Origin: Selaginella moellendorffii
Lineage: Eukaryota; Plantae; Lycopodiophyta
Length of the DNA: 64,000 nucleotides
Assembly (NCBI RefSeq): GCF_000143415.4
Contig: NW_003314313.1
Coordinates: forward strand, 771,430 to 835,429
Direction: 5' to 3'
The translations under genes and the position numbers were made by a program. Each line of letters starts with the position of its first letter. The first letter of the stretch is position 1. A model generated the notes under the pieces. It had not been told where the DNA came from. It saw only the letters and a list, made by a program, of their open reading frames with translations, and did not search any database. This document shows positions 1 through 64,000 of this stretch, one piece after another.

Positions 1-741
1 CAGTGACAATGAACGACCAAGTTTCCCGCCCAGCTTCACAGACTTCACCAGATCAGCACCCTTTTCGCCATACCGACCGATCTTCACAACACCAATATAT
101 CCCACATTTGCTTCCAACATCTACCGAAGCCCGCTATCAGCAAGACCTTTCGAACATGGTTTCGACTTCAACACGCCGACGAGACAACAACTCGACTTCA
201 CCAATTACAGTTGCACTCCGATATACCCAGTCAACAGCAGTAAAGACGAACAACCCGAATCGTCCAATAGTCAAGCACTTGATGTCAACAACTCACACCG
301 AACTGCTGAACAGCTACAATCATCCAACAACAATGAGATCGACGAACCAATCATCGACGACAACAATCTTCCACAGCAATCACAGTCACCACACAACTAT
401 ATGTTCAAAGAACTCTTTAACAATTTAAAAGAACAACCACAACCAACACAACATAACTCCGACAAGTATGTCGACAACAAGTTCGAGCACCATCTTCCGA
501 AAATCAACACCGGCAAGCAACCCGATACCGACGACGATGTCAACGACACACCCGAAAACAGTCCCAACACAGAAGAACAAACAGAGAAGAGTCCACTTAA
601 AAACAACAACAATTCACCACCTTCCTCTTACACCAACTTTGCCGTCAACCCGACAACCCCTTGCTACAAATCACCTTAGGACTCCATAGTGACAACCTGA
701 CAAAACAACCTTGACAATACCGACATTACTACCAACAGCAA

Positions 742-1960
742 ATGGCAGTCACTACCGCTGTTGCCAACATACCTGTCGGAAGATATGTCTCCTATCCACT
801 ATTTCATGGTCTGAAGTCAGAAGATGCCGAGAAACATGTTGAACAGTTCCAAGAAGCAATTCGAATCAATGGCCAGACGACCGAACTTCCATACTACTTC
901 CGATGTACCCTTCGAAAGAGAGCCAACAAATGGGCTCAAATGCTTCCTCAAAATACAAGTTTCGACGACCTCACACTCAAGCTCGTAGACCGATTCAAGT
1001 CTTCCCTCACTCAAAGCCAACGACTTCACAAGATCCAAAAACTCAAGCAGAAGTCTAGTCAATCCATCGATGACTACACTCAAACCTTCACTCGACATGC
1101 CAGCAAATGTGGCAACAGTGCCACCGAAACATTACTTTACCAATGGTACATGCAAGGCCTCTGACGATCCCTCTGAGAAGTGGCAACACACATCAACGTT
1201 GCCACTTACCTCGAACTCACAAGAGCCCTTCAAGATGTTCAAGCTCGACGAATGACAGCACAAGTAGATCACACAGATAACTCAGATTCTGATAGCAGTT
1301 CCAATGACGACTCCAACGATGAACTCAGAGAGAGCACCAAGTCAAAAATTCAGAAACTCAGGAAAACAATCAACAAGCTCAATGGAAAAGCCAAGGCCGA
1401 CATCAAAGAATTTCGATCTGGAATTTGGTGTACTAAGTGCAAGAACGAAGGACATCCGGCAAGTGACTGCAAGCTCCAAATCTCCAAATGCCAGATCTGT
1501 ACCAAAGAAGGTCATGACGCAAAGACTTGCAGATTTCGAAATTCTCCAGAAGTTCGACAAGTCTCGAACTATCCCCGACAGCAGTTTCGACAACCATATC
1601 CAAATCAATACTTCGGCAATTACCAGCCACCACCTCTGACAAACTGGAGACCACCGAGAAACAACTTCCAACACCAGAGTCGACAATGGAATGATCAACC
1701 TCGCTAAACAACTACAACGATCGACAATACCCGCTGAACCAGAACTACCCGGCAAACCGCAACAACTACAACCAAGGATACCAACAATACCCAAGATACT
1801 AGAACTGAAGATACCAAGGCCAAGGTTATCAAGACCAGGGCTACCAAGGCAACTACAACAATCGACCATGGCAACCTTGACTTCAAAACCAAGGCAGTCC
1901 GCCAAGACTTGGTCCGCCGCCTCCTCGACAACAAGATCAGAACCAGCAGCAACCACCAAT
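742..1960 (+). pseudogene. gag core of element 1 (retrotransposon gag domain, two CCHC zinc knuckles, Q/N/Y-rich tail)
   Basis: ORFs 742-1164 and 1180-1707; CTKCKNEGHPASDC and CQICTKEGHDAKTC; in-frame TGA stops. Confidence 0.9.
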
Positions 1961-2449
1961 AACAAGGATGGTCGAGACCGACGAACTACCTTATGCCAAC
2001 AATGACGACTCAGATCCTCAAGTCATGGCAGTACAAACCCGAGCACAAATTCGAGCAGAAAAACAACAACAACCGGACAGAGATTCCGGAGATAGTGAAG
2101 AGAAAGGCCCTGAGAGCCTGACAAAACTCCGGGAATGGAAAAAGAAGCAGAAGTTAGCCACCAAGATACAACGGCAACTCGCTCTACAACCACCTGAATT
2201 AGTGATTTTAGACTCCGACAATGAAGCTCAACCATCACCAGCTCGACAACAATGCCAAGACTCAATACCAGAAAACTGATAGACAAATCGTCCAACATCG
2301 ACACTGACACCAGAACACAATTTGGCAAACTTCGACAAAATCTAAGAAGTAGCAGAGACTATCCTCAACCAAAATATTCAGATCACCATTGGTCAACTGC
2401 TGAAGATTGCACCCTACCTCACCAAACAGCTCACCGATCTGACATCTGC

Positions 2450-5400
2450 ACCGACCAACACTTTGACAGACTCGTCCACACTCAACTCGACACAGACAAC
2501 TGTTGACATATTTCAAACTAAGATTCAACCAGGGGATTGTGACAATGATGTTCTAACAATTGACCTATGACTCGACAAACACCTTGTTCGAGGAGCCATA
2601 ATTGACAGCGGCTCCAGTGTTAATATTATTGAAGAAAGTCTTGTTCACAACTCAACATCGGCCCAGTCCACCCAGCACCTTTCAATGTCCGAATGGCCAA
2701 CCACCGATCTGTTCAACCCAAAGGCATCATCCGAAAAGTCAACACCACCATTCAAGGCGTCGAAATACCAGTCAACTATGTCGTCCTCAAACTACCGGAG
2801 CAGACTGATGGATACTCAATTCTCCTCGGTCGACCTTGGCTCCGAACTGCCCAAGTTTATCAAGATTGGCCCAATGACAATCTTATCCTTCGAGGACCAG
2901 ACGGACCGACAACCATGTCGACAAAAGCGACCAAATCGTTGTCCAGCCACAACCGACCTATTGACTTGGAAGAATATAATCTCGAAGATGGCCTTGACGA
3001 CTATGAAGAACAACAAATTCTCAAAGCCTACCCCGATCTCAAACCTTTGGCCGAGATCGACCTGTTTCGAATCGTCGTTGACTTCCAATGAGAACGACCC
3101 CTGATTACATCAGCACTGAAAAATCCAATCACTCAAGATCAAAACTCAAAGCACCACCGGCATTCACAGTCAACAACCACAATAAAGTCGCCTACATTCC
3201 GTCAATTCCAGCTGACCAAAAACTCGAAAAAGTTAGCCTCGCCGACGACGGCAATGAACACTACATTGTACTTGCCACTAACATCTCGGCAAGTTTTCGA
3301 GACAAAGGCATCAATCTTCTCCGAAAGAAGAAACACTTGTTCGCTTGGAGTTATTGAGACCTTAAGGGAATTTTGCCAAAACTCAGCCTTCACACCATCA
3401 CCCTTCTTCCAGACTCAAAACCAAGAAGACAAGCAGCCTACCGGATGAATCCGAATCTGATGGAACAAGTAAAGAAAGAACTCGACAAGCTTCTCTAAGT
3501 CGAGTACATCTACCCGATTCAGAATCCGATATGGCTTTCACCACTGGTGGTTGTGCCGAACAAAAATGGCAAACTTCGAATCTGCATCAACTATAAACAG
3601 CTCAATGACGCCACCAAAAAAGATGTCTTCCCAATACCATTTACCGACGAAGTTCTTGATGCAGTTGCCGGACACGAGATGTACTCCTTCCTCGATGGTT
3701 TTCTCCGGCTACAACCAAATTCACATTGCCGAAGAAGATCAGCACAAGACAGCATTCATCAGTCCATGGGGAGCCTATGCTTATTGACGAATGCCTTTTG
3801 GACTCTGCAACGCCCCATTCACCTTCCAAAGGCTCGTCACCAACACTTTCCGAGACTACCTCACTGACTTCATGAGAGTCTTCATGGACAAATTCAGCGT
3901 TTTCAGCTCAGAAGATCTACGTCTTGAATGCCTGGAGAAATGCCTCAACAAGTGAAAGGAGAACAACATAGCACTCAACCTCGACAAATGCGCTTTCTTT
4001 GTCAAATCTGGAGTACTTCTCGGCCACGTTGTCTGCAAAGACGGCATTCTCATCGACAAGGACAAAGTTGATGTCATCTCCAAACTTGAACCGCCAAAGA
4101 ATCAGAAAGAACTTCGGTGCTTCCTCGGCAAAGTTGGATATCACCGACGATTCATCCACAAGTATGCTCACATCACCAAACCACTCACCGATGGACTGAA
4201 ACAAGATGCCCAATGGACATGGACGTCCGAACAGCAACAAGCATTCGACAATCTCCGACTCAAAATAACAACAGCACCGATCCTTGCCAAGCCCGACTGG
4301 ACACAAGAGTTCCACATTCATGTCGACACTTCCAACGTCGCCACTGGTGCAATTCTCAGCCAAACTCAACACGACAACCGAGATCAACCGATCTACTACG
4401 CCAGCCCGACTACTCAACCCAGCTGAACGAAATTACACCACCACCGAGAAAGAAGCTCTCGGCATGATCTACTCACTTCAGAAGTTCCGACACTACATAC
4501 TGTCAACCAAAGTCATAATTTTCGTCGACCACAAGGCACTCCTTAACCTCATCAACAAGCCGATACTATCTGGTTGAATATCAAGATGGTTCCTTTTACT
4601 ACAAGAATACAACTTCGAGATCGTCCACAAACCCGGCAAAAATCACGAGCAAGCAGATTATCTCAGCCGGATCACCACCGGCGACAAACCCAAAAGACTT
4701 ACCAACGACTTACCCGACTCAAACCTATTCCGAGTTTCAATACCAACAACCTGGCTCGACAATGTCTTCAGTTACCTGAACTCAGCAAAAGTTCCAGATC
4801 AGTACACTACATCCAACCAAAAGAAGACTTTTGTTGCTAAAACCCGACGATACTCAGTCATCGGAGGCACTCTCTACAAACTAGGAATTGAAAACATTCT
4901 TTTCCAATGCATCAAGCCACCAAGCACAACTCAAATCATCAAGGAAGCTCACAATGGACCTTCCGGTGGACACTTCGCCACTGACACCACAACTCGGAAG
5001 ATTCTTCAAGCCGGCCTCTGGTGGCTGACACTCTGGAATGACACTGAAGAATTCTGCAAATGCTGCGACACATGTCAAAGACACCGATTACCGCCGAAAA
5101 CTCAGACTCAACAACTCAACCCAACATTCCCAATGGCACCATTTCAGAAATGGGGACTTGACTTTGTCGGACCCCAAGTCAGCACCCGTCGACAAAATCA
5201 GTACATCATCATCACCACCAATTACACTACCAAGTGGGCCGAAGCAATACCTCTCCGACATGCCACAGCGAAAGCAACAGCAACCTTCATCTACGAAAAT
5301 ATCATCACTTGTTTCGGCACACCACTCAAACTCGTCACCGACAGAGGCACCCACTTCATCAACCAAACAATCGAACATCTTGCCACCGAGTTCAAAATCC

Positions 5401-6050
5401 GACACAAAATGTTGACACCATACTATCCTCAAGGCAACGGTCAAGAAGAAGCAACGAACAAAACACTGAAGACCATCCTCAAAAAAGTCATCAACGATTT
5501 AGGCAAAGATTGGGACGACAAACTTCTTGATGTACTTTGGGCCTATCAAAATATGTATAAAGTCACCACCGACATGACGCCATTCAAACTCACCTTCGGA
5601 ACAGAAGCCATCACGCCAATCAAATTCATCATCCCAAGCATGCAAGTCACCATCAAGTATAATCTCGACACCCGACATGCAGTTCAAGAAAGGCTTCAGC
5701 AACTTGAACATCTCGATGAACTCTGACTCAACACCCTCTGGACACTTCATGCCATCCAAAAACAGAGAAAAGCTCGGCACGACCGACAAGCATCCCAGCA
5801 TAACATTCCCAAATACAGCGTCGACGATCATGTTCTCTGGTACCGAGGACCCATCGGCAAACTTGGATGAAAACTCCACACCAACTGGCAAGGACCTTTC
5901 AAAATCATTGAACTATACCCCAACGGCACTGCCAAAGTCAGCACACTCGCTGAAGACTTTACTGAGATCGTCAACCTTAACAAGCTTCAACCATATCACG
6001 TCGACATATTCAGCATCAGCACCTCAGCAAATTTCCGACCCAAACCGACA
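2450..6050 (+). pseudogene. pol (PR-RT-RH-INT) of element 1, disrupted
   Basis: Protease, RT, RNase H and integrase motifs are spread over several frames (ORFs 2693, 3547, 4284, 5133). Confidence 0.93.
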
Positions 6051-6416
6051 AACACCCCAAAACCAACAATCGACACTCACCCCAGCAGACAAACTTTAAC
6101 TCAAATCAATTCGACACAACTCAACTCAACTCAACACGAACTCATCCACCAACTTCAGCAACAAACAGCAGCAAAAATCTCTAAGTCCCAAGCTACCGTT
6201 GGATCAACGCCACCTGAGCAAATATCAACACTTGAACTTGAGTTAACTTCATCAGCAATATCCACCATTGATTTGCAATCAAGCCAAATCAAACCACATC
6301 AATTTCGTCAACAAATCTCTACCATTCATCACCAGCAATCGAGTGCCACATGATCAGCCAACCAACAGTTACAGGTTTCAAGAACCCTAACGGGGTGAGC
6401 ACTTCGACCACAGAAA

Positions 6417-8366
6417 ATGAAGAGAAAGATGCCAGCTCATCCACCCCGGTGCCTCAGATACGTCATACACCATATTCCTAGGCTTCCCAGCAACGACACA
6501 ACCACCTGGCTCAAGGACCATGGATTTGAGCTCCTCCACAAGGCCTTTTCAACACACCTTGATCAAAAACTAGTGAGGAAGCTGGCTGCCTCCTTCAACC
6601 CCAAGAACAGCACCATAACCGATGGCACCAACGAGATCACCCTCAGCCCAGCAAGAATCGCCTCCGTTTTCAAAATCTCCAACAAGGGACTGCTCAAATT
6701 TTCAAGAGAAGTTCCACAGCAAATCATCAAGGCCAATCGAAAAATTACCGATGAACTCACATGGGAGGACATCGAGGAGCAACATATGGATCGCCTCAAA
6801 GCCCTCCTCCTCTACTACGAGCTTCGCCCAACAGATCACACCATCGGCAAGCGCACAGCAGCAGTCTACGGAGCTCTACTCGACGGCAAACGTGTGAACG
6901 TGGCTCATCATCTCCACGAGCTCCTTCTCAAGCTTCTCGACCATGCCATCCTTGCCATACTCAACAAGAAGACCATGCGGACAGTAATATTCCCACTGCT
7001 GATCGCTCTACACCAAGCTCTTCCCAACAAACAACCGTGGACAACCCAAACAAACTCCACAGAACAAAGTGACAGCTCCGAAGAACAGTCAGAATCAGAA
7101 GGAGCAACTCCCAGCAAGAAACCGAAGCCAGCATCTCAACAATCAAGCTCAACTCACTCCAACAACACCAGCTCCAGCAACAAACACTCCAACAATTCAA
7201 CTCCACTTTGCCGCCGCCTCACACACAAAACACCAGCGATTCCAGCTCCCAAACCGCTGATCCGAGAACACCTCATCATCAGCGACAATGAAGACAACTC
7301 ACATCACCATCCACACTCGCCCCAGAGCCCGCATCCACTCGAATCAGCCCCAAAACCAACAACTTCTCACAAACACATCAACATTGCCAAAGGAAAATGT
7401 CAGCTGATCGCCCAGAACTCAATTTCTCCACCAGCTGAGAACAACATTCTCAATGCCCCGACCTCCTCGACACGTTCCACAAAAGAAAACATTGACTACC
7501 TTCGCCAATCACTTGAAGAACACGCAACCATGCCTCCTCCAGCAAATACCATGACCAGCATTCACAAAAATTCCACCCCTTCAACAAAATTCCAAGCGAA
7601 AAATTTCCCAACGGATAAATTAATTTCAGTGCCACATCTGGGCCGTTCATCCACCATCAAACTGAAAAGCTCATCTCCAACCACCTCAAAGAATCTGGCC
7701 CGACCACATCACCCACATCCAACGAAGCAAATTCAGCCTCCAGCAATTTCAACTCCCGGGACCAAGAACACAGCGAACCCTAGCAAGAAACACCAGGGTC
7801 ACGGAGCAGGAGCAGGAGCAGCAGCCATGCCTCAGCCACAGAGTTAGGTACGCCGTGATTATGACGAGATCAGGAAGGAGTACGAAGATAAACTTCGCGA
7901 CCCAAGCTACTGCACCCGCAAGTTGTTTGAAGCCCTCAATCAACGCATGCACCACGAGCAAGCAAACTACTTCCCAACACCAGCCGACATTGCACAACAT
8001 CTTCTCAAGCAAGACTCCTTCATATACACCCGGGGAGCAATCAAGAAGGAATTCTATGAGCCTTTAAACCACCGGCTGGATACTCAGCTCGAAGAGATGA
8101 AGCAGATCCGCACTGACCTCTGGGACATCAGGAAGATCGTCTCCAAGCAGCCATCAACCCCATCAGTAGCTCACGAATTCACCTACAAATTCAAATATGA
8201 AGAACTCACCCGCTACCAGAAGCTCGAGGATGATCATACCGCCCTGCTGGCTGAGGTAGCCGACCTCCAGGAAGATGGGACAGATCCACCAGACAGTGTC
8301 CCTAACCACGAGCTTACACTCCCGCAGCAAAAACATCACCTCTATCGACTTGAGCAGCAACAATAA
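6417..8366 (+). CDS. Extra sense-strand ORF between pol and the 3' LTR (plant-mobile-domain-like N-terminus, S/P/H-rich linker, coiled-coil C-terminus; frameshifted)
   Basis: 476-aa ORF 6417-7847 plus 7923-8366. LVRKLAASFNPKNSTITDGTNEITLSPARIASVFKI resembles PMD/transposase-28-type segments (from memory). Confidence 0.6.
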
Positions 8367-8416
8367 CAAGTGATGGAAACTGAATGTTCGCACCGAGGAT
8401 AGTGTCTAGTTCTGTC

Positions 8417-8427
8417 AGGGAGCAGAG
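8417..8427 (+). other. Polypurine tract of element 1
   Basis: AGGGAGCAGAG immediately precedes the LTR start TGTATC. Confidence 0.7.
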
Positions 8428-8721
8428 TGTATCAACCAAAAACCCAGGCTCAGGGGACTCCGACCTTAAACCCAGGGCTATATCGGAGCCATAAATTAAA
8501 TCATGCACAGCATATAATATATGCTAGTAGTTAGAACTGTTAGCCTTTCAAAGGGGGGAATCCGAATTATGGATCCCTATCTCCATTCCATCATTTTCTT
8601 ATCAATTCACAACATTCTTTCACTTGTCCTTCTTCTCAGCCCTTGGAGATTGGGCCATTTTCTCTTTTGTTTTCTTTCTAACAATAGATTTCCAGCGAAG
8701 AGGAGTATTGACACCTCTTCA
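8428..8721 (+). repeat. 3' LTR of element 1 (294 bp)
   Basis: TGTATCAACC...CACCTCTTCA; matches the reverse complement of 23782-24075 and 34077-34369. Confidence 0.95.
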
Positions 8722-9289
8722 ATTGCCAAGCAAGACGAGTGCTGAATATTTGTTTGCGAAGTGCTGATGCGGTGGCTAACATCACACGTCCAAGGTTTGT
8801 GACCTTTAGTTTCCTTGATTATGAATCCATTCGCTTCTTCCGCCATTCCTCTACATTTGGCATGTGCATTGCGCGCTAGGTGATCATCTTCACCCCTGCT
8901 CTTAGCTCGAGAATGGATGAGCTGGATCATCTTTCCACCGATCACTCTCGCTTTGTTTCTTTTTCGTGCGGTGTCACCACGAGAAAGGATTTCGCACTGT
9001 CACAAAGCTGCCGACCATATTGGTTGGTGTTTGTTTTGTGATGCCGATTATCACAAGCTTCTGCAGCAGCAGCTGTCACGCAATCGAATCCCGGCGTACA
9101 AGACGAACAGCTTCATGGCGGATGCGCTGCTGTTGACGATTCCAGCATTACGGATCCCTCGCAGTTCCTAAACTCGGGGCAAGGCTGCTGGATGAAAACA
9201 CTCAGGCAGCAGCGACTGGACTGGAAGAAATTCCTCGGCTGAGGGAGCTGCTCGTGCTCACGCCAGAGGGGATCGGCTTGGAAGTTTTG

Positions 9290-9425
9290 GAAGTGACTGC
9301 AAAAGAAAAAGGAAGATCTCGAGCCACGAAACCATGAATTCCAACCAGCGATGTGACCTTATTGAACCGGGAAGCGGCAGTGCGCACTCGAGTAGCAACT
9401 TTACTTGTCCCTGGAACAGCATCCA
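9290..9425 (-). pseudogene. SKP1-like (ASK20/21) gene fragment
   Basis: GCCxRDK..KLLLE.. exon piece plus retained intron, matching the gene at 41828-43357. Confidence 0.75.
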
Positions 9426-9849
9426 GTTTTTTCTTCTTCGTCCTCTTGGTGGCTGCTACTGTGACCTCTCGGCCAGTGAAGAATGAAACAGGTACGCCTG
9501 TTCTTCAATCTCGATTGAATATGCCTCGCTTGGATTTGATGATCTCTGTGTTTCTTTTGAAACATCATGGTCCATGTCTGCACTCGCTTGCATGTGTGTC
9601 TGTCCAAGCACGTAACCTGATTCATACGTGATTTAAACTTTTTGTCTTTTACAGTGATGGCTAAGATTGCTAATCAGCTGGATTGGTCGTCATTGTCCAA
9701 TTCCACCCCAAAAATTGCCGAACCAGAGGTAAAATAATCCTGTATTTGAAGACAATATTCTTGACATGTATGATCATGTGCTGTCAATCATCTTTGGTGA
9801 TCAGGAGAAGCAAGCCCATGTTGACTACATTTATGATTTTAATCCTTGA
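9425..9849 (+). pseudogene. Phytosulfokine-like precursor, copy 1, 5'-truncated (exons 9425-9491, 9655-9728, 9805-9849)
   Basis: Same exons as 19019-19458, but the promoter and ATG-SRAL codons are replaced by the inverted-duplication junction. Confidence 0.75.
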
Positions 9850-10130
9850 TGAAACGGCACATTAATAAGGAGGGATCATAGGCTTTAAAATTCTCATAAT
9901 ATACCATAATATAAATCGATTTGTCTTTGTAGTATTTTCATTATACAAATTGAAAAAAAGTTGTACAAGTAATATTTTCCAGTCTGTCTTAAAAGCCCCA
10001 CAATTTCCGTGAGTAAGTTTTATTGATCAGAACAGCGACACATACGTGCCAAACAAGGAGAGATCATGTGGGAGATCACTCAGTTATTCATCTTTCATCA
10101 TATGGATATAGTTTGATCATCCAAAAGGAT

Positions 10131-10559
10131 CTAGCAGCACTGGAGAACTCCCTCGACGTTCTGGATGCAATCGTCGAGGTTGCGAGTGGAAGAGACGAGA
10201 ACGCCATCCCCGCGGTTGCAACGGGCAGCCACGTTGAGCCCATTGAAGCTGATGTTGATGCATCGTGAGGCAAAGTTGGATGAGCAGTCGAGGACACCAT
10301 TGCTGCTGCCCACGCAATTGTTCACATCGATGGAGGCGTTCCTCCTTTCCATATTGGATGTGCTGCAAATGGCTCTCATCACGGTCGAATTCCTGTCGAA
10401 GGTGATATCAGTGCAGGATCGAGAAAACTGGCAAGCCTGTAAGAGTAAGATATCCAAATTGTGAGCTTCTTGCGGGACAATTGAATGAGAGTTTCTTACC
10501 TGGGTGATGGAGAGGGTCGAGACCAGCATACACAGGAAGAAAACCTCGCGAAATGCCAT
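10131..10559 (-). CDS. Secreted cyanovirin-N homolog (CVNH) lectin, copy 1; exons 10500-10559 and 10131-10436, 121 aa
   Basis: Signal peptide MAFREVFFLCMLVSTLSITQA; 63-nt GT-AG intron; FSRSC...SIDVNNCVGSSNGVL...SNFASRC...NLDDCIQNVEGVL aligns by eye with both cyanovirin-N repeats. Confidence 0.9.
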   Translation of the reverse strand: MAFREVFFLCMLVSTLSITQVRNSHSIVPQEAHNLDILLLQACQFSRSCTDITFDRNSTVMRAICSTSNMERRNASIDVNNCVGSSNGVLDCSSNFASRCINISFNGLNVAARCNRGDGVLVSSTRNLDDCIQNVEGVLQCC

Positions 10560-10642
10560 AATGAGATAGAACAAGAAATAACCAAGAAGAAAATGAGTAA
10601 ACAACTTTAACTAGAGATGAGTTGAGCTCTGGAAAGGCCTTG

Positions 10643-10650
10643 TTTATATA
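10643..10650 (-). promoter_or_regulatory. Putative TATA box of CVNH copy 1 (also in copies 2 and 3)
   Basis: TATATAAA about 85 nt upstream of the ATG, kept in all three copies. Confidence 0.55.
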
Positions 10651-11029
10651 GTCCTGGCAGCAACGCTTATCTTGACGACTCAGCAAGTACATGACTCCAC
10701 ATTGCGGCTAGAATGCAAAATTTCTACGTCGACTACATTACTATACACGTAAATATTGAAATTTAGCTCAGTTTATGATTTTTCAACGTTCCAGCCAGCT
10801 ATACACGGTGACATTTTTATGAGTTTGCGTGTTTCTTTTAATTTGCTAGACTATAAATGGGACCTTTTTGGGGCAAGACCGCTACGAAGAGACTCCAGGA
10901 GACATCGATTTCTACGTGCCCATAGATAGAATCGCGAAGATTATCCAGTGTGTCCACACTGCTGGTAGACGTAAAATCGAAAAGCACGTAAATTCCTCCA
11001 AAGATGAAGGATACTTTATCTTTGCGAGC

Positions 11030-11520
11030 CATTTAGAAGATACCGGAGCCTCCACGCTTGTTGCTCGGTACATGGTAGCGTCGTCGTCTACGTTTGTCAC
11101 TCGCCGGTGGATGATCCTCTTTCCTTTGAGCGAAGAGATCGCGATGGAGGGATAGTTGAGATTGCTGCGTCGTCGTGTGGAATAGATGGTTTCAAGTTTG
11201 CGAAAGTGGAGACGTTTCGTATTTCCTGCCTCAATCCACACAGAAAGTCCGTGCATTCGGGCGCCTTGGCATCGTAGACGAGGCCCGGATGAGCAGCCGC
11301 GTTTGGATTGATGTGGTCTCCACCGAAGGTGCCGGAGAGCAATCCTGCGTCTTTGATCGGCTCCACAGAGTTATCAGTGAGAAAACCTGCTGCAAAACAA
11401 GAGAAAAGAATCGATTGTTTTCTTCTGGAAAGCACGTAGTGTTACCTGTAGTTACGATTGCCGAATGCGGCTGGACTCCGGTAGGCCTTGTCAGAGACAT
11501 GCGGACAAGACATGGAAGTT
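11030..11520 (-). pseudogene. Subtilisin-like protease C-terminal fragment
   Basis: [28 protein letters not shown] and LNYPSIAISSLKGKRIIHRRVTNV in shifting frames. Confidence 0.85.
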
Positions 11521-11547
11521 CATAATATTGCGTATTGTTTGCGAAAG

Positions 11548-11609
11548 GTCTCCCACCAAGAAAAGGAAACCATAATGCGTATTGTCACTCCCATTCCTTG
11601 GTGGGAGAC
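11548..11609. repeat. 62-bp imperfect palindrome (also ~21135-21194 and ~40630-40690)
   Basis: GTCTCCCACCAAGAAAAGG...CCATTCCTTGGTGGGAGAC, with ATAATG/TATTGT pairing next to a very short loop. Confidence 0.75.
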
Positions 11610-11764
11610 AAGGCTTTGAGTCCATGGGAATTTGATGTGGCTCTTCTTGGTGCGTTTTAATTTCTTTTGATACATGAACTCTTCAGGTCTCACGTCAACC
11701 AAGTCTTTCTTCTCTCCATGGCAGCCAGAGATTATTCTCAGGAACCAAAGACGAGCTAAGCACC

Positions 11765-12000
11765 GGATTTGCACGTTCTTGTGTAACCTCTTGCTATCAC
11801 TATATGCCCGGTTTGGGCACATTGACGAGGCGATCAAGGTCCTTCACTCGATTCAGGATCCCAATGTCTTCTCTTCGAAAATCCTGTTTCGGGCTTTTGC
11901 GATGACCATTGCGTCTCTGGGGAGGAAAAAACCTTTAATTCTCTACAGGAGAGGGTGGACTACGATGGTGATCGCATATGCCCGCATTGGGCATATTTTG
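11765..12000 (+). pseudogene. PPR gene fragment
   Basis: FLCNLLLSLYARFGHIDEAIKVLHSIQDPNVFS...WTTMVIAYARIGH. Confidence 0.85.
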
Positions 12001-12029
12001 CGGCAAAGTTTCTCTTCACGGGCCACGGC

Positions 12030-12395
12030 GCAACCAGGTGAAATGCCTCTCGTCCACCGCGAGGTCTTGTTCAACGGATGCTGTCCCAGGGACAAGTCAA
12101 GTTAATCTCAGTTGCTACTCGAGTACGTACTGCCACACAGGTCACATCGCTGGTTGGAATTCATGGTTTCGTGCCTCGAGATCTTCCTTGGAGAGGAAGT
12201 TTTTCGATGAAAAGTTCATCCTGCTAAACCCCAAGACATTGTGTGAGCTCACGTTGGCGACTGAAAGTCTTGACATGAAACCACTGGTGGACTTGACCAG
12301 TTGACTCTAGCTCGATCAAAGGAAAGACGCCGAAAGAGATCCGGTCTGCCAGACGAACTAACAGAAGTAAGAAGCGAATGCTATCTCACAGGCAT
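12030..12395 (+). pseudogene. SKP1-like (ASK20/21) gene fragment
   Basis: PLVHREVLFNGCCPRDK, ERKFFDEKF...LCELT..SLDMKPLVDLTS*; introns retained. Confidence 0.85.
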
Positions 12396-14299
12396 GGCAA
12401 GAAGCGTCTACTCGTTAAAGAAGTTTACGAATTGCTTAATTCACAGGCATGGCGAGCTTCGTGCAGATTCATGGTGGCGTGGATGAAACTGCAGCACAGC
12501 AGAGAAGAAGCCAAATTAATGTTTGATTGCTAAAAAGGATCAAATCTCATGAACAGAGTGCTAGAAGCATCAAATTCATGATCACGGGCATTCTTTTTGT
12601 ATTGTGAAGAACATTGCTCTTTCAATTCGCTTAGGACCACAAACTGCAACTCAAGTCCGTCCACACGGAAGAGCCATCCAGCAGGCTGTCATCCGTCCAA
12701 TTAAGTAAGATGCTTCGTTTTGGACTAATTGAGAAAACTCTCCGTTTTCCCCTTTTTTCCCAGTGGTATTTAGCTCATGTTTAAAGACATATAATGGCCC
12801 CTTGTCCGGTCCACTCTGCCCAGGTAGAACGCTTCGCACCTCTCTCCACCCTCGCAAGGTAAGTTCGTTTAAGTAGGGCTTTTCTTTGAATAAGAGAGTA
12901 GATTTGCTGGGGACAATAAAGCGAAGCTGCTTGCAACGAGCTAATCAACAGTAAAAGAAGCCAGTGATAGTCAATATGTTCAAACAATTCAAAAAATCAA
13001 AGTCCTAAACAACGGGCCAAGGAACTCTCAACGTGAAGGGAAACTCACTGATGTGGACAACGCTGTTTGAATACGAACAAAACTAATGATCATTGAAAGT
13101 GACGATACTTAGCTTCAGGTTTGAGTGTGTTTCAATTTGTTCTAATTTCTTGTCATTAAGAAGGCTGCTCAACGACGATAAGAACTCAAATGCCGTGTCA
13201 CAGTGTGCCAAGATGAAAATGCTACGAGATTGGAGAGATTTTGTGTCCACGTTTTGGAGAGATGTGTTGTTGCTGCGCTCAACAAAGACCTGCGAGCTGA
13301 GAAACAACATTGCCTGTTGATCTTCAGAACTTCAATCCAGCTGAAGACGTACATGACAATGGTCCAACCTCAATGAAAACAACGATCATTGAAACTCTGA
13401 AGGCATGCAATGTGTACAGGAAGCACAGTGATCATAGCGTGAATTTACAAGAAAAGACGCTCAGATCAACTCGTATACTGTTTGCTCTAACTAAGATGTT
13501 TGCTGTTCAACGAGATGGACATCGAAGTTTAACAGGTTCGTGAACTGTTTGTTCTAACCAAAATGTTTATTCAACGAACTGGACAAAGCCCAAAAAAACA
13601 CTAGAACCTTCCAGGTCTATGTTCTCTTTAGTTTTCTTTATGGTTTCTTTAACTTCCTTTTGTTTTTGCAATGCCATGAGATTGTAACGGTGCCATAGAA
13701 CAATGTTAGATGGAAGTTTACAACCCTGTGGTTTCCTTGAAATACGTTGCAAGTAGTTGTGTCAAAAAACACCAAAGTAGCTTGTGAGCTTCCCAGCGTC
13801 TGGGCGCTGTGGCAGCTACTCAAGAGCTCGTTAAACTTCTTGTAGCTGTCCGAGCTTGAAGACCTCGGGCTCGTCACTTCCAAAACTTAGCTCAGAGGCT
13901 TCCAGGGCTGAGCATGAGCGATGAACAAGATCAAAGCTGAGATAGGAGGGGGTACTCATCTTCGCCTTGAATCTGCAGGGCCTTCTCTACTTCCGGCTTT
14001 TCCAAACAGGTCACCGTGCTCTGCCTCGGAGGTTGATGGGCTCGAGTCGCAACCAGCCATCGATCCCGAGATCCGCCACAACGGGAACGCGACATCGACA
14101 TGCATTCTGGAGGGATGGCAAAGAGCTATGGGAAGCATTGGCGAGTTTTCGCAGAAATCTCCTGCTGTGGTCTTTTTTATGTACGAGCTCGAACAAGGGA
14201 GCAATACAACCAGATCCAAAACCAAATTCCACTAAATGGATATTTCCTCTAATGTTTTGGACAGAAACAAACAAGGAAAAGAAGTTGTGCAAACATACA

Positions 14300-14650
14300 T
14301 TGGAACCATAGTCTTCGCTCCCACGCCACCGCTATAGTCTCCAGGGATCCAATCGACATCACAGGTTTGGGAGGGCGATGACGGCTATGGTCTCCATCTG
14401 GAGATGGTGATGGAGTGGCAATGGGATCCCATCGATCCTCGCATGGATTCAATTTCCTGCAGCTCCATCCCCCAATAAGGTAGAGCTTGCTGCCCAGAGC
14501 CTGGCACACGAATCCCCGTGCCTTTTGGGTATCAAAACCTCTTATCGTCCAAGCCCTGTGCGGTGTCTGGCAAATAGTCCATGGGCGATGACCAACTGCG
14601 AAAGGAGCAGCCTGCGAGGATGTGGCAATCACAGGGAAGCGCGCCGGATC
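14300..14650 (-). pseudogene. Kelch-repeat (F-box/kelch-type) fragment
   Basis: RGFVCQALGSKLYLIGGW...EDRWDPI, with the kelch GG..W pattern. Confidence 0.55.
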
Positions 14651-14659
14651 GACCGGGAA

Positions 14660-15095
14660 TGCACATTCTTGTGTAACCTCTTGCTATCACTATATACCCG
14701 ATTTGGGCATATTGGCGAGGCGATCAAGGTGTTTCACTCGATCCAGAATTCCAATCTCTTCTCCTTGAAAATCCTGTTAGGGGCATTTTGCGATGACAAT
14801 CACGTTTCTGAGGATAGAAAAACCTTTGATTCTCTGCAGGAGAGGGACGTGCTGACCTGGACTATGATGGTGATCGCATATGCCCCCATTGGGCATCTTT
14901 CGCGGAAAAGTCACGGGCCGCGCGCAACCAGGTGGAATGCCTCTCGTCCACCGCGAGGTCTTGCTCAATGGATGCTGTCCCAGGGACAAGTAAAGTTGCT
15001 ACTCGAGTACGCACTGCCGCTTCCCGGTCCGATAAGGTCACATTGCTGGTTGGAATTCATGGTTTCGTGGCTCGAGATCTTCCTTTTTCTTCTTT
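14660..15095 (+). pseudogene. PPR fragment fused to SKP1-like fragment
   Basis: FLCNLLLSLYTRFGHIGEAIKVF...RDVLTWTMMVIAY followed by NGCCPRDK / LLEY..RFP. Confidence 0.8.
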
Positions 15096-15439
15096 CAAAA
15101 CTTCCAAACCGATCCCCTCTGGCGTGAGCACGAGCAGCTCCCTCGGCCGAGGAATTTCTTCCAGTCCAGTTGCTGCTGCCTGAGTGTTTTCATCCAGCAG
15201 CCTTGCCCCGATTTCAGGAACCGCGAGGGATCCGTAATGCTGGAATCGTCGACAGCAGCGCATCCGCCATGAAGCTGTTCGTCTTGTACGCCGGGATTCG
15301 ATTGCGTGACAGCTGCTGCCGCAGAAGCTTGTGATAATCGGCATCACAAAACAAACACCAACCAATATCGTCGGCGGCTTTGTGATAGTGCGAAATCCTT
15401 TCTCGTGGCGACACCGCACGAAAAAGAAACAAAGCGAGA

Positions 15440-16400
15440 GTGATCGGTGGAAAGATGATCCAGCTCATCCATTCTCGAGCTACGAGCAGGGGTGAAGACG
15501 ATCACCTAGCGCGCAATGCACACGCCAAATGTAGAGGAATGGCGGAAGAAGCGAATGGATTCATAATCGCGCGCGTCAGAAACCAGGAAACTGAAGGTCA
15601 GGAACCTTGGACGTGTGACGTTAGACACAGCATCAGCACTTCGCAAACAAATATTCAGCACTCGTCTCGCTTGTCCTTTCCCTTTTCCCAGAGTGCTAAC
15701 TTTCACAACCGTTCCATCCAAAGCTTCTCCCACTTTTCTCTCCCAGCCAAATCTGCAAATGCTACCAAAAACCTCGAGTGCTAGCTCACTCTCCACGTTT
15801 GCAACGTATCCGAGCACTAGAACAGTCCACGAGATGACACTGTGCCGGGAGCTGGTGTCGAAAACCATGCGTGCTTCCACCATTCTTCCACAGTATGCGT
15901 ACATTTCCACCAGCGAGCTCGCTACGTGATCATCTTTGCCACTTCTCTTAGCTCAAGGGTGGATTCTCATGCCTTGTTCCAGAGCTTCCAGCTTGATCAT
16001 CTTCCCACCGATGAGTCTCACTTCTTCTCTGATCGCTAGAGCAGAGCAAGCCTCGATCGCTGCGAAGAATGTCCCGGAATCCGGTCCGCAACCCTGGCTT
16101 TCCATCCATGACAAGCCTTCCAGAGCACGAGATTCTTCGCCATTCTCAAGATGAAAGCGTTCCAGGCCACTACATTGTGGCAAGGCATCCTGTCAAACAC
16201 CTTCCTCGCCTCAACCAGGCTGCCACACCTCCCATACATGCCGATCAAGCTGCAAGAAACGTAGGATCGTGGAGCACCCTTCCCCTCTCTAAATCCTTGG
16301 AGCTCCCGCAGGATTTCAACCCCAAAAGGAGCTCCGCTGAGCAGCCTGTGCTGTGACCCAGGCATTGTCCCAGTACGGGTCGAAGGGAATGCATCCATCC
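15440..16400 (-). pseudogene. PLS-type PPR pseudogene (copy without the gypsy insertion)
   Basis: [65 protein letters not shown]; frameshifts. Confidence 0.88.
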
Positions 16401-16519
16401 ATCGAGCGCCAAAAGAATCTTTGTCGAAGAACCCTAAAATTCAGAAGAGCCCTAAAAACTGTCAACTGTCTCTAGCGAAGGACTCGCTTGACATAAACGG
16501 CTCGCAAAGATACCGCTAG

Positions 16520-17045
16520 CTCCCACCGATACGATAACACCGTCCGGAGCCTCCACGCTTGCTCGGTACGTGGTAGCGTCGTCGTCTACGTTTGTCACTC
16601 GCCAGTGGATGATCCTCTTTCCTTTGAGCGAAGAGATCGCGATGGAGGGATAGTTGAGATTGCTGGAAGCCATGCGTCGTCGTGTGGAACAGATGGTTTC
16701 AAGTTCGCGAAAGTGGAGACGTTTCGTATTTCCTGCCTCAATCCACACAGGAAGTCTGTGAATTCGGGCACCTTGGCATCGTAGACGAGGCTTGGATTGA
16801 TGTGGTCTCCACCGAAGGTGCCGGAGAGCAATGCTGCGTCTTTGATTGGCTCCCCAGAGTTATCAGTGACAAAACCTGTTGCAAAACAAGAGAAATGAAT
16901 CGATTGTTTTCTTCTGGAAAGAACATAGTGTTACCTGTAGTTACGATTGCCGAATTGATAGCGGCTGGACTCCATTCGGGACGGTATGCCTTGAGCAGTG
17001 CAACGATCTCAGAGACATGCGGACAAGACATGGAAGTTCATAATA
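16520..17045 (-). pseudogene. Subtilisin-like protease C-terminal fragment
   Basis: [32 protein letters not shown]...LNYPSI...RVTNV...YRASVEAPDGVIVSV. Confidence 0.9.
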
Positions 17046-17059
17046 CAATATTTGCGTGT

Positions 17060-17371
17060 TGTTTGCGAAAGCGAGGTGGAGTTGCTGTGGGAGCATTATA
17101 TGTGCCTGGTGGATCTGCTGGCTGGGGACGCTGCGGCTGGCTCCAGGACGCCGAGGAGCTCGTGGAGAGGATGCCGTTCGAGCAGTGCGTCACGGGCTGG
17201 ATGACGCTGCTGAGCAGGTGCCGGATGCATGGCGACGTGGAGCGGGCGGAGCGCGCCGCGGAGATGGTGGGTGAGCTCGAGCCGGCGCGCAGTCCATCTT
17301 CATGCTTGGAGCTCTCGAGAGAAGGACTGGGACATGATGAGCTTGATCAAGCGACACCTCCAGTGAGGTGA
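17060..17371 (+). pseudogene. PPR E-domain fragment
   Basis: EHYMCLVDLL..CGWLQDAEELVERMPF..WMTLLSRCRMHGDVERAERAAE. Confidence 0.85.
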
Positions 17372-17699
17372 CGAGTTTCTTCTTTCTTCGACGAGGATTA
17401 TTTTAAAGCTTCCTTTTGTGGCATCGAGAAATCAGCCACTTAGTTGCTGGGATGGAATGCTGCTCTGGGAGGCGAGATCTCGATGACCAACAAGACGAGG
17501 AGGAGGGAAATTTTTGCGGCTCGGTCATCAAATGCATCGCCCAAGTCAGGCAATCAGGCACTGTGCTGTTCGAAGAGCTCTCCAACTTACACTCAAGGGT
17601 TTGAGAGCCGGAGCAGCGCAGACGAGGTAACTCTTCCAGAGCTCGAGCGAGAGCTTGACATTGCTTGTTTGTGCTGTTCCAGGTGAGAAGGGAGATCTT

Positions 17700-18650
17700 G
17701 AGCTGGTATGATCTGGGACTCACTTACAACTCGAGCGCCACGGTCGATCACGTCATCCGAAACGATCCCTCGCTCCTCCTCATGGTGGGCGATCTCACAT
17801 ACTCGGATCAATACATCACCAATGGCACTGGATCGCCCTGCTTTAGCTGTGCACTTCCAGACGCGCCAATCCGGGAGACTTATCATCCCCACTGGGATCA
17901 CTAGGGGAGGTGAGAGAGAGAGAAAGACTATAAATCCGCAATCCAATCCCTGATTTCCTTGCTCCCAGATTCATGGAGGAGGTGCCAACCACGAGATCGA
18001 GCCCCAGGCATTGGGCAAAACATACAAGGCCAGATTCTCGGTGCCTCCTGGATCGAATTCCAGCCTTTAGTTCTCGTTCGATGTCGGCGGCATCCACTTC
18101 CTGATGCTGGGAGGATCGCGTCAACAGGCTCCTCACGCCCTGGATCGTGGCATCCGCCGTGGTACAATAGCTACAGCTCCCACTACCGCGAGGTCGAGTG
18201 CATGCGTCTCGAAATGGAGGAGCTTCTCTACAATGCCGGCGTCGACATTGTCTTCAATGGCCATGTAAATCCCTCTCTCTTCTCGATCTCGACAGGAATC
18301 CTCGGTGTTCTTCCAGGTCCATGCCTTAGAACGAGAGTGGACACGGAGGACGCTGACGATCGCCCCAAGCCTGAGGACAACGTACCCCAATTCGGTGGAG
18401 TTTGTGCTCAAAACTTCGGCTCTGAGCCAGCGGCGAATCAATTCTGCTGGGGCAGGCAGCCGGAATGGAGCGCGCTGCGAGATGGAAGCTTTGGTCACGG
18501 CCTATTGGAGGTAACCTCGAGAGTTCAACCTCTTGATTTTGCTCTTTTTCTCTTTAGGTGAAGAACAATACCCATGCCCTGTGGACGTGGTACCGCAACC
18601 AAGATGTGTATGGTGATAGTCACCTTGGAGACATTGTGAAATCACCGCAG
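17700..18650 (+). pseudogene. Purple acid phosphatase (PAP13/15/23 phytase-type) pseudogene
   Basis: DLGLTYNSSATVDHV..LLMVGDLTYSDQY...APIRETYHPHWD*, HPPWYNSYSSHYREVECMR, VDIVFNGHV, SFGHG; premature stop and deletions. Confidence 0.9.
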
Positions 18651-19018
18651 TGCCGGAACTATCCTGCTTTCCAAGCTGACGAAAGATCGGGTGGAAACAG
18701 TGGAAGTCCCTCCAGGATCTTGGGAGCTCTAGCCATTTTGATGGCAACGCTTCTAGAATTTTGAAAGTGCAGAAGTTAATAAACATTAGCATATGAAAAG
18801 AATTATCGCGAGTGAATTCCAGTACAATTGGAGAGGGAAAAGCTAACTGGAAGTCTGGTTTCCAGCCATCCAGTCAAAACTGCCGCTTTGCATGTCGACG
18901 TGGCGGTTCTTCAGTGGTTGACATTTTCTCGGCAGCATATATACGATATCAACACAAACGCTGATCATATCATCGGTCTCTCTTTGATAGATTTTCTTTG
19001 CAAGAGGAACTCTAGATC

Positions 19019-19458
19019 ATGTCTCGCGCACTAAGTTTTTTCTTCTTCTTCCTCTTGGTGGCTGCTACTGTGACCTCTCGGCCAGTGAAGAATGAAACAG
19101 GTACGCCTGTTCTTCAATCTCGATTGAATATGCCTCGCTTGGATTTGATGATCTCTGTGTTTCTTTTGAAACATCATGGTCCATGTCTGCACTCGCTTGC
19201 ATGTGTGTCTGTCCAAGCACGTAACCTGATTCATACGTGATTTAAACTTTTTGTCTTTTACAGTGATGGCTAAGATTGCTAATCAGCTGGATTGGTCGTC
19301 ATTGTCCAATTCCACCCCAAAAATTGCCGAACCAGAGGTAAAATAATCCTGTATTTGAAGACAATATTCTTGACATGTATGATCATGTGCTGTCAATCAT
19401 CTTTGGTGATCAGGAGAAGCAAGCCCATGTTGACTACATTTATGATTTTAATCCTTGA
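19019..19458 (+). CDS. Phytosulfokine-like secreted peptide precursor, copy 2 (exons 19019-19100, 19264-19337, 19414-19458; 66 aa)
   Basis: GT-AG splicing gives MSRALSFFFFFLLVAATVTSRPVKNETVMAKIANQLDWSSLSNSTPKIAEPEEKQAHVDYIYDFNP*: signal peptide, RP, acidic stretch and a PSK-type AHxDYIY. Confidence 0.8.
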
Positions 19459-19740
19459 TGAAACGGCACATTAATAAGGAGGGATCATAGGCTTTAAAAT
19501 TCTCATAATATACCTTTAATATAAATCGATTTGTCTTTGTAGTATTTTCATTATACAAATTGAAAAAAAGTTGTACAAGTAATATTTTCCAGTCTGTCTT
19601 AAAAGCCCCACAACTTCCGTGAGTAAGTTTTATTGATCAGAACAGCGACACATACGTGCCAAACAAGGAGAGATCATGTGGGAGATCACTCAGTTATTCA
19701 TCTTTCATCATATGGATATAGTTTGATCATCCAAAAGGAT

Positions 19741-20169
19741 CTAGCAGCACTGGAGAACTCCCTCGACGTTCTGGATGCAATCGTCGAGGTTGCGAGTGGA
19801 AGAGACGAGAACGCCATCCCCGCGGTTGCAACGGGCAGCCACGTTGAGCCCATTGAAGCTGATGTTGATGCATCGTGAGGCAAAGTTGGATGAGCAGTCG
19901 AGGACACCATTGCTGCTGCCCACGCAATTGTTCACATCGATGGAGGCGTTCCTCCTTTCCATATTGGATGTGCTGCAAATGGCTCTCATCACGGTCGAAT
20001 TCCTGTCGAAGGTGATATCAGTGCAGGATCGAGAAAACTGGCAAGCCTGTAAGAGTAAGATATCCAAATTGTGAGCTTCTTGCGGGACAATCGAATGAGA
20101 GTTTCTTACCTGGGTGATGGAGAGGGTCGAGACCAGCATACACAGGAAGAAAACCTCGCGAAATGCCAT
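19741..20169 (-). CDS. Secreted CVNH lectin, copy 2 (intron 20047-20109)
   Basis: Protein identical to copy 1. Confidence 0.9.
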   Translation of the reverse strand: MAFREVFFLCMLVSTLSITQVRNSHSIVPQEAHNLDILLLQACQFSRSCTDITFDRNSTVMRAICSTSNMERRNASIDVNNCVGSSNGVLDCSSNFASRCINISFNGLNVAARCNRGDGVLVSSTRNLDDCIQNVEGVLQCC

Positions 20170-20619
20170 AATGAGATAGAACAAGAAATAACCAAGAAGA
20201 AAATGAGTAAACAACTTTAACTAGAGATGAGTTGAGCTCTGGAAAGGCCTTGTTTATATAGTCCTGGGAGCGACGCTTATCTTGACGATTCAGCTAGTAC
20301 ATGACTCCACATTGCGGCTAGAATGCAAAATTTCTACGTGGACTACATTACTATACACGTAAATATTGAAATTTAGCTCAGTTTATGATTTTTCAACGGT
20401 GACATTTTTAGGAGTTTGCGTGTTTCGTTTAATTTGCTAGATTATAAATGGGATCGAAACTTAGACACCCTTTTTGGGGCAAGACCGCTCGAGACATCGA
20501 TCTCTACGTGCCCATAGATAGAATCGCGAAGATTATCCAGTGTGTCCAGCTGGTAGACGTAAAATCGAAAAGCACATAAATTCCTCCAAAGACGAAGGAT
20601 ACTTTATCTTTGCGAGCCA

Positions 20620-21110
20620 TTTAGAAGATACCGGAGCCTCCACGCTTGTTGCTCGGTACGTGGTAGCGTCGTCGTCTACGTTTGTCACTCGCCGGTGGAT
20701 GATCCTCTTTCCTTTGAGCAAAGAGATCGCGATGGAGGGATAGTTGAGATTGCTGCGTTGTCGTGTGGAATAGATGGTTTCAAGTTTGCGAAAGTGGAGA
20801 CGTTTCGTATTTCCTGCCTCAATCCACACAGAAAGTCCGTGAATTCGGGCACCTTGGCATCGTAGACGAGGCTTGGATGAGCAGCCGCGTTTGGATTGAT
20901 GTGGTCTCCACCGAAGGTGCCGGAGAGCAATCCTGCGTCTTTGATCGGCTCCACAGAGTTATCAGTGACAAAACCTGCTGCAAAACAAGAGAAAAGAATT
21001 GATTGTTTTCTTCCACGTAGTGTTACCTGTCGTTATGATTGCCGAATTGATAGCGGCTGGACTCAGGTATGCCTTCTCAGAGACATGCAGCCAAGACATG
21101 GAAGTTCATA
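20620..21110 (-). pseudogene. Subtilisin-like protease fragment
   Basis: Paralog of 11030-11520. Confidence 0.85.
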
Positions 21111-21344
21111 ATATTGCGTATTGTTTGCGAAAGATCTCCCACCAAGAAAAGAAAACCATAATGCGTATTGTCACTCCCATTCCTTGGTGGGAGACAAGGC
21201 TTTGAGTCCATGGGAATTTGATGTGGCTCTTCTTGGTGCGTTTTATACACAAACTCTTCAGGTCTCACGTCAACCAAGTCTTTCTTCTCTCTATGGCAGC
21301 CAGAGATTATTCTCAGGAACCAAAGACGAGCTAAGCTCCGGCAG

Positions 21345-21960
21345 TGCACATTCTTATGTAACCTCTTGCTATCACTACATGCCCGGTTTGGGCACATTGA
21401 CGAGGCGATCAAGGTCCTTCACTCGATTCAGGATCCCAATGTCTTCTCTTCGAAAATCCTGTTACGGGCCTTTTGCGATGACAATTGCGTTTCTGGGGAG
21501 GGAAAAACCTTTGATTCTTTACAGGAGAGGGTGGACTACGATGGTGATCGCATATGCCCGCATTGGGCATATTTTGCGGCAAAGTTTCTCTTCACGGGCC
21601 AAAATGCCTCTCGTCCACCGCGAGGTCTTGTTCAACGGATGCTGTCCCAGGGACAAGTCAAATTAATCTCAGTTGCTACTCGAGTACGTACTGCCGCACA
21701 GGTCACGTCGCTGGTTGGAATTCATGGTTTCGTGCCTCGAGATCTTCCTTGGAGAGGAAGTTTTTCGATGAAAAGTTCATCCTGCTAAACCCCAAGACGT
21801 TGGAGCTCACGTTGGCGACTGAAAGTCTTGACATGAAACCACTGGTGGACTTGACCAGTTGACTCTAGCTCGATCAAAGGAAAGACACCGAAAGAGATCT
21901 GGACTGCCAGACGAACTAACAGAAGTAAGAAGCGAATGCTATCTCACAGGCATGGCAAGA
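21345..21960 (+). pseudogene. PPR fragment plus SKP1-like fragment
   Basis: Paralog of 11765-12395. Confidence 0.82.
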
Positions 21961-22794
21961 AGCGTCTACTCGTTAAAGAAGTTTACGAATTGCTTAATTC
22001 CTGCTCGGCAGTGGACAAGGGCTCACGAGCTTCGTGCAGATTCATGGTGGCGTGGATGAAACTGCAGCACAGCACGAGGAGAAGCCAAAATAATGTTTGA
22101 TTGCTAAAAAGGATCAAATCTCAAAAACACAATGCTAGAAGCATCAAATTCATGATCACGGGCATTCTTTTTGTATTGTGAAGAACATTGCTCTTTCAAT
22201 TTGCTTAGGACCACAAACTGCAACTCAAGTCCGTCCACACGGAAGAGCCATCCAGCAGGCTGTCATCCGTCCAATTAAGTAGCTGGTAAGATGCTTCGTT
22301 TTGGACTAATTGAGAAAACTCTCCGTTTTCCCCTTTTTTCCCAGTGGTATTTAGGTCATGTTTAAGGTTCATCGTTGAAAGAACCTAAACGAACTTGGTG
22401 GAGAGAGGTGCGAAGCGTTCTACCTGGGCAGAGTGGACCGGACCGGCCAAGGGGCCAACCCAATTATGAGGGCTTTTCTTTGCGTTAGCAATAAGAGAGT
22501 AGATTTGCTGGGGACAAGAAAGCGAAGCTGCTTGCAACGAGCTAATCAACAATAAAAGAAGCCAGTGATAGTCAATATGTTCAAACAATTCAAAAAATCA
22601 AAGTCCTAAACAACGGGCCAAGGAACTCTCAACGTGAAGGGAAACTCACTGATGTGGACAACGCTGTGTGAATACGAACAAAACTAATGATCATTGAAAG
22701 TGAAGATACTTAGCTTCAGGTTTGAGTGTGTTTCAATTTGTTCTAATTTCTTGTCATTAAGAAGGCTGCTCAACGACGATAAGAACTCAAATGC

Positions 22795-23190
22795 TGCCCG
22801 ATTTGGCCATATTGTCAAGGTGTTTCGATCCAGAATTCCAATGTCTTCTCCTTGAAAATCCTGTTAGGGGCCTTTTGCGATGATAGTCGCGTTTCTGAGG
22901 AGAGAAAAACCTTTTATTCTCTGAAGGAGAGGGACGTGGTGACCTGGACTACGATGGTGATCGCATATGCCCGCATTGGGCATCTTTCGCGGAAAAGTTT
23001 CTCTTCACGGGCCGCGCGCAACCAGGTGGAATGCCTCTCGTCCACCGCAAGGTCTTGCTCAATGGATGCTGTTCCAGGGACAAGTAAAGTTGCTACTCGA
23101 GTGCGCACTGCCGCTTCCCGGTTCAATAAGGTCACATCGCTGGTTGGAATTCATGGTTTCGTGGCTCGAGATTTTCCTTTTTCTTTTGCA
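22795..23190 (+). pseudogene. PPR fragment plus SKP1-like fragment
   Basis: Paralog of 14660-15095 (ERDVVTWTTMVIAYARIGH). Confidence 0.8.
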
Positions 23191-23781
23191 GTCACTTCCA
23201 AAACTTCCAAGCCGATCCCCTCTGGCGTGAGCACGAGCAGCTCCTTCAGCCGAGGAATTTCTTCCAGTCCAGTCGCTGCTGCCTGAGTGTTTTCATCCAG
23301 AAGCCTTGCCCCGATTTTAGGAACCGCGAGGGATCCGTAATGCTGGAATCGTCAACAGCAGCGCATCCGCCATGAAGCTGTTCGTCTTGTACGCCGGGAT
23401 TCGATTGCGTGACAGCTGCTGCTGCAGAAGCTTGTGATAATCGGCATCACAAAACAAACACCAACCAATATGGTCAGCAGCTTTGTGACAGTGCGAAATC
23501 CTTTCTCGTGGTGACACCGCACGAAAAAGAAACAAAGCGAGAGTGATCGGTGGAAAGATGATCCAGCTCATCCATTCTCGAGCTAAGAGCAGGGGTGAAG
23601 ACGATCACCTAGCGCGCAATGCACATGCCAAATGTAGAGGAATGGCGGAAGAAGTGAATGGATTCATAATCACGCACGTCAGAAACCAGGAAACTAAAGG
23701 TCACGAACCTTGGACGTGTGACGTTAGCCACAGCATCAGCACTTCACAAACAAATATTCAGCACTCGTCTCGCTTGGCAAT

Positions 23782-24075
23782 TGAAGAGGTGTCGATACTC
23801 CTCTTCGCTGGAAATCTATTGTTAGAAAGAAAACAAAAGAGAAAATGGCCCGATCTCCAAGGGCTGAGAAGAAGGACAAGTGAAAGAATGTTGTGAATTG
23901 ATAAGAAAATGATGGAATGGAGATAGGGATCCATAATTCGGATTCCCCCCTTTGAAAGGCTAGTGGTTCTAACTGCTAGCATATACTATATGTTGTGCAT
24001 GATTTAATTTATGGCTCCGATGTAGCCCTGGGTTTAAGGTCGGAGTCCCCTGAGCCTGGGTTTTTGGTTGATACA
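23782..24075 (-). repeat. 3' LTR of element 2 (294 bp)
   Basis: Reverse complement of TGTATCAACC...CCTCTTCA. Confidence 0.95.
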
Positions 24076-24138
24076 CTCTGCTCTCTGACAGAACTAAATA
24101 CCATCCTCGGTGCAAACATAGTCAGTTTCCATCGCTTG

Positions 24139-26077
24139 TTATTGCTGCTACTCAAGTCGATAGAGGCGACGTTTTTGCTACGGGAGTGTAAGCTCGTGGT
24201 TAGGGACACTGTCTGGTGGATCTGTCCCATCTTCCTGGAGGTCAGCTACCTCAGCCAGCAGGGTGGTATGATCATCCTCGAGCTTCTGGTAGTGGGTGTT
24301 GAGTTCTTCATATTTGAATTTGTAGGTGAATTCATGAGCTACTGATGGGGTTGATGGCTGCTTGGAGACGATCTTCCTGATGTCCCAGAGGTCAGTGCGG
24401 ATCTGCTTCATCTCTTCGAGCTGAGTATCCAGCCGGTGGTTTAAAGGCTCATAGAATTCCTTCTTGATCGCTCCCCGGGTGTATATGAAGGAGCCTTGCT
24501 TGAGAAGATGTTGTGCAATGTCGGCTGGTGTTGGGAAGTAGTTTGCTTGCTCGTGGTGCATGCGTTGATTGAGGGCTTCAAACAACTTGCGGGTGCAGTA
24601 GCTTGGGTCCCAAAGTTTATCTTCGTACTCCTTCCTGATCTCGTCATAATCACGGCGTACCTGACTCTATGGCTGAGGCATGGCTGCTGCTCCTGCTCCT
24701 GCTCCGTGATCCTGGTGTTTCTCGCTAGGGTTCGCTGTGTTCTTGGTCCCGGGAGTTGAAATTGCTGGAGGCTGAATCTGCTTCGTTGGATGTGGGTGAT
24801 GTGGTCGGGCCAGATTCTTTGAGGTGATTGGAGATGAGCTTTTCAGTTTGATGGTGGATGAACGGCCCAGATGTGGCACTGAAATTAATTTATCCGTTGG
24901 GAAATTTTTCGCTTGGAATTTTGTTGAAGGGGTGGAATTTTTGTGAATGCTGGTCATGGTATTTGCTGGAGGAGGCATGGTTGTGTGTTCTTCAAGTGAT
25001 TGGTGAAGGTAGTCAATGTTTTCTTTTGTGGAACGTGTCGAGGAGGTCGGGGCGTTGAGAATGTTGTTCTCAGCTGGTGGAGAAATTGAGTTCTGGGCGA
25101 TCAGCTGACATTTTCCTTTGGCGATGTTGATGTGTTTGTGAGAAGTTGTTGGTTTTGGGGCTGATTCGAGTGGATGCGGGCTCTGGGGTGAGTGTGGATG
25201 GTGATGTGAGTTGTCTTCATTGTCGCTGATGATGAGGTGTTCTCGGATCAGCGGTTTGGGAGCTGGATTCACTGGTGTTTTGTGTGTGAGGCGGCGGCGA
25301 AGTGGAGTTGAATTCTTGGAGTGTTTGTTGCTGGAGCTGGTGTTGTTGGAGTGAGTTGAGCCTGATTGTTGAGATGCTGGCTTCGGTTTCTTGCTGGGAG
25401 TTGCTCCTTCTGATTCTGACTGTTCTTCAGAGCTGTCACTTTGTTCTGTGGAGTTTGTTTGGGTTGTCCACGGTTGTTTGTTGGGAAGAGCTTGGTGTAG
25501 AGCGATCAGCAGTGGGAATATTACTGTCCGCATGGTCTTCTTGTTGAGTGTGGCAAGGATGGCATGGTCGAGAAGCTTGAGAAGGAGCTCGTGGAGATGA
25601 TGAGCCACGTTCACACATTTGCCGTCGAGTAGAGCTCCGTAGACTGCTGCTGTGCGCTTGCTGATGGTGTGATCTGTTGGGCGAAGCTCGGGCTTTGAGG
25701 CGATCCATATGTTGCTCCTCGATGTCCTCCCATGTGAGTTCATCGGTAATTTTTCGATTGGCCTTGATGATTTGCTGTGGAACTTCTCTTGAAAATTTGA
25801 GCAGTCCCTTGTTGGAGATTTTGAAAATGGAGGCGATTCTTGCTGGGCTGAGGGTGATCTCGTTGGTGCCATCGGTTATGGTGCTGTTCTTGGGGTTGAA
25901 GGAGGCAGCCAGCTTCCTCGCTAGTTTTTGATCAAGGTGTGTTGAAAAGGCCTTGTGGAGGAGCTCAAATCCATGGTCCTTGAGCCAGGTGGCTATGTCG
26001 TTGTTGGGAAGCCTAGGAATATGGTGTATGACGTATTTGAGGCCCTGGGGTGGATGAGCTGGCATCTTTCTCTTCAT
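24139..26077 (-). pseudogene. Extra 3' ORF of element 2 (frameshifted by a small deletion)
   Basis: ORFs 25436-26077, 24667-25872 and 24178-24585 are paralogous to 6417-8366. Confidence 0.6.
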
Positions 26078-26439
26078 TTTCTGTGGTTGAAGCGCTCACC
26101 CTATTAGGGTTCTTGAAACCTGTAACTGTTGGTTGGCTGATCGTGTGGCACTCGATTGCTGGTGATGAATGGTAGAGATTTGTTGACGGAATTGATGTGG
26201 TTTGATTTGGCTTGATTGCAGATCAATGGTGGATATTGCTGATGAAGTTAACTCAAGTTCAAGTGTTGATATTTGCTCAGGTGGCATTGATCCAACGGTA
26301 GCTTGGGACTTAGAGATTTTTGCTGCTGTTTGTTGCTGAAGTTGGTGGATGAGTTCGTGTTGAGTTGAGTTGAGTTGTGTCGAATTGATTTGAGTTAAAG
26401 TTTGTCTGCTGGGGTGAGTGTCGATTGTTGGTTTTGGGG

Positions 26440-29400
26440 TGTTTGTCGGTTTGGGTCGGAAATTTGCTGAGGTGCTGATGCTGAATCTGTCGATGTGATA
26501 TGGTTGAAGCTTGTTAAGGTTGACGATCTCAGTAAAGTCTTCAGCGAGTGTGCTGACTTTGGCAGTGCTGTTGGGGTATAGTTCAATGATTTTGAAAGGT
26601 CCTTGCCAGTTGGTGTGGAGTTTTCGTCCAAGTTTGCCGATGGGTCCTCGGTACCAGAGAACATGATCGTCGACGCTGTATTTGGGTGTTATGCTGGGAT
26701 GCTTTTCGGTCGTGCCGAGCTTTTCTCTGTTTTTGGATCGCATGAAGTGTCCAGAGGGTGTTGAGTCAGAGTTCATCGAGATGTTCAAGTTGCTGAAGCC
26801 TTTCTTGAACTGCATGTCGGGTGTAGAGATTATACTTGACAGTGACTTGCATGCTTGGGATGATGAATTTGATTGGCGTGATGGCTTCTGTTCCGAAGGT
26901 GAGTTTGAATGGCATCATGTCGGTGGTGACTTTATACGTAGTTTGATAGGCCCAAAGTACATCGAGAAGTTTGTCGTCCCAATCTTTGCCTAAATCGTTG
27001 ATGACTTTTTTGAGGATGGTCTTCAGTGTTTTGTTCATTGCTTCTTCTTGACTGTTGCCTTGAGGATAGTATGGTGTCGACATTTTGTGTCAGATTTTGA
27101 ACTCGGTGGCGAGATGTTCGATTGTTTGGTTGATGAAGTGGGTGCCTCTGTCGGTGACGAGTTTGAGTGGTGTGCCGAAACAAGTGATGATATTTTCGTA
27201 GATGAAGGTTGCTGTTGCTTTCGCTGTGGCATGTCGGAGAGGTATTGCTTCGGCCCACTTGGTAGTGTAATTGGTGGTGACGATGATGTACTGATTTTGT
27301 CGACGGGTGCTGACTTGGGGTCCGACGAAGTCGAGTCCCCATTTCTGAAATGGTGCCATTGGGAATGTTGGGTTGAGTTGTTGAGTCTGAGTTTTCGGCG
27401 GTAATCGGTGTCTTTGACATGTGTCGCAGCGTTTGCAGAATTCTTCAGTGTCATGCCAGAGTGTCAGCCACTAGAGGCCGGCTTGAAGAATCTTCCGAGT
27501 TGTGGTGTCAGCGGCAAAGTGTCCGCTGGAAGGTCCATCGTGAGCTTCCTTGATGATTTGAGTTGTGCTTGGTGGCTTGATGCATCGGCAAAGAATGTTT
27601 TCAATTCCTAGTTTGTAGAGAGTGCCTCCGATGACTGAGTATCGTCGGGTTTTAGCAACAAAAGTCTTCTTTTGGTTAGATGTAGTGTACTGATCTGGAA
27701 CTTTTGCTGAGTTCAGGTAACTGAAGACATTGTCGAGCCAGGTTGCTGGTATTGAAACTCGGAATAGGTTTGAGTCGGGTAAGTCGTCGGTAAGTCTTTC
27801 GGGTTTGTCGCCGGTGGTGATCCGGCTGAGATAATCTGCTTGCTCGTGATTTTTGCCGGGTTTGTGGACGATCTCGAAGTTGTATTCTTGTAGTAAAAGG
27901 AACCATCTTGATATTCAACCAGATAGTATCGGCTTGTTGATGAGGTTAAGGAGTGCCTTGTGGTCGACGAAAATTATGACTTTGGTTGACAGTATGTAGT
28001 GTCGGAACTTCTGAAGTGAGTAGATCATGCCGAGAGCTTCTTTCTCGGTGGTGGTGTAATTTCGTTCAGCTGGGTTGAGTAGTCGGGCTGGCGTAGTAGA
28101 TCGGTTGATCTCGGTTGTCGTGTTGAGTTTGGCTGAGAATTGCACCAGTGGCGACGTTGGAAGTGTCGACATGAATGTGGAACTCTTGTGTCCAGTCGGG
28201 CTTGGCAAGGATCGGTGCTGTTGTTATTTTGAGTCGGAGATTGTCGAATGCTTGTTGCTGTTCGGACGTCCATGTCCATTGGGCATCTTGTTTCAGTCCA
28301 TCGGTGAGTGGTTTGGTGATGTGAGCATACTTGTGGATGAATCGTCGGTGATATCCAACTTTGCCGAGGAAGCACCGAAGTTCTTTCTGATTCTTCGGCG
28401 GTTCAAGTTTGGAGATGATGTCAACTTTGTCCTTGTCGATGAGAATGCCGTCTTTGCAGACAACATGGCCGAGAAGTACTCCAGATTTGACAAAGAAAGC
28501 ACATTTGTCGGGGTTGAGTGCTATGTTGTTCTCCTTTCACTTGTTGAGGCATTTCTCCAGGCATTCAAGATGTAGATCTTCCGAGCTGAAAACGCTGAAT
28601 TTGTCCATGAAGTCTCTCATGAAGTCGGTGAGGTAGTCTCAGAAAGTGTTGGTGACGAGCCTTTGGAAGGTGAATGGGGCATTGCAGAGTCCAAAAGGCA
28701 TTCGTCGATAAGCATAGGCTCCCCATGGACTGATGAATGCTGTCTTGTGCTGATCTTCTTCAGCAATGTGAATTTGGTTGTAGCTAGAGAAACCATCGAG
28801 GAAGGAGTACATCTTGTGTCTGGCAACTGCATCAAGAACTTCGTCGGTAAATGGTATTGGGAAGACATCTTTTTTGGTGGCATCATTGAGCTGTTTATAG
28901 TTGATGCAGATTCGAAGTTTGCCGTTTTTGTTCGGCACAACCACCAGTGGTGAAAGCCATATCGGATTCTGAATTGGGTAGATGTACTTGACTTAGAGAA
29001 GCTTGTCGAGTTTTTCTTTACTTGTTCCATCAAATTTGGATTCATCCGGTAGGCTGCTTGTCTTCTTGGTTTTGAGTCTGGAAGAAGGGTGATGGTGTGA
29101 GGGCTGAGTTTTGGCGAAATTCCCTTAAGGTCTCAATAACTCCAAGTGAACAAGTGTTTCTTCTTTCGGAGAAGATTGATGCCTTTGTCTCAAAAACTTG
29201 CCGAGATGTTAGTGGCAAGTACAATGTAGTGTTCATTGCCGTCGTCGGCGAGGCTGACTTTTTTGAGTTTTTGGTCAGCTGGAATTGACGGAATGTAGGC
29301 GACTTTATTGTGGTTGTTGACTGTGAATGCCGGTGGTGCTTCAAGTTTTGTATCTTGAGTGATTGGATTTTTCAGTGCTGATGTAATTAGGGGTCGTTCT

Positions 29401-31749
29401 CGTTGGAAGTCAACGACGATTCGAAATAGGCCGATCTCGGCCAAAGGTTTGAGATCGGGGTAGGCTTTGAGAATTTGTTGTTCTTCATAGTCGTCAAGGC
29501 CATCTTCGAGATTATATTCTTCCAAGTCAATAGGTCGGTTGTGGCTGGACAACGATTTGGTCACTTTTGTTGACATGGTTGTCGGTCCGTCTGGTCCTCG
29601 AAGGATAAGATTGTCATTGGGCCAATCTTGATAAACTTGGGCAGTTCGGAGCCAAGGTCAACCGAGGAGAATTGAGTATCCATCAGTCTGCTCCGGTAGT
29701 TTGAGGACGACATAGTTGACTGGTATTTCGACGCCTTGAATGGTGGTGTTGACTTTTCGGATGATGCCTTTGGGTTGAACAGATCGGTGGTTGGCCATTC
29801 GGACATTGAAAGGTGCTGGGTGGACTGGGCCGATGTTGAGTTGTTGTACAAGACTTTCTTCAATAATATTAACACTGGAGCCGCTGTCAATTATGGCTCC
29901 TCGAACAAGGTGTTTGTCGAGTCGTAGGTCAATTGTTAGAACATCATTGTCACAATCCCCTGGTTGAATCTTAGTTTGAAATATGTCAACAGTTGTCTGT
30001 GTCGAGTTGAGTGTGGACAAGTCTGTCAAAGTGTTGGTCGGTGCAAATGTCAGATCGGTGAGCTGTTTGGTGAGGTAGGGTGCAATCTTCAGCAGTTGGC
30101 CAATGGTGATCTGAATATTTTGGTTGAGGATAGTCTCTGCTACTTCTTAGATTTTGTTGAAGTTTGCCAAATTGTGTTCTGGTGTCAGTGTCGATGTTGG
30201 ACGATTTGTCTGTCAGTTTTCTCGTATTGAGTCTTGGCATTGTTGTCGAGCTGGTGATGGTTGAGCTTCATTGTCGGAGTCTAAAATCACTAATTCGGGT
30301 GGTTGTAGAGCGAGTTGCCATTGTATCTTGGCGGCTAACTTCTGCTTCTTTTTCCATTCCCGGAGTTTTGTTAGGCTCTCAGGGCCTTTCTCTTCACTAT
30401 CTCCGGAATCTCTGTCCGGTTGTTGTTGTTTTTCTGCTTGAATTTGTGCTCGAGTTTGTACTGCCATGACTTGAGGATCTGAGTCGTCATTGTTGGCATA
30501 AGGTAGTTCGTCGGTCTCGACCATCCTTGTTATTGGTGGTTGCTGCTGGTTCTAATCTTGTTGTCGAGGAGGCGGCGGACCAAGTCTTGGCGGACCGCCT
30601 TGGTTTTGAAGTTGAGGTTGCCATGGTCGATTGTTGTAGTTGCCTTGGTAGCCCTGGTCTTGATAACCTTGGCCTTGGTATCTTCGGTTCTGGTATCTTG
30701 GGTATTGTTGGTATCCTTGGTTGTAGTTGTCGCGGTTTGCTAGGTAGTTCTAGTTCAGCGGGTATTGTCGATCGTTGTAGTTGTTTAGCGAGGTTGATCA
30801 TTCCATTGTCGACTCTGGTGTTGGAAGTTGTTTCTCGGTGGTCTCCAATTTGTCGGAGGTGGTGGCTGGTAATTGTCGAAGTATTGATTGGATATGGTTG
30901 TCAAAACTGTTGTCGGGGATAGTTCGAGACTTGTCGAACTTCTGGAGAATTTCGAAATCTGCAAGTCTTGGCGTCATGACCTTCTTTGGTACAGATCTGG
31001 CATTTGGAGATTTGGAGCTTGCAGTCACTTGCCGGATGTCCTTCGTTCTTGCACTTAGTACACCAAATTCCAGATTGAAATTCTTTGATGTCGGCCTTGG
31101 CTTTTCCATTGAGCTTGTTGATTGTTTTCCTGAGTTTCTGAAGTTTTGACTTGGTGCTCTCTCCGAGTTCATCGTCGGAGTCGTCATTGGAACTACTATC
31201 AGAATCTGAGTTATTTGTGTCATCTACTTGTGCTGTCATTTGTCGAGCTTGAACATCTTGAAGGGCTCTTGTGAGTTCGAGGTAAGTGGCAATGTTGATG
31301 TGTGTTGCCACTTCTCAGAGGGATCGTCGGAGGCCTTGCATGTACCATTGGTAAAGTAATGTTTCGGTGGCACTGTTGCCGCATTTGCTGGCATGTCGAG
31401 TGAAGGTTTGAGTGTAGTCATTGATGGATTGACCAGACTTCTGCTTGAGTTTTTGGATCTTGTGAAGTCGTTGGCTTTGAGTGAGGGAAGACTTGAATCG
31501 GTCTACGAGCTTGAGTGCGAGGTCGTCGAAACTTGTATTTTGAGGAAGCATTTGAGCCCATTCGTTGGCTCTCTTTCGAAGGGTACATCGGAAGTAGTAT
31601 GGAAGTTTGGTTGTCTGGCCATTGATTCGAATTGCTTCTCGGAACTGTTCAACATGTTTCTCGGCATCTTCTGACTTCAGACCATGAAATAGTGGATAGG
31701 AGACGTATCTTCCGACAGGTATGTTGGCAACAGCAGTAGTGACTGCCAT
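26440..31749 (-). pseudogene. gag-pol of element 2, disrupted
   Basis: gag 31315-31749, CCHC 30901-31311, protease 29658-30029, RT 28639-28944, integrase 26766-27359. Confidence 0.93.
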
Positions 31750-33900
31750 TTGCTGTTGGTAGTAATGTCGGTATTGTCAAGGTTGTTTTGTCAGGTTGTC
31801 ACTGTGGAGTCCTAAGGTGATTTGTAGCGTTGGGGTCGACGGCAAAGTTGGTGTAAGAGGAAGGTGGTGAATTGTTGTTGTTTTTTAGTGGACTCTTCTC
31901 TGTTTGTTCTTCTGTGTTGGGACTGTTTTCGGGTGTGTCGTTGACATCATCGTCAGTATCGGGTTGCTTGCTGGTGTTGATTTTTGGAAGATGGTGCTCG
32001 AACTTGTTGTCGACATACTTGTCGGAGTTATGTTGTATTGGTTGTGGTTGTTCTTTTAAATTGTTAAAGAGTTCTTCGAACATATAGTTGTGTGGTGACT
32101 GTGGTTGCTGTGGAAGATTGTTGTCGTCGATGATTGGTTTGTCGATCTCATTGTTGTTGGATGATTGTAGCTGTTCAGCAGTTCGGTGTGAGTTGTTGAC
32201 ATCAAGTGCTTGACTATTGGACGATTCGGGTTGTTCGTCTTTACTGCTGTTGACTGGGTATATCGGAGTGCAACTGTAATTGGTGAAGTTGAGTTGTTGT
32301 CTCGTCGGCATGTTGAAGTTGAAACCATGTTCGAAAGGTCTTGCTGATAGCGGGCTTCAGTAGATGTTGGAAGCAAATGTGGGATATATTGGTGTTGTGA
32401 AGATCGGTCGGTATGGCGAAAAGGGTGCTGATCTGGTGAAGTCTGTGAAGCTGGGCGGGAAACTTGGTCGTTCGTTGTCACTGTAGATGGGGTTGGTGAA
32501 TGTACCTTTGAAGTGGTTGTATGCTGCTTGAAAAATGTTTTGTTGCTCGGGCATAGTCTATGTCAACTGCTCGAATGTTTGGTCGGGCTCAGGCACTTTG
32601 GTGGGTGCCATTGAGGGTGTTGATTCAGGCTCGGGCACTTAAGTGGGTGCTGTCAAGGGTATTGATTCAGGCTCGGGCACTTCGGTGGGTGCCGTCGAGG
32701 GTGCTGCCGGTGGTGTGTCCGGTGGTGTTGTGTAGTTGTTGTATTCTTCGTGGATGTCCGATACTGGTTCGTCGGAGTTAGCTCGCGGTAATAATTCGTG
32801 TCGGATGTAATTCTCTCTCTTGGAGGGTCTAACAACTTGATTCAACTTCTCTTGGTCTTTCTTTCTCTTCGTTTCTAAGTTCTTCAAATCTCTATCTAAA
32901 CGTCGGATAAGTCGTTGTTGGTCTTCTTCCGACTTGCTGGATGTTCTTCGTGGTTTTGGATACATGCATTCTTCTACTGGTTGTCAGTATCAGATTCGTG
33001 TCTGCAGTCAATCATGTAGTTCGGGCTGAACTTCGGGAAGACTGTTGGCGGGCCAATTGTCGATAAAGTTGTTGTGAGCTTGTTCTTTCTTTTCAGTGCA
33101 AATATCAATGGTGGTGCGTGTTGGGTTGGGTTGTGTTCAGCCAAGTTGTGTTGGGTCGAGTGTGCTGGTGCAGTATGCAAACTGGTCTTCCACTTGCTGG
33201 TGCCGAGATGGAGTTTGATGAAGAGTTTTGGATATTCGGGTTTGTCTGGAATGATTTCTTCGATAATGTCGTCGAGTTGTTTGAGTCCGGATTGGGCAAT
33301 GGCGTGATTGGCGAGAGTTGTCGCAGTGAACGTGTTGATTTCGAACCGAGTTCGGATTGTCATTTCAATGTTGAGCTGCTGACTTTGTTGGAGGGGTTGT
33401 CGAAAAATCGGTGGTGTGTTGTGAAGTTGTCCCTCGACAAGTTGTCTGATACCGGGTAACAAAGTGATGGGTTCGTCGTTGGTGTAGGTTTTGAGGATGT
33501 GCTTCAGTATTTAGAGTGGGTGCAGGATTTGGAATTGTGTTGGAACGCTAGGATTGCTGGGTCGACGACAGCACGGAAGATGGGTTCGTTTCGGCAGTGG
33601 TGTCAGTTTGTGTCAAGCGCACTGGTTGATGTCTCGAGCTTGGAGTGGGTGGTCTTGTGCTCGGAGATGGAGTTCACCAATAAAGCTATTGAGGGCATTT
33701 GCTGATGAAGTTGCTGGTAGATTGGAGTTTCTTGTCAAAGAGGGCTGTTGGTGGTCTTTGTTAGTGATTGGACTCGGAGATCTTGAGAGACAGCTTTCAG
33801 ATTCTTCAAAGATCTCCTCTGGGAAGCGTCTGCCTCTACTGCGTTGGGCGGCGACCACTTGGACGCCGTTGATCCAGGTTGGTGGTGGCATTTGCTTGTT

Positions 33901-33970
33901 GAATTTGGGCGAATTGGGTGGCAAATTGGGTAGCGAATTGGGTGGCGAATTGGGTAGCGAATTTTAGCGA
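33901..33970. repeat. 12-bp tandem repeat in the element's 5' leader
   Basis: About five copies of GAATTGGGT(G/A)GC. Confidence 0.75.
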
Positions 33971-34062
33971 GTTGGATAGATTGCTTGATTGTTCTTGCTA
34001 TCTGCGCACAGAGAATGGAGAAAGAACGGAAGAATTTGTGAACCTGAAGGGGAATTCAAAAG

Positions 34063-34074
34063 CCGTGGTTGCCA
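34063..34074 (-). other. Primer binding site of element 2 (possibly tRNA-Arg-like)
   Basis: TGGCAACCACGG lies 2 nt after the 5' LTR. The tRNA identity is an inference. Confidence 0.65.
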
Positions 34075-34076
34075 AA

Positions 34077-34369
34077 TGAAGAGGTGTCGATACTCCTCTT
34101 CACTGGAAATCTATTGTTAGAAAGAAAACAAAAGAGAAAATGGCCCAATCTCCAAGGGCTGAGAAGAAGGACAAGTGAAAGAATGTTGTGAATTGATAAG
34201 AAAATGATGGAATGGAGATAGGGATCCACAATTTGGATTCCCCCCTTTGAAAGGTTAGTGGTTCTAACTGCTAGCATATACTATATGCTATGCATGATTT
34301 AATCTATGGCTCCGATGCAGCCCTAGGTTCAAGGTAGAGTCCCCTGAGCTTGGGTTTTTGGTTGATACA
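34077..34369 (-). repeat. 5' LTR of element 2 (293 bp)
   Basis: About 13 substitutions (nearly all transitions) and 1 indel versus the 3' LTR, counted by eye. Confidence 0.95.
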
Positions 34370-35102
34370 ACGATGGATTCCTCTCCCTTTTCCCAGAGTG
34401 CTAACTTTCACAGCCATTCCATCCAAAGCTTCTCCCACTTTTCTCTCCCAGCCAAATCTGCGAATGCTACCAAAAACCTCGAGTGCTAGCTCACTCTCCA
34501 CGTTTACAATGTACCCGAGCACTAGAACAGTCCACGAGATGACACTGTGCCGGGAGCTTCTATCGAAAACCATGCGTGCTTCCACCATTCTTCCACAGTA
34601 TGTGTACATTTCCACCAGCGAGCTCTCTACATGATCATCTTTGCCACTTCTCTTAGCTCAAGGGTGGATTCTCATGCCTTGTTCCAGAGCTTCCAGCTTG
34701 ATCATCTTCCCACCGATGAGTCTCACTTCTTCTCTGATCGCTAGAGCAGAGCAAGCCTCGATCGCTGCAAAGAATGTCCCGGAATCCGGTCCGCAACCCT
34801 GGCTTTCCATCCATGACAAGCCTTCCAGAGCACGAGATTCTTCGCCATTCTCAAGATGAAAGCGTTCCAGGCCACTACATTGTGGCAAGGCATCCTGTCA
34901 AACACCTCCTCACCTCAACCAAGCTGCCACACCTCCCATACATGCCAATCAAGCTGCAAGAAACGTAGGATCGTGGAGCACCCTTCCCCTCTCTAAATCC
35001 TTGGAGCTCCCGCAGGATTTCAACCCCAAAAGGAGCTCCACTGAGCAACCTGTGCTGTGACCCAGGCATTGTCTCAGTACGGGTCGAAGGGAATGCATCC
35101 AT
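34370..35102 (-). pseudogene. PPR pseudogene, 5' part (interrupted by element 2)
   Basis: Paralog of 15674-16400; reads ...LGKGRGIHR| and then the LTR. Confidence 0.88.
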
Positions 35103-35229
35103 CCATCGAGCGCCAAAAGAATCTTTGTCGAAGAACCCTAAAATTCAGAAGAGCCCTAAAAACTGTCAACTGTCTCTAGCGAAGGACTCGCTTGACATAA
35201 ACGGCTCGCAAAGATACCGCTAGCTCCCA

Positions 35230-35740
35230 CCGATACGATAACACCGTCCGGAGCCTCCACGCTTGCTCGGTACGTGGTAGCGTCGTCGTCTATGTTTGTC
35301 ACTCGCCAGTGGATGATCCTCTTTCCTTTGAGCGAAGAGATCGCGATGGAGAGATTGCTGGAAGCCATGCGTCGTCGTGTGGAACAGATGGTTTCAAGTT
35401 TGCGAAAGTGGAGACGTTTCGTATTTCCTGGCTCAATCCACACAGAAAGTCCGTGAATTCGGGCGCCTTGGCATTGTAGACGAGGCTTGGATTGATGTGG
35501 TCTCCACCGAAGGTGCCGGAGAGCAATGCTGCGTCTTTGATTGGCTCCCCAGAGTTATCAGTGACAAAACCTGTTGCAAACCAAGAGAAAAGAATCGATT
35601 GTTTTCTTCTGGAAAGAACATTGTGTTACCTGTAGTTACGATTGCCGAATTGATAGCGGCTGGACTCCATTCAGGACGGTATCCCTTGAGGAGTGCAACG
35701 ATCTCAGAGTCATGGAGACAAGACATGGAAGTTCATAATA
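35230..35740 (-). pseudogene. Subtilisin-like protease fragment
   Basis: [32 protein letters not shown]; paralog of 16520-17045. Confidence 0.85.
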
Positions 35741-36269
35741 CCATATCGCTTATTGTTTGCCAAAGCGAGGTGGAGTTGCTGTGGGAGCATTATATGTGCC
35801 TGGTGGATCTGCTGGGACGCTGCGGCTGGCTCCAAGCTCGTGGAGAGGATGCCGTTCGAGCCGTGCGTCACGGGCTGGATGACGCGTGCAGGATACATGG
35901 CGACGTGGAGCGGGCGGAGCGCGCCGAGTTTGAGAGTTCTCTTCTGTCTTCGAGGAGGATTACTTCCTTTTGTGGCATCGAGAAATTAGCCAAAGGCATG
36001 GCTACTATTGCTGCTGCTGCTGCTGCTCTGGTAGGCGAGATCTCGATGACCAACAAGACGAGGAGGAGGACGAATTCGCGGCTTGGCCATCAAATGCATC
36101 GCCCAAGTCAGGCAATCAGGCACTGTGCTGTTCGAAGAGCTCTCCAACTTACAGTCAAGAGTTTGAGAGCCGGAGCAGCGCAGACGAGGTAACTCTTCCA
36201 GAGCTCGAGCTCGAGCTTGACATTGCTTGTTTGTGCTGTTCTAGGTGAGAAGGGAGATCTTGAGCTCCC

Positions 36270-38130
36270 ATGATCTGGGACTCACTCACAACTCGAGTGC
36301 CACAGTCGATCACGTCATCTGAAACGATCCCTCACTCCTCCTCATGGTGGGCGATCTCACATACTCGGATCAATTCATCACCAATGGCACTGGATCGCCC
36401 TGCTGTAGCTGTGCATTTCCAGACATGCCAATCTGGGAGACTTATCATCCCCACTGGGATCACTAGGGGAGGCAATGTTAGAGGTAGAGATGATGTAGCA
36501 TGTAATTATGCCCACGTGGCAGTAAGTTCATGTATATGTACCATCCATATACAGTTCAATAGAGAGTACAGAGAGAAAGTTCTTCCTCCTCGTGCACGTC
36601 TCTCCGCTACTAACATGATATTAGAGCAGTTGGCTCCTTGATCCTGGGCATGGCACTTGCTGACCAGGAGGCCAGTGATGAGGAGGAGGATGAGCCTCCT
36701 GATTGCAATCTTTTTTGCAATGTTTGAAGCTTTTGTTAGATGCATTAGATGGTTGAGGTGTTGCATCAAGGCACCAGGCCGTGCAGATGTGCTGAGCAGC
36801 AAGCTGTAGCAAGCAGAGCATAAAGCCAGTGGGAGATTGAGAAATTTCAGCAACCCACATTAAAAATTGGATCAAACAAGATTCAAGAACATTGCATAAC
36901 AATTCTTTGCAGGAATTTCTAGCAATTGGGAAAGACGCTTATGGAGATTCAAGTGCCTGGTAGCAGTAGAAGTGGGAGCATGGCAGTTCACAGCCAAGAC
37001 CACATGCTAGTGGCAAGATTGAAACCATAGCAAAAAGCAAAGAGCGTGCAAGCAAGTTCAAGACTAAGAACCAAGTTTTGGGTTGATTGATGAGTTTTTC
37101 TTATGATTTTCTCACCAGCTCTCTATGCTCATCATCTTAGACTAACTAGGCATGATTCAGGCTTAGATTAAGACTTGGATCAACCGCTTGATCGTGAATG
37201 AGAATGTTAGAGGTAGAGATGATGTGGCATGTGATTATGCCCACGTGGCAGTAAGTATCATCCATATACAGTTGAATATACAGCGAGTTCTTCCTCCTCG
37301 TGTGCGTCTCTCCACTGCTAACAAGCAAGACTATAAATCCGCAATCCAATCCCTGATTTCCTTGCTCCCAGATTCATGGAGGAGGTGCCAACCACGAGAT
37401 CGAGCCCCAGGCATTGGGCAAAACGTACAAGGCCAGGTTCTCGGTGCCTCCTGGATCGAATTCCAGCCTTTATTACTCGTTCGATGTCGGCGGCATCCAC
37501 TTCCTGATGCTGGGAGGATCGCGTCAACAGGCTCCTGTGGTACAATAGCTACCGCTCCCACTACCGCGACGTCGAGTGCATGCGTCTCGAAATGGAGGAG
37601 CTTCTCTACAATGCCGGCGTCCACATTGTCCTCAATGGCCATGTAAATCCCTCTCTCTTCTCGATCTCGACAGGAATCCTCGATGTTCTTCCAGGTCCAT
37701 CCCTATGAGAGGAAGAACAGAGTTACACTTACGAGCTGGACCCGCGCTCTACATCGTGGTGGGCGATGGCGGCAATATAAAGAGAGTGGACACGGAGCAC
37801 GCTGACGATCCGGGGAAATGCCCCAAGCCTGAGGACAACGTCCCCCAAGTCGGTGGAGTTTGTGCTCAAAACTTCGGCTCTGGGCCAGCGGCAAATCAAT
37901 TCTGCTGGGACAGGCAGCCGGAATGGAGCGCCCTGCGGCCCTGCGAGACGGAAGCTTTGGTCACGGCATATTGGAGGTAACCCCGAGAGTTCAACCTCTT
38001 GATCGATCTCAGTTTGCGCTTTTCTCTTTAGGTGAAGAACAATACCCATGCCCTGTGGACGTAGTACCGCAACCAAGATGTGTATGGTGATAGTCACCTT
38101 GGAGACATTGTGAAATCACCGCAGTGCCGG
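36270..38130 (+). pseudogene. Purple acid phosphatase pseudogene, second copy, with small LTR element inserted
   Basis: Paralog of 17700-18650. It also keeps YERKNR and LYIVVGDGGN segments that are deleted in the first copy. Confidence 0.88.
36476..37323 (+). mobile_element. 848-bp TRIM-like non-autonomous LTR element
   Basis: Direct repeats 36476-36615 and 37205-37323, each TGTTAG...CTAACA; PBS-like TGATATTAGAGC; flanks GGCAA/AGCAA; absent from the paralog at ~17910. Confidence 0.88.
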
Positions 38131-38492
38131 AACTATCCTGCTTTCCGAGCTGACGAAAGATCGGGTGGAAACAGTGGAAGTCCCTCCAGGATCTTGGGAG
38201 CTCTAGCCATTTTGATGGCAACGCTTCTAGAATTTTGAAAGTGCAGAAGTTAATAAACATTAGCATATGAAAAGAATTATCGCGAGTGAATTCCAGTAAA
38301 ATTGGAGAGGGAAAAGCTAACTGGAAGTCTGGTTTCCAGCCATCCAGTCAAAACTGCCGCTTTGCATGTCGACGTGGCGGTTCTTCAGTGGTTGACATTT
38401 TCTCGGCAGCATATATACGATATCAACACAAACGCTGATCATATCATCGGTCTCTCTTTGATAGATTTTCTTTGCAAGAGGAACTCTAGATC

Positions 38493-38922
38493 ATGTCTCA
38501 CGCACTAAGTTTTTTCTTCTTCGTCCTCTTGGTGGCTGCTACTGTGACCTCTCGGCCAGTGAAGAATGAAACAGGTACGCCTGTTCTTCAATCTCGATTG
38601 AATATGCGTCGATTGGCTCTGTGTTTCTTTTGAAACATCATGGTCCATGTCTGCACTCGCTTGCATGTGTGTCTGTCCAAGCGTGTAACCTGATTCGTAC
38701 GTGATTTAATCTTTTTGTCTTTTACAGTGATGGCTACGATTGCTAATCAGCTGGATTGGTCGCCATTGTCCAATTCCACCCCAAAAATTGCCGAACCAGA
38801 GGTAAAATAATCCTGTATTTGAAGACAATATTCTTGACATGTATGATCGTGTGTTGTCAATCATCTTTGGTGATCAGGAGCAGCAAGCCCATGTTGACTA
38901 CATTTATGATTTTAATCCTTGA
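38493..38922 (+). CDS. Phytosulfokine-like precursor, copy 3 (exons 38493-38574, 38728-38801, 38878-38922)
   Basis: MSHALSFFFFVLLVAATVTSRPVKNETVMATIANQLDWSPLSNSTPKIAEPEEQQAHVDYIYDFNP*; all splice sites kept. Confidence 0.8.
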
Positions 38923-39204
38923 TGAAACGGCACATTAATAAGGAGGGATCATAGGCTTTAAAATTCTCATAATATACCTTTAATATAAATCGATTTGTCT
39001 TTGTAGTATTTTCATTATACAAATTGAAAAAAAGTTGTACAAGTAATATTTTCCAGTCTGTCTTAAAAGCCCCACAACTTCCGTGAGTAAGTTTTATTGA
39101 TCAGAACAGCGACACATACGTGCCAAACAAGGAGAGATCATGTGGGAGATCACTCAGTTATTCATCTTTCATCATATGGATATAGTTTGATCATCCAAAA
39201 GGAT

Positions 39205-39633
39205 CTAGCAGCACTGGAGAACTCCCTCGACGTTCTGGATGCAATCGTCGAGGTTGCGAGTGGAAGAGACGAGAACGCCATCCCCGCGGTTGCAACGGGC
39301 AGCCACGTTGAGCCCATTGAAGCTGATGTTGATGCATCGTGAGGCAAAGTTGGATGAGCAGTCGAGGACACCATTGCTGCTGCCCACGCAATTGTTCACA
39401 TCGATGGAGGCGTTCCTCCTTTCCATATTGGATGTGCTGCAAATGGCTCTCATCACGGTCGAATTCCTGTCGAAGGTGATATCAGTGCAGGATCGAGAAA
39501 ACTGGCAAGCCTGTAAGAGTAAGATATCCAAATTGTGAGCTTCTTGCGGGACAATCGAATGAGAGTTTCTTACCTGGGTGATGGAGAGGGTCGAGACCAG
39601 CATACACAGGAAGAAAACCTCGCGAAATGCCAT
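39205..39633 (-). CDS. Secreted CVNH lectin, copy 3 (intron 39511-39573)
   Basis: Protein identical to copies 1 and 2. Confidence 0.9.
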   Translation of the reverse strand: MAFREVFFLCMLVSTLSITQVRNSHSIVPQEAHNLDILLLQACQFSRSCTDITFDRNSTVMRAICSTSNMERRNASIDVNNCVGSSNGVLDCSSNFASRCINISFNGLNVAARCNRGDGVLVSSTRNLDDCIQNVEGVLQCC

Positions 39634-40149
39634 AATGAGATAGAACAAGAAATAACCAAGAAGAAAATGAGTAAACAACTTTAACTAGAGATGAGTTGAG
39701 CTCTGGAAAGGCCTTGTTTATATAGTCCTGGGAGCGACGCTTATCTTGACGACTCAGCAGTACATGGCTCCACATTGCGGCTAGAATACAAAATTTCTAC
39801 GTCGACTACACTACTATACAAGTAAATATTGAAATCTAGCTCAGTTTATAATTTTTCAACGTTCTAGACGGTGACATTTTTAGGAGTTTGCGTGTTTCTT
39901 TTAATTTGCTAAATTATAAATGGAATCGAAACTTAGACACCCTTTTTGGGGCAAGACCGCTGCGAAGAGACTCCAGGAGACATCGATTTCTACGTGCCCA
40001 TAGAAAGATTACCCAGTGTGTCCACACTGCTGGGCGCGAGGGTGGCAGCACCATGAAAGTCTAGACTAATTCGTAAAATCGAAAAGCACATAAATTCCTC
40101 CAAAGATAAAGGATATTTTATCTTCATTTAGAAGATACCAAAACACCAC

Positions 40150-40632
40150 CACGCTTGCTCGGTACGTGGTAGCGTCGTCGTCTACGTTTATCACTCGCCG
40201 GTGGATGATCCTCTTTCCTTTGAGCGAAGAGATCGCGATAGAGGGATAGTTGAGATTGCTGCGTCGTCGTGTGGAATAGATGGTTTCAAGTTCGCGAAAG
40301 TGGAGACATTTCGTATTTCCTGCCTCAATCCACACAGAAAGTCCGTGAATTCCGGCGCCTTGGCATCGTAGACGAGGCCCGGATGAGCAGCCGCGTTTGG
40401 ATTGATGTGGTCTCCACCGAAGGTGCCGGAGAGCAATGCTACGTCTTTGATCGGCTCCACATCTGCAAACAATACGCAATATTATGAACTTCCATGTCTT
40501 GTCCGCATGTCTCTGAGAAGGCATACCGGAGTCCAGCCGCATTCGGCAATCGTAACCACAGGCGTGCTTTCCAGAAGAAAACAATCGATTCCCTTTTCTT
40601 GCTTTGCAGCAGGTTTTGTCACTGATAACTCT
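40150..40632 (-). pseudogene. Subtilisin-like fragment with an internal inversion
   Basis: Paralog of 11030-11520; 40461-40632 is flipped. Confidence 0.82.
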
Positions 40633-40849
40633 CCGACCAAGAAAAGGAAACCGTAATGCGTATTGTCACTCCCATTCCTTGGTGGGAGACAAGGCTTTGA
40701 GTTCATGGGAATTTGATGTGGCTCTTCTTGGTGCGTTTTAGTTTCTTTTGATACACGAACTCTTCAGGTCTCATGTCAACCAAGTCTTTCTTCTCTCCAT
40801 GGCAGCCAGAGATTATTCTCAGGAACCAAAGACGAGCTAAGCACCGGCG

Positions 40850-41400
40850 TAACCTCTTATATCCCCGGTTTGGGCACATTGACGAGGCGATCAAGGTCCT
40901 TCACTCGATTCAGGATCCCAATGTCTTCTCTTGGAAAATCCTGTTACGGGCCTTTTGCGACGACAATTACGTTTCTGGGGAGGGAAAAACCTTTGATTCT
41001 CTACAGGACGATGGTGATCACATATACCCGCATTGGGCATATTTTGCGGGCCGCGCGCAACCAGGTGGAATGCCTCTCGTCCACCGCGAGATCTTGCTCA
41101 ATGGATGCTGTCCCAGGGACAAGTAAAGTTTCTACTCGAGTACGCACTGCCGCTGGTTGGAATTTATCGTTTCGCGGCTCGAGATCTTTCTTTTTGATGA
41201 GAAGCTAGTCCCGCTAGACACCAAGACGTTGTCTGAGCTCACGTCGGCAGCCGAAAGCCTTGACATGAAACCACTGGTGGACTTGACCAGTAGACTCTAG
41301 CACGGATGATCGAAGGAAAGACTCCGAAAGAGATCCGGACTGCCAGACGATCTAACCGGAGGAAGAAGCAAATGTTATAGATCTCTCACAGGCATGGCAA
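40850..41400 (+). pseudogene. PPR fragment plus SKP1-like fragment (inverted relative to the intact neighbour)
   Basis: RFGHIDEAIKV...; ELTSAAESLDMKPLVDLTSRL..RMIEGKTPKEI. Confidence 0.85.
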
Positions 41401-41827
41401 GAAGCACGTTTTGTGACTACTCGTTAAAGAAGTCTTAATTCCTGCTTGGCAGTGGACAAGGAATGCATTTTGCTGGCGAGCTTCAGGCAGATTGGAGATG
41501 TAGACATGGTGGTGTGGATGAAATTGCAGCACAGCACGAGAAGAAGCCAAAGAAATGTTTGATCGTTAAGAAGGATCAAATCCCAGGAATACAATGCTAG
41601 ATCATGATCACGGGCGTTCTTTCTATAATGTGAAGGAAGGACCACTACAACTGCGACTCAAGTCGGTCCACACGGAAGAGCCGTCTAGCAGGCTATTATA
41701 GAGCTACACAGTCGAGAACTTTTAATTTTTCCTGTTAATGTTTTGTACATAGAAAGAATGGAAGGAACAAAAAAGAGAAAAAGTTATTTGAAAGAAAAAA
41801 GAGAAAAAGAGGAAAAAAAATTTGGGA

Positions 41828-43357
41828 TCATCCAACGAGCTCGTGTGTCTTTGGCTGACAACAATTCTGTGTTGGACTTGTCGTCGTCGGCGTCGTCGTC
41901 CAAAGCCCGTGTTCTTGGTTGCTCGAAGATGCCAAGGCGAGAATCTCTTGCATCCGGTTGGGCCAGTCGGCGTTTAGTCTCCTCGCAAAATCTTCGACTT
42001 CCCTGAAGCTCAATCGATCAGGCTCAAGCGAGAAAACGAGAACAAAGTTCTCGAGGGAAGGAAACAGCGATGCTTTTATAATTCTGAAAGCACAGACTGA
42101 GGGATGTAAGTTGATATGAACCTGTCAAGCTCCTCCTTCATGGCGGGATCCAAGTCGTCTTCCTCGTCGGGGTAGCCCAGCTCGTCGGCCTCGGGCAAGT
42201 GATGGCTGTCCTCACACCTTCCAGAGTTCTCGGCCTATACACGCGCAAATCCATTAAAGTCACACAGGCAACCAAACTTGCGACCTTTACTTCGTCATTC
42301 TCCAGGGACGTCGTGCAGCTCCCTTTCGAAGAGGTTTGATCCTTCTTTCTCCTGTTCTTTTTCCTCTTGGCCTTTCCTGATTTCGCTAGCTTATCTGCGA
42401 GCGAGTAGCAAATGGCGAGTATGAAACTATGCTAGTAGAAGCGAGTAAACACGCACATACCTCCTTTGTCATCGCCATCGATGAAGGAAACCAAGTCATC
42501 CACTGACCGCTCGTCCCTTTTGCATTCTTCGATAGAGCCTTCCTAGAGTCAAGAGAGAAAAGAGAATTGTAGCGCAGGTACGAGGATACTTCTCATACCT
42601 TTAAAAGTTTTTTGTCTTGCAACTCTTTTCTCTTCCTTGCATACAGCCGATTGAGCAGCCGTATCCTCATGTCATCCGTGGTGTTTTTCACAGGCTCCAG
42701 CTTCTCTTCCTGAATCAAACGAAAACCATTTGAATCAAAGAAAACGAAAAGTGGAATGAAAAAGAAGAAACAAAAGTGCCATGCCTGTGAGAGATCTATA
42801 ACATTCGCTTCTTACTTCGGTTAGATCGTCTGGCAGCCCAAATGTCTCGCGGATCTCTTTCGGAGTCTTTCCTTCGATCATCCGAGCTAGCGCTCGACTG
42901 GTTAAGTCCACCAGCGGTTTCATGTCCAGGCTATCGGCCGCCGACGTGAGCTCACACAACGTCTTGGTGTCTAGCCGGACGAACTTCTCATCGAAAAACT
43001 TCCTCTCCTAAAAGAGAAAAGGAAGAGCACGAAGATCACGAAACCATGAATCCCAACCAGCGATGTTACCTTATCGGACCGACCTGGGACCTGATGGAAG
43101 CGGCAGTACTCGAGTAGCAACTTAAGCGTGCTGGGATTAACTTGAGCCGGAAGAGCGATTATCACCTTATCCCTGGGGCAGCATCCGTTAAGCAAGACCT
43201 CGCGGTGGACGAGAGGGAAGAGCATGGCCGCCTCCCATTCCACCTCGTGCCGCGAGCCATCCACAGTCTCGAGGCAAATCGGCGCCTTGTCATGCAGTGG
43301 CGATCCCGGCAGTGGCGCGGGGGAGTGGAGACACTTTGCTGCCATCATCACTGACAT
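41828..43357 (-). CDS. SKP1-like protein, ASK20/ASK21 type (multi-exon)
   Basis: LLLEYCRFHQVPGRSDK, LCELTSAADSLDMKPLVDLTSRALARMIEGKTP, EEKLEP..DDMRIRLLNRLYARKRKEL, DERSVDDLVSFIDG, EVEDFARRLN. Confidence 0.93.
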
Positions 43358-43688
43358 CACGATCTAAGCTACAAGATCCCAGGATCACATTGGAGCCCTA
43401 GAAGAGAGAGAGGAGAGAGAGGGGGAAGGAAATCACACGAAGAACCCTATACCCCGGCTTTGGCGGCGGCTGGAAGTGGAATCTGGGCACTAGGTGAGAC
43501 AACCGATACTACTGGCTGATCAAATCGATGGCGCGGGAAGCGAATTTCCAGCGTCCAGCGGCCCAGCTCTTCGTTCGCCACAACACACAGCGCCTCTGCT
43601 AGACCTAGAAAAGTGATTTTGTGGGTGGAATTTAAAACATCGGCATATGCTATGAATATTCCATCCTTATGGTCTAGAATTACCACTT

Positions 43689-45855
43689 TTAGATGTAAAA
43701 ATTCCGGTGTCTCACCTCCACGGCTCTTTGCCGAGCATCGGCGAGCCGGCATGGAATTCGCTGGTTCTTCCTCGCGTTCTTTCGATTCTTGGTCGGCTTC
43801 CTAGTCACCTGTGGAGGCGCCTTTTTGTAAACGCTTACTCTGAGCAGTGGTACGTTTCCTGGCCTGTGAGGCCTGTACATCCAAGGCCGAGCTTGCGGAT
43901 TGTATGCCACCCGAGCTTTCTGGAAATCACAGGAGCTTGAGAACGAGAAAAACGAAAGGAGAGCTTGACTTACCTTGTTTTGTCCTTGGATTCTCTTCAA
44001 TTGTTGTAGCAGACGCTCGGTGAGCTCCTCTTTTTCCTTGTCCGGCGATGATGTTGCTAAGGAGGTGAGCTTGAGCTGTGGCTCAAGCTCGACTCGCATC
44101 AACGCCAGAGCTTTCTCACTGAATTCTCGAGGATCCAGGTGCTGGACTCCGGCGTTACGAGTGTCGTCACTGAGCTGTGCTTTCAGCCTGGAAACACTCT
44201 TCACTAAGTAGCTCTTGGAAACATTGAAGCACTCACCTCAAAATCTCCTCGCCAAGCAAGGCGCTCTTGGGGTCCTGGTTGATACGAGGTGCGTTCCTGA
44301 TGCTCCTTGCGCGGTTGGCATATCTCAGTGTGCTGACGGTCTCTTCGTAGTTATGCTCCGAAGGGCCGATGTTTGCAACCATCACTGTCTTGGCGTTTCC
44401 ACCCAGTGAATCTTGCAAAAGCCTCGTCAGCTTTGAGTCTCTATACGGGATATGCGTGCTTTTTCCGTCAGCCAACGCAGATATTACGTTTCCCAAAGCC
44501 ATGAGAGACCAATTTATGTTGGTCAGCTCTCGGAATCTTTTCCCTTTGGCACCGGCTTTGCTCATTCTTTCACTTCCGGCCAGGTCGACCTGAAATACTG
44601 AAGCAAGTTAGAATCGAGAAACAAGAAAAGAAAAAAATACCAGATGAAGTTTTCCAACGCGAACATGAAGGCGTTTCCCTGGATCATTCTCGGCGACGTA
44701 ACTAGCCTCGACAGTCACAGTAAAGATTGAATGCGAACGAGACGAATCTTGGTTCATCAGAGTCGCTCCAACAGATCTGTTTTTCTTTCCTACCTACAAA
44801 AAAAGAAGGAATGCACCTTCAGTGTCAATTACTAGTAGAGAAAAAAACTTACCATTAGTAAATGCAAGATGTCTGATAAGCTGTGCATTCTGCGGCACGT
44901 AAGGTTCTTCACAAAAATTCCAACGTCAGCGCTTTCTATCAGCTCCAGCTTTGTGCTGGCGGCAGAAGAGCCTGGTACCAGCAAATCTCTGATCTCTTCA
45001 TTGTAAATCTCCAGAAATGATGCACGGACGAGAAACCGGGTTGAGCTTTGGTTCCTAGCGATGTAAGAAAAGATATCCTGGAACGCAGAGGGAATTATCC
45101 CCCGGTACTCTGTAAAGAAAAACCGTGAGAAGCTCATATGGACAAGAAGTCATTTCAGTTGATTACCATGTCGTTACCATACCAGGCTGATCGTCAAAGC
45201 CTTCCATTGTGTAAGTCTTCCCAGACGCGGTTTGCCCGTATGCAAGTACGGTACCATTGTAGCCGTGCATCACACTCTCCACAACCGGATGAGCTACCTC
45301 TTGGTAGAGCTGCTCCTGGGAACACTTGGAGTCGCAAACTCGATCAAACTCGAAAACTCTGACCCCAGTGTCGATCGGACCTCGTCGCCCAGGTCCACGC
45401 ACCTGCATGGTTCATCCATCATTGAGCTTTAGCAGAACAACCGGAATAGCGAAGGCAAAAACATGGGTTCTTTTGAGCAGCGGCTAAAATCCCCAAGAAA
45501 CCTTGCGACTCTAGAATGCAGCTAAAATTTCATTCTCCAAAGGCATCTAGAGAACGAAAAGAAGAACTCTAGAATGCAGCTAAGATTTAAGGAATTGCGC
45601 GGCTAAAATCGCCAAGCAACTTTCCGACTCTAAGCACGAGAATGCAGCTAAGATTTCATCTCGAGAAGAAATTTCGCGATTCTAGAGCACGATTAATGCA
45701 ATGCGGGATCGAAATACCTCGATCCTGTGCTGCCGCGTGAAAACCTTGACGCAGCTCCGGCGCCGGGCGACAAGCTCTCTGTGAGACATCGGGCGGCAGC
45801 GCACGACGACCTGGACGCGCTCCCGGCCGCTGGAGGGAGCGTCCGCCGTCGCCAT
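43689..45855 (-). CDS. Kinesin-2 (KIF3/FLA10-like) motor; 3' end uncertain
   Basis: [70 protein letters not shown]; neck [11 protein letters not shown] resembles kinesin-2 NEDPKDALL. Confidence 0.88.
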
Positions 45856-46279
45856 CGCATCCTTGCGCAAACCCTAGCTCCAAGAAAACAAAACCCTAGA
45901 ATCAAAATTCCGTGTCATGTGAAATCTAACGGTCGCGGATCCACGGTCACATGGATGGAGGAACACGCAGCATGGGCCTGGACACCATAACCTCTTGCGG
46001 GAACAAAATATTTGGCCGTCTCTGCGAGCTCTGGCTTTGTTGCCTCTTCGTCAAGGTAATTTTAATCACTGTCTTCCTTGTCCCAAGACAGCACCATGGT
46101 CAGAGCTTATAAAAAGCAAAGAAATCGATTGACACTATCTCTGCAAGCTCTCAGCTCTAAGGTTTTAAATCGCCCTTGTCTTCTTGTCTCAATACAGGCA
46201 CCCAGTTTTTCTAAGGAGTGAGAGAGAAAGAGCTCGACCAAGTGAAGAAAATCCTCCTTTAAGCTTAATCCATGGAAGC

Positions 46280-47191
46280 ATGGAGGATATAAAGCTAGCT
46301 CTGGAGCTCCCAGAGCTTGAGGGCAGAAGCGTCATAGAAGAGATGGGTGTGTGCTTGTCAAAGGCATCCACGAGAGCTTCTTCTTCCTCTTGGATTTGTA
46401 GCGATGTCCACTACATGAGCGGGGTTTTCAGCGAGGAGGAATCGTCTCAAGAGAGCGCCGCGCGAGCCTCCACCGATAGCTGCGACTCGTCCATCTCCAG
46501 GCTCAAGCACTTTTGCCTCTGTGGTCCACCTTTGATCTCCAACTCGGTGCTGGAAAATGCGAGCTTGATGGCGCATATGGAGCAGAAATCTCTGCGAGAG
46601 ACGGCGATGATCCGGCTCAAGAAGCTGTCGCTGATGCCAGTGGGAAGAATCGATGACGAAGCTGGCGTCCCGGGGCCGCAGAATTCACCAGTCTCGACCT
46701 GGCAGCATCCGATCATCGTCGATGTGAGTGAAGTGATCGATCCATCGCCGGAGGAGCAACCGATCCAGCTGGTTGCCCAGGAAAATGTACTTGGAGTCTT
46801 TGGCGGCTTCCACTCCTCAAGTCGATTGCTAGATCTCAGCAGCAGCCAGGGATCGTCGCAAGGAGCGTTTGGGTCGCCCCTCTCGGTAGAAATCCCGCTT
46901 CTCGATCCGGCATTCTCTGGCGATTTCGATGACCACGCCTCCGATTCTAGCTCAGATCTCTTCGAGCTGGAAAGCCTGGTGGCAACGTCGACGACGACGA
47001 CTCCGACTCTTACCTCGGCGCGATCTTCGATCGATCCGGACGAAGCCTCGAAGGAAGAGAGATCTACGCAAGAAATGGGAGCTTTGGATGGGCTAGCAGC
47101 AGCGGATGGGCCTAGAACATACCTCATTGTTTACTCCATCTCCGGGAAGCGCGCAAAAGTGTCGTCTTCATCCTCCTGGAAGACTGTGTAG
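46280..47191 (+). CDS. Intronless Ser/acidic-rich protein with SDSSSDLFEL motif (PKS- or BIG GRAIN1-like)
   Basis: Long ORF. DDHASDSSSDLFELESL resembles motifs in the PKS and BG1 families. Alternative start MGVCLSK at 46343. Confidence 0.55.
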   Translation: MEDIKLALELPELEGRSVIEEMGVCLSKASTRASSSSWICSDVHYMSGVFSEEESSQESAARASTDSCDSSISRLKHFCLCGPPLISNSVLENASLMAHMEQKSLRETAMIRLKKLSLMPVGRIDDEAGVPGPQNSPVSTWQHPIIVDVSEVIDPSPEEQPIQLVAQENVLGVFGGFHSSSRLLDLSSSQGSSQGAFGSPLSVEIPLLDPAFSGDFDDHASDSSSDLFELESLVATSTTTTPTLTSARSSIDPDEASKEERSTQEMGALDGLAAADGPRTYLIVYSISGKRAKVSSSSSWKTV

Positions 47192-47459
47192 CATAGTGAC
47201 AATTACTCGATCCGCCACGTGGCGACAATGTCAAAGGATATTCCCTCGGCATCCAACGGCTAGGGTTTTTCATATTTGTGCCGGGGAAGGAACGAGGGTT
47301 TGTGCTGGATTAGGGCTTTGCGCAGCGGCAAGATCCAGCTCCTCCGGCATGGCGATGGCTGCGCGCGCGTCGCATTGTTCCATTTGACAGGTTGCTTGGA
47401 TTTCTTCTTGGGAATAGTGGGATTTTTTCTCGATTTGGGAGAGGAACAGTGGAATGTAG

Positions 47460-48482
<1,023 letters not shown>

Positions 48483-48767
48483 AGCGGAGTTGCGGAGTTT
48501 TTTAGATGGATCGCCACAGAGAACATCAACCGGTTCCATCGATTTAACGTTACCAACATATCACACAGATTGGAAAGAAAGAAAATTTCTTATTGCTACT
48601 AGCATTTAGTACGTTAAAAAGGATATGCCAAGTGTAAGCTAATTTTTAAGAAGAAAACCCACCCTCAATAGTGGGGATCTTTGTTAGTTATTGTGGGAGG
48701 GAAGACAAGGAGACAGGCAGTAGGAGCTAGGGCAACGAGAAATTTCCCCATTCTCAAGTGGAACGCT

Positions 48768-50443
48768 ATGGCGGATTCTTGCGAGGGCTCGGTGCTGGAA
48801 GAGGATATCGATGACGATTACAATCCCACAGGCGAAGGCGAAGGTGAGATCGATGAAATTTTCGCCGGTTTTCTTTCTTCCTTCCGTAGAGATCGTTGAG
48901 TTGGAGCTCGAGGCCTTCTTAGAATTGGTAGGCGAGGATTGAAAGAGTCTTTTGTAGTGGAATGGAGGCCGTTTTGTGAGGGAAAAAGAGAGAATAGTTA
49001 AAACAATGCCGAGGGCTGTTTGGAATCCGTAAGTTTTTTTGTTTACAGCCTTTGTTCTAAGTTTGCTAGACTACTCAGACCAGCGCACGAACTTGTACAG
49101 GGAATGCGCTCACACTATAATCAGGTAGCCTTGCTTTGTTCTTCTGCTTGTAAATAGCGGCACTGCTTGTGTAGAAACTGAAACTTCAACACAGGCGATT
49201 TCATTGCTTCCGAGGATGTTTCCACCAAAGCGTTTGCGTAAGAAAGGTTTTGTTGTGTATTTCCTAAGAATGCTGCTTAAACTTGGCAGAACCAGTCAGC
49301 CCGAGAGCTCGAGCTGATATTGGACGCCTTCCAAGTCCCAGTAAGATTAGTTTCTTGTCCAGTGTCATGTATTTCTCTCTTTTCTTTGCAGCCGCACCCG
49401 TAGAGCAAGGAAGCACTCAGGGCTCAATGGTGAAGTGGAAGTCTAGCGAAGGAAAAGATAGCCAGGGTGGCCTGCAATACAACGTACCGCAGCCGAGAGG
49501 TGATGGGGATGAAGCGGAGCAAAAGAAGGGCCAAAGATCGATGCTGAGTAGCTTACGAACAATGGAGCAACCTCGACTTTCTCCAAATTACACGTCCATG
49601 CAAACGGAGTTGCTGGAGAAGGTAAAGAAGGACCTCGAGGAGGAAGGCTGCAATTTGATGGAACAGAGGCGAAGGGATGTCATTGAAGAGGTCGAAAGGC
49701 AAATAGATGAGGAGAGGAAGAGGCTGCAAGAGATACAGAACTCGAAGCTTCAAGAAGATCTGGAGCTCGAGTATAAACTTCTCGAGCAGAAGGAGCTGGA
49801 GAGGAAGCGTGCTTGGGAGGAGAGGCTCAAACAGGAAGAAGAGGAGAGCGCAAAGATGGCCAAAGATCTTGCAGAGCGGAGGAAAAAGACAGAGGAGGAT
49901 CTTACAAAGGTGTTGGAGCTGGAGACGAAGAGCTTCGAGCTGGAAAGCTTGCAGCGGCTGAACTCTTTCAGAGCGGCTCTGGAGGACGAAGAGCTAAAGC
50001 TAATCGAATCGGAGAAAACAAAGACTTTGGCTCTCGTCGAGGACAAAGTTCTAGCAGAGGAGGAGCTCGTCGCGAAGGAGATGAAGAAGGACGCTCTTGG
50101 AAGGATGAAGCTACTGGCCCAGGCGCTGGAAACGGCCGTTTACGAAAGGGAACTGGAGGTGGCGAGACAGAGGGCGATGGAGCGGGTGGAATGGGAAAGA
50201 AAGGAGCTCCGGATGAAGATCGAGAGGGAAGTGGACGAGGAAGTGGCCAGTTTCAAGGAAGATCTTGTGAAGGAGAGGAGGGAGCGAATGCTACAGCAGG
50301 TTTGCAGGAGGATTTGCGAAGAACACAGGCTCCATTACGAGGTAATCTCATTCCCGATCGAAGGAAGTTCTAACTCCAAGCAGGCTTTGTCGCGAGGAAA
50401 CTTTGGTGTCCCGGACAAAGCGTTCATGGCTGCGAGGTTCTGA
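48768..50443 (+). CDS. Coiled-coil protein with CEP164-like N-terminus; exon structure uncertain
   Basis: MADSCEGSVLEEDIDDDYNPT resembles the CEP164 VLEEDYD..Y.P motif; EWRPF remnant; long E/K/R coiled coil at ~49590-50340. Confidence 0.55.
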
Positions 50444-51253
50444 AAAGTCTCCAAAAGTTTTCCAGCTCCAATAAAGCAGCCATTAGAACGCATGATCGAT
50501 CGAAAGCTGCAAGTAGACGAGCGAGCGAGTAAAACTTCCGTGATCGTGTGCCCAGTAAATTCGTGAAGAACACGAGTTTAACTGTTGGTAAAAGTTCTCG
50601 GCAGTAAACGCCCGAGGAACTAGATAATTTATAAAGGGCGGGCAGTGTGAACGGAGTTAATGGCTGGGAATGAGCTTGGTTTTCCGGGGAGGACGCTAAA
50701 CCCTTATTCCTAGCAGTATTGTTTTTGCGGCCGATAAACTGGGCTAGGTGGGAGAAGGGCTTTGATTTTATTTGTGGAGCGCGACGACGGCGGAGGAGTG
50801 ATTTCTTCGGCGCTGTTGCTCCAGCGCGCGAGCACGACGGCGGCAGCTGCGAATTCCTTCCCGGCGCGCAGGAAATCGCGATGGAGGAGGCGTCTTGACC
50901 TAATTCGAGGTGCGGCATTGTTAGGGTTTTTGGGATTGATGGAGAGCTCCCAGGCAGCAGGCGCTTCCGCGTTTTAGGCCTCCAGGAAGAAGAAGCTCGA
51001 ATGTGGCACACGAGGGAAGTCAAAGCTAGAGCTGCGCGCCACTCAATTCTATTGTGGAGATTTAGGAGAGGTATTAGCATTGGCTTTTCCTTTGGCTCTC
51101 CTCGGACTGATTTTTTCTTCTTTTGGTTTTTTTTTTTTTTTTGACTCCTGATAATTCTTTTTTTTTTTGTTCTTTTCTCAAGCGCAGATAGAAGAATGTG
51201 TGAGCGGGAACGGTGCAGATTACATAGCGAATTTTAGGACAAATGCAATTTAG

Positions 51254-54207
51254 ATGTTTGAGCAAGAGTCGATCATGTACTATCCGTTTCGCCATGATAC
51301 CAACTTCAAAGAGGTAAGCGACGACTTTGGTCTGTGACCCCCTCGGATTGAGAAGTCTGACTTCTATTTTTTTCGGCTGTCGATGATGTAGTCTTCGCTA
51401 AACAGCTCCGCCTCGACACTGCTTGACTCTGGGACTTCCGGAAGACCATTTGCGTCTTCCTTCTCGGGGCAGTCTTCCACCACGCCCGTTTTCAACCACG
51501 GAGGTAAGCCCTCGTGTATCGTGTGACACTAAAGTGATTGGTGTTGGCGACCAACACTATCAAACAGGATCGATACAGGGGTTTAGCAATGTCCAAGGGA
51601 GCTACAACATGCAAACTCTACCCAGCTCGTTGTCGTCTAGAAACGCAGGTCTCGGTGGTTCCTCGAGTGGAGTACACCAGCCCACCGGAGGACTGCCTAG
51701 CGGACGGTTTGCTTCCAGTAATCTTCCCATCGGACTCTCACAGGTTTGTGGATATCAAAGCCTTCGCAGATGACTTGATGCCATTTTCTTTCTGCAGTTG
51801 TCTCAGAGTAGTCTTCACGGGCATAACTCTATGAGCAATCGTGCCGGACTTAACGTTGTAGGAAACCATCCTCTTAGTAGTGGTATGAATGGAGCTGGCG
51901 TCTCGGGTCCAGGGATGTCACCGAATACAGTGACTTTGGGTAATAGGGGGAGCATGACAGGGTTGGGAGGGGTCCAGATGGGAGGAGGTTCAGGTCCCAG
52001 GGTGCAGGCTTCAGTAGGAAATATGGCAGGAGCTGGAGCAGGGAGCAACCTTAACAGGAGTTTGAGCTCGGGTGGTGGTTTAGGAGTACCTAGTCTAAGT
52101 TCGTCTCGTATGAATTTGGGGCCCATACCAAGTGGTGGCGGCCTCGGTGGAGGAGGACCGGCGTCGGGAAGAGCCATGAGTCCCATGCTTCAGCAGAGCG
52201 TCAACACTACTTACAGCCCCTCAGGCGACTTGCTGGCAATGATTTCTAGAGGTAAGCTCTCTACAAGTTTTCAAGCTTGTGCTTTGCGTTTGTAAAAGGT
52301 TCTATTTCGCAGCGGTACCCCCTCAAGTTGTGTCATTGCTTGGATCCAACTTCTCAACAAATTCGGGGTCGGGTATGCAGGGGCAAATGGCATCCGCAAA
52401 TGGTCAGCTCGGAAATCTGGGCTTGGGAAGTGATGGTAACCAGAATGACGGCGCCGCGTTCGATATCAACGACTTCCCCGTTTTAAGTAACCGGCAGAGT
52501 TCAGGTGGTGGTCTCCAAAATCCTCTAGGTTGGTTGGCTTTGAGGTCCTCTAAGAAAGCGCAAATTTGACTTTGTAAACTGCAGCCGCATTCCGAAAACA
52601 AGGCGTCAACTCGCTTGGCCAACAAAATCAGGAGTTTAGCATACAAAACGAAGATTTCCCCGCCTTACCTGGTTTCAAAGGTTCAGTCCGTCTTCTTCTT
52701 GTCTGATCTGTGAGCTAAAACGAGAGAACTTTTCAGGTGGCAATGGAGACTTGACGTCCGAAATGCATCACAAGGAGCGTCAACATGAGAACTCGATGGG
52801 TTTGATGCCGCCGCAGCATTTCGGGGTACGTTATTTTCCTTTATATCTTATCTTCTCTGGTGAGCCGATTACAATGCGGGAGGGTGTATTGCAGATGGGT
52901 CGATCGGGGGGTTTTCCTTTGGGTGTATCGTTTGTTGCTCGGCAACAGCAGCAGCAACAGCAGCAGCAACAGCAGCAGCCGCAGCAACAGCAACACCAGC
53001 TATCCGGCTCGTCTAGCACCGCCGAGTCAAATCTATCCCATATGCAAGACTCGTATCATTCTTCTCACGGCTTGCCAGCTTCTTATCAGGTACTTTTCTA
53101 GTTGCTTGTGCAAACTTAGGCTCTCCAACTGTCGTCCAGATGCATTCTTCCGGCCAACCGGGTGCAACCGGCTCGCAAATATCACTGGGCCTGCGCTCGG
53201 GAAGCCCGGCTGTGGTTGGAAGTGGTGGATTGGGTTCTTACGACCTGATGCACCAGTATGAGCACCACCAGCAGCCACACTTCCGGCTGGGTGCTCATCC
53301 TCAACAGCTTACAGCAGTCGGGCAGCCATCGAGAGAGCTAGGAATGCGACCATTACAGGACATGGACCGCTTTGGGCTTCTAGGCTTGCTGAGTGTAATA
53401 AGAATGACTGAACCTGACCTCACCACGCTCGCGCTGGGGACTGACTTAACAACTCTAGGACTAAACTTAAACTCGCGGGAGAACCTCTACAAGACTTTTG
53501 CTTCTCCTTGGGCCGAAGGACCAGTGAAAGGCGACCCGGAGTTTACTTTGCCTGCGTGCTACATCCAACAACAAGCTCCCAGACTCCAGGTTTGTGTCTC
53601 TCTCACTCTCTTCTCTCGCTCTCTTTCGTTTAGAGTTTTTCAGTCTTTGCTTTGTACCGTTTCCTACTGCTGTAATGTCTTACTAATGGACGCACGCTGT
53701 GTTTTTTAGCCTGGCAATTTTGGAAGGTTACCGCAAGAGGTCCTGTTTTACATCTTTTACAGGTGAGTTTTACTCGTTACTTTGGTCGTGAAAGCACTCG
53801 TACTGACGCTGTGCTTATCGCAGTATGCCGAAGGATGAGGCCCAGCTCTACGCTGCAAACGAGCTGTAAGTTCTTCGCTTTCTCTTCGGCTTTTCTAAAG
53901 TTTTTCTCGTTCTCAGATCAAACAGAGGGTGGTTTTTTCACAAGGCTCAGCATATGTGGCTCACGAGGGTGCCGAATGTGGAGCCGCTAGTGAAAACCAA
54001 CAATTACGAGCGTGGGTCTTACATCTTTTTTGATCAAAATAACTGGGAAACCACACGAAAGGTAAATCCAGGATCTGGTTTTGCTCGAGTTTTCGATTGA
54101 TCATCCATGTTTTTTGCTTTTGTTCTTCGCAGGAAAACTTTGTCCTTCACTACGATATGTTGGAGAAGGCACCGCAGCTCCCACCGCCGCCACCAGCTCA
54201 ATCGTGA
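51254..54207 (+). CDS. NOT2: CCR4-NOT complex subunit NOT2 (plant VIP2-type)
   Basis: SSLNSSAS..GRPFASSFSGQS, FDINDFP, EFSIQNEDFPALPG, DRFGLLGLLSVIRM..DLTTLALGTDLTTLGLNLNS, LFYIFYSMPKDEAQLYAANEL. Start codon uncertain. Confidence 0.93.
52943..52998 (+). repeat. CAG/CAA poly-Gln microsatellite in NOT2
   Basis: QQQQQQQQQQQQPQQQQHQ. Confidence 0.9.
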
Positions 54208-54700
54208 TGTTGTTAAAGAAATTTGATCGATCGATCGAGAGCGCGCTCCAGAGCTCTCAGTCTCTCGCTTCTTTTTTTTTTTTTTTTCCTTCTCGCAAAA
54301 AATCTGTGTTGCTGTAAAAGCTAGAATTTTGGATACAAACAAGCCCTAACCATCGATCTATTGCCGGCGAATATCCCGCTCGATTCTCCTCCTCCTAGGT
54401 TGATCGCGGCGATGACGATGGCGCTCGACGGCTATGGCGCTCCTCCAGGTGCTTTCTCCTCTCGATCGTGATGCTTTCTTGCACATTCTAGGCCTAGGCA
54501 GAGGTGATTCTTGTTGGAATTTCGCGGGCACGCCAAATCTTGGGCTTCCTCTTCTTCAGGGTTGAGAACTTGCTGAAACATTTTCTTGGATGATCCAGAA
54601 AAATGTTTCTAGGAAGGACGGTTGCTCTTGGCTCTTCCTCCTCGTCTAGTGTGGAGAATCGCAACTAAGGTAAGTATCATTCCCTCCACTGCAAGGGAGA

Positions 54701-56328
54701 ATGGCCGAGGATGATCCGGACAGAGATGATGAGTGGTTTAACGAGGTGTATGGAAAGGAATACACTGGGCCTCTCTCGAGAGCTCGCCAGGCACAAGAGC
54801 CCGAGAGAAAGAAGCCAGCAGCAGCACAGGTGGAAACCTCGGACGAGGAGGAAGAAGGGCCTCGCGATCCAAACGCCGTGCCCACGGATTTTACTAGCCG
54901 AGAAGCCAAAGTCTGGGAGGCCAAGGCCAAGGCCATAGAAAGGAACTGGAAACGTAGGAAGGAAGAAGAGCTCCACTGCAAGATATGTGGCGAGGCTGGC
55001 CACTTTGCTCAGGTGAGTTTCTCGACACTGCTGATGGCACACACACTCAAGCACAAGTTGGTTCTTCATCCTAGTCTCGTAAAGGAAGCCATTTTAGCTG
55101 CTTGGTCTCTCAAGCAAGAACTGGAAGGAAGTAACTTTGGAAGCTAGAAGCTTGAGCATTGCTTTCTTTCTTTTCTAGCTCTTGCATGGTTTAGTCATTT
55201 TTTGTCCTCCTATGGTTTTGACTTGGTTTTTTTGCTTTTGATTCCAGGGATGCCCGACAACTCTGGGTGGAAGCCGAAAGTCTGGAGAGATTGTGGAGAG
55301 GGTGGCACTCAAGGACAAGCGTATCAAGCCTCGTCTCATAGGAACGGGAGGGAGTGTGATCCAGGGGATTGAAAAGGATACCGGATGCCGGCTTAAGCTC
55401 GTGGACAACCAGGGAGATGGTCACGGGGTCTTCTTCGTTCGTGTTTCGGGGCCGGACAGGCTAGCAGTATCCAAGGCAGTGACTGCGGTGAAGAAGGTTA
55501 CCGAGCAGTTTGATAGCGAGTGGAGCCAAAACTCGAGAGGGAGAAACGCGAAAGGCTCGAATTCTCTGGCTGGTGGACAGCTAGAGCACGTCCAGAGGCT
55601 CCAACAACACCCTTCCAATGGTGGAGCCTTGCAAGCGGAAGATTTAGAATGGGGAAATCTCCAAGTGCAAGTCCAAGTCCAAGGTATTGGTTTTGTTCTT
55701 TTTCTTTTCTCCACGTTTTAACAACAATCTCCTTCCCTCAAGGTCGATCTGCAAAGGCTCCCCGGGACGAGTATTTTCGAAGTCGCAGTCTAGAAAACGG
55801 ACCATACTGTTCTGCGAGGCTGTACGAACAGGAAGTCAAGAGTCCCGAGACTCTGGATGAGCTCGAGCAGTGTTTCTTGCAAGAGGCGATGGAGCTGAGC
55901 AAGGAGCAAAGCGCTGAGGAAGACAGAGAGCTAGCAAGGCACCGAGAGGTAAAGATCGATCTTTGGTTACATTCCAGCAGAGCATTGATCTTGTCTATCT
56001 TCTGCAGTGCCTCCGTGGGATTCAAGAGCAGTATCAGCAAAAGATGATGAACTTGAGGACCAAGCAGAGCCGTCGAAGGGACGAGTTTTTGCATCACGAG
56101 ATTCACATTCGTCAGCAGTACTACCAGCAGTCACCAGCGGGCTATCTTCCGGACGGAGCACAGTGTGGTGGTGGCGGAGGCTACGCTTCGTATGGCTACG
56201 ACTATCCTCCTCCTCCAACGCAGCACAGGAAAGCAGTGACTCAGAGGGCGTTTGATTACGCCACGGCTGCTTCTTACGGCCGAGCGCGGGGCATTTGCAA
56301 GAGGAAAGTCACGGCCTTCGACGATTAA
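54701..56328 (+). CDS. CCHC zinc knuckle plus KH domain RNA-binding protein
   Basis: FNEVYGKEYTGP, DPNAVPTDFTSREAKVWEAK, CKICGEAGHFAQ|GCP, KH motif LIGTGGSVIQGIEKDTGC. Confidence 0.88.
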
Positions 56329-56588
56329 CAGGTTCTTTCTTCTCTTTTTTTTTTCAGTTGATGAGAAACGCTACATTTTTTCAACACAACAAATTATTCC
56401 AGAAGATGCCTGGATTTAAGAATATACCTAGATTCGTGTATTATTGGTTTGCTTAAGCAAATCAGCAGGCTATAAGTGAAAATGGATATTCTTGACGCCT
56501 GAGAGCGCATTTGTGCTATGCCTTGGTGTTGTAACTGGTTTCTGGGTGTTTTTTTCACTTGTTTTTCTGTATACAGGAATATACATTA

Positions 56589-58863
56589 TGGAAACAGATG
56601 CTACACGTTGGTGTGACGCTTGTATCTCTCTCAAACGGCCGGCAGTAGCACAGTTAGCAATAGACGAGTCAGGTTATAAGGGAAGGTTCCCTTCTGCTCG
56701 GACACTCGTGTGCTCGCTTGATGGTTTACCATGCTTTTTGTGGGAAGGTGTTGGAAGTGGACTTGTAGAGTTGGACAAAAGGTTTGCAGAAATGTTGTTT
56801 CCTCAGCACTTGACTGTGCTCTTAGCACCTAGTGGATCAGGGAAAACAAGAATGCTGATTGAACTAGCCAGCACCAGGTTCAGTTTGTTTTTCACAGGTG
56901 ACCGTCCCATTGTTGGGTTTGGAGGAGGATCAAAAGATGTTCACAGAGTGGCCAACTGGGTCCGCAAAGCCGTTTTCCAGGAGGAGAAAGTAATATTGCC
57001 CCAGAGGATCCAGTGATGCGGTGTGGCGTGGGGGCCTTAATCCTTGCACGGCTCACTTGGCTTAAATTATTGAAAGAGTGTAAGCCAGGGCTTGTTCCAC
57101 GAGACTGGGCGTTTTTTCAGCTGGAGTATCCGGCAGTTGATGACGTGTTTCTACATCTGGGTGAGGAGTTGCTTGCTTTGGTCTGTGATGTCCATCAAGC
57201 GCCCTCTTTGGCTAACAACTTTCACTTGGGCATACAAAAGCTGCTAAACGAGGTGGGTTGGGGGTATGGCATGGTTGTGCTAGACGAAGCCCAGGCATTA
57301 TTAAAGTGCAGCCGAACTCCTCAGGAAGGGCAGTCTTTGTTGAATTCCATCGTTTTTGCGCTTATGTCGTATGGTGTGCTGCGAAGTCCCCTGTTTGTTT
57401 CAGGTACAGGAAAGAGCATGTTGACGTTTCGGCAGATTCTTGATTCTGGAAGATTTATGAAACAGTCGTATGTGAGAGAGATTTACAGTCTACCTGGGTT
57501 TGATGGCAGCAACATCCAAGCGTTTATGGAAAGGTTTATAGATGTCAGTCGTCTAGACATGCTAGCTGTTTATCTCCACCTACACAGGAAGGAGACGACT
57601 TTTATCAACCGCTATTGAGAAGTATATTATGGAGACTGCACCTGCTGCAGATTGGTTCATGGAGTTTGCACGAAGGATGATCACTGAAACAGGCTGGGAA
57701 CTTGGAGTCCATCGCTCTTTGAGAGATGATGCGGTTTTGCTGTGGAATGATCCTGAGATGGCAAGCTTTATAGAAGATTTGATATTTACTTACTATCTCT
57801 CAGGTAAGACAGAAAGTTTTATAGAATTATGTGATATTTACTTTATTACTTTTTCAGGTGCCGAACATGTGATTGTACCAGGACGGAGGAGGGGCATGAC
57901 TCTTGTAGACTGTGGTTTTGCAACTCTCCTTGAGAGCAGCAATGGAGCAGAACCTTTTGCACCTATATTTCCATATATCAGAGGGGTCACTGATAATGAA
58001 GTTCAAGCTCCTACAGTTAGTCAGTTACAACAGAGATTTGTTATATAATTTTGCGAGAGCCATTGGTGGTAGATGCATTGTGGTACCACATGCCACAGGG
58101 TACACTTATAGGGCGCTTTATGAATATATCTAGAGACCCATCCATACACAGAATTAATTTCGAGACATATGCATGCACAACTCTTGGAAGTGTCTTTGAG
58201 AAGAAAGTGCCGGCATAGGTGCTCGGATTGGTTGAAACACACACCATGTACAAGGAGACCTATGAGCTTTTAAAACCGAGAGGGCTGTCAGCGGTGCTAG
58301 TTCAAGAGATTGGGAATGTGGAACAGCTAAACGATTGGCTTCAGTCAGTGGAGACTGGTTTATCGTTTGCAACATATGCTCACACAAGGCCATTCTGCAA
58401 AGCAGGACCAAAGGGAATGTTTTTCTTGTGGAATGGTAAGCTGAACAAGAAGATGCCTGTGTTTATACAGTTCAAAACGGGAAGTGAGCTAGGAGCAACT
58501 CAAGCATTTGGGATGCTAGACATCATGAAGCTGGACAAGAAAGTGAATTCAGAAGGCTCTCACAAACTCAAAGAGTGGTGTTCCACTGGGTACATAAGGC
58601 TGGTTGTGACAACAGAGCAACACCCACGAGCGGGAGAGGTGGTCTTCGAAGAGGTAAGGCAGAGTGAACATTTGAAAGAAAAAGCTGTGGTATGTTTGAA
58701 AGTTGCATGCTATTTGAACTTACTACTGTGATCTGTTCTGTAGGTTCCACCTTTGTCAGCTGTTTGGGCCGGTGAAAGGCTACATGGTATTGTGAATATA
58801 GAATTACTTGACGCTATAGAAGAGTTGAAGAAAAATCTGAACAAACGGAAAACGGGGCAATAA
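56589..58863 (+). pseudogene. Crinkler-like P-loop NTPase plus restriction-endonuclease-fold protein, frameshifted
   Basis: Walker A LAPSGSGKTR, Walker B VVLDEAQ, FVSGTG, GRRRL, and C-terminal P..KAGPK.MFFL..MPVFIQFK. Frameshifts near 57000 and 57580; intron-like segments at 57803-57857 and ~58700-58743. Confidence 0.6.
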
Positions 58864-59299
58864 GCTGCACTCATTCTTAAGAAGCTGAAAGCTTAGTATT
58901 TTATATAGGAACTTATGTTGTATTGAAGCTACACCGTCAGAATCTTAAACAAGTGGGTGAGCTTGTCAATGGGTGAGCTGCTAATTTGAGGGCTCTTGTC
59001 CTTGTAAACCTGGACACAATCAAGCGTTAAGCGGAGACGTTTGTAGTTAGAACGGATTCGTGCAGTGGCAGTGTTCGAATCTAATTTTTTTAAAACTCTT
59101 CAATGAATTCTGCCCTAAATCGGTGGTAGTTTTTTCTTAAGGGGAGCGCACCTGACATAAACTCGGAAAAGTCAAAGATTTTCTCAGGGAATTAACACAA
59201 GTGCGAAACTTGAAACCTTGAAACACTAAGTGCTTTTCACCACTCGATTCTCAGCAGCTCCCGCATTCACTCTCGCTAAGAGGGCCGCGAGGATAGCCC

Positions 59300-60345
59300 G
59301 TAAACAACGATAGTTCACCTTCAACAGCGACACGATGCTCACTTTCAGGAGATCCGAGCTGCGGCTAGATCGCACAACACGTAGAGACAAAACATGTTCG
59401 TCCATGACACAACAAAACGAAGTCCCAGTGTCGAAGGAGTTTGGAGGCCTGGCAATGGATAGCAATCCCTTTCTCCATCGCCATAACTTTGACAGCCTTT
59501 CCATTCACCTGCAGTGAACTCTTCTCTTGCAGCGAGCCTTGAGTGTGCTCGAAGACGTGAGTGCATGCTCCTCGGATATCATGCGTTGGAACACCGTATC
59601 TTCTTCTCCGCAATCGACACAGGCCAGAACAAGCGAAGTCCATCGTGCGAGCACATCTGGTCGGCGTCCAATTCGTACGTAAGCGGCGACTAAGGTAAGA
59701 TCACGTCCGTTTTGAAGTAGTTTCTCGAATCTCCATGAAGAGCCGGTGTTCTCTCCAAGCATTTGAGCTTGACCATCTTTCCATCAACTTCCAGGGCCCC
59801 CTTCCTTGGGCGCCCAGGCCTTCGAAACAACAACTAAAGCCATAGCATCTGGAACAAGCCACTGTTTTTTATCTGAGAAAACAAATCCAAAGCTACCTCT
59901 GCTTGCGAGTTATCCACGTATCCCAGCATGAGCACCGGGCTGTGGCAAGGCATGCTCCTGAAAACTCTCTCAGCCTCCACCATGCTGAGACACTTGGCAT
60001 AGATGTCCATGAGAGTGTTCGACAAAAACTCGTCCCTCTCGTATCCTTTCTCCGCGGCCTGGATGTGAATCGCCATCCCCTTCTCCAGAGAATCCACTAT
60101 CACCATCTTCCCGTCAAAGCTTGTGGCTTCTTCTTTCAATCCACTGCAGGCCTTCAAACCAGCGACAAACTTAAAGGCATCCGCTGTAGTAGCGCTCGCG
60201 AAGCTTTCTAGCGCTAGCTCGGCTTCTTCATTGTCTACGTATCCCACCAGTAGCGTGTTCCACGAGACAAGGCATCCTATCGAAAACTCGTCGGGCACCA
60301 GCCATGCTCCCACACTTATCCAGAGCGTTTCCAACGAAAACATCC
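59300..60345 (-). pseudogene. PPR pseudogene
   Basis: VSWNTLLVGYVDNEEAELAL, SLEKGMAIHIQA, NTLMDIYAKCLSMVEAERVF; frameshifts. Confidence 0.85.
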
Positions 60346-60499
60346 AGCGCTGAAAACCCAGTAAACAAACTTTTTAACAAGTTTGTTTACTCACAGATGG
60401 TGTCTTTCACAGTGCCAATCAGTAGCAATGCACCGGGAGCTACTTCTACCTCTACGATCTTGGAGGAGCTGCAAGAGACATGGTGTTTCAACAGTATGG

Positions 60500-61692
60500 C
60501 AGGAGAGCCGCAAGGACTGATGACTGAGCTTACCTCTCGGTTGCTTTCGTTTGCCTGTTCATGGCTAGCACCTTGGGAAGCAGTTGCAGCACAGAGAGAG
60601 TACGAGACTTGCTGCCTGATGACCGGTTATCATTCCGGAATGGCTTGACGAGTATAGTGGATTTCGTTTGTGATACGAAGATGCTGACTTTGAGAGGGAT
60701 TGCTGCAAACTTACTCCATGTGGATCTAACGTAGGGACTTTGTGGCTGCACCCAGTGGAACAAAGCTGAGCTACTGAAAGCATGAAACAAGGATTTTACC
60801 TGGATGTCTATTCCTGTAAATCCAAGGTTCTTCGCAGAGGTAAGGCTCCGGTCTCAATTTCTTTACGAGCTGCAGCAACACCGGATGCAGAAAAGGATTT
60901 TTTATCCCAGTCGCATCGTCTTGGTGTCGGTGTCATGGGTTTCTTCTTCATCTGTGATTGGAAAGGAACAAACAAAGTCTTTCATAAAAGAGCAGCCTTG
61001 CAAATATACCTGTGTGTTAGTGTGATGATTCTCTTCGTTATGATGCTCTTCTTGGAGGAGAATTCTGCGGGGCTGATTCCAGCAAAACGATCAAGGATCA
61101 AAGACCAAAAAGGAAGAACGAAAGAAATGGAACGAGAATTCTGGCTTACTTTTCCAAGGCCGCTAGATGAGAGAGGCACGCGCTTGGCAGACGATCGCCA
61201 AATCCCACACAAGTCATGCTGCTCTTGAAACTGGAATCCAAACTTTAGCTTTAGACCGATCCACTTTTTCTTACCAGATTCATCGGTGAAGGCCCGATCG
61301 GCGAGGAGAAATCGTGAGACTCCTTTCCTTGCCGAGAGAAATCTTTAGCTGGAGTTGGAGTCGCGAGAAAACATTCGCCAGCAGCTCCTTTGCGAGGCGT
61401 ATGAAGAAGGAGCACGTCTTCTTTGGCCTTTGTTTTCCCGGAGGAAGAGGGACAGATCGCCACACGGCGTGCCTGCGCTGCGATTGTTTTACAATCGAAC
61501 CAATTGATCGAAGTGAGGTCTCTCACTCACCGACGATGGCGCTGCGCGATTCGGAGGTTGGAGAACTCGCGCAGCTCTCCCGCTGAGCTTCTTGACTGTG
61601 TGCCGCTGCTGCTGCTCTATCTGCGCAGCATCCACATTCTCACATTGCCCCGACCGAGAGAAGAATCAAACCTCGTTCTCGCGTTTCTCCAT
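60500..61692 (-). CDS. Putative multi-exon gene of unknown function, divergent from the ATX-like gene
   Basis: ATG at 61692 and a chain of short GT-AG introns: MEKRENE|IEQQQRH...PSS|ARRVAICP..LHTPRK. No family recognised and the 3' end is unresolved. Confidence 0.35.
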
Positions 61693-61997
61693 CGCCGAGC
61701 CCTAGAAACTAGCCGTTGGATTCCAAAGTGGAATGTCCACTAGATGAACGTTAAAGATCTTGCGCAGTTCGTTAAGAGAATTTTCGTCCGTACTCATCAC
61801 GAACTAGTTTTGTGCCACCCCGTTGGGTCAGGATGTACGTGTGGCTCTCCCGCGCATAGTGCCATTTCACTCAAATTAAGAGCTCCCTCACAGGGCCTTC
61901 TTCTTCGAATCCCAGCAGCGCGTAGGGTTAGGGTTCTTTGGGGCGAGCGAGCGAGCGAGCGAGCGAGGCGACGGGAATGGCGACCGCCTGAGTGGCG

Positions 61998-64000
61998 ATG
62001 GGCGGCCACAGCGCTACGTTCGTCGAGGTTTGTGAGTCTCCCTGCATTGCAGCTCTATAGCTCCTCCATCTGAGCCACCGGGATTTTCTAGGTTCCTTTG
62101 CTTGGACATGACAAGGAGGAAGGCGTCATACTCCAGCCGTGTACCAGGCAGTCTACGCTCAAGCGCTGCGCTGTGAAGTCGAAAGCTTCGCAGGTTCAGG
62201 GAATGGGCAACGAAAAGCGGAAGTTTGAGAGCGACGAGAAGGAGAACAGCGTTGCCGCTCGGAAGAAGCTCAAAGCGTCGAAAGGGAAAACAATGGAACT
62301 TAAGTTCGTGGGAACAGGGAAGCAAGAGGGAGAAGTGGCTAGCTCTCGGAGAAAACGAAAGAATTCGCAGAAGGCGACGAGTTCTCAGGATGATGAAGAC
62401 TCGGATTACGGTGGAGGTCCTCAAAAAATGATGGAGCTTCAGTCGTTGCAAGACAAGAAAAACGCTAGTGAGGAACTTTCTACGACTGTCGCCCCCAAGC
62501 GCGCCACAAGGAAGCAGAAACGAGTCCAGTTGAAGCAGCTGGTTTCTTCGACGGATTTTCTGCGCGAAGGCGTTGTCAAGGAGGCTGATGGATGTGAAAC
62601 TAGATCGGGCAGTGAAGATCGGCAAGATGCCCAAGCTAAGTCTCAGGCTACTACTTCTGAGGTGTCGACTCCAGGACACAAGGCAAAACACAAAAGTGTC
62701 AAATTTTTATTGAGCTCCACTATCGAAACAGATCATGTGTGGGGAGCTAGCAAAACACCGGAGCTCCAACAAAATGAAGAGGAATGGCGAGCGTAAGGAT
62801 TTTATTTTATTTTTTTCTCTCGTGATGTCTCAAATTTATGTTTGTGGCACAGGATTAATTTGGACGCTGTCAATCCTATGGAGCTGATTGGTAGGAGCTG
62901 CAAGGTGAAAGTTTTGTGTCAATTCCTTCATTGTTCCTGATTGTATTATTTTCAGGTTTTTTGGCCACTAGACAGCAGATGGTACACAGGGGCCATCCAC
63001 GAGTATAATCCCGCATCGAAGAAGCATCGAGTACGTCCAGTGTTTGCGCTTAGATGCGTTGTCTAAATGGTTCTCATGCTGCAGATCGACTACGTTGACA
63101 ACCAAATGGAATGGCTGTGCCTGAGAAATGAGAAGGTGCACTTTCAAATGGGGATCAAGGAAGAAAAAGTGCTGTGCGCTGCTGGCTGCGACGACTATAA
63201 AATGCGTCTTGGCGTCGACGAACTCGCCCTCTTGGCGAATGAGATGGAAAGTTTTGAAGAGCAAATCAGCCACGGGACCGTTGTCTGGGCTAAAGTTAAA
63301 GGTACTAAGCAAATAGACTGGCTATGTGCTCACCGACGATTGTAGGTTGGCCCATGTGGCCTGCGCTTGTCCTTGACGAAGAGCATGCTGAAAAGTGCGG
63401 CTTGGAGCGTCCCCTTAAGAAGTCGACTTTTGCTGTGCAATTTTTTGGCAGCTGTGACTTTGCAAGGTACGTAGGTTATTTTTTCTCACGGTTCATCTTT
63501 TTATTTATCAGTAATAGATTACTCGCTCTTGAAGGCTAAACAATGACAAGATCGTTACATTTTCTAAAGGAGTTCAACTAAAATATCACTCAAAATGCAA
63601 GCGCCCGGCATTCGATCAGGGATTGAGAGAGGTTGAGAGGTGATGTTCTATTCATAGTTCGATAGTTTGTGGCCAAGCGTCTCACTTTTTTTTTTTTTTT
63701 TTCCTATGTAGTTATTTGAAACAGGGAAGGCTTCCAGAGAAAATGGCACAAATGCTCGAGATACAGTCCAAGAGTAGGAATGACGTAGGGAAAGCATCGA
63801 AAACGTCGGATGCAGAAGAATACATTGATGATGAACGAGAGCATCCAACGAAAACCAGGATGGAAGACCTTATGGGGTACCCTCTAGACCTTGGTAGCTT
63901 GAAAATATTAAGCTTGGGTACGTGATTTTGTCTTGGCCTTTTTCTTCTTTTGCTTCTTTTCTAATTACTAGTTTTGACAGGCGAAGTAGCTTTTGATTCT
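61998..64000 (+). CDS. Trithorax-like H3K4 methyltransferase, ATX1/ATX2 type; 5' part, runs off window
   Basis: Tudor-like LIGRSCK|VFWPLDSRWYTG; PWWP VVWAKVKG|WPMWPA..VQFFGSCDFAR; start of FYR-N YPLDLGSLKILSLG. Confidence 0.88.

What the first reader, a model, noticed from the sequence alone, without database searches (positions are those of the whole stretch)
19019..19458. Hidden phytosulfokine-like peptide gene with a non-canonical YIYDF core
Seen: three small exons joined by canonical GT-AG introns (163 and 76 nt) encode a 66-aa protein. It has a hydrophobic signal peptide, RP, an acidic stretch (EPEE) and a C-terminal AHVDYIYDFNP*. The ORF track misses it. Known: PSK precursors end in AHxDYIYTQ..P, and Asp-Tyr is the tyrosine-sulfation signal; the variants I know are YIYTQ, YVYTQ, YIYTN and YVYTN. 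Inference: this is a new sulfated-peptide variant (YIYDF or longer). It also lacks the Cys pair and dibasic site usually found upstream. Copies 2 and 3 differ at 5 residues (R3H, F11V, K31T, S40P, K54Q), none of them in the terminal motif.
Basis: partly seen in the sequence, partly recalled or inferred. Interest (0 to 1): 0.9.

Follow-up and report, generated by a model that had tools for sequence, protein, structure and literature searches.

The report
Spikemoss phytosulfokine-like secreted peptide gene family
A small, mis-annotated three-exon gene in the spikemoss Selaginella moellendorffii is transcribed and spliced as predicted and encodes a secreted mini-protein ending in a motif that looks like the plant growth hormone phytosulfokine, but whether it is a true relative or a working hormone is not yet shown.

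Summary
Exons 19019-19100, 19264-19337 and 19414-19458, joined by GT-AG introns of 163 and 76 nt, give a 66-aa protein. It has a signal-peptide-like N-terminus, no Cys, and the C-terminus AHVDYIYDFNP.

RNA contigs from one public run carry both predicted junctions. They come from an allelic or paralogous copy on another scaffold, not from copy 2 itself.

The genome is Selaginella moellendorffii. I found the gene at 11 places on five scaffolds of its two-haplotype assembly, always tail-to-tail with a secreted cyanovirin-N lectin gene. The scan's first readers had also flagged YIYDF copies on other pieces of this genome. The one existing annotation (SELMODRAFT_409681) joins exons 1-2 to a spurious exon antisense to the lectin.

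The phytosulfokine (PSK) reading is only partly supported:
- **For:** AHxDYIY in a real secreted precursor's C-terminus is very unlikely by chance.
- **Against membership:** the Pfam PSK score is below threshold (10.6 vs 25 bits), TQ is replaced by DF, and the Cys pair is absent.
- **Against function:** no homolog was found outside this species, the copies evolve near-neutrally, 4 of 10 distinct copies are disabled, and expression is rare.

Verdict: a real, unannotated gene family and a plausible new PSK-like variant, with function unproven.

The parts
18836..19018 (+). 5' leader and promoter-proximal region. It is among the better-conserved parts across copies and contains a 9-codon upstream ORF starting at the ATG at 18892.
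   Evidence: An X1 RNA contig covers 18836-19100 and X2 contigs cover 18774-19036. The 5' flank diverges 3.7% from the L001 copy, against 8-9% for introns.
19019..19100 (+). Copy 2, exon 1: start codon, signal-peptide-like region, RPVKNET.
   Evidence: The joint 19100|19264 is seen in an RNA contig.
19101..19263 (+). Copy 2, intron 1 (GT..AG, 163 nt).
   Evidence: It is skipped in an X1 contig (joints table: skips 163, GT..AG, cut +4).
19264..19337 (+). Copy 2, exon 2: variable propeptide with the NST sequon and EPE.
   Evidence: X1 contig record 3 spans exon 1, exon 2 and exon 3.
19338..19413 (+). Copy 2, intron 2 (GT..AG, 76 nt).
   Evidence: The X1 loose end at 19338 continues with exon 3 sequence.
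19414..19458 (+). Copy 2, exon 3: EKQAHVDYIYDFNP plus the stop codon. This holds the PSK-like motif.
19459..19690 (+). 3' UTR. It converges on, and overlaps, the 3' end of the cyanovirin-N homolog (CVNH) gene on the other strand.
   Evidence: X1 contig record 4 runs from 19412 to 19690. CVNH transcripts end at 19617-19678 in the stranded run X9.
38493..38922 (+). Copy 3, intact. Exons are 38493-38574, 38728-38801 and 38878-38922. It differs from copy 2 at R3H, F11V, K31T, S40P and K54Q.
9425..9849 (+). Copy 1, 5'-truncated relic. It has an exon 1 remnant at 9425-9491, exon 2 at 9655-9728 and exon 3 at 9805-9849, but no ATG. The breakpoint abuts an inverted 9.4-kb duplication.
19617..20215 (-). 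Neighbouring gene in the same duplicated cassette: a secreted 121-aa cyanovirin-N homolog with a 63-nt intron at 20046-20108. It is highly expressed.
   Evidence: Pfam CVNH E = 3.4e-20.

Best explanation
This is one member of a small, recently amplified family of three-exon genes in Selaginella moellendorffii. The genes are unannotated or mis-annotated and encode 62-66-aa secreted prepropeptides.

Shown: the gene is transcribed and spliced exactly as modelled. The product starts with a signal-peptide-like segment and ends in QAHVDYIYDF(N/K)P.

Inferred, by analogy with phytosulfokine precursors (AH-x-D|YIYTQ): after signal-peptide removal, tyrosylprotein sulfotransferase, which this species has according to PMC8462819, would sulfate Tyr59 (preceded by Asp, with EPEE upstream) and probably Tyr61. 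An Asp-directed subtilase would then cut after Asp58. The result would be a short sulfated peptide beginning YIY. It could be YIYD if the second Asp is also used as a cleavage site, or YIYDF, or YIYDFNP. This peptide would act as an extracellular signal through a receptor kinase with a leucine-rich-repeat ectodomain.

The family would then be a lycophyte variant of the PSK type in which the conserved half (AHxDYIY) is kept and the C-terminal two residues differ.
For: Gene model and splicing. In one search, an X1 RNA contig of 129 nt joins exon 1, exon 2 and exon 3 at 19100|19264 and 19337|19414. Its six sequence differences from copy 2 match the copy on GL377695.1 (L008), so it comes from this genome's own family.

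Secretory architecture.

Motif. The Pfam PSK model aligns residues 55-62 to its core positions 75-82 of 88. AH.DY[IV]Y is expected about 0.8 times in a six-frame translation of the whole 212-Mb assembly. Its occurrence in frame at the C-terminus of an RNA-verified secreted precursor is therefore very unlikely by chance.

Family. Eleven places on five scaffolds all keep QAHVDYIYDF[N/K]P followed by a stop. They comprise 10 distinct copies, one of them held as two assembly entries that look allelic. Six copies have intact reading frames, and the only indel among them is in frame (12 nt).

Processing precedent. AtPSK1 is cut as AHTD|YIYTQ|DLNL by SBT3.8, and tomato PSKs are released by an Asp-specific phytaspase (PMC13157962). 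TPST is present in S. moellendorffii (PMC8462819).
Against: - The Pfam PSK score is 10.6 bits against a cutoff of 25.
- Thr4-Gln5 of PSK are replaced by Asp-Phe, there is no Cys pair, and the precursor is shorter than the 80-120 aa quoted for PSK (PMC10796568).
- No homolog was found outside this species: 5.8 billion clustered proteins, 1.84 billion representatives read by phmmer and JGI metagenome DNA. Small unannotated genes are, however, rarely present in those collections.
- Between copies pN/pS is 0.5-1.2. The motif has 2 of 33 variable sites, not significantly fewer than non-coding DNA.
- Four of 10 distinct copies are disabled or damaged. Copy 1 is truncated, L002 has a frameshift, L009 has lost an intron acceptor, and in L001 the intron-2 acceptor CAG has become CAC.
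- Expression is rare. There were zero reads over the gene in the stranded run X9 while the neighbouring gene had depths of 100-700, and about 0.00-0.01 of the sampled words were held in 12 other RNA runs.
- Sulfation, cleavage and a receptor were not tested.
Confidence: 0.5

Rival explanations
1. The family is a real, lineage-specific secreted small protein or peptide that is not a phytosulfokine relative. The AHVDYIY stretch would be convergent or coincidental. The product would work either as an unprocessed 46-aa glycoprotein (sequons NET and NST) or as a different kind of peptide, perhaps linked to defence together with the co-amplified cyanovirin-N lectin.
For: - Pfam PSK is below threshold, TQ is replaced by DF, there is no Cys pair, and the protein is only 66 aa.
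- No homologs were found in other species.
- The gene sits tail-to-tail with CVNH at 10 of the 11 places and beside a CVNH remnant at the eleventh, and the two were duplicated together.
- Evolution is fast and near-neutral, as in many young secreted-protein families.
Against: By my estimate, a six-residue match to the PSK hallmark (A-H-x-D-Y-I-Y) would fall by chance in the C-terminal dozen residues of a small secreted protein about 1e-5 to 1e-4 times per genome. This uses the per-position frequency. The Asp-Tyr pair, the acidic residues upstream and the position a few residues from the stop are just what PSK precursors have (PMC10796568, PMC13157962).
Confidence: 0.3
2. The family is transcribed but functionless: a young open reading frame carried along in a segmentally duplicated, decaying region, drifting neutrally towards pseudogenes.
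For: - pN/pS is about 0.5-1.2, and there are 5 non-synonymous and 0 synonymous changes between copies 2 and 3.
- Four of 10 distinct copies are damaged.
- The surrounding DNA is full of gene fragments: a subtilase C-terminal piece, a purple-acid-phosphatase C-terminal piece and PPR pieces.
- RNA signal is very low or absent in most runs.
Against: Six copies keep an intact frame, and the only indel among them is in frame. Both introns are spliced precisely. The PSK-like motif in frame behind a signal peptide is hard to get from a random ORF. Near-neutral evolution of propeptides is normal for peptide-hormone precursors (general knowledge of the field, stated also in PMC8462819).
Confidence: 0.15
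3. The existing annotation is right. The real product would be the 113-aa SELMODRAFT_409681-type protein, in which exon 2 is spliced to a downstream + strand exon instead of the YIYDF exon.
For: The model exists in GenBank and UniRef. At that locus (L001) the normal intron-2 acceptor is mutated from CAG to CAC.
Against: The alternative exon is the antisense strand of a cyanovirin-N gene remnant and has no Pfam domain. In the window, stranded reads show that this region is transcribed from the opposite strand, and no joint from 19337 to about 19738 was seen. RNA contigs instead join exon 2 to the YIYDF exon.
Confidence: 0.03

Closest known systems
Phytosulfokine (PSK) precursors, Pfam PF06404: PSK-alpha YIYTQ, gamma YVYTQ, delta YIYTN, epsilon YVYTN
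   Same: [quoted passage not shown] Both share Ala-His-x-Asp directly before Tyr-Ile-Tyr, and Asp-Tyr is the sulfation and cleavage context. Both occur as small multigene families.
   Different: Positions 4-5 are Asp-Phe instead of Thr-Gln or Thr-Asn. There is no Cys pair and no dibasic site. The precursor is 62-66 aa rather than 80-120 aa. The gene has three exons. The Pfam score is below the gathering threshold. It is found in a lycophyte, where PSK has not been reported. One review states that no PSK has been found in 'basal plants' (PMC10796568). Furumizu et al. list putative PSKs only for P. patens, M. polymorpha (YIYTSQ, lacking the Asp) and P. abies (PMC8462819).
Putative bryophyte PSK-like genes (MpPSK YIYTSQ, P. 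patens) of Furumizu et al. 2021
   Same: These are also non-seed-plant candidates found by motif search only, with a non-canonical core and no functional test.
   Different: The bryophyte candidates lack the Asp before the first Tyr (PMC8462819). The Selaginella family keeps AHxD-Y but changes the residues after YIY.
Other Asp-Tyr sulfated plant peptides (PSY, RGF/GLV/CLEL, CIF/TWS1)
   Same: They are secreted precursors with a DY sulfation motif near the C-terminus and depend on TPST.
   Different: Those mature peptides are 13-21 or more residues long and Pro-rich, with HN or similar ends (PMC8462819, Table 1). Here only six residues (IYDFNP) follow DY and there is a single Pro, so it does not fit them.

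Membership tests
Phytosulfokine precursor (PF06404) | N-terminal secretory signal peptide | tested here: met
   The n-region is MSR, the hydrophobic core has a Kyte-Doolittle 9-mer mean up to 3.07, and small residues TVTS precede RP. This was judged by hydropathy and inspection, because no SignalP was available.
Phytosulfokine precursor (PF06404) | Pentapeptide Y-[IV]-Y-T-[QN] near the C-terminus | tested here: not met
   The sequence is Y-I-Y-D-F, 3 residues before the stop. The first three positions match and the last two do not. All 11 places have DF.
Phytosulfokine precursor (PF06404) | Asp directly before the first Tyr, in the conserved (A/L)H-x-D context | tested here: met
   AHVD-Y is present at every one of the 11 places. 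For comparison, AtPSK1 has AHTD|YIYTQ (PMC13157962).
Phytosulfokine precursor (PF06404) | Score at or above the Pfam gathering threshold | tested here: not met
   The score is 10.6 bits against 25, with E = 1.3. Only residues 55-62 align, to profile positions 75-82 of 88.
Phytosulfokine precursor (PF06404) | Conserved Cys pair upstream of the PSK domain, and a precursor of 80-120 aa | tested here: not met
   There is no Cys in any intact copy, and the length is 62-66 aa. The 80-120 aa length is quoted from PMC10796568.
Phytosulfokine precursor (PF06404) | Conservation of the motif across species (orthologs) | tested here: inconclusive
   The only hit in 5.8 billion and 1.84 billion protein sets is the S. 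moellendorffii paralog model. Metagenome DNA gave 0 matches. Other lycophyte genomes could not be searched with these tools.
Phytosulfokine precursor (PF06404) | Tyr O-sulfation by TPST and proteolytic release of a short mature peptide | not testable with these tools
   This needs peptidomics or enzyme assays. TPST presence in the species is taken from PMC8462819.
Phytosulfokine precursor (PF06404) | Perception by a PSKR-type LRR-RLK (subfamily Xb, island domain) | not tested
   I had no receptor sequence to use as a query. The papers I read did not state whether S. moellendorffii has a PSKR ortholog.
PSY / RGF / CIF sulfated peptides | DY followed by a 13-21-residue Pro-rich peptide with a family-specific end (for example PPxHN) | tested here: not met
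   Only IYDFNP follows DY before the stop.

The most novel reading that the evidence does not exclude
The YIYDF family is the lycophyte ortholog of phytosulfokine. It would be a disulfated YIY-core peptide, released by Asp-directed cleavage and sensed by a PSKR-clade receptor. That would place the AHxD-YIY precursor type at the base of vascular plants, before seed plants. It would also show that only the sulfated YIY core and its Asp context are ancestral, while positions 4-5 co-evolve with the receptor.
Probability: 0.3. Interest if true: 0.75.

Novelty: new variant of a known kind. Interest (0 to 1): 0.55.

Why it matters
Where phytosulfokine signalling began is unsettled.
- One review says no PSK exists outside seed plants (PMC10796568).
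- A 2026 survey calls PSK a vascular-plant innovation (PMC13091385).
- The only non-seed candidates, in a moss and a liverwort, lack the Asp needed for sulfation and cleavage (PMC8462819).

A transcribed lycophyte gene family that keeps the full AH-x-Asp-Tyr-Ile-Tyr context but changes the last two residues gives a concrete peptide that can be synthesised. It can be used to test when the ligand arose, which residues the receptor really needs, and whether Asp-specific processing is ancient. It also corrects a wrong gene model in the reference annotation. If the family turns out to be a drifting orphan, it becomes a warning about calling hormones from five-residue motifs.

Tried and rejected
- **Rfam on the whole window:** no RNA family found.
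- **Bacterial promoter and terminator scan:** not meaningful for a plant gene and ignored.
- **Protein searches with the 66-aa product:** only the mis-annotated paralog P0001 is a real relative. P0002 and P0003 are long proteins (1566 and 751 aa) matching short stretches, and I treated them as compositional hits.
- **Degenerate DNA pattern for AHxDYIYDF(N/K)P in JGI metagenomes:** no matches.
- **Paper search for YIYDF:** one unrelated Chagas-antigen paper.
- **Second run search with exon 3:** only small DNA runs of one sample of the same organism, so no other species.
- **Literature on a PSKR ortholog in Selaginella:** no clear statement either way.
- **Selection tests on the paralogs:** too little divergence. 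A first test that counted gap columns gave p = 2e-6. I rejected it as an artefact of indel columns. The ungapped test gives p = 0.40.
- **Depth 2797 of the exon 3 contig in X1:** I first read this as high expression and rejected that reading. Contig depth is a mean over the whole contig, and this contig runs into the 3' end of the very highly expressed CVNH gene. Exons 1-2 have depth 10-19.
- **Subtilase fragment in the cassette as a dedicated processing enzyme:** rejected, because it is only the last 44 or so positions of the catalytic domain.

Full report
**1. What is in the sequence.**
The three-exon model is exact.
- Exon 1 is 19019-19100, exon 2 is 19264-19337 and exon 3 is 19414-19458.
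- The introns are 163 and 76 nt, both GT..AG, and the frame is preserved. The product is 66 aa.
- It begins with a typical secretory leader: MSR, a Phe/Leu/Val-rich core and TVTS before RP.
- It has two N-glycosylation sequons (NET, NST), an acidic EPEE stretch and no cysteine, and it ends in QAHVDYIYDFNP.
- The motif-coding DNA occurs three times in the window and never in shuffles.
- Copy 1 is not a gene. Its homology starts at 9425, in codon 6. There it abuts an inverted 9.4-kb duplicate of 23063-32483 (97.2% identity), so it has no start codon and no promoter.

**2. Is it transcribed and spliced as modelled?**
Yes, for the family. Reads and contigs of four runs were laid on 18600-20400.
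- Run X1 behaves as RNA: contigs lack introns and depth ranges from 0 to over 300,000.
- One 129-nt X1 contig contains the end of exon 1, all of exon 2 and the start of exon 3. The joint table gives 19096 to 19260, 'skips 163, GT..AG, cut +4', which is 19100|19264. The loose end after 19337/8 reads AGCAGCAAGCCCATGTCGACTACA, which is exon 3.
- The six differences of these contigs from copy 2 are at 18917, 18923, 18941, 18976, 19049 and 19299. Together with CAG and GTC in exon 3, they all match the copy on scaffold GL377695.1 (L008).
- So the RNA comes from that allele or paralog of the same genome. The expressed copy is therefore not proven to be copy 2.
- A second X1 contig joins exon 1 to 'AG' plus exon 3. 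This is an in-frame isoform that drops all but the last two bases of exon 2 and keeps the C-terminal motif.
- Expression is low or restricted. X9, a stranded RNA-seq run of which 12% was read, has zero reads from 18783 to 19514, while the neighbouring gene reaches depths of 100-700. Twelve other RNA runs hold 0.00-0.01 of the sampled words.
- The depth of 2797 for the exon 3 contig is a contig-wide mean, inflated by its overlap with the neighbour's 3' end. Exons 1-2 have depth 10-19.

**3. Which genome, and how is it annotated?**
The only database relative is SELMODRAFT_409681 of Selaginella moellendorffii.
- It is 113 aa and 71-81% identical over exons 1-2.
- Its locus (L001, GL377576.1) has the YIYDF exon in place at 10406-10450. 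The annotated model instead joins exon 2 to a + strand exon that is the antisense of a truncated cyanovirin-N gene and has no Pfam domain.
- In the window that region is transcribed from the minus strand only, and no such joint was seen. The family is therefore unannotated or mis-annotated.

**4. The family.**
I used the neighbouring cyanovirin-N homolog (CVNH) gene as a handle and fetched nine more loci.
- The window is GL377617.1. L004, L005 and L006 correspond to copies 3, 2 and 1, and L007 is a fourth copy outside the window.
- L008, L009 and L010 lie on GL377695.1. L008 shares the Skp1 neighbour with copy 3, so it is probably the other haplotype.
- L002 lies on GL377581.1.
- L003 (GL377667.1) and L001 share purple-acid-phosphatase and cytochrome c neighbours and look like the two haplotypes of a parental locus.
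- Together with L001 that makes 11 places on five scaffolds. All carry QAHVDYIYDF(N/K)P followed by a stop, and all lie tail-to-tail with CVNH or, in L001, its remnant.
- Counting L001 and L003 as one, these are 10 distinct copies. Six are intact: copy 2, copy 3, L007, L008, L010 and L003. L003 has N65K and an in-frame 12-nt deletion.
- Four are damaged: copy 1 (truncated), L002 (1-nt frameshift in exon 2), L009 (10-nt deletion removing the intron-1 acceptor) and L001 (intron-2 acceptor CAG changed to CAC, with an AG 3 nt downstream that would keep the frame).

**5. Is there selection?**
The copies are too young to tell.
- pN/pS between intact copies is 0.5-1.2.
- Copies 2 and 3 differ by five non-synonymous and no synonymous changes.
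- Among ungapped columns the motif has 2 of 33 variable sites (one synonymous, one N65K). Non-coding DNA has 13.2% and the rest of the CDS 12%, giving p = 0.40 and p = 0.54.
- The invariance of the motif between copies 2 and 3 means nothing, because the 250 nt after the stop codon are identical too.
- Near-neutral propeptides are usual for peptide-hormone precursors, but they are equally what a drifting ORF would show.

**6. Is it phytosulfokine-like?**
*In favour:*
- The Pfam PSK model aligns to exactly residues 55-62 (QAHVDYIY), at its core positions 75-82 of 88.
- PSK precursors are cut as AHTD|YIYTQ (AtPSK1), and Asp-specific subtilases release PSK (PMC13157962). Here the context is AHVD|YIYD|FNP.
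- From the window's six-frame amino-acid frequencies, AH.DY[IV]Y is expected about 0.8 times in the 212-Mb assembly. The assembly size is from my own knowledge of the published genome.
- For that one chance motif to lie in frame, four residues from a stop, behind two precisely spliced introns and a signal peptide, is very improbable. So the resemblance reflects descent or convergence, not noise.

*Against membership:*
- The score is 10.6 bits against a gathering score of 25.
- Thr-Gln is replaced by Asp-Phe, the Cys pair is absent, and the precursor is shorter than the 80-120 aa given for PSK (PMC10796568).

*Cross-species conservation could not be tested.* Protein collections and metagenome DNA gave nothing outside S. 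moellendorffii, and the tools cannot search other lycophyte genomes.

**7. Most likely mechanism (inferred).**
- The product is secreted.
- TPST sulfates Tyr59 (Asp at -1, acidic residues upstream) and probably Tyr61 (Asp at +1).
- An Asp-directed cut after Asp58 releases a short sulfated peptide starting YIY.
- A second Asp-directed cut after Asp62 would give a YIYD tetrapeptide. Otherwise the product is YIYDF or YIYDFNP.
- From memory of early structure-activity work on PSK (not checked here), the sulfated N-terminal tripeptide is the active core. That would fit a family that conserves YIY and varies the tail.
- A receptor of the PSKR/PSY1R clade is the natural candidate but was not examined.

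**8. Literature position.**
- Furumizu et al. (PMC8462819) report putative PSKs only for P. patens, M. polymorpha (YIYTSQ, no Asp) and P. abies. They state that TPST is present in S. moellendorffii.
- Li et al. (PMC10796568) state that no PSK has been found in 'basal plants'.
- PMC13091385 treats PSK as a vascular-plant innovation.
- No paper in the library contains YIYDF in this sense.
- The scan's first readers had flagged the same kind of gene on other pieces of this genome, but none had been followed up.

**9. Verdict.**
The gene family is real, spliced as predicted and mis-annotated. The PSK-like reading is plausible but rests on a seven-residue motif plus architecture. Several defining features were tested and not met, so I file it as a possible new variant of the PSK kind, not as a member. 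My probabilities are about 0.5 for a sulfated PSK-like signal, 0.3 for an unrelated lineage-specific secreted product, 0.15 for a functionless young ORF and 0.03 for the annotated model.

Noticed in passing
L001:10001-10968 (GL377576.1), protein P0001: The GenBank model SELMODRAFT_409681 (113 aa; the UniRef name begins 'Pectinesterase inhib...') is a chimera. It joins exons 1-2 of a YIYDF gene to an exon that is the antisense of a truncated cyanovirin-N gene. It has no Pfam domain.
   Followed up: yes
window 1-9425 versus 23063-32483: This is a 9.4-kb inverted duplication (97.2% identity) with strong, opposite GC and AT skew (about 0.3 either way). One edge lies exactly at the breakpoint inside exon 1 of copy 1. 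What the repeated 9.4 kb encodes was not examined.
   Followed up: partly
window 19036 joined to the reverse complement of 22711-22686 (RNA contig of run X2): A 151-nt RNA contig carries the 5' leader and the first 18 nt of the CDS, fused to the reverse complement of 22686-22711. This is the kind of junction expected at the other end of the rearrangement that truncated copy 1. That junction is not present in this window.
   Followed up: partly
window 19100 then 'AG' then exon 3 (X1 contig): This is an in-frame isoform or paralog transcript. Exon 1 is followed by only the last two bases of exon 2 and then exon 3. It would give a 42-aa precursor that still ends in the YIYDF motif.
   Followed up: no
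window 19617-20215 (-), also 10131-10604 and 39205-39678: A secreted 121-aa cyanovirin-N homolog (Pfam CVNH, E = 3.4e-20) with one 63-nt intron. It is very highly expressed (depths of 100-700 in 12% of one run) and converges on the YIYDF gene, with overlapping 3' ends. S. moellendorffii has at least 10 such genes on five scaffolds.
   Followed up: partly
window 16738-17031 (-); L007:6077-6409; L010:6199-6429: A short subtilase (Peptidase_S8) fragment, covering only profile positions about 240-284 of 288, lies about 2 kb upstream of the peptide gene in several cassettes. It is a gene relic, not a working protease. The coincidence with a subtilase-processed peptide type is noted and not interpreted.
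   Followed up: partly
window 17959-18561 (+), 14525-15127 (+), 15506-16398 (-): There is a purple-acid-phosphatase C-terminal fragment just upstream of the peptide gene (weak, E = 0.0045), and there are PPR fragments further upstream. At the L001/L003 locus a full 550-aa phosphatase gene sits in that position. This suggests the cassette was copied from there, starting inside the phosphatase gene.
   Followed up: partly
window 18892-18921: A 9-codon upstream ORF (ATG TCG ACG ... TGA) lies in the transcribed 5' leader and is kept in the expressed L008 copy.
   Followed up: no

Follow-up and report, generated by a model that had tools for sequence, protein, structure and literature searches.

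The pair formed by a phytosulfokine (PSK)-like peptide gene and a CVNH lectin gene in Selaginella moellendorffii belongs to a segment of ~8 kb that is tandemly triplicated within a stretch of 64 kb (hereafter, the window). This locus probably carries a highly expressed, concertedly evolving gene for a secreted CVNH protein as its cargo, with the peptide gene as a passenger. A previous reading of the same DNA, made from the sequence alone (the sequence-only reading), had proposed a secreted signaling/defense module, amplified and kept under dosage selection. The evidence presented below favors a lectin array with a hitchhiking neighbor over such a co-functional module.

Organization of the tandem array

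Self-comparison of the window located the pair at three places, namely 9425-10559 (copy A), 19019-20169 (copy B) and 38493-39633 (copy C), as the sequence-only reading had described. The peptide gene on the plus strand and the CVNH gene on the minus strand are arranged tail to tail, and the distance between their stop codons, anticipated at ~280 nt, proved to be 282 nt; the exons, the GT..AG introns and the Pfam match of the CVNH product are all in accordance with this layout.

The repeated unit is not the 1.2-kb pair itself but a segment of ~8 kb, and the array represents a tandem triplication within transposon-rich DNA (Table 1). Units B and C abut, the former ending at 22794 and the latter starting at 22797, with the right end of unit C at about 41694, while an insert of 1.5 kb (13193-14697) lies between units A and B. 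In each unit, a 5′-truncated purple acid phosphatase fragment is located upstream of the peptide gene, and fragments of subtilase, PPR and purple acid phosphatase genes were observed around the pairs, along with an LTR retrotransposon. Beyond 41 kb and within the flanks, most large ORFs were without a Pfam match.

A repeat of ~0.5 kb, which contains a pseudogene fragment of a subtilase C-terminus (fn3_6), was observed at 11043-11547, 16544-17071, 20631-21133, 35248-35765 and 40146-40461. Its copies, in direct orientation, flank the pair in units B and C and could act as a substrate for unequal crossing-over. A weak PPR-repeat ORF fragment was also noted in the left part of unit B (14525-15124, plus strand), with an E value of about 6e-5, under the Pfam cut-off.

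Table 1. Features of the window, with positions counted from its first nucleotide.
Feature	Position	Strand	Description
Tandem unit A	9425-13193		Left part replaced by inverted duplicate of the retrotransposon and some flank
Tandem unit B	14697-22794		~8.1 kb; PPR-like and subtilase fragments, phosphatase fragment, gene pair, second subtilase fragment
Tandem unit C	22797-41694		Order of parts as in unit B; broken by the LTR retrotransposon at 23774-34369
LTR retrotransposon	23774-34369		10.6 kb; 302-bp LTRs, 94.7% alike; inside unit C
Peptide gene remnant, copy A	9425-9491, 9655-9728, 9805-9849	+	Without first 15 nt, ATG and promoter
Peptide gene, copy B	19019-19100, 19264-19337, 19414-19458	+	3 exons, 66 codons, intact
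Peptide gene, copy C	38493-38574, 38728-38801, 38878-38922	+	Intact
CVNH gene, copy A	10559-10500, 10436-10131	-	Coding sequence same as copy B
CVNH gene, copy B	Exon 1 20169-20110, exon 2 20046-19741	-	63-nt intron, 121 codons; read 5′ ends at about 20212-20215
CVNH gene, copy C	39633-39574, 39510-39205	-	Same as copy B, including intron
Spacer between the two stops, copy B	19459-19740		282 nt; CVNH 3′ UTR and presumably peptide gene 3′ UTR
Purple acid phosphatase fragment, unit B	about 17710-18764		5′-truncated; upstream of peptide gene
Subtilase fragment, unit B	20536-20954	-	C-terminal part, upstream of lectin gene; fn3_6, E 5e-8

The retrotransposon and its inverted duplicate

The retrotransposon that interrupts unit C has a counterpart at the left end of the window, where positions 1-9425 form an inverted copy of positions 23063-32483 with 97% identity, comprising most of the element together with a one-sided flank of about 0.7 kb. 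Since about 0.7 kb of host flank accompanies the inverted copy, the latter represents a segmental inverted duplication and not a second insertion. An integrase core domain was identified in the inverted copy by Pfam (5133-5723). The element displays a very strong strand asymmetry, with a GC skew of about -0.3 and an AT skew of about +0.3 over 8 kb, which is mirrored in the inverted copy. Insertion of a transposable element into the copy A peptide gene was considered and ruled out: the adjoining DNA is the inverted duplicate of the retrotransposon plus flank, rather than a clean element end.

The CVNH lectin gene

The product of the CVNH gene consists of a signal-like stretch of 20 residues, encoded by exon 1, followed by a single CVNH domain of 101 residues, and contains 10 Cys in all. 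The match to the Pfam CVNH family (PF08881) covers profile positions 1-102 of 102, with an E value of 8.9e-21 and a score of 75 bits versus a cut-off of 24.5. All four canonical cyanovirin-N Cys (pairs 8-22 and 58-73) are matched in the alignment, and six Cys are extra. Prediction of the structure with a 70-sequence alignment yielded a model with a pLDDT of 95; prediction of the domain from the single sequence reached a pLDDT of 39. The predicted structure comprises the two pseudo-symmetric beta-sheet halves of the cyanovirin fold. The best 25 PDB matches of the model were all cyanovirin-N or CVNH proteins, with TM scores of 0.70-0.86 among the monomeric chains and of 0.80-0.86 for cyanovirin-N and the fern protein CrCVNH (2jzj; TM 0.84, rmsd 1.8). 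Judging from fold and family, the product is most likely a disulfide-rich lectin for high-mannose-type glycans that would serve in extracellular defense.

The six extra Cys are found at positions 2, 41, 50, 90, 100 and 101 of the mature lectin. Because Cys 41/50 and Cys 90/100 occupy equivalent places in the two pseudo-symmetric halves, each half seems to have gained a disulfide of its own, with a further one tying the termini. Three N-x-S/T sequons were also observed in the mature lectin.

The phytosulfokine-like peptide gene

The peptide gene is a real, spliced gene and belongs to a peptide family of Selaginella in which the pro-region varies. The two introns of copy B measure 163 and 76 nt, both bounded by GT..AG. 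The precursor translated from copy B has a hydrophobic N-terminus that resembles a signal peptide (as judged by eye), a short pro-region and the C-terminus EKQAHVDYIYDFNP (AHVDYIYDFNP). The inference of secreted products is supported, the N-termini being signal-like in the two cases, and both genes are real.

In terms of size and layout, the 66-codon precursor, with its motif only two residues from the end, is of the small secreted type. The YIYTQ sequence preceded by Asp that defines PSK is absent: the Asp and the YIY are present, and the following TQ is replaced by DF (D-YIYDF) in all five copies of the gene, i.e., the three of the window and two others at loci L001 and L002, described below. 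Pieces of the peptide gene (its single exons, the ORF of exon 1 and an unspliced stretch that terminates in exon 3) produced no Pfam match, although pieces of 14-27 residues hold little information.

The sequence-only reading had described the genes of all three window pairs as apparently intact, which holds for every CVNH copy and for peptide genes B and C, but not for the peptide gene of copy A. In the latter, homology starts at codon 6; the upstream DNA is unrelated, lacks an ATG and contains an in-frame stop (9335-9337), and the break is the junction with the inverted duplicate. The copy A peptide gene is dead. Copy C differs from copy B by 5 amino-acid changes and a 10-nt deletion in intron 1, and the peptide gene of L001 is frameshifted by a 1-nt deletion in exon 2. 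The peptide gene is thus dead in A and L001, two of the five copies, and intact in B, C and L002. The sequence QAHVDYIYDF is invariant across the copies, with two synonymous changes only, and the pro-region is variable. Since the gene is intact in B, C and L002 with an unchanged C-terminal motif, it is itself probably under selection on its mature part, although the numbers are small.

Paralogous loci and origin of the pair

A word search with CVNH exon 2 retrieved two S. moellendorffii proteins, SELMODRAFT_411931 (98% identity; locus L001) and SELMODRAFT_428470 (90%; locus L002), both annotated as cyanovirin-N domain proteins. Further relatives, detected by exhaustive search, were Selaginella paralogs of 53% and 36%, followed by fungal and fern CVNH proteins of about 30-38%. 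The three CVNH copies of the window were not in the protein collection searched, and no gene record was found for the 36% paralog (P0004).

L001 and L002 each contain the same pair in the same arrangement as in the window, and five pairs were found in all. The context is fullest at L002, in which cytochrome c is followed by the CVNH gene and then, on the opposite strand, by the peptide gene and an intact gene for a purple acid phosphatase of 550 aa. At L001 and in the window copies, the phosphatase gene is reduced to its 3′ part. The difference between L002 and the window copies amounts to about 6% and is even over all parts. All five pairs descend from one ancestral neighborhood that comprised cytochrome c, the CVNH gene, the peptide gene and an intact phosphatase gene.

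Pairing elsewhere in the genome had been put forward as a check on the proposed module. It was indeed detected at L001 and L002; yet, since all five pairs derive from a single ancestral pair by copying, their recurrence does not provide independent evidence of co-function, and the other CVNH loci (L003-L005) lack the peptide gene: no peptide ORF with the motif DY[IVLM]Y was found within 10 kb on either side of them. At these three loci (L003:8750-10413, L004 and L005:8923-10413), the CVNH paralogs (53%) are arranged head to tail in tandem pairs, with about 0.7 kb between a gene of 120 and one of 119 residues. L002 and L005 share a scaffold, at a distance of about 270 kb.

A likely history of the locus would start from the ancestral arrangement, which would survive at L002. 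A piece of ~3 kb from an L002-type locus (phosphatase 3′ part, peptide gene and CVNH gene) would have been copied elsewhere, giving rise to L001 and to the window locus. We infer that the piece in the window was then amplified to three units, probably via unequal crossing-over between repeats, and that its CVNH copies would be held identical by gene conversion over a tract of ~0.85 kb. The peptide gene would be a passenger in the array, decaying in some copies, barely expressed and positioned outside the homogenized tract, and the tail-to-tail layout would represent an inherited neighborhood rather than a functional cassette.

Alternatively, a mobile element may have captured host fragments and spread the ~3-kb piece, in which case the recurrence would reflect transposition and neither selection nor unequal crossing-over. 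The presence of the piece at two or more non-allelic loci (at least L001 and the window), together with the truncated phosphatase fragment, would be consistent with such an origin, as would the direct subtilase repeats of ~0.5 kb that flank it in the window (16544-17071 and 20631-21133) and the LTR elements that adjoin the units. However, no terminal repeats or target-site duplications were found to bound the ~3-kb piece, the direct contact of units B and C (22794/22797) is what tandem duplication would produce, and the introns kept in both genes argue against an RNA intermediate. Spread by a mobile element is hence unlikely, and tandem amplification of a copied segment is the preferred account.

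A homogenized tract centered on the lectin gene

The distribution of differences among the copies is highly uneven. Between copies B and C, none of the 757 positions over 19459-20215 is substituted, versus 64 of 1837 in the flanks (3.5%; p 4e-10), and between copies A and C, the corresponding counts are 3 of 756 over the tract versus 45 of 1146 in the flanks. The homogenized tract, ~0.85 kb in length, is centered on the CVNH gene and covers its transcription unit and the spacer. The CVNH intron and the 282-nt spacer are likewise identical between B and C, such that coding constraint alone is not the explanation; the likely cause is gene conversion or else the very recent replacement of a single tract. 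The body of the copy C peptide gene lies outside the tract and carries 12 substitutions and a 10-nt indel.

None of the five CVNH copies is disrupted, and each retains the 10 Cys. Between copy B and L002, 14 nonsynonymous and 5 synonymous codon changes were counted; the changes between the older paralogs are mostly replacements, as is usual for fast-evolving secreted proteins, and replacement is near the neutral rate. The dosage selection that had been suggested for the entire module may apply to the lectin gene, with its three identical coding copies, homogenized tract and very high expression, but would not extend to the peptide gene. Within the amplified pair, selection, if any, would act on the lectin gene alone.

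Expression and transcript ends

The expression data comprised three RNA sets and one set of DNA contigs (X15); among these, X23 consists of stranded raw reads and X1 of contigs. The CVNH gene is transcribed at a very high level from a TATA-bearing promoter. In X23, its depth reaches about 720, all on the minus strand, and 510 reads span the 63-nt intron. The transcripts start at 20212-20215, with a major end at about 19678 and a minor one at about 19617, which places their 3′ ends 159-220 nt short of the peptide stop. Upstream of the 5′ ends, TATATAAA is located at 20260-20253 on the minus strand and is common to all three window copies. All 18 X23 reads over position 19614 carry a T, a base that, of the five copies compared, only copy A has; accordingly, the CVNH gene of copy A, or an unsampled copy or allele with that base, is transcribed. 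Over the identical part, reads from copies B and C are indistinguishable from those of copy A.

The peptide gene received no reads in X23 and X24, and in the stranded X23 no plus-strand RNA was detected over the peptide gene or the spacer. In X1, both exon joints of the peptide gene (19100/19264 and 19337/19414) are present at contig depths of 10-19, and the summed depth of the CVNH contigs exceeds 100,000. The lack of intron contigs in X1 argues that the set derives from RNA, although it is filed under another organism label and its record is silent on RNA. With a constant mRNA ratio of ~1:10,000, zero peptide reads would also be expected in X23; the levels of the two genes are thus very unequal, which does not imply independence. 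An mRNA that skips exon 2 (19100/19414) was observed in X1 beside the full form; the skip shifts the frame, such that the DYIYDF motif would not be made.

The sequence-only reading had also suggested that the 3′ UTRs of the two genes overlap. One X1 contig (19412-19690) is consistent with this suggestion: it runs unbroken from the exon-3 acceptor, where the splice forms converge, into the CVNH 3′ UTR, with intron 2 uncovered. As the contigs are built of 31-letter words, the bridge requires an overlap of ~30 nt between the transcripts of the two genes. X1 therefore points to a likely, small overlap at the 3′ ends, although its contigs are strandless; in the stranded X23, on the other hand, the CVNH transcripts end short of the peptide gene and plus-strand RNA is lacking.

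Low cover of the phosphatase fragment was also evident in X23 (18387-18734, plus strand; depth 2-5), with a spliced GT..AG intron of 47 nt (18509-18555). Several mismatches in these reads suggest an intact paralog as their source; the fragment itself may also be transcribed.

Relation between the two genes

According to the module hypothesis, the two genes would be co-regulated, or would regulate each other via overlapping 3′ ends as a cis natural antisense pair, and would have been amplified as a whole for dosage. In favor of such a module, all five copies retain the arrangement and the 282-nt spacer, which is well conserved, and each of the two products appears to be secreted. The X1 contig that leads from the exon-3 acceptor into the CVNH 3′ UTR, with its overlap of ~30 nt, makes the joint 3′ end the only part of the idea with some support. 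These features are offset by the descent of all five pairs from a single ancestral pair and by the unequal fate of the partners: the peptide gene has died in two of the five pairs and the CVNH gene in none, and the homogenized tract omits the peptide gene body of copy C. Moreover, in X23 the CVNH transcripts stop 159-220 nt before the peptide stop, no peptide read accompanies a CVNH depth of ~700 and plus-strand RNA is absent, while the remaining CVNH loci do without a peptide gene. We regard a co-functional signaling/defense module as quite improbable, and the lectin array with a hitchhiking neighbor remains the favored description. The peptide gene may nevertheless be linked with the lectin gene in some way, since it is intact in B, C and L002. 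It is highly doubtful that the locus acts as a convergent switch, in which massive lectin transcription into the peptide 3′ end would silence the peptide gene, or the reverse, so as to separate growth-peptide from defense-lectin states, with amplification strengthening the switch.

Authenticity of the three copies

The published S. moellendorffii assembly holds both haplotypes, and haplotypes or collapsed repeats joined in tandem could in principle mimic an amplification. In this respect, copies A and B are nearly alike over the pair, and the sole DNA contig compared, from X15 (depth 3.5), carries copy C variants and matches copy C only. The units are, however, adjacent direct repeats in continuous sequence, with an N count of 0 across the window, and each has junctions of its own, i.e., the inverted-duplication break in A, the 1.5-kb insert between A and B and the 10.6-kb retrotransposon in C. 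The different flanks and junctions of each copy indicate that the three are not one sequence written three times. In addition, the flanks differ by 2-13% in substitutions, and independent RNA and DNA data contain variants that are specific to copy A and variants that are specific to copy C. An assembly artifact, which the sequence-only reading had named as a possible objection, is very unlikely, and the triplication is taken here as genuine.

Comparison with known systems

The window lectin resembles the CVNH lectins of seedless plants (CrCVNH of Ceratopteris richardii, 2jzj; PF08881) in having a single domain of ~100 residues behind a signal peptide, in the alignment of the four canonical cyanovirin-N Cys and in its predicted fold (TM 0.84). 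It differs from them in its six extra Cys and in its low identity (27-31%) to the solved CVNH proteins, as well as in the occurrence of its gene in three identical tandem copies with very high mRNA levels; its sugar binding is putative. In the manner of tandem defense-type families that evolve in concert by gene conversion, the array displays three units, an identical tract on one gene and diverging flanks, although it is small and the defense role of the lectin is presumptive. Likewise, the pair shares with the convergent cis natural antisense pairs of plants its tail-to-tail layout, its short spacer and one run that suggests a 3′ overlap, but differs from them in that the peptide partner is silent in the stranded X23 and the overlap is suggested by strandless contigs.

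The peptide gene has much in common with the PSK precursors (YIYTQ, PF06404), including a small precursor with a signal-like start, a variable pro-region and the sequence H-x-D-Y-I-Y near the C-terminus. Unlike PSK, it has DF in place of TQ at positions 4-5 of the motif, which is followed by only two residues. PSK genes have been reported from gymnosperms upward (PMC13074997) and are putative in a moss and a liverwort, and a tyrosylprotein sulfotransferase has been reported in S. moellendorffii (PMC8462819); PSK from Selaginella is reported in neither of these two papers (PMC13074997, PMC8462819).

Should the interpretation advanced here be correct, the locus would contain no new system, and would instead provide a small and clear example of a tiny, highly expressed lectin gene that has been multiplied and, by gene conversion, kept uniform in decaying repeat DNA, and of a neighboring gene that rides along and decays. 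The peptide gene would be the more interesting partner, independently of the lectin gene, since the papers cited above date PSK to seed plants. The gene set on record for this model lycophyte seems to lack both the window CVNH copies and the adjoining PSK-like genes. At L002, the gene call for the 550-aa phosphatase (10516-13504) spans the peptide gene (about 10730-11230, same strand), which seems to have been swallowed by the model of its neighbor.
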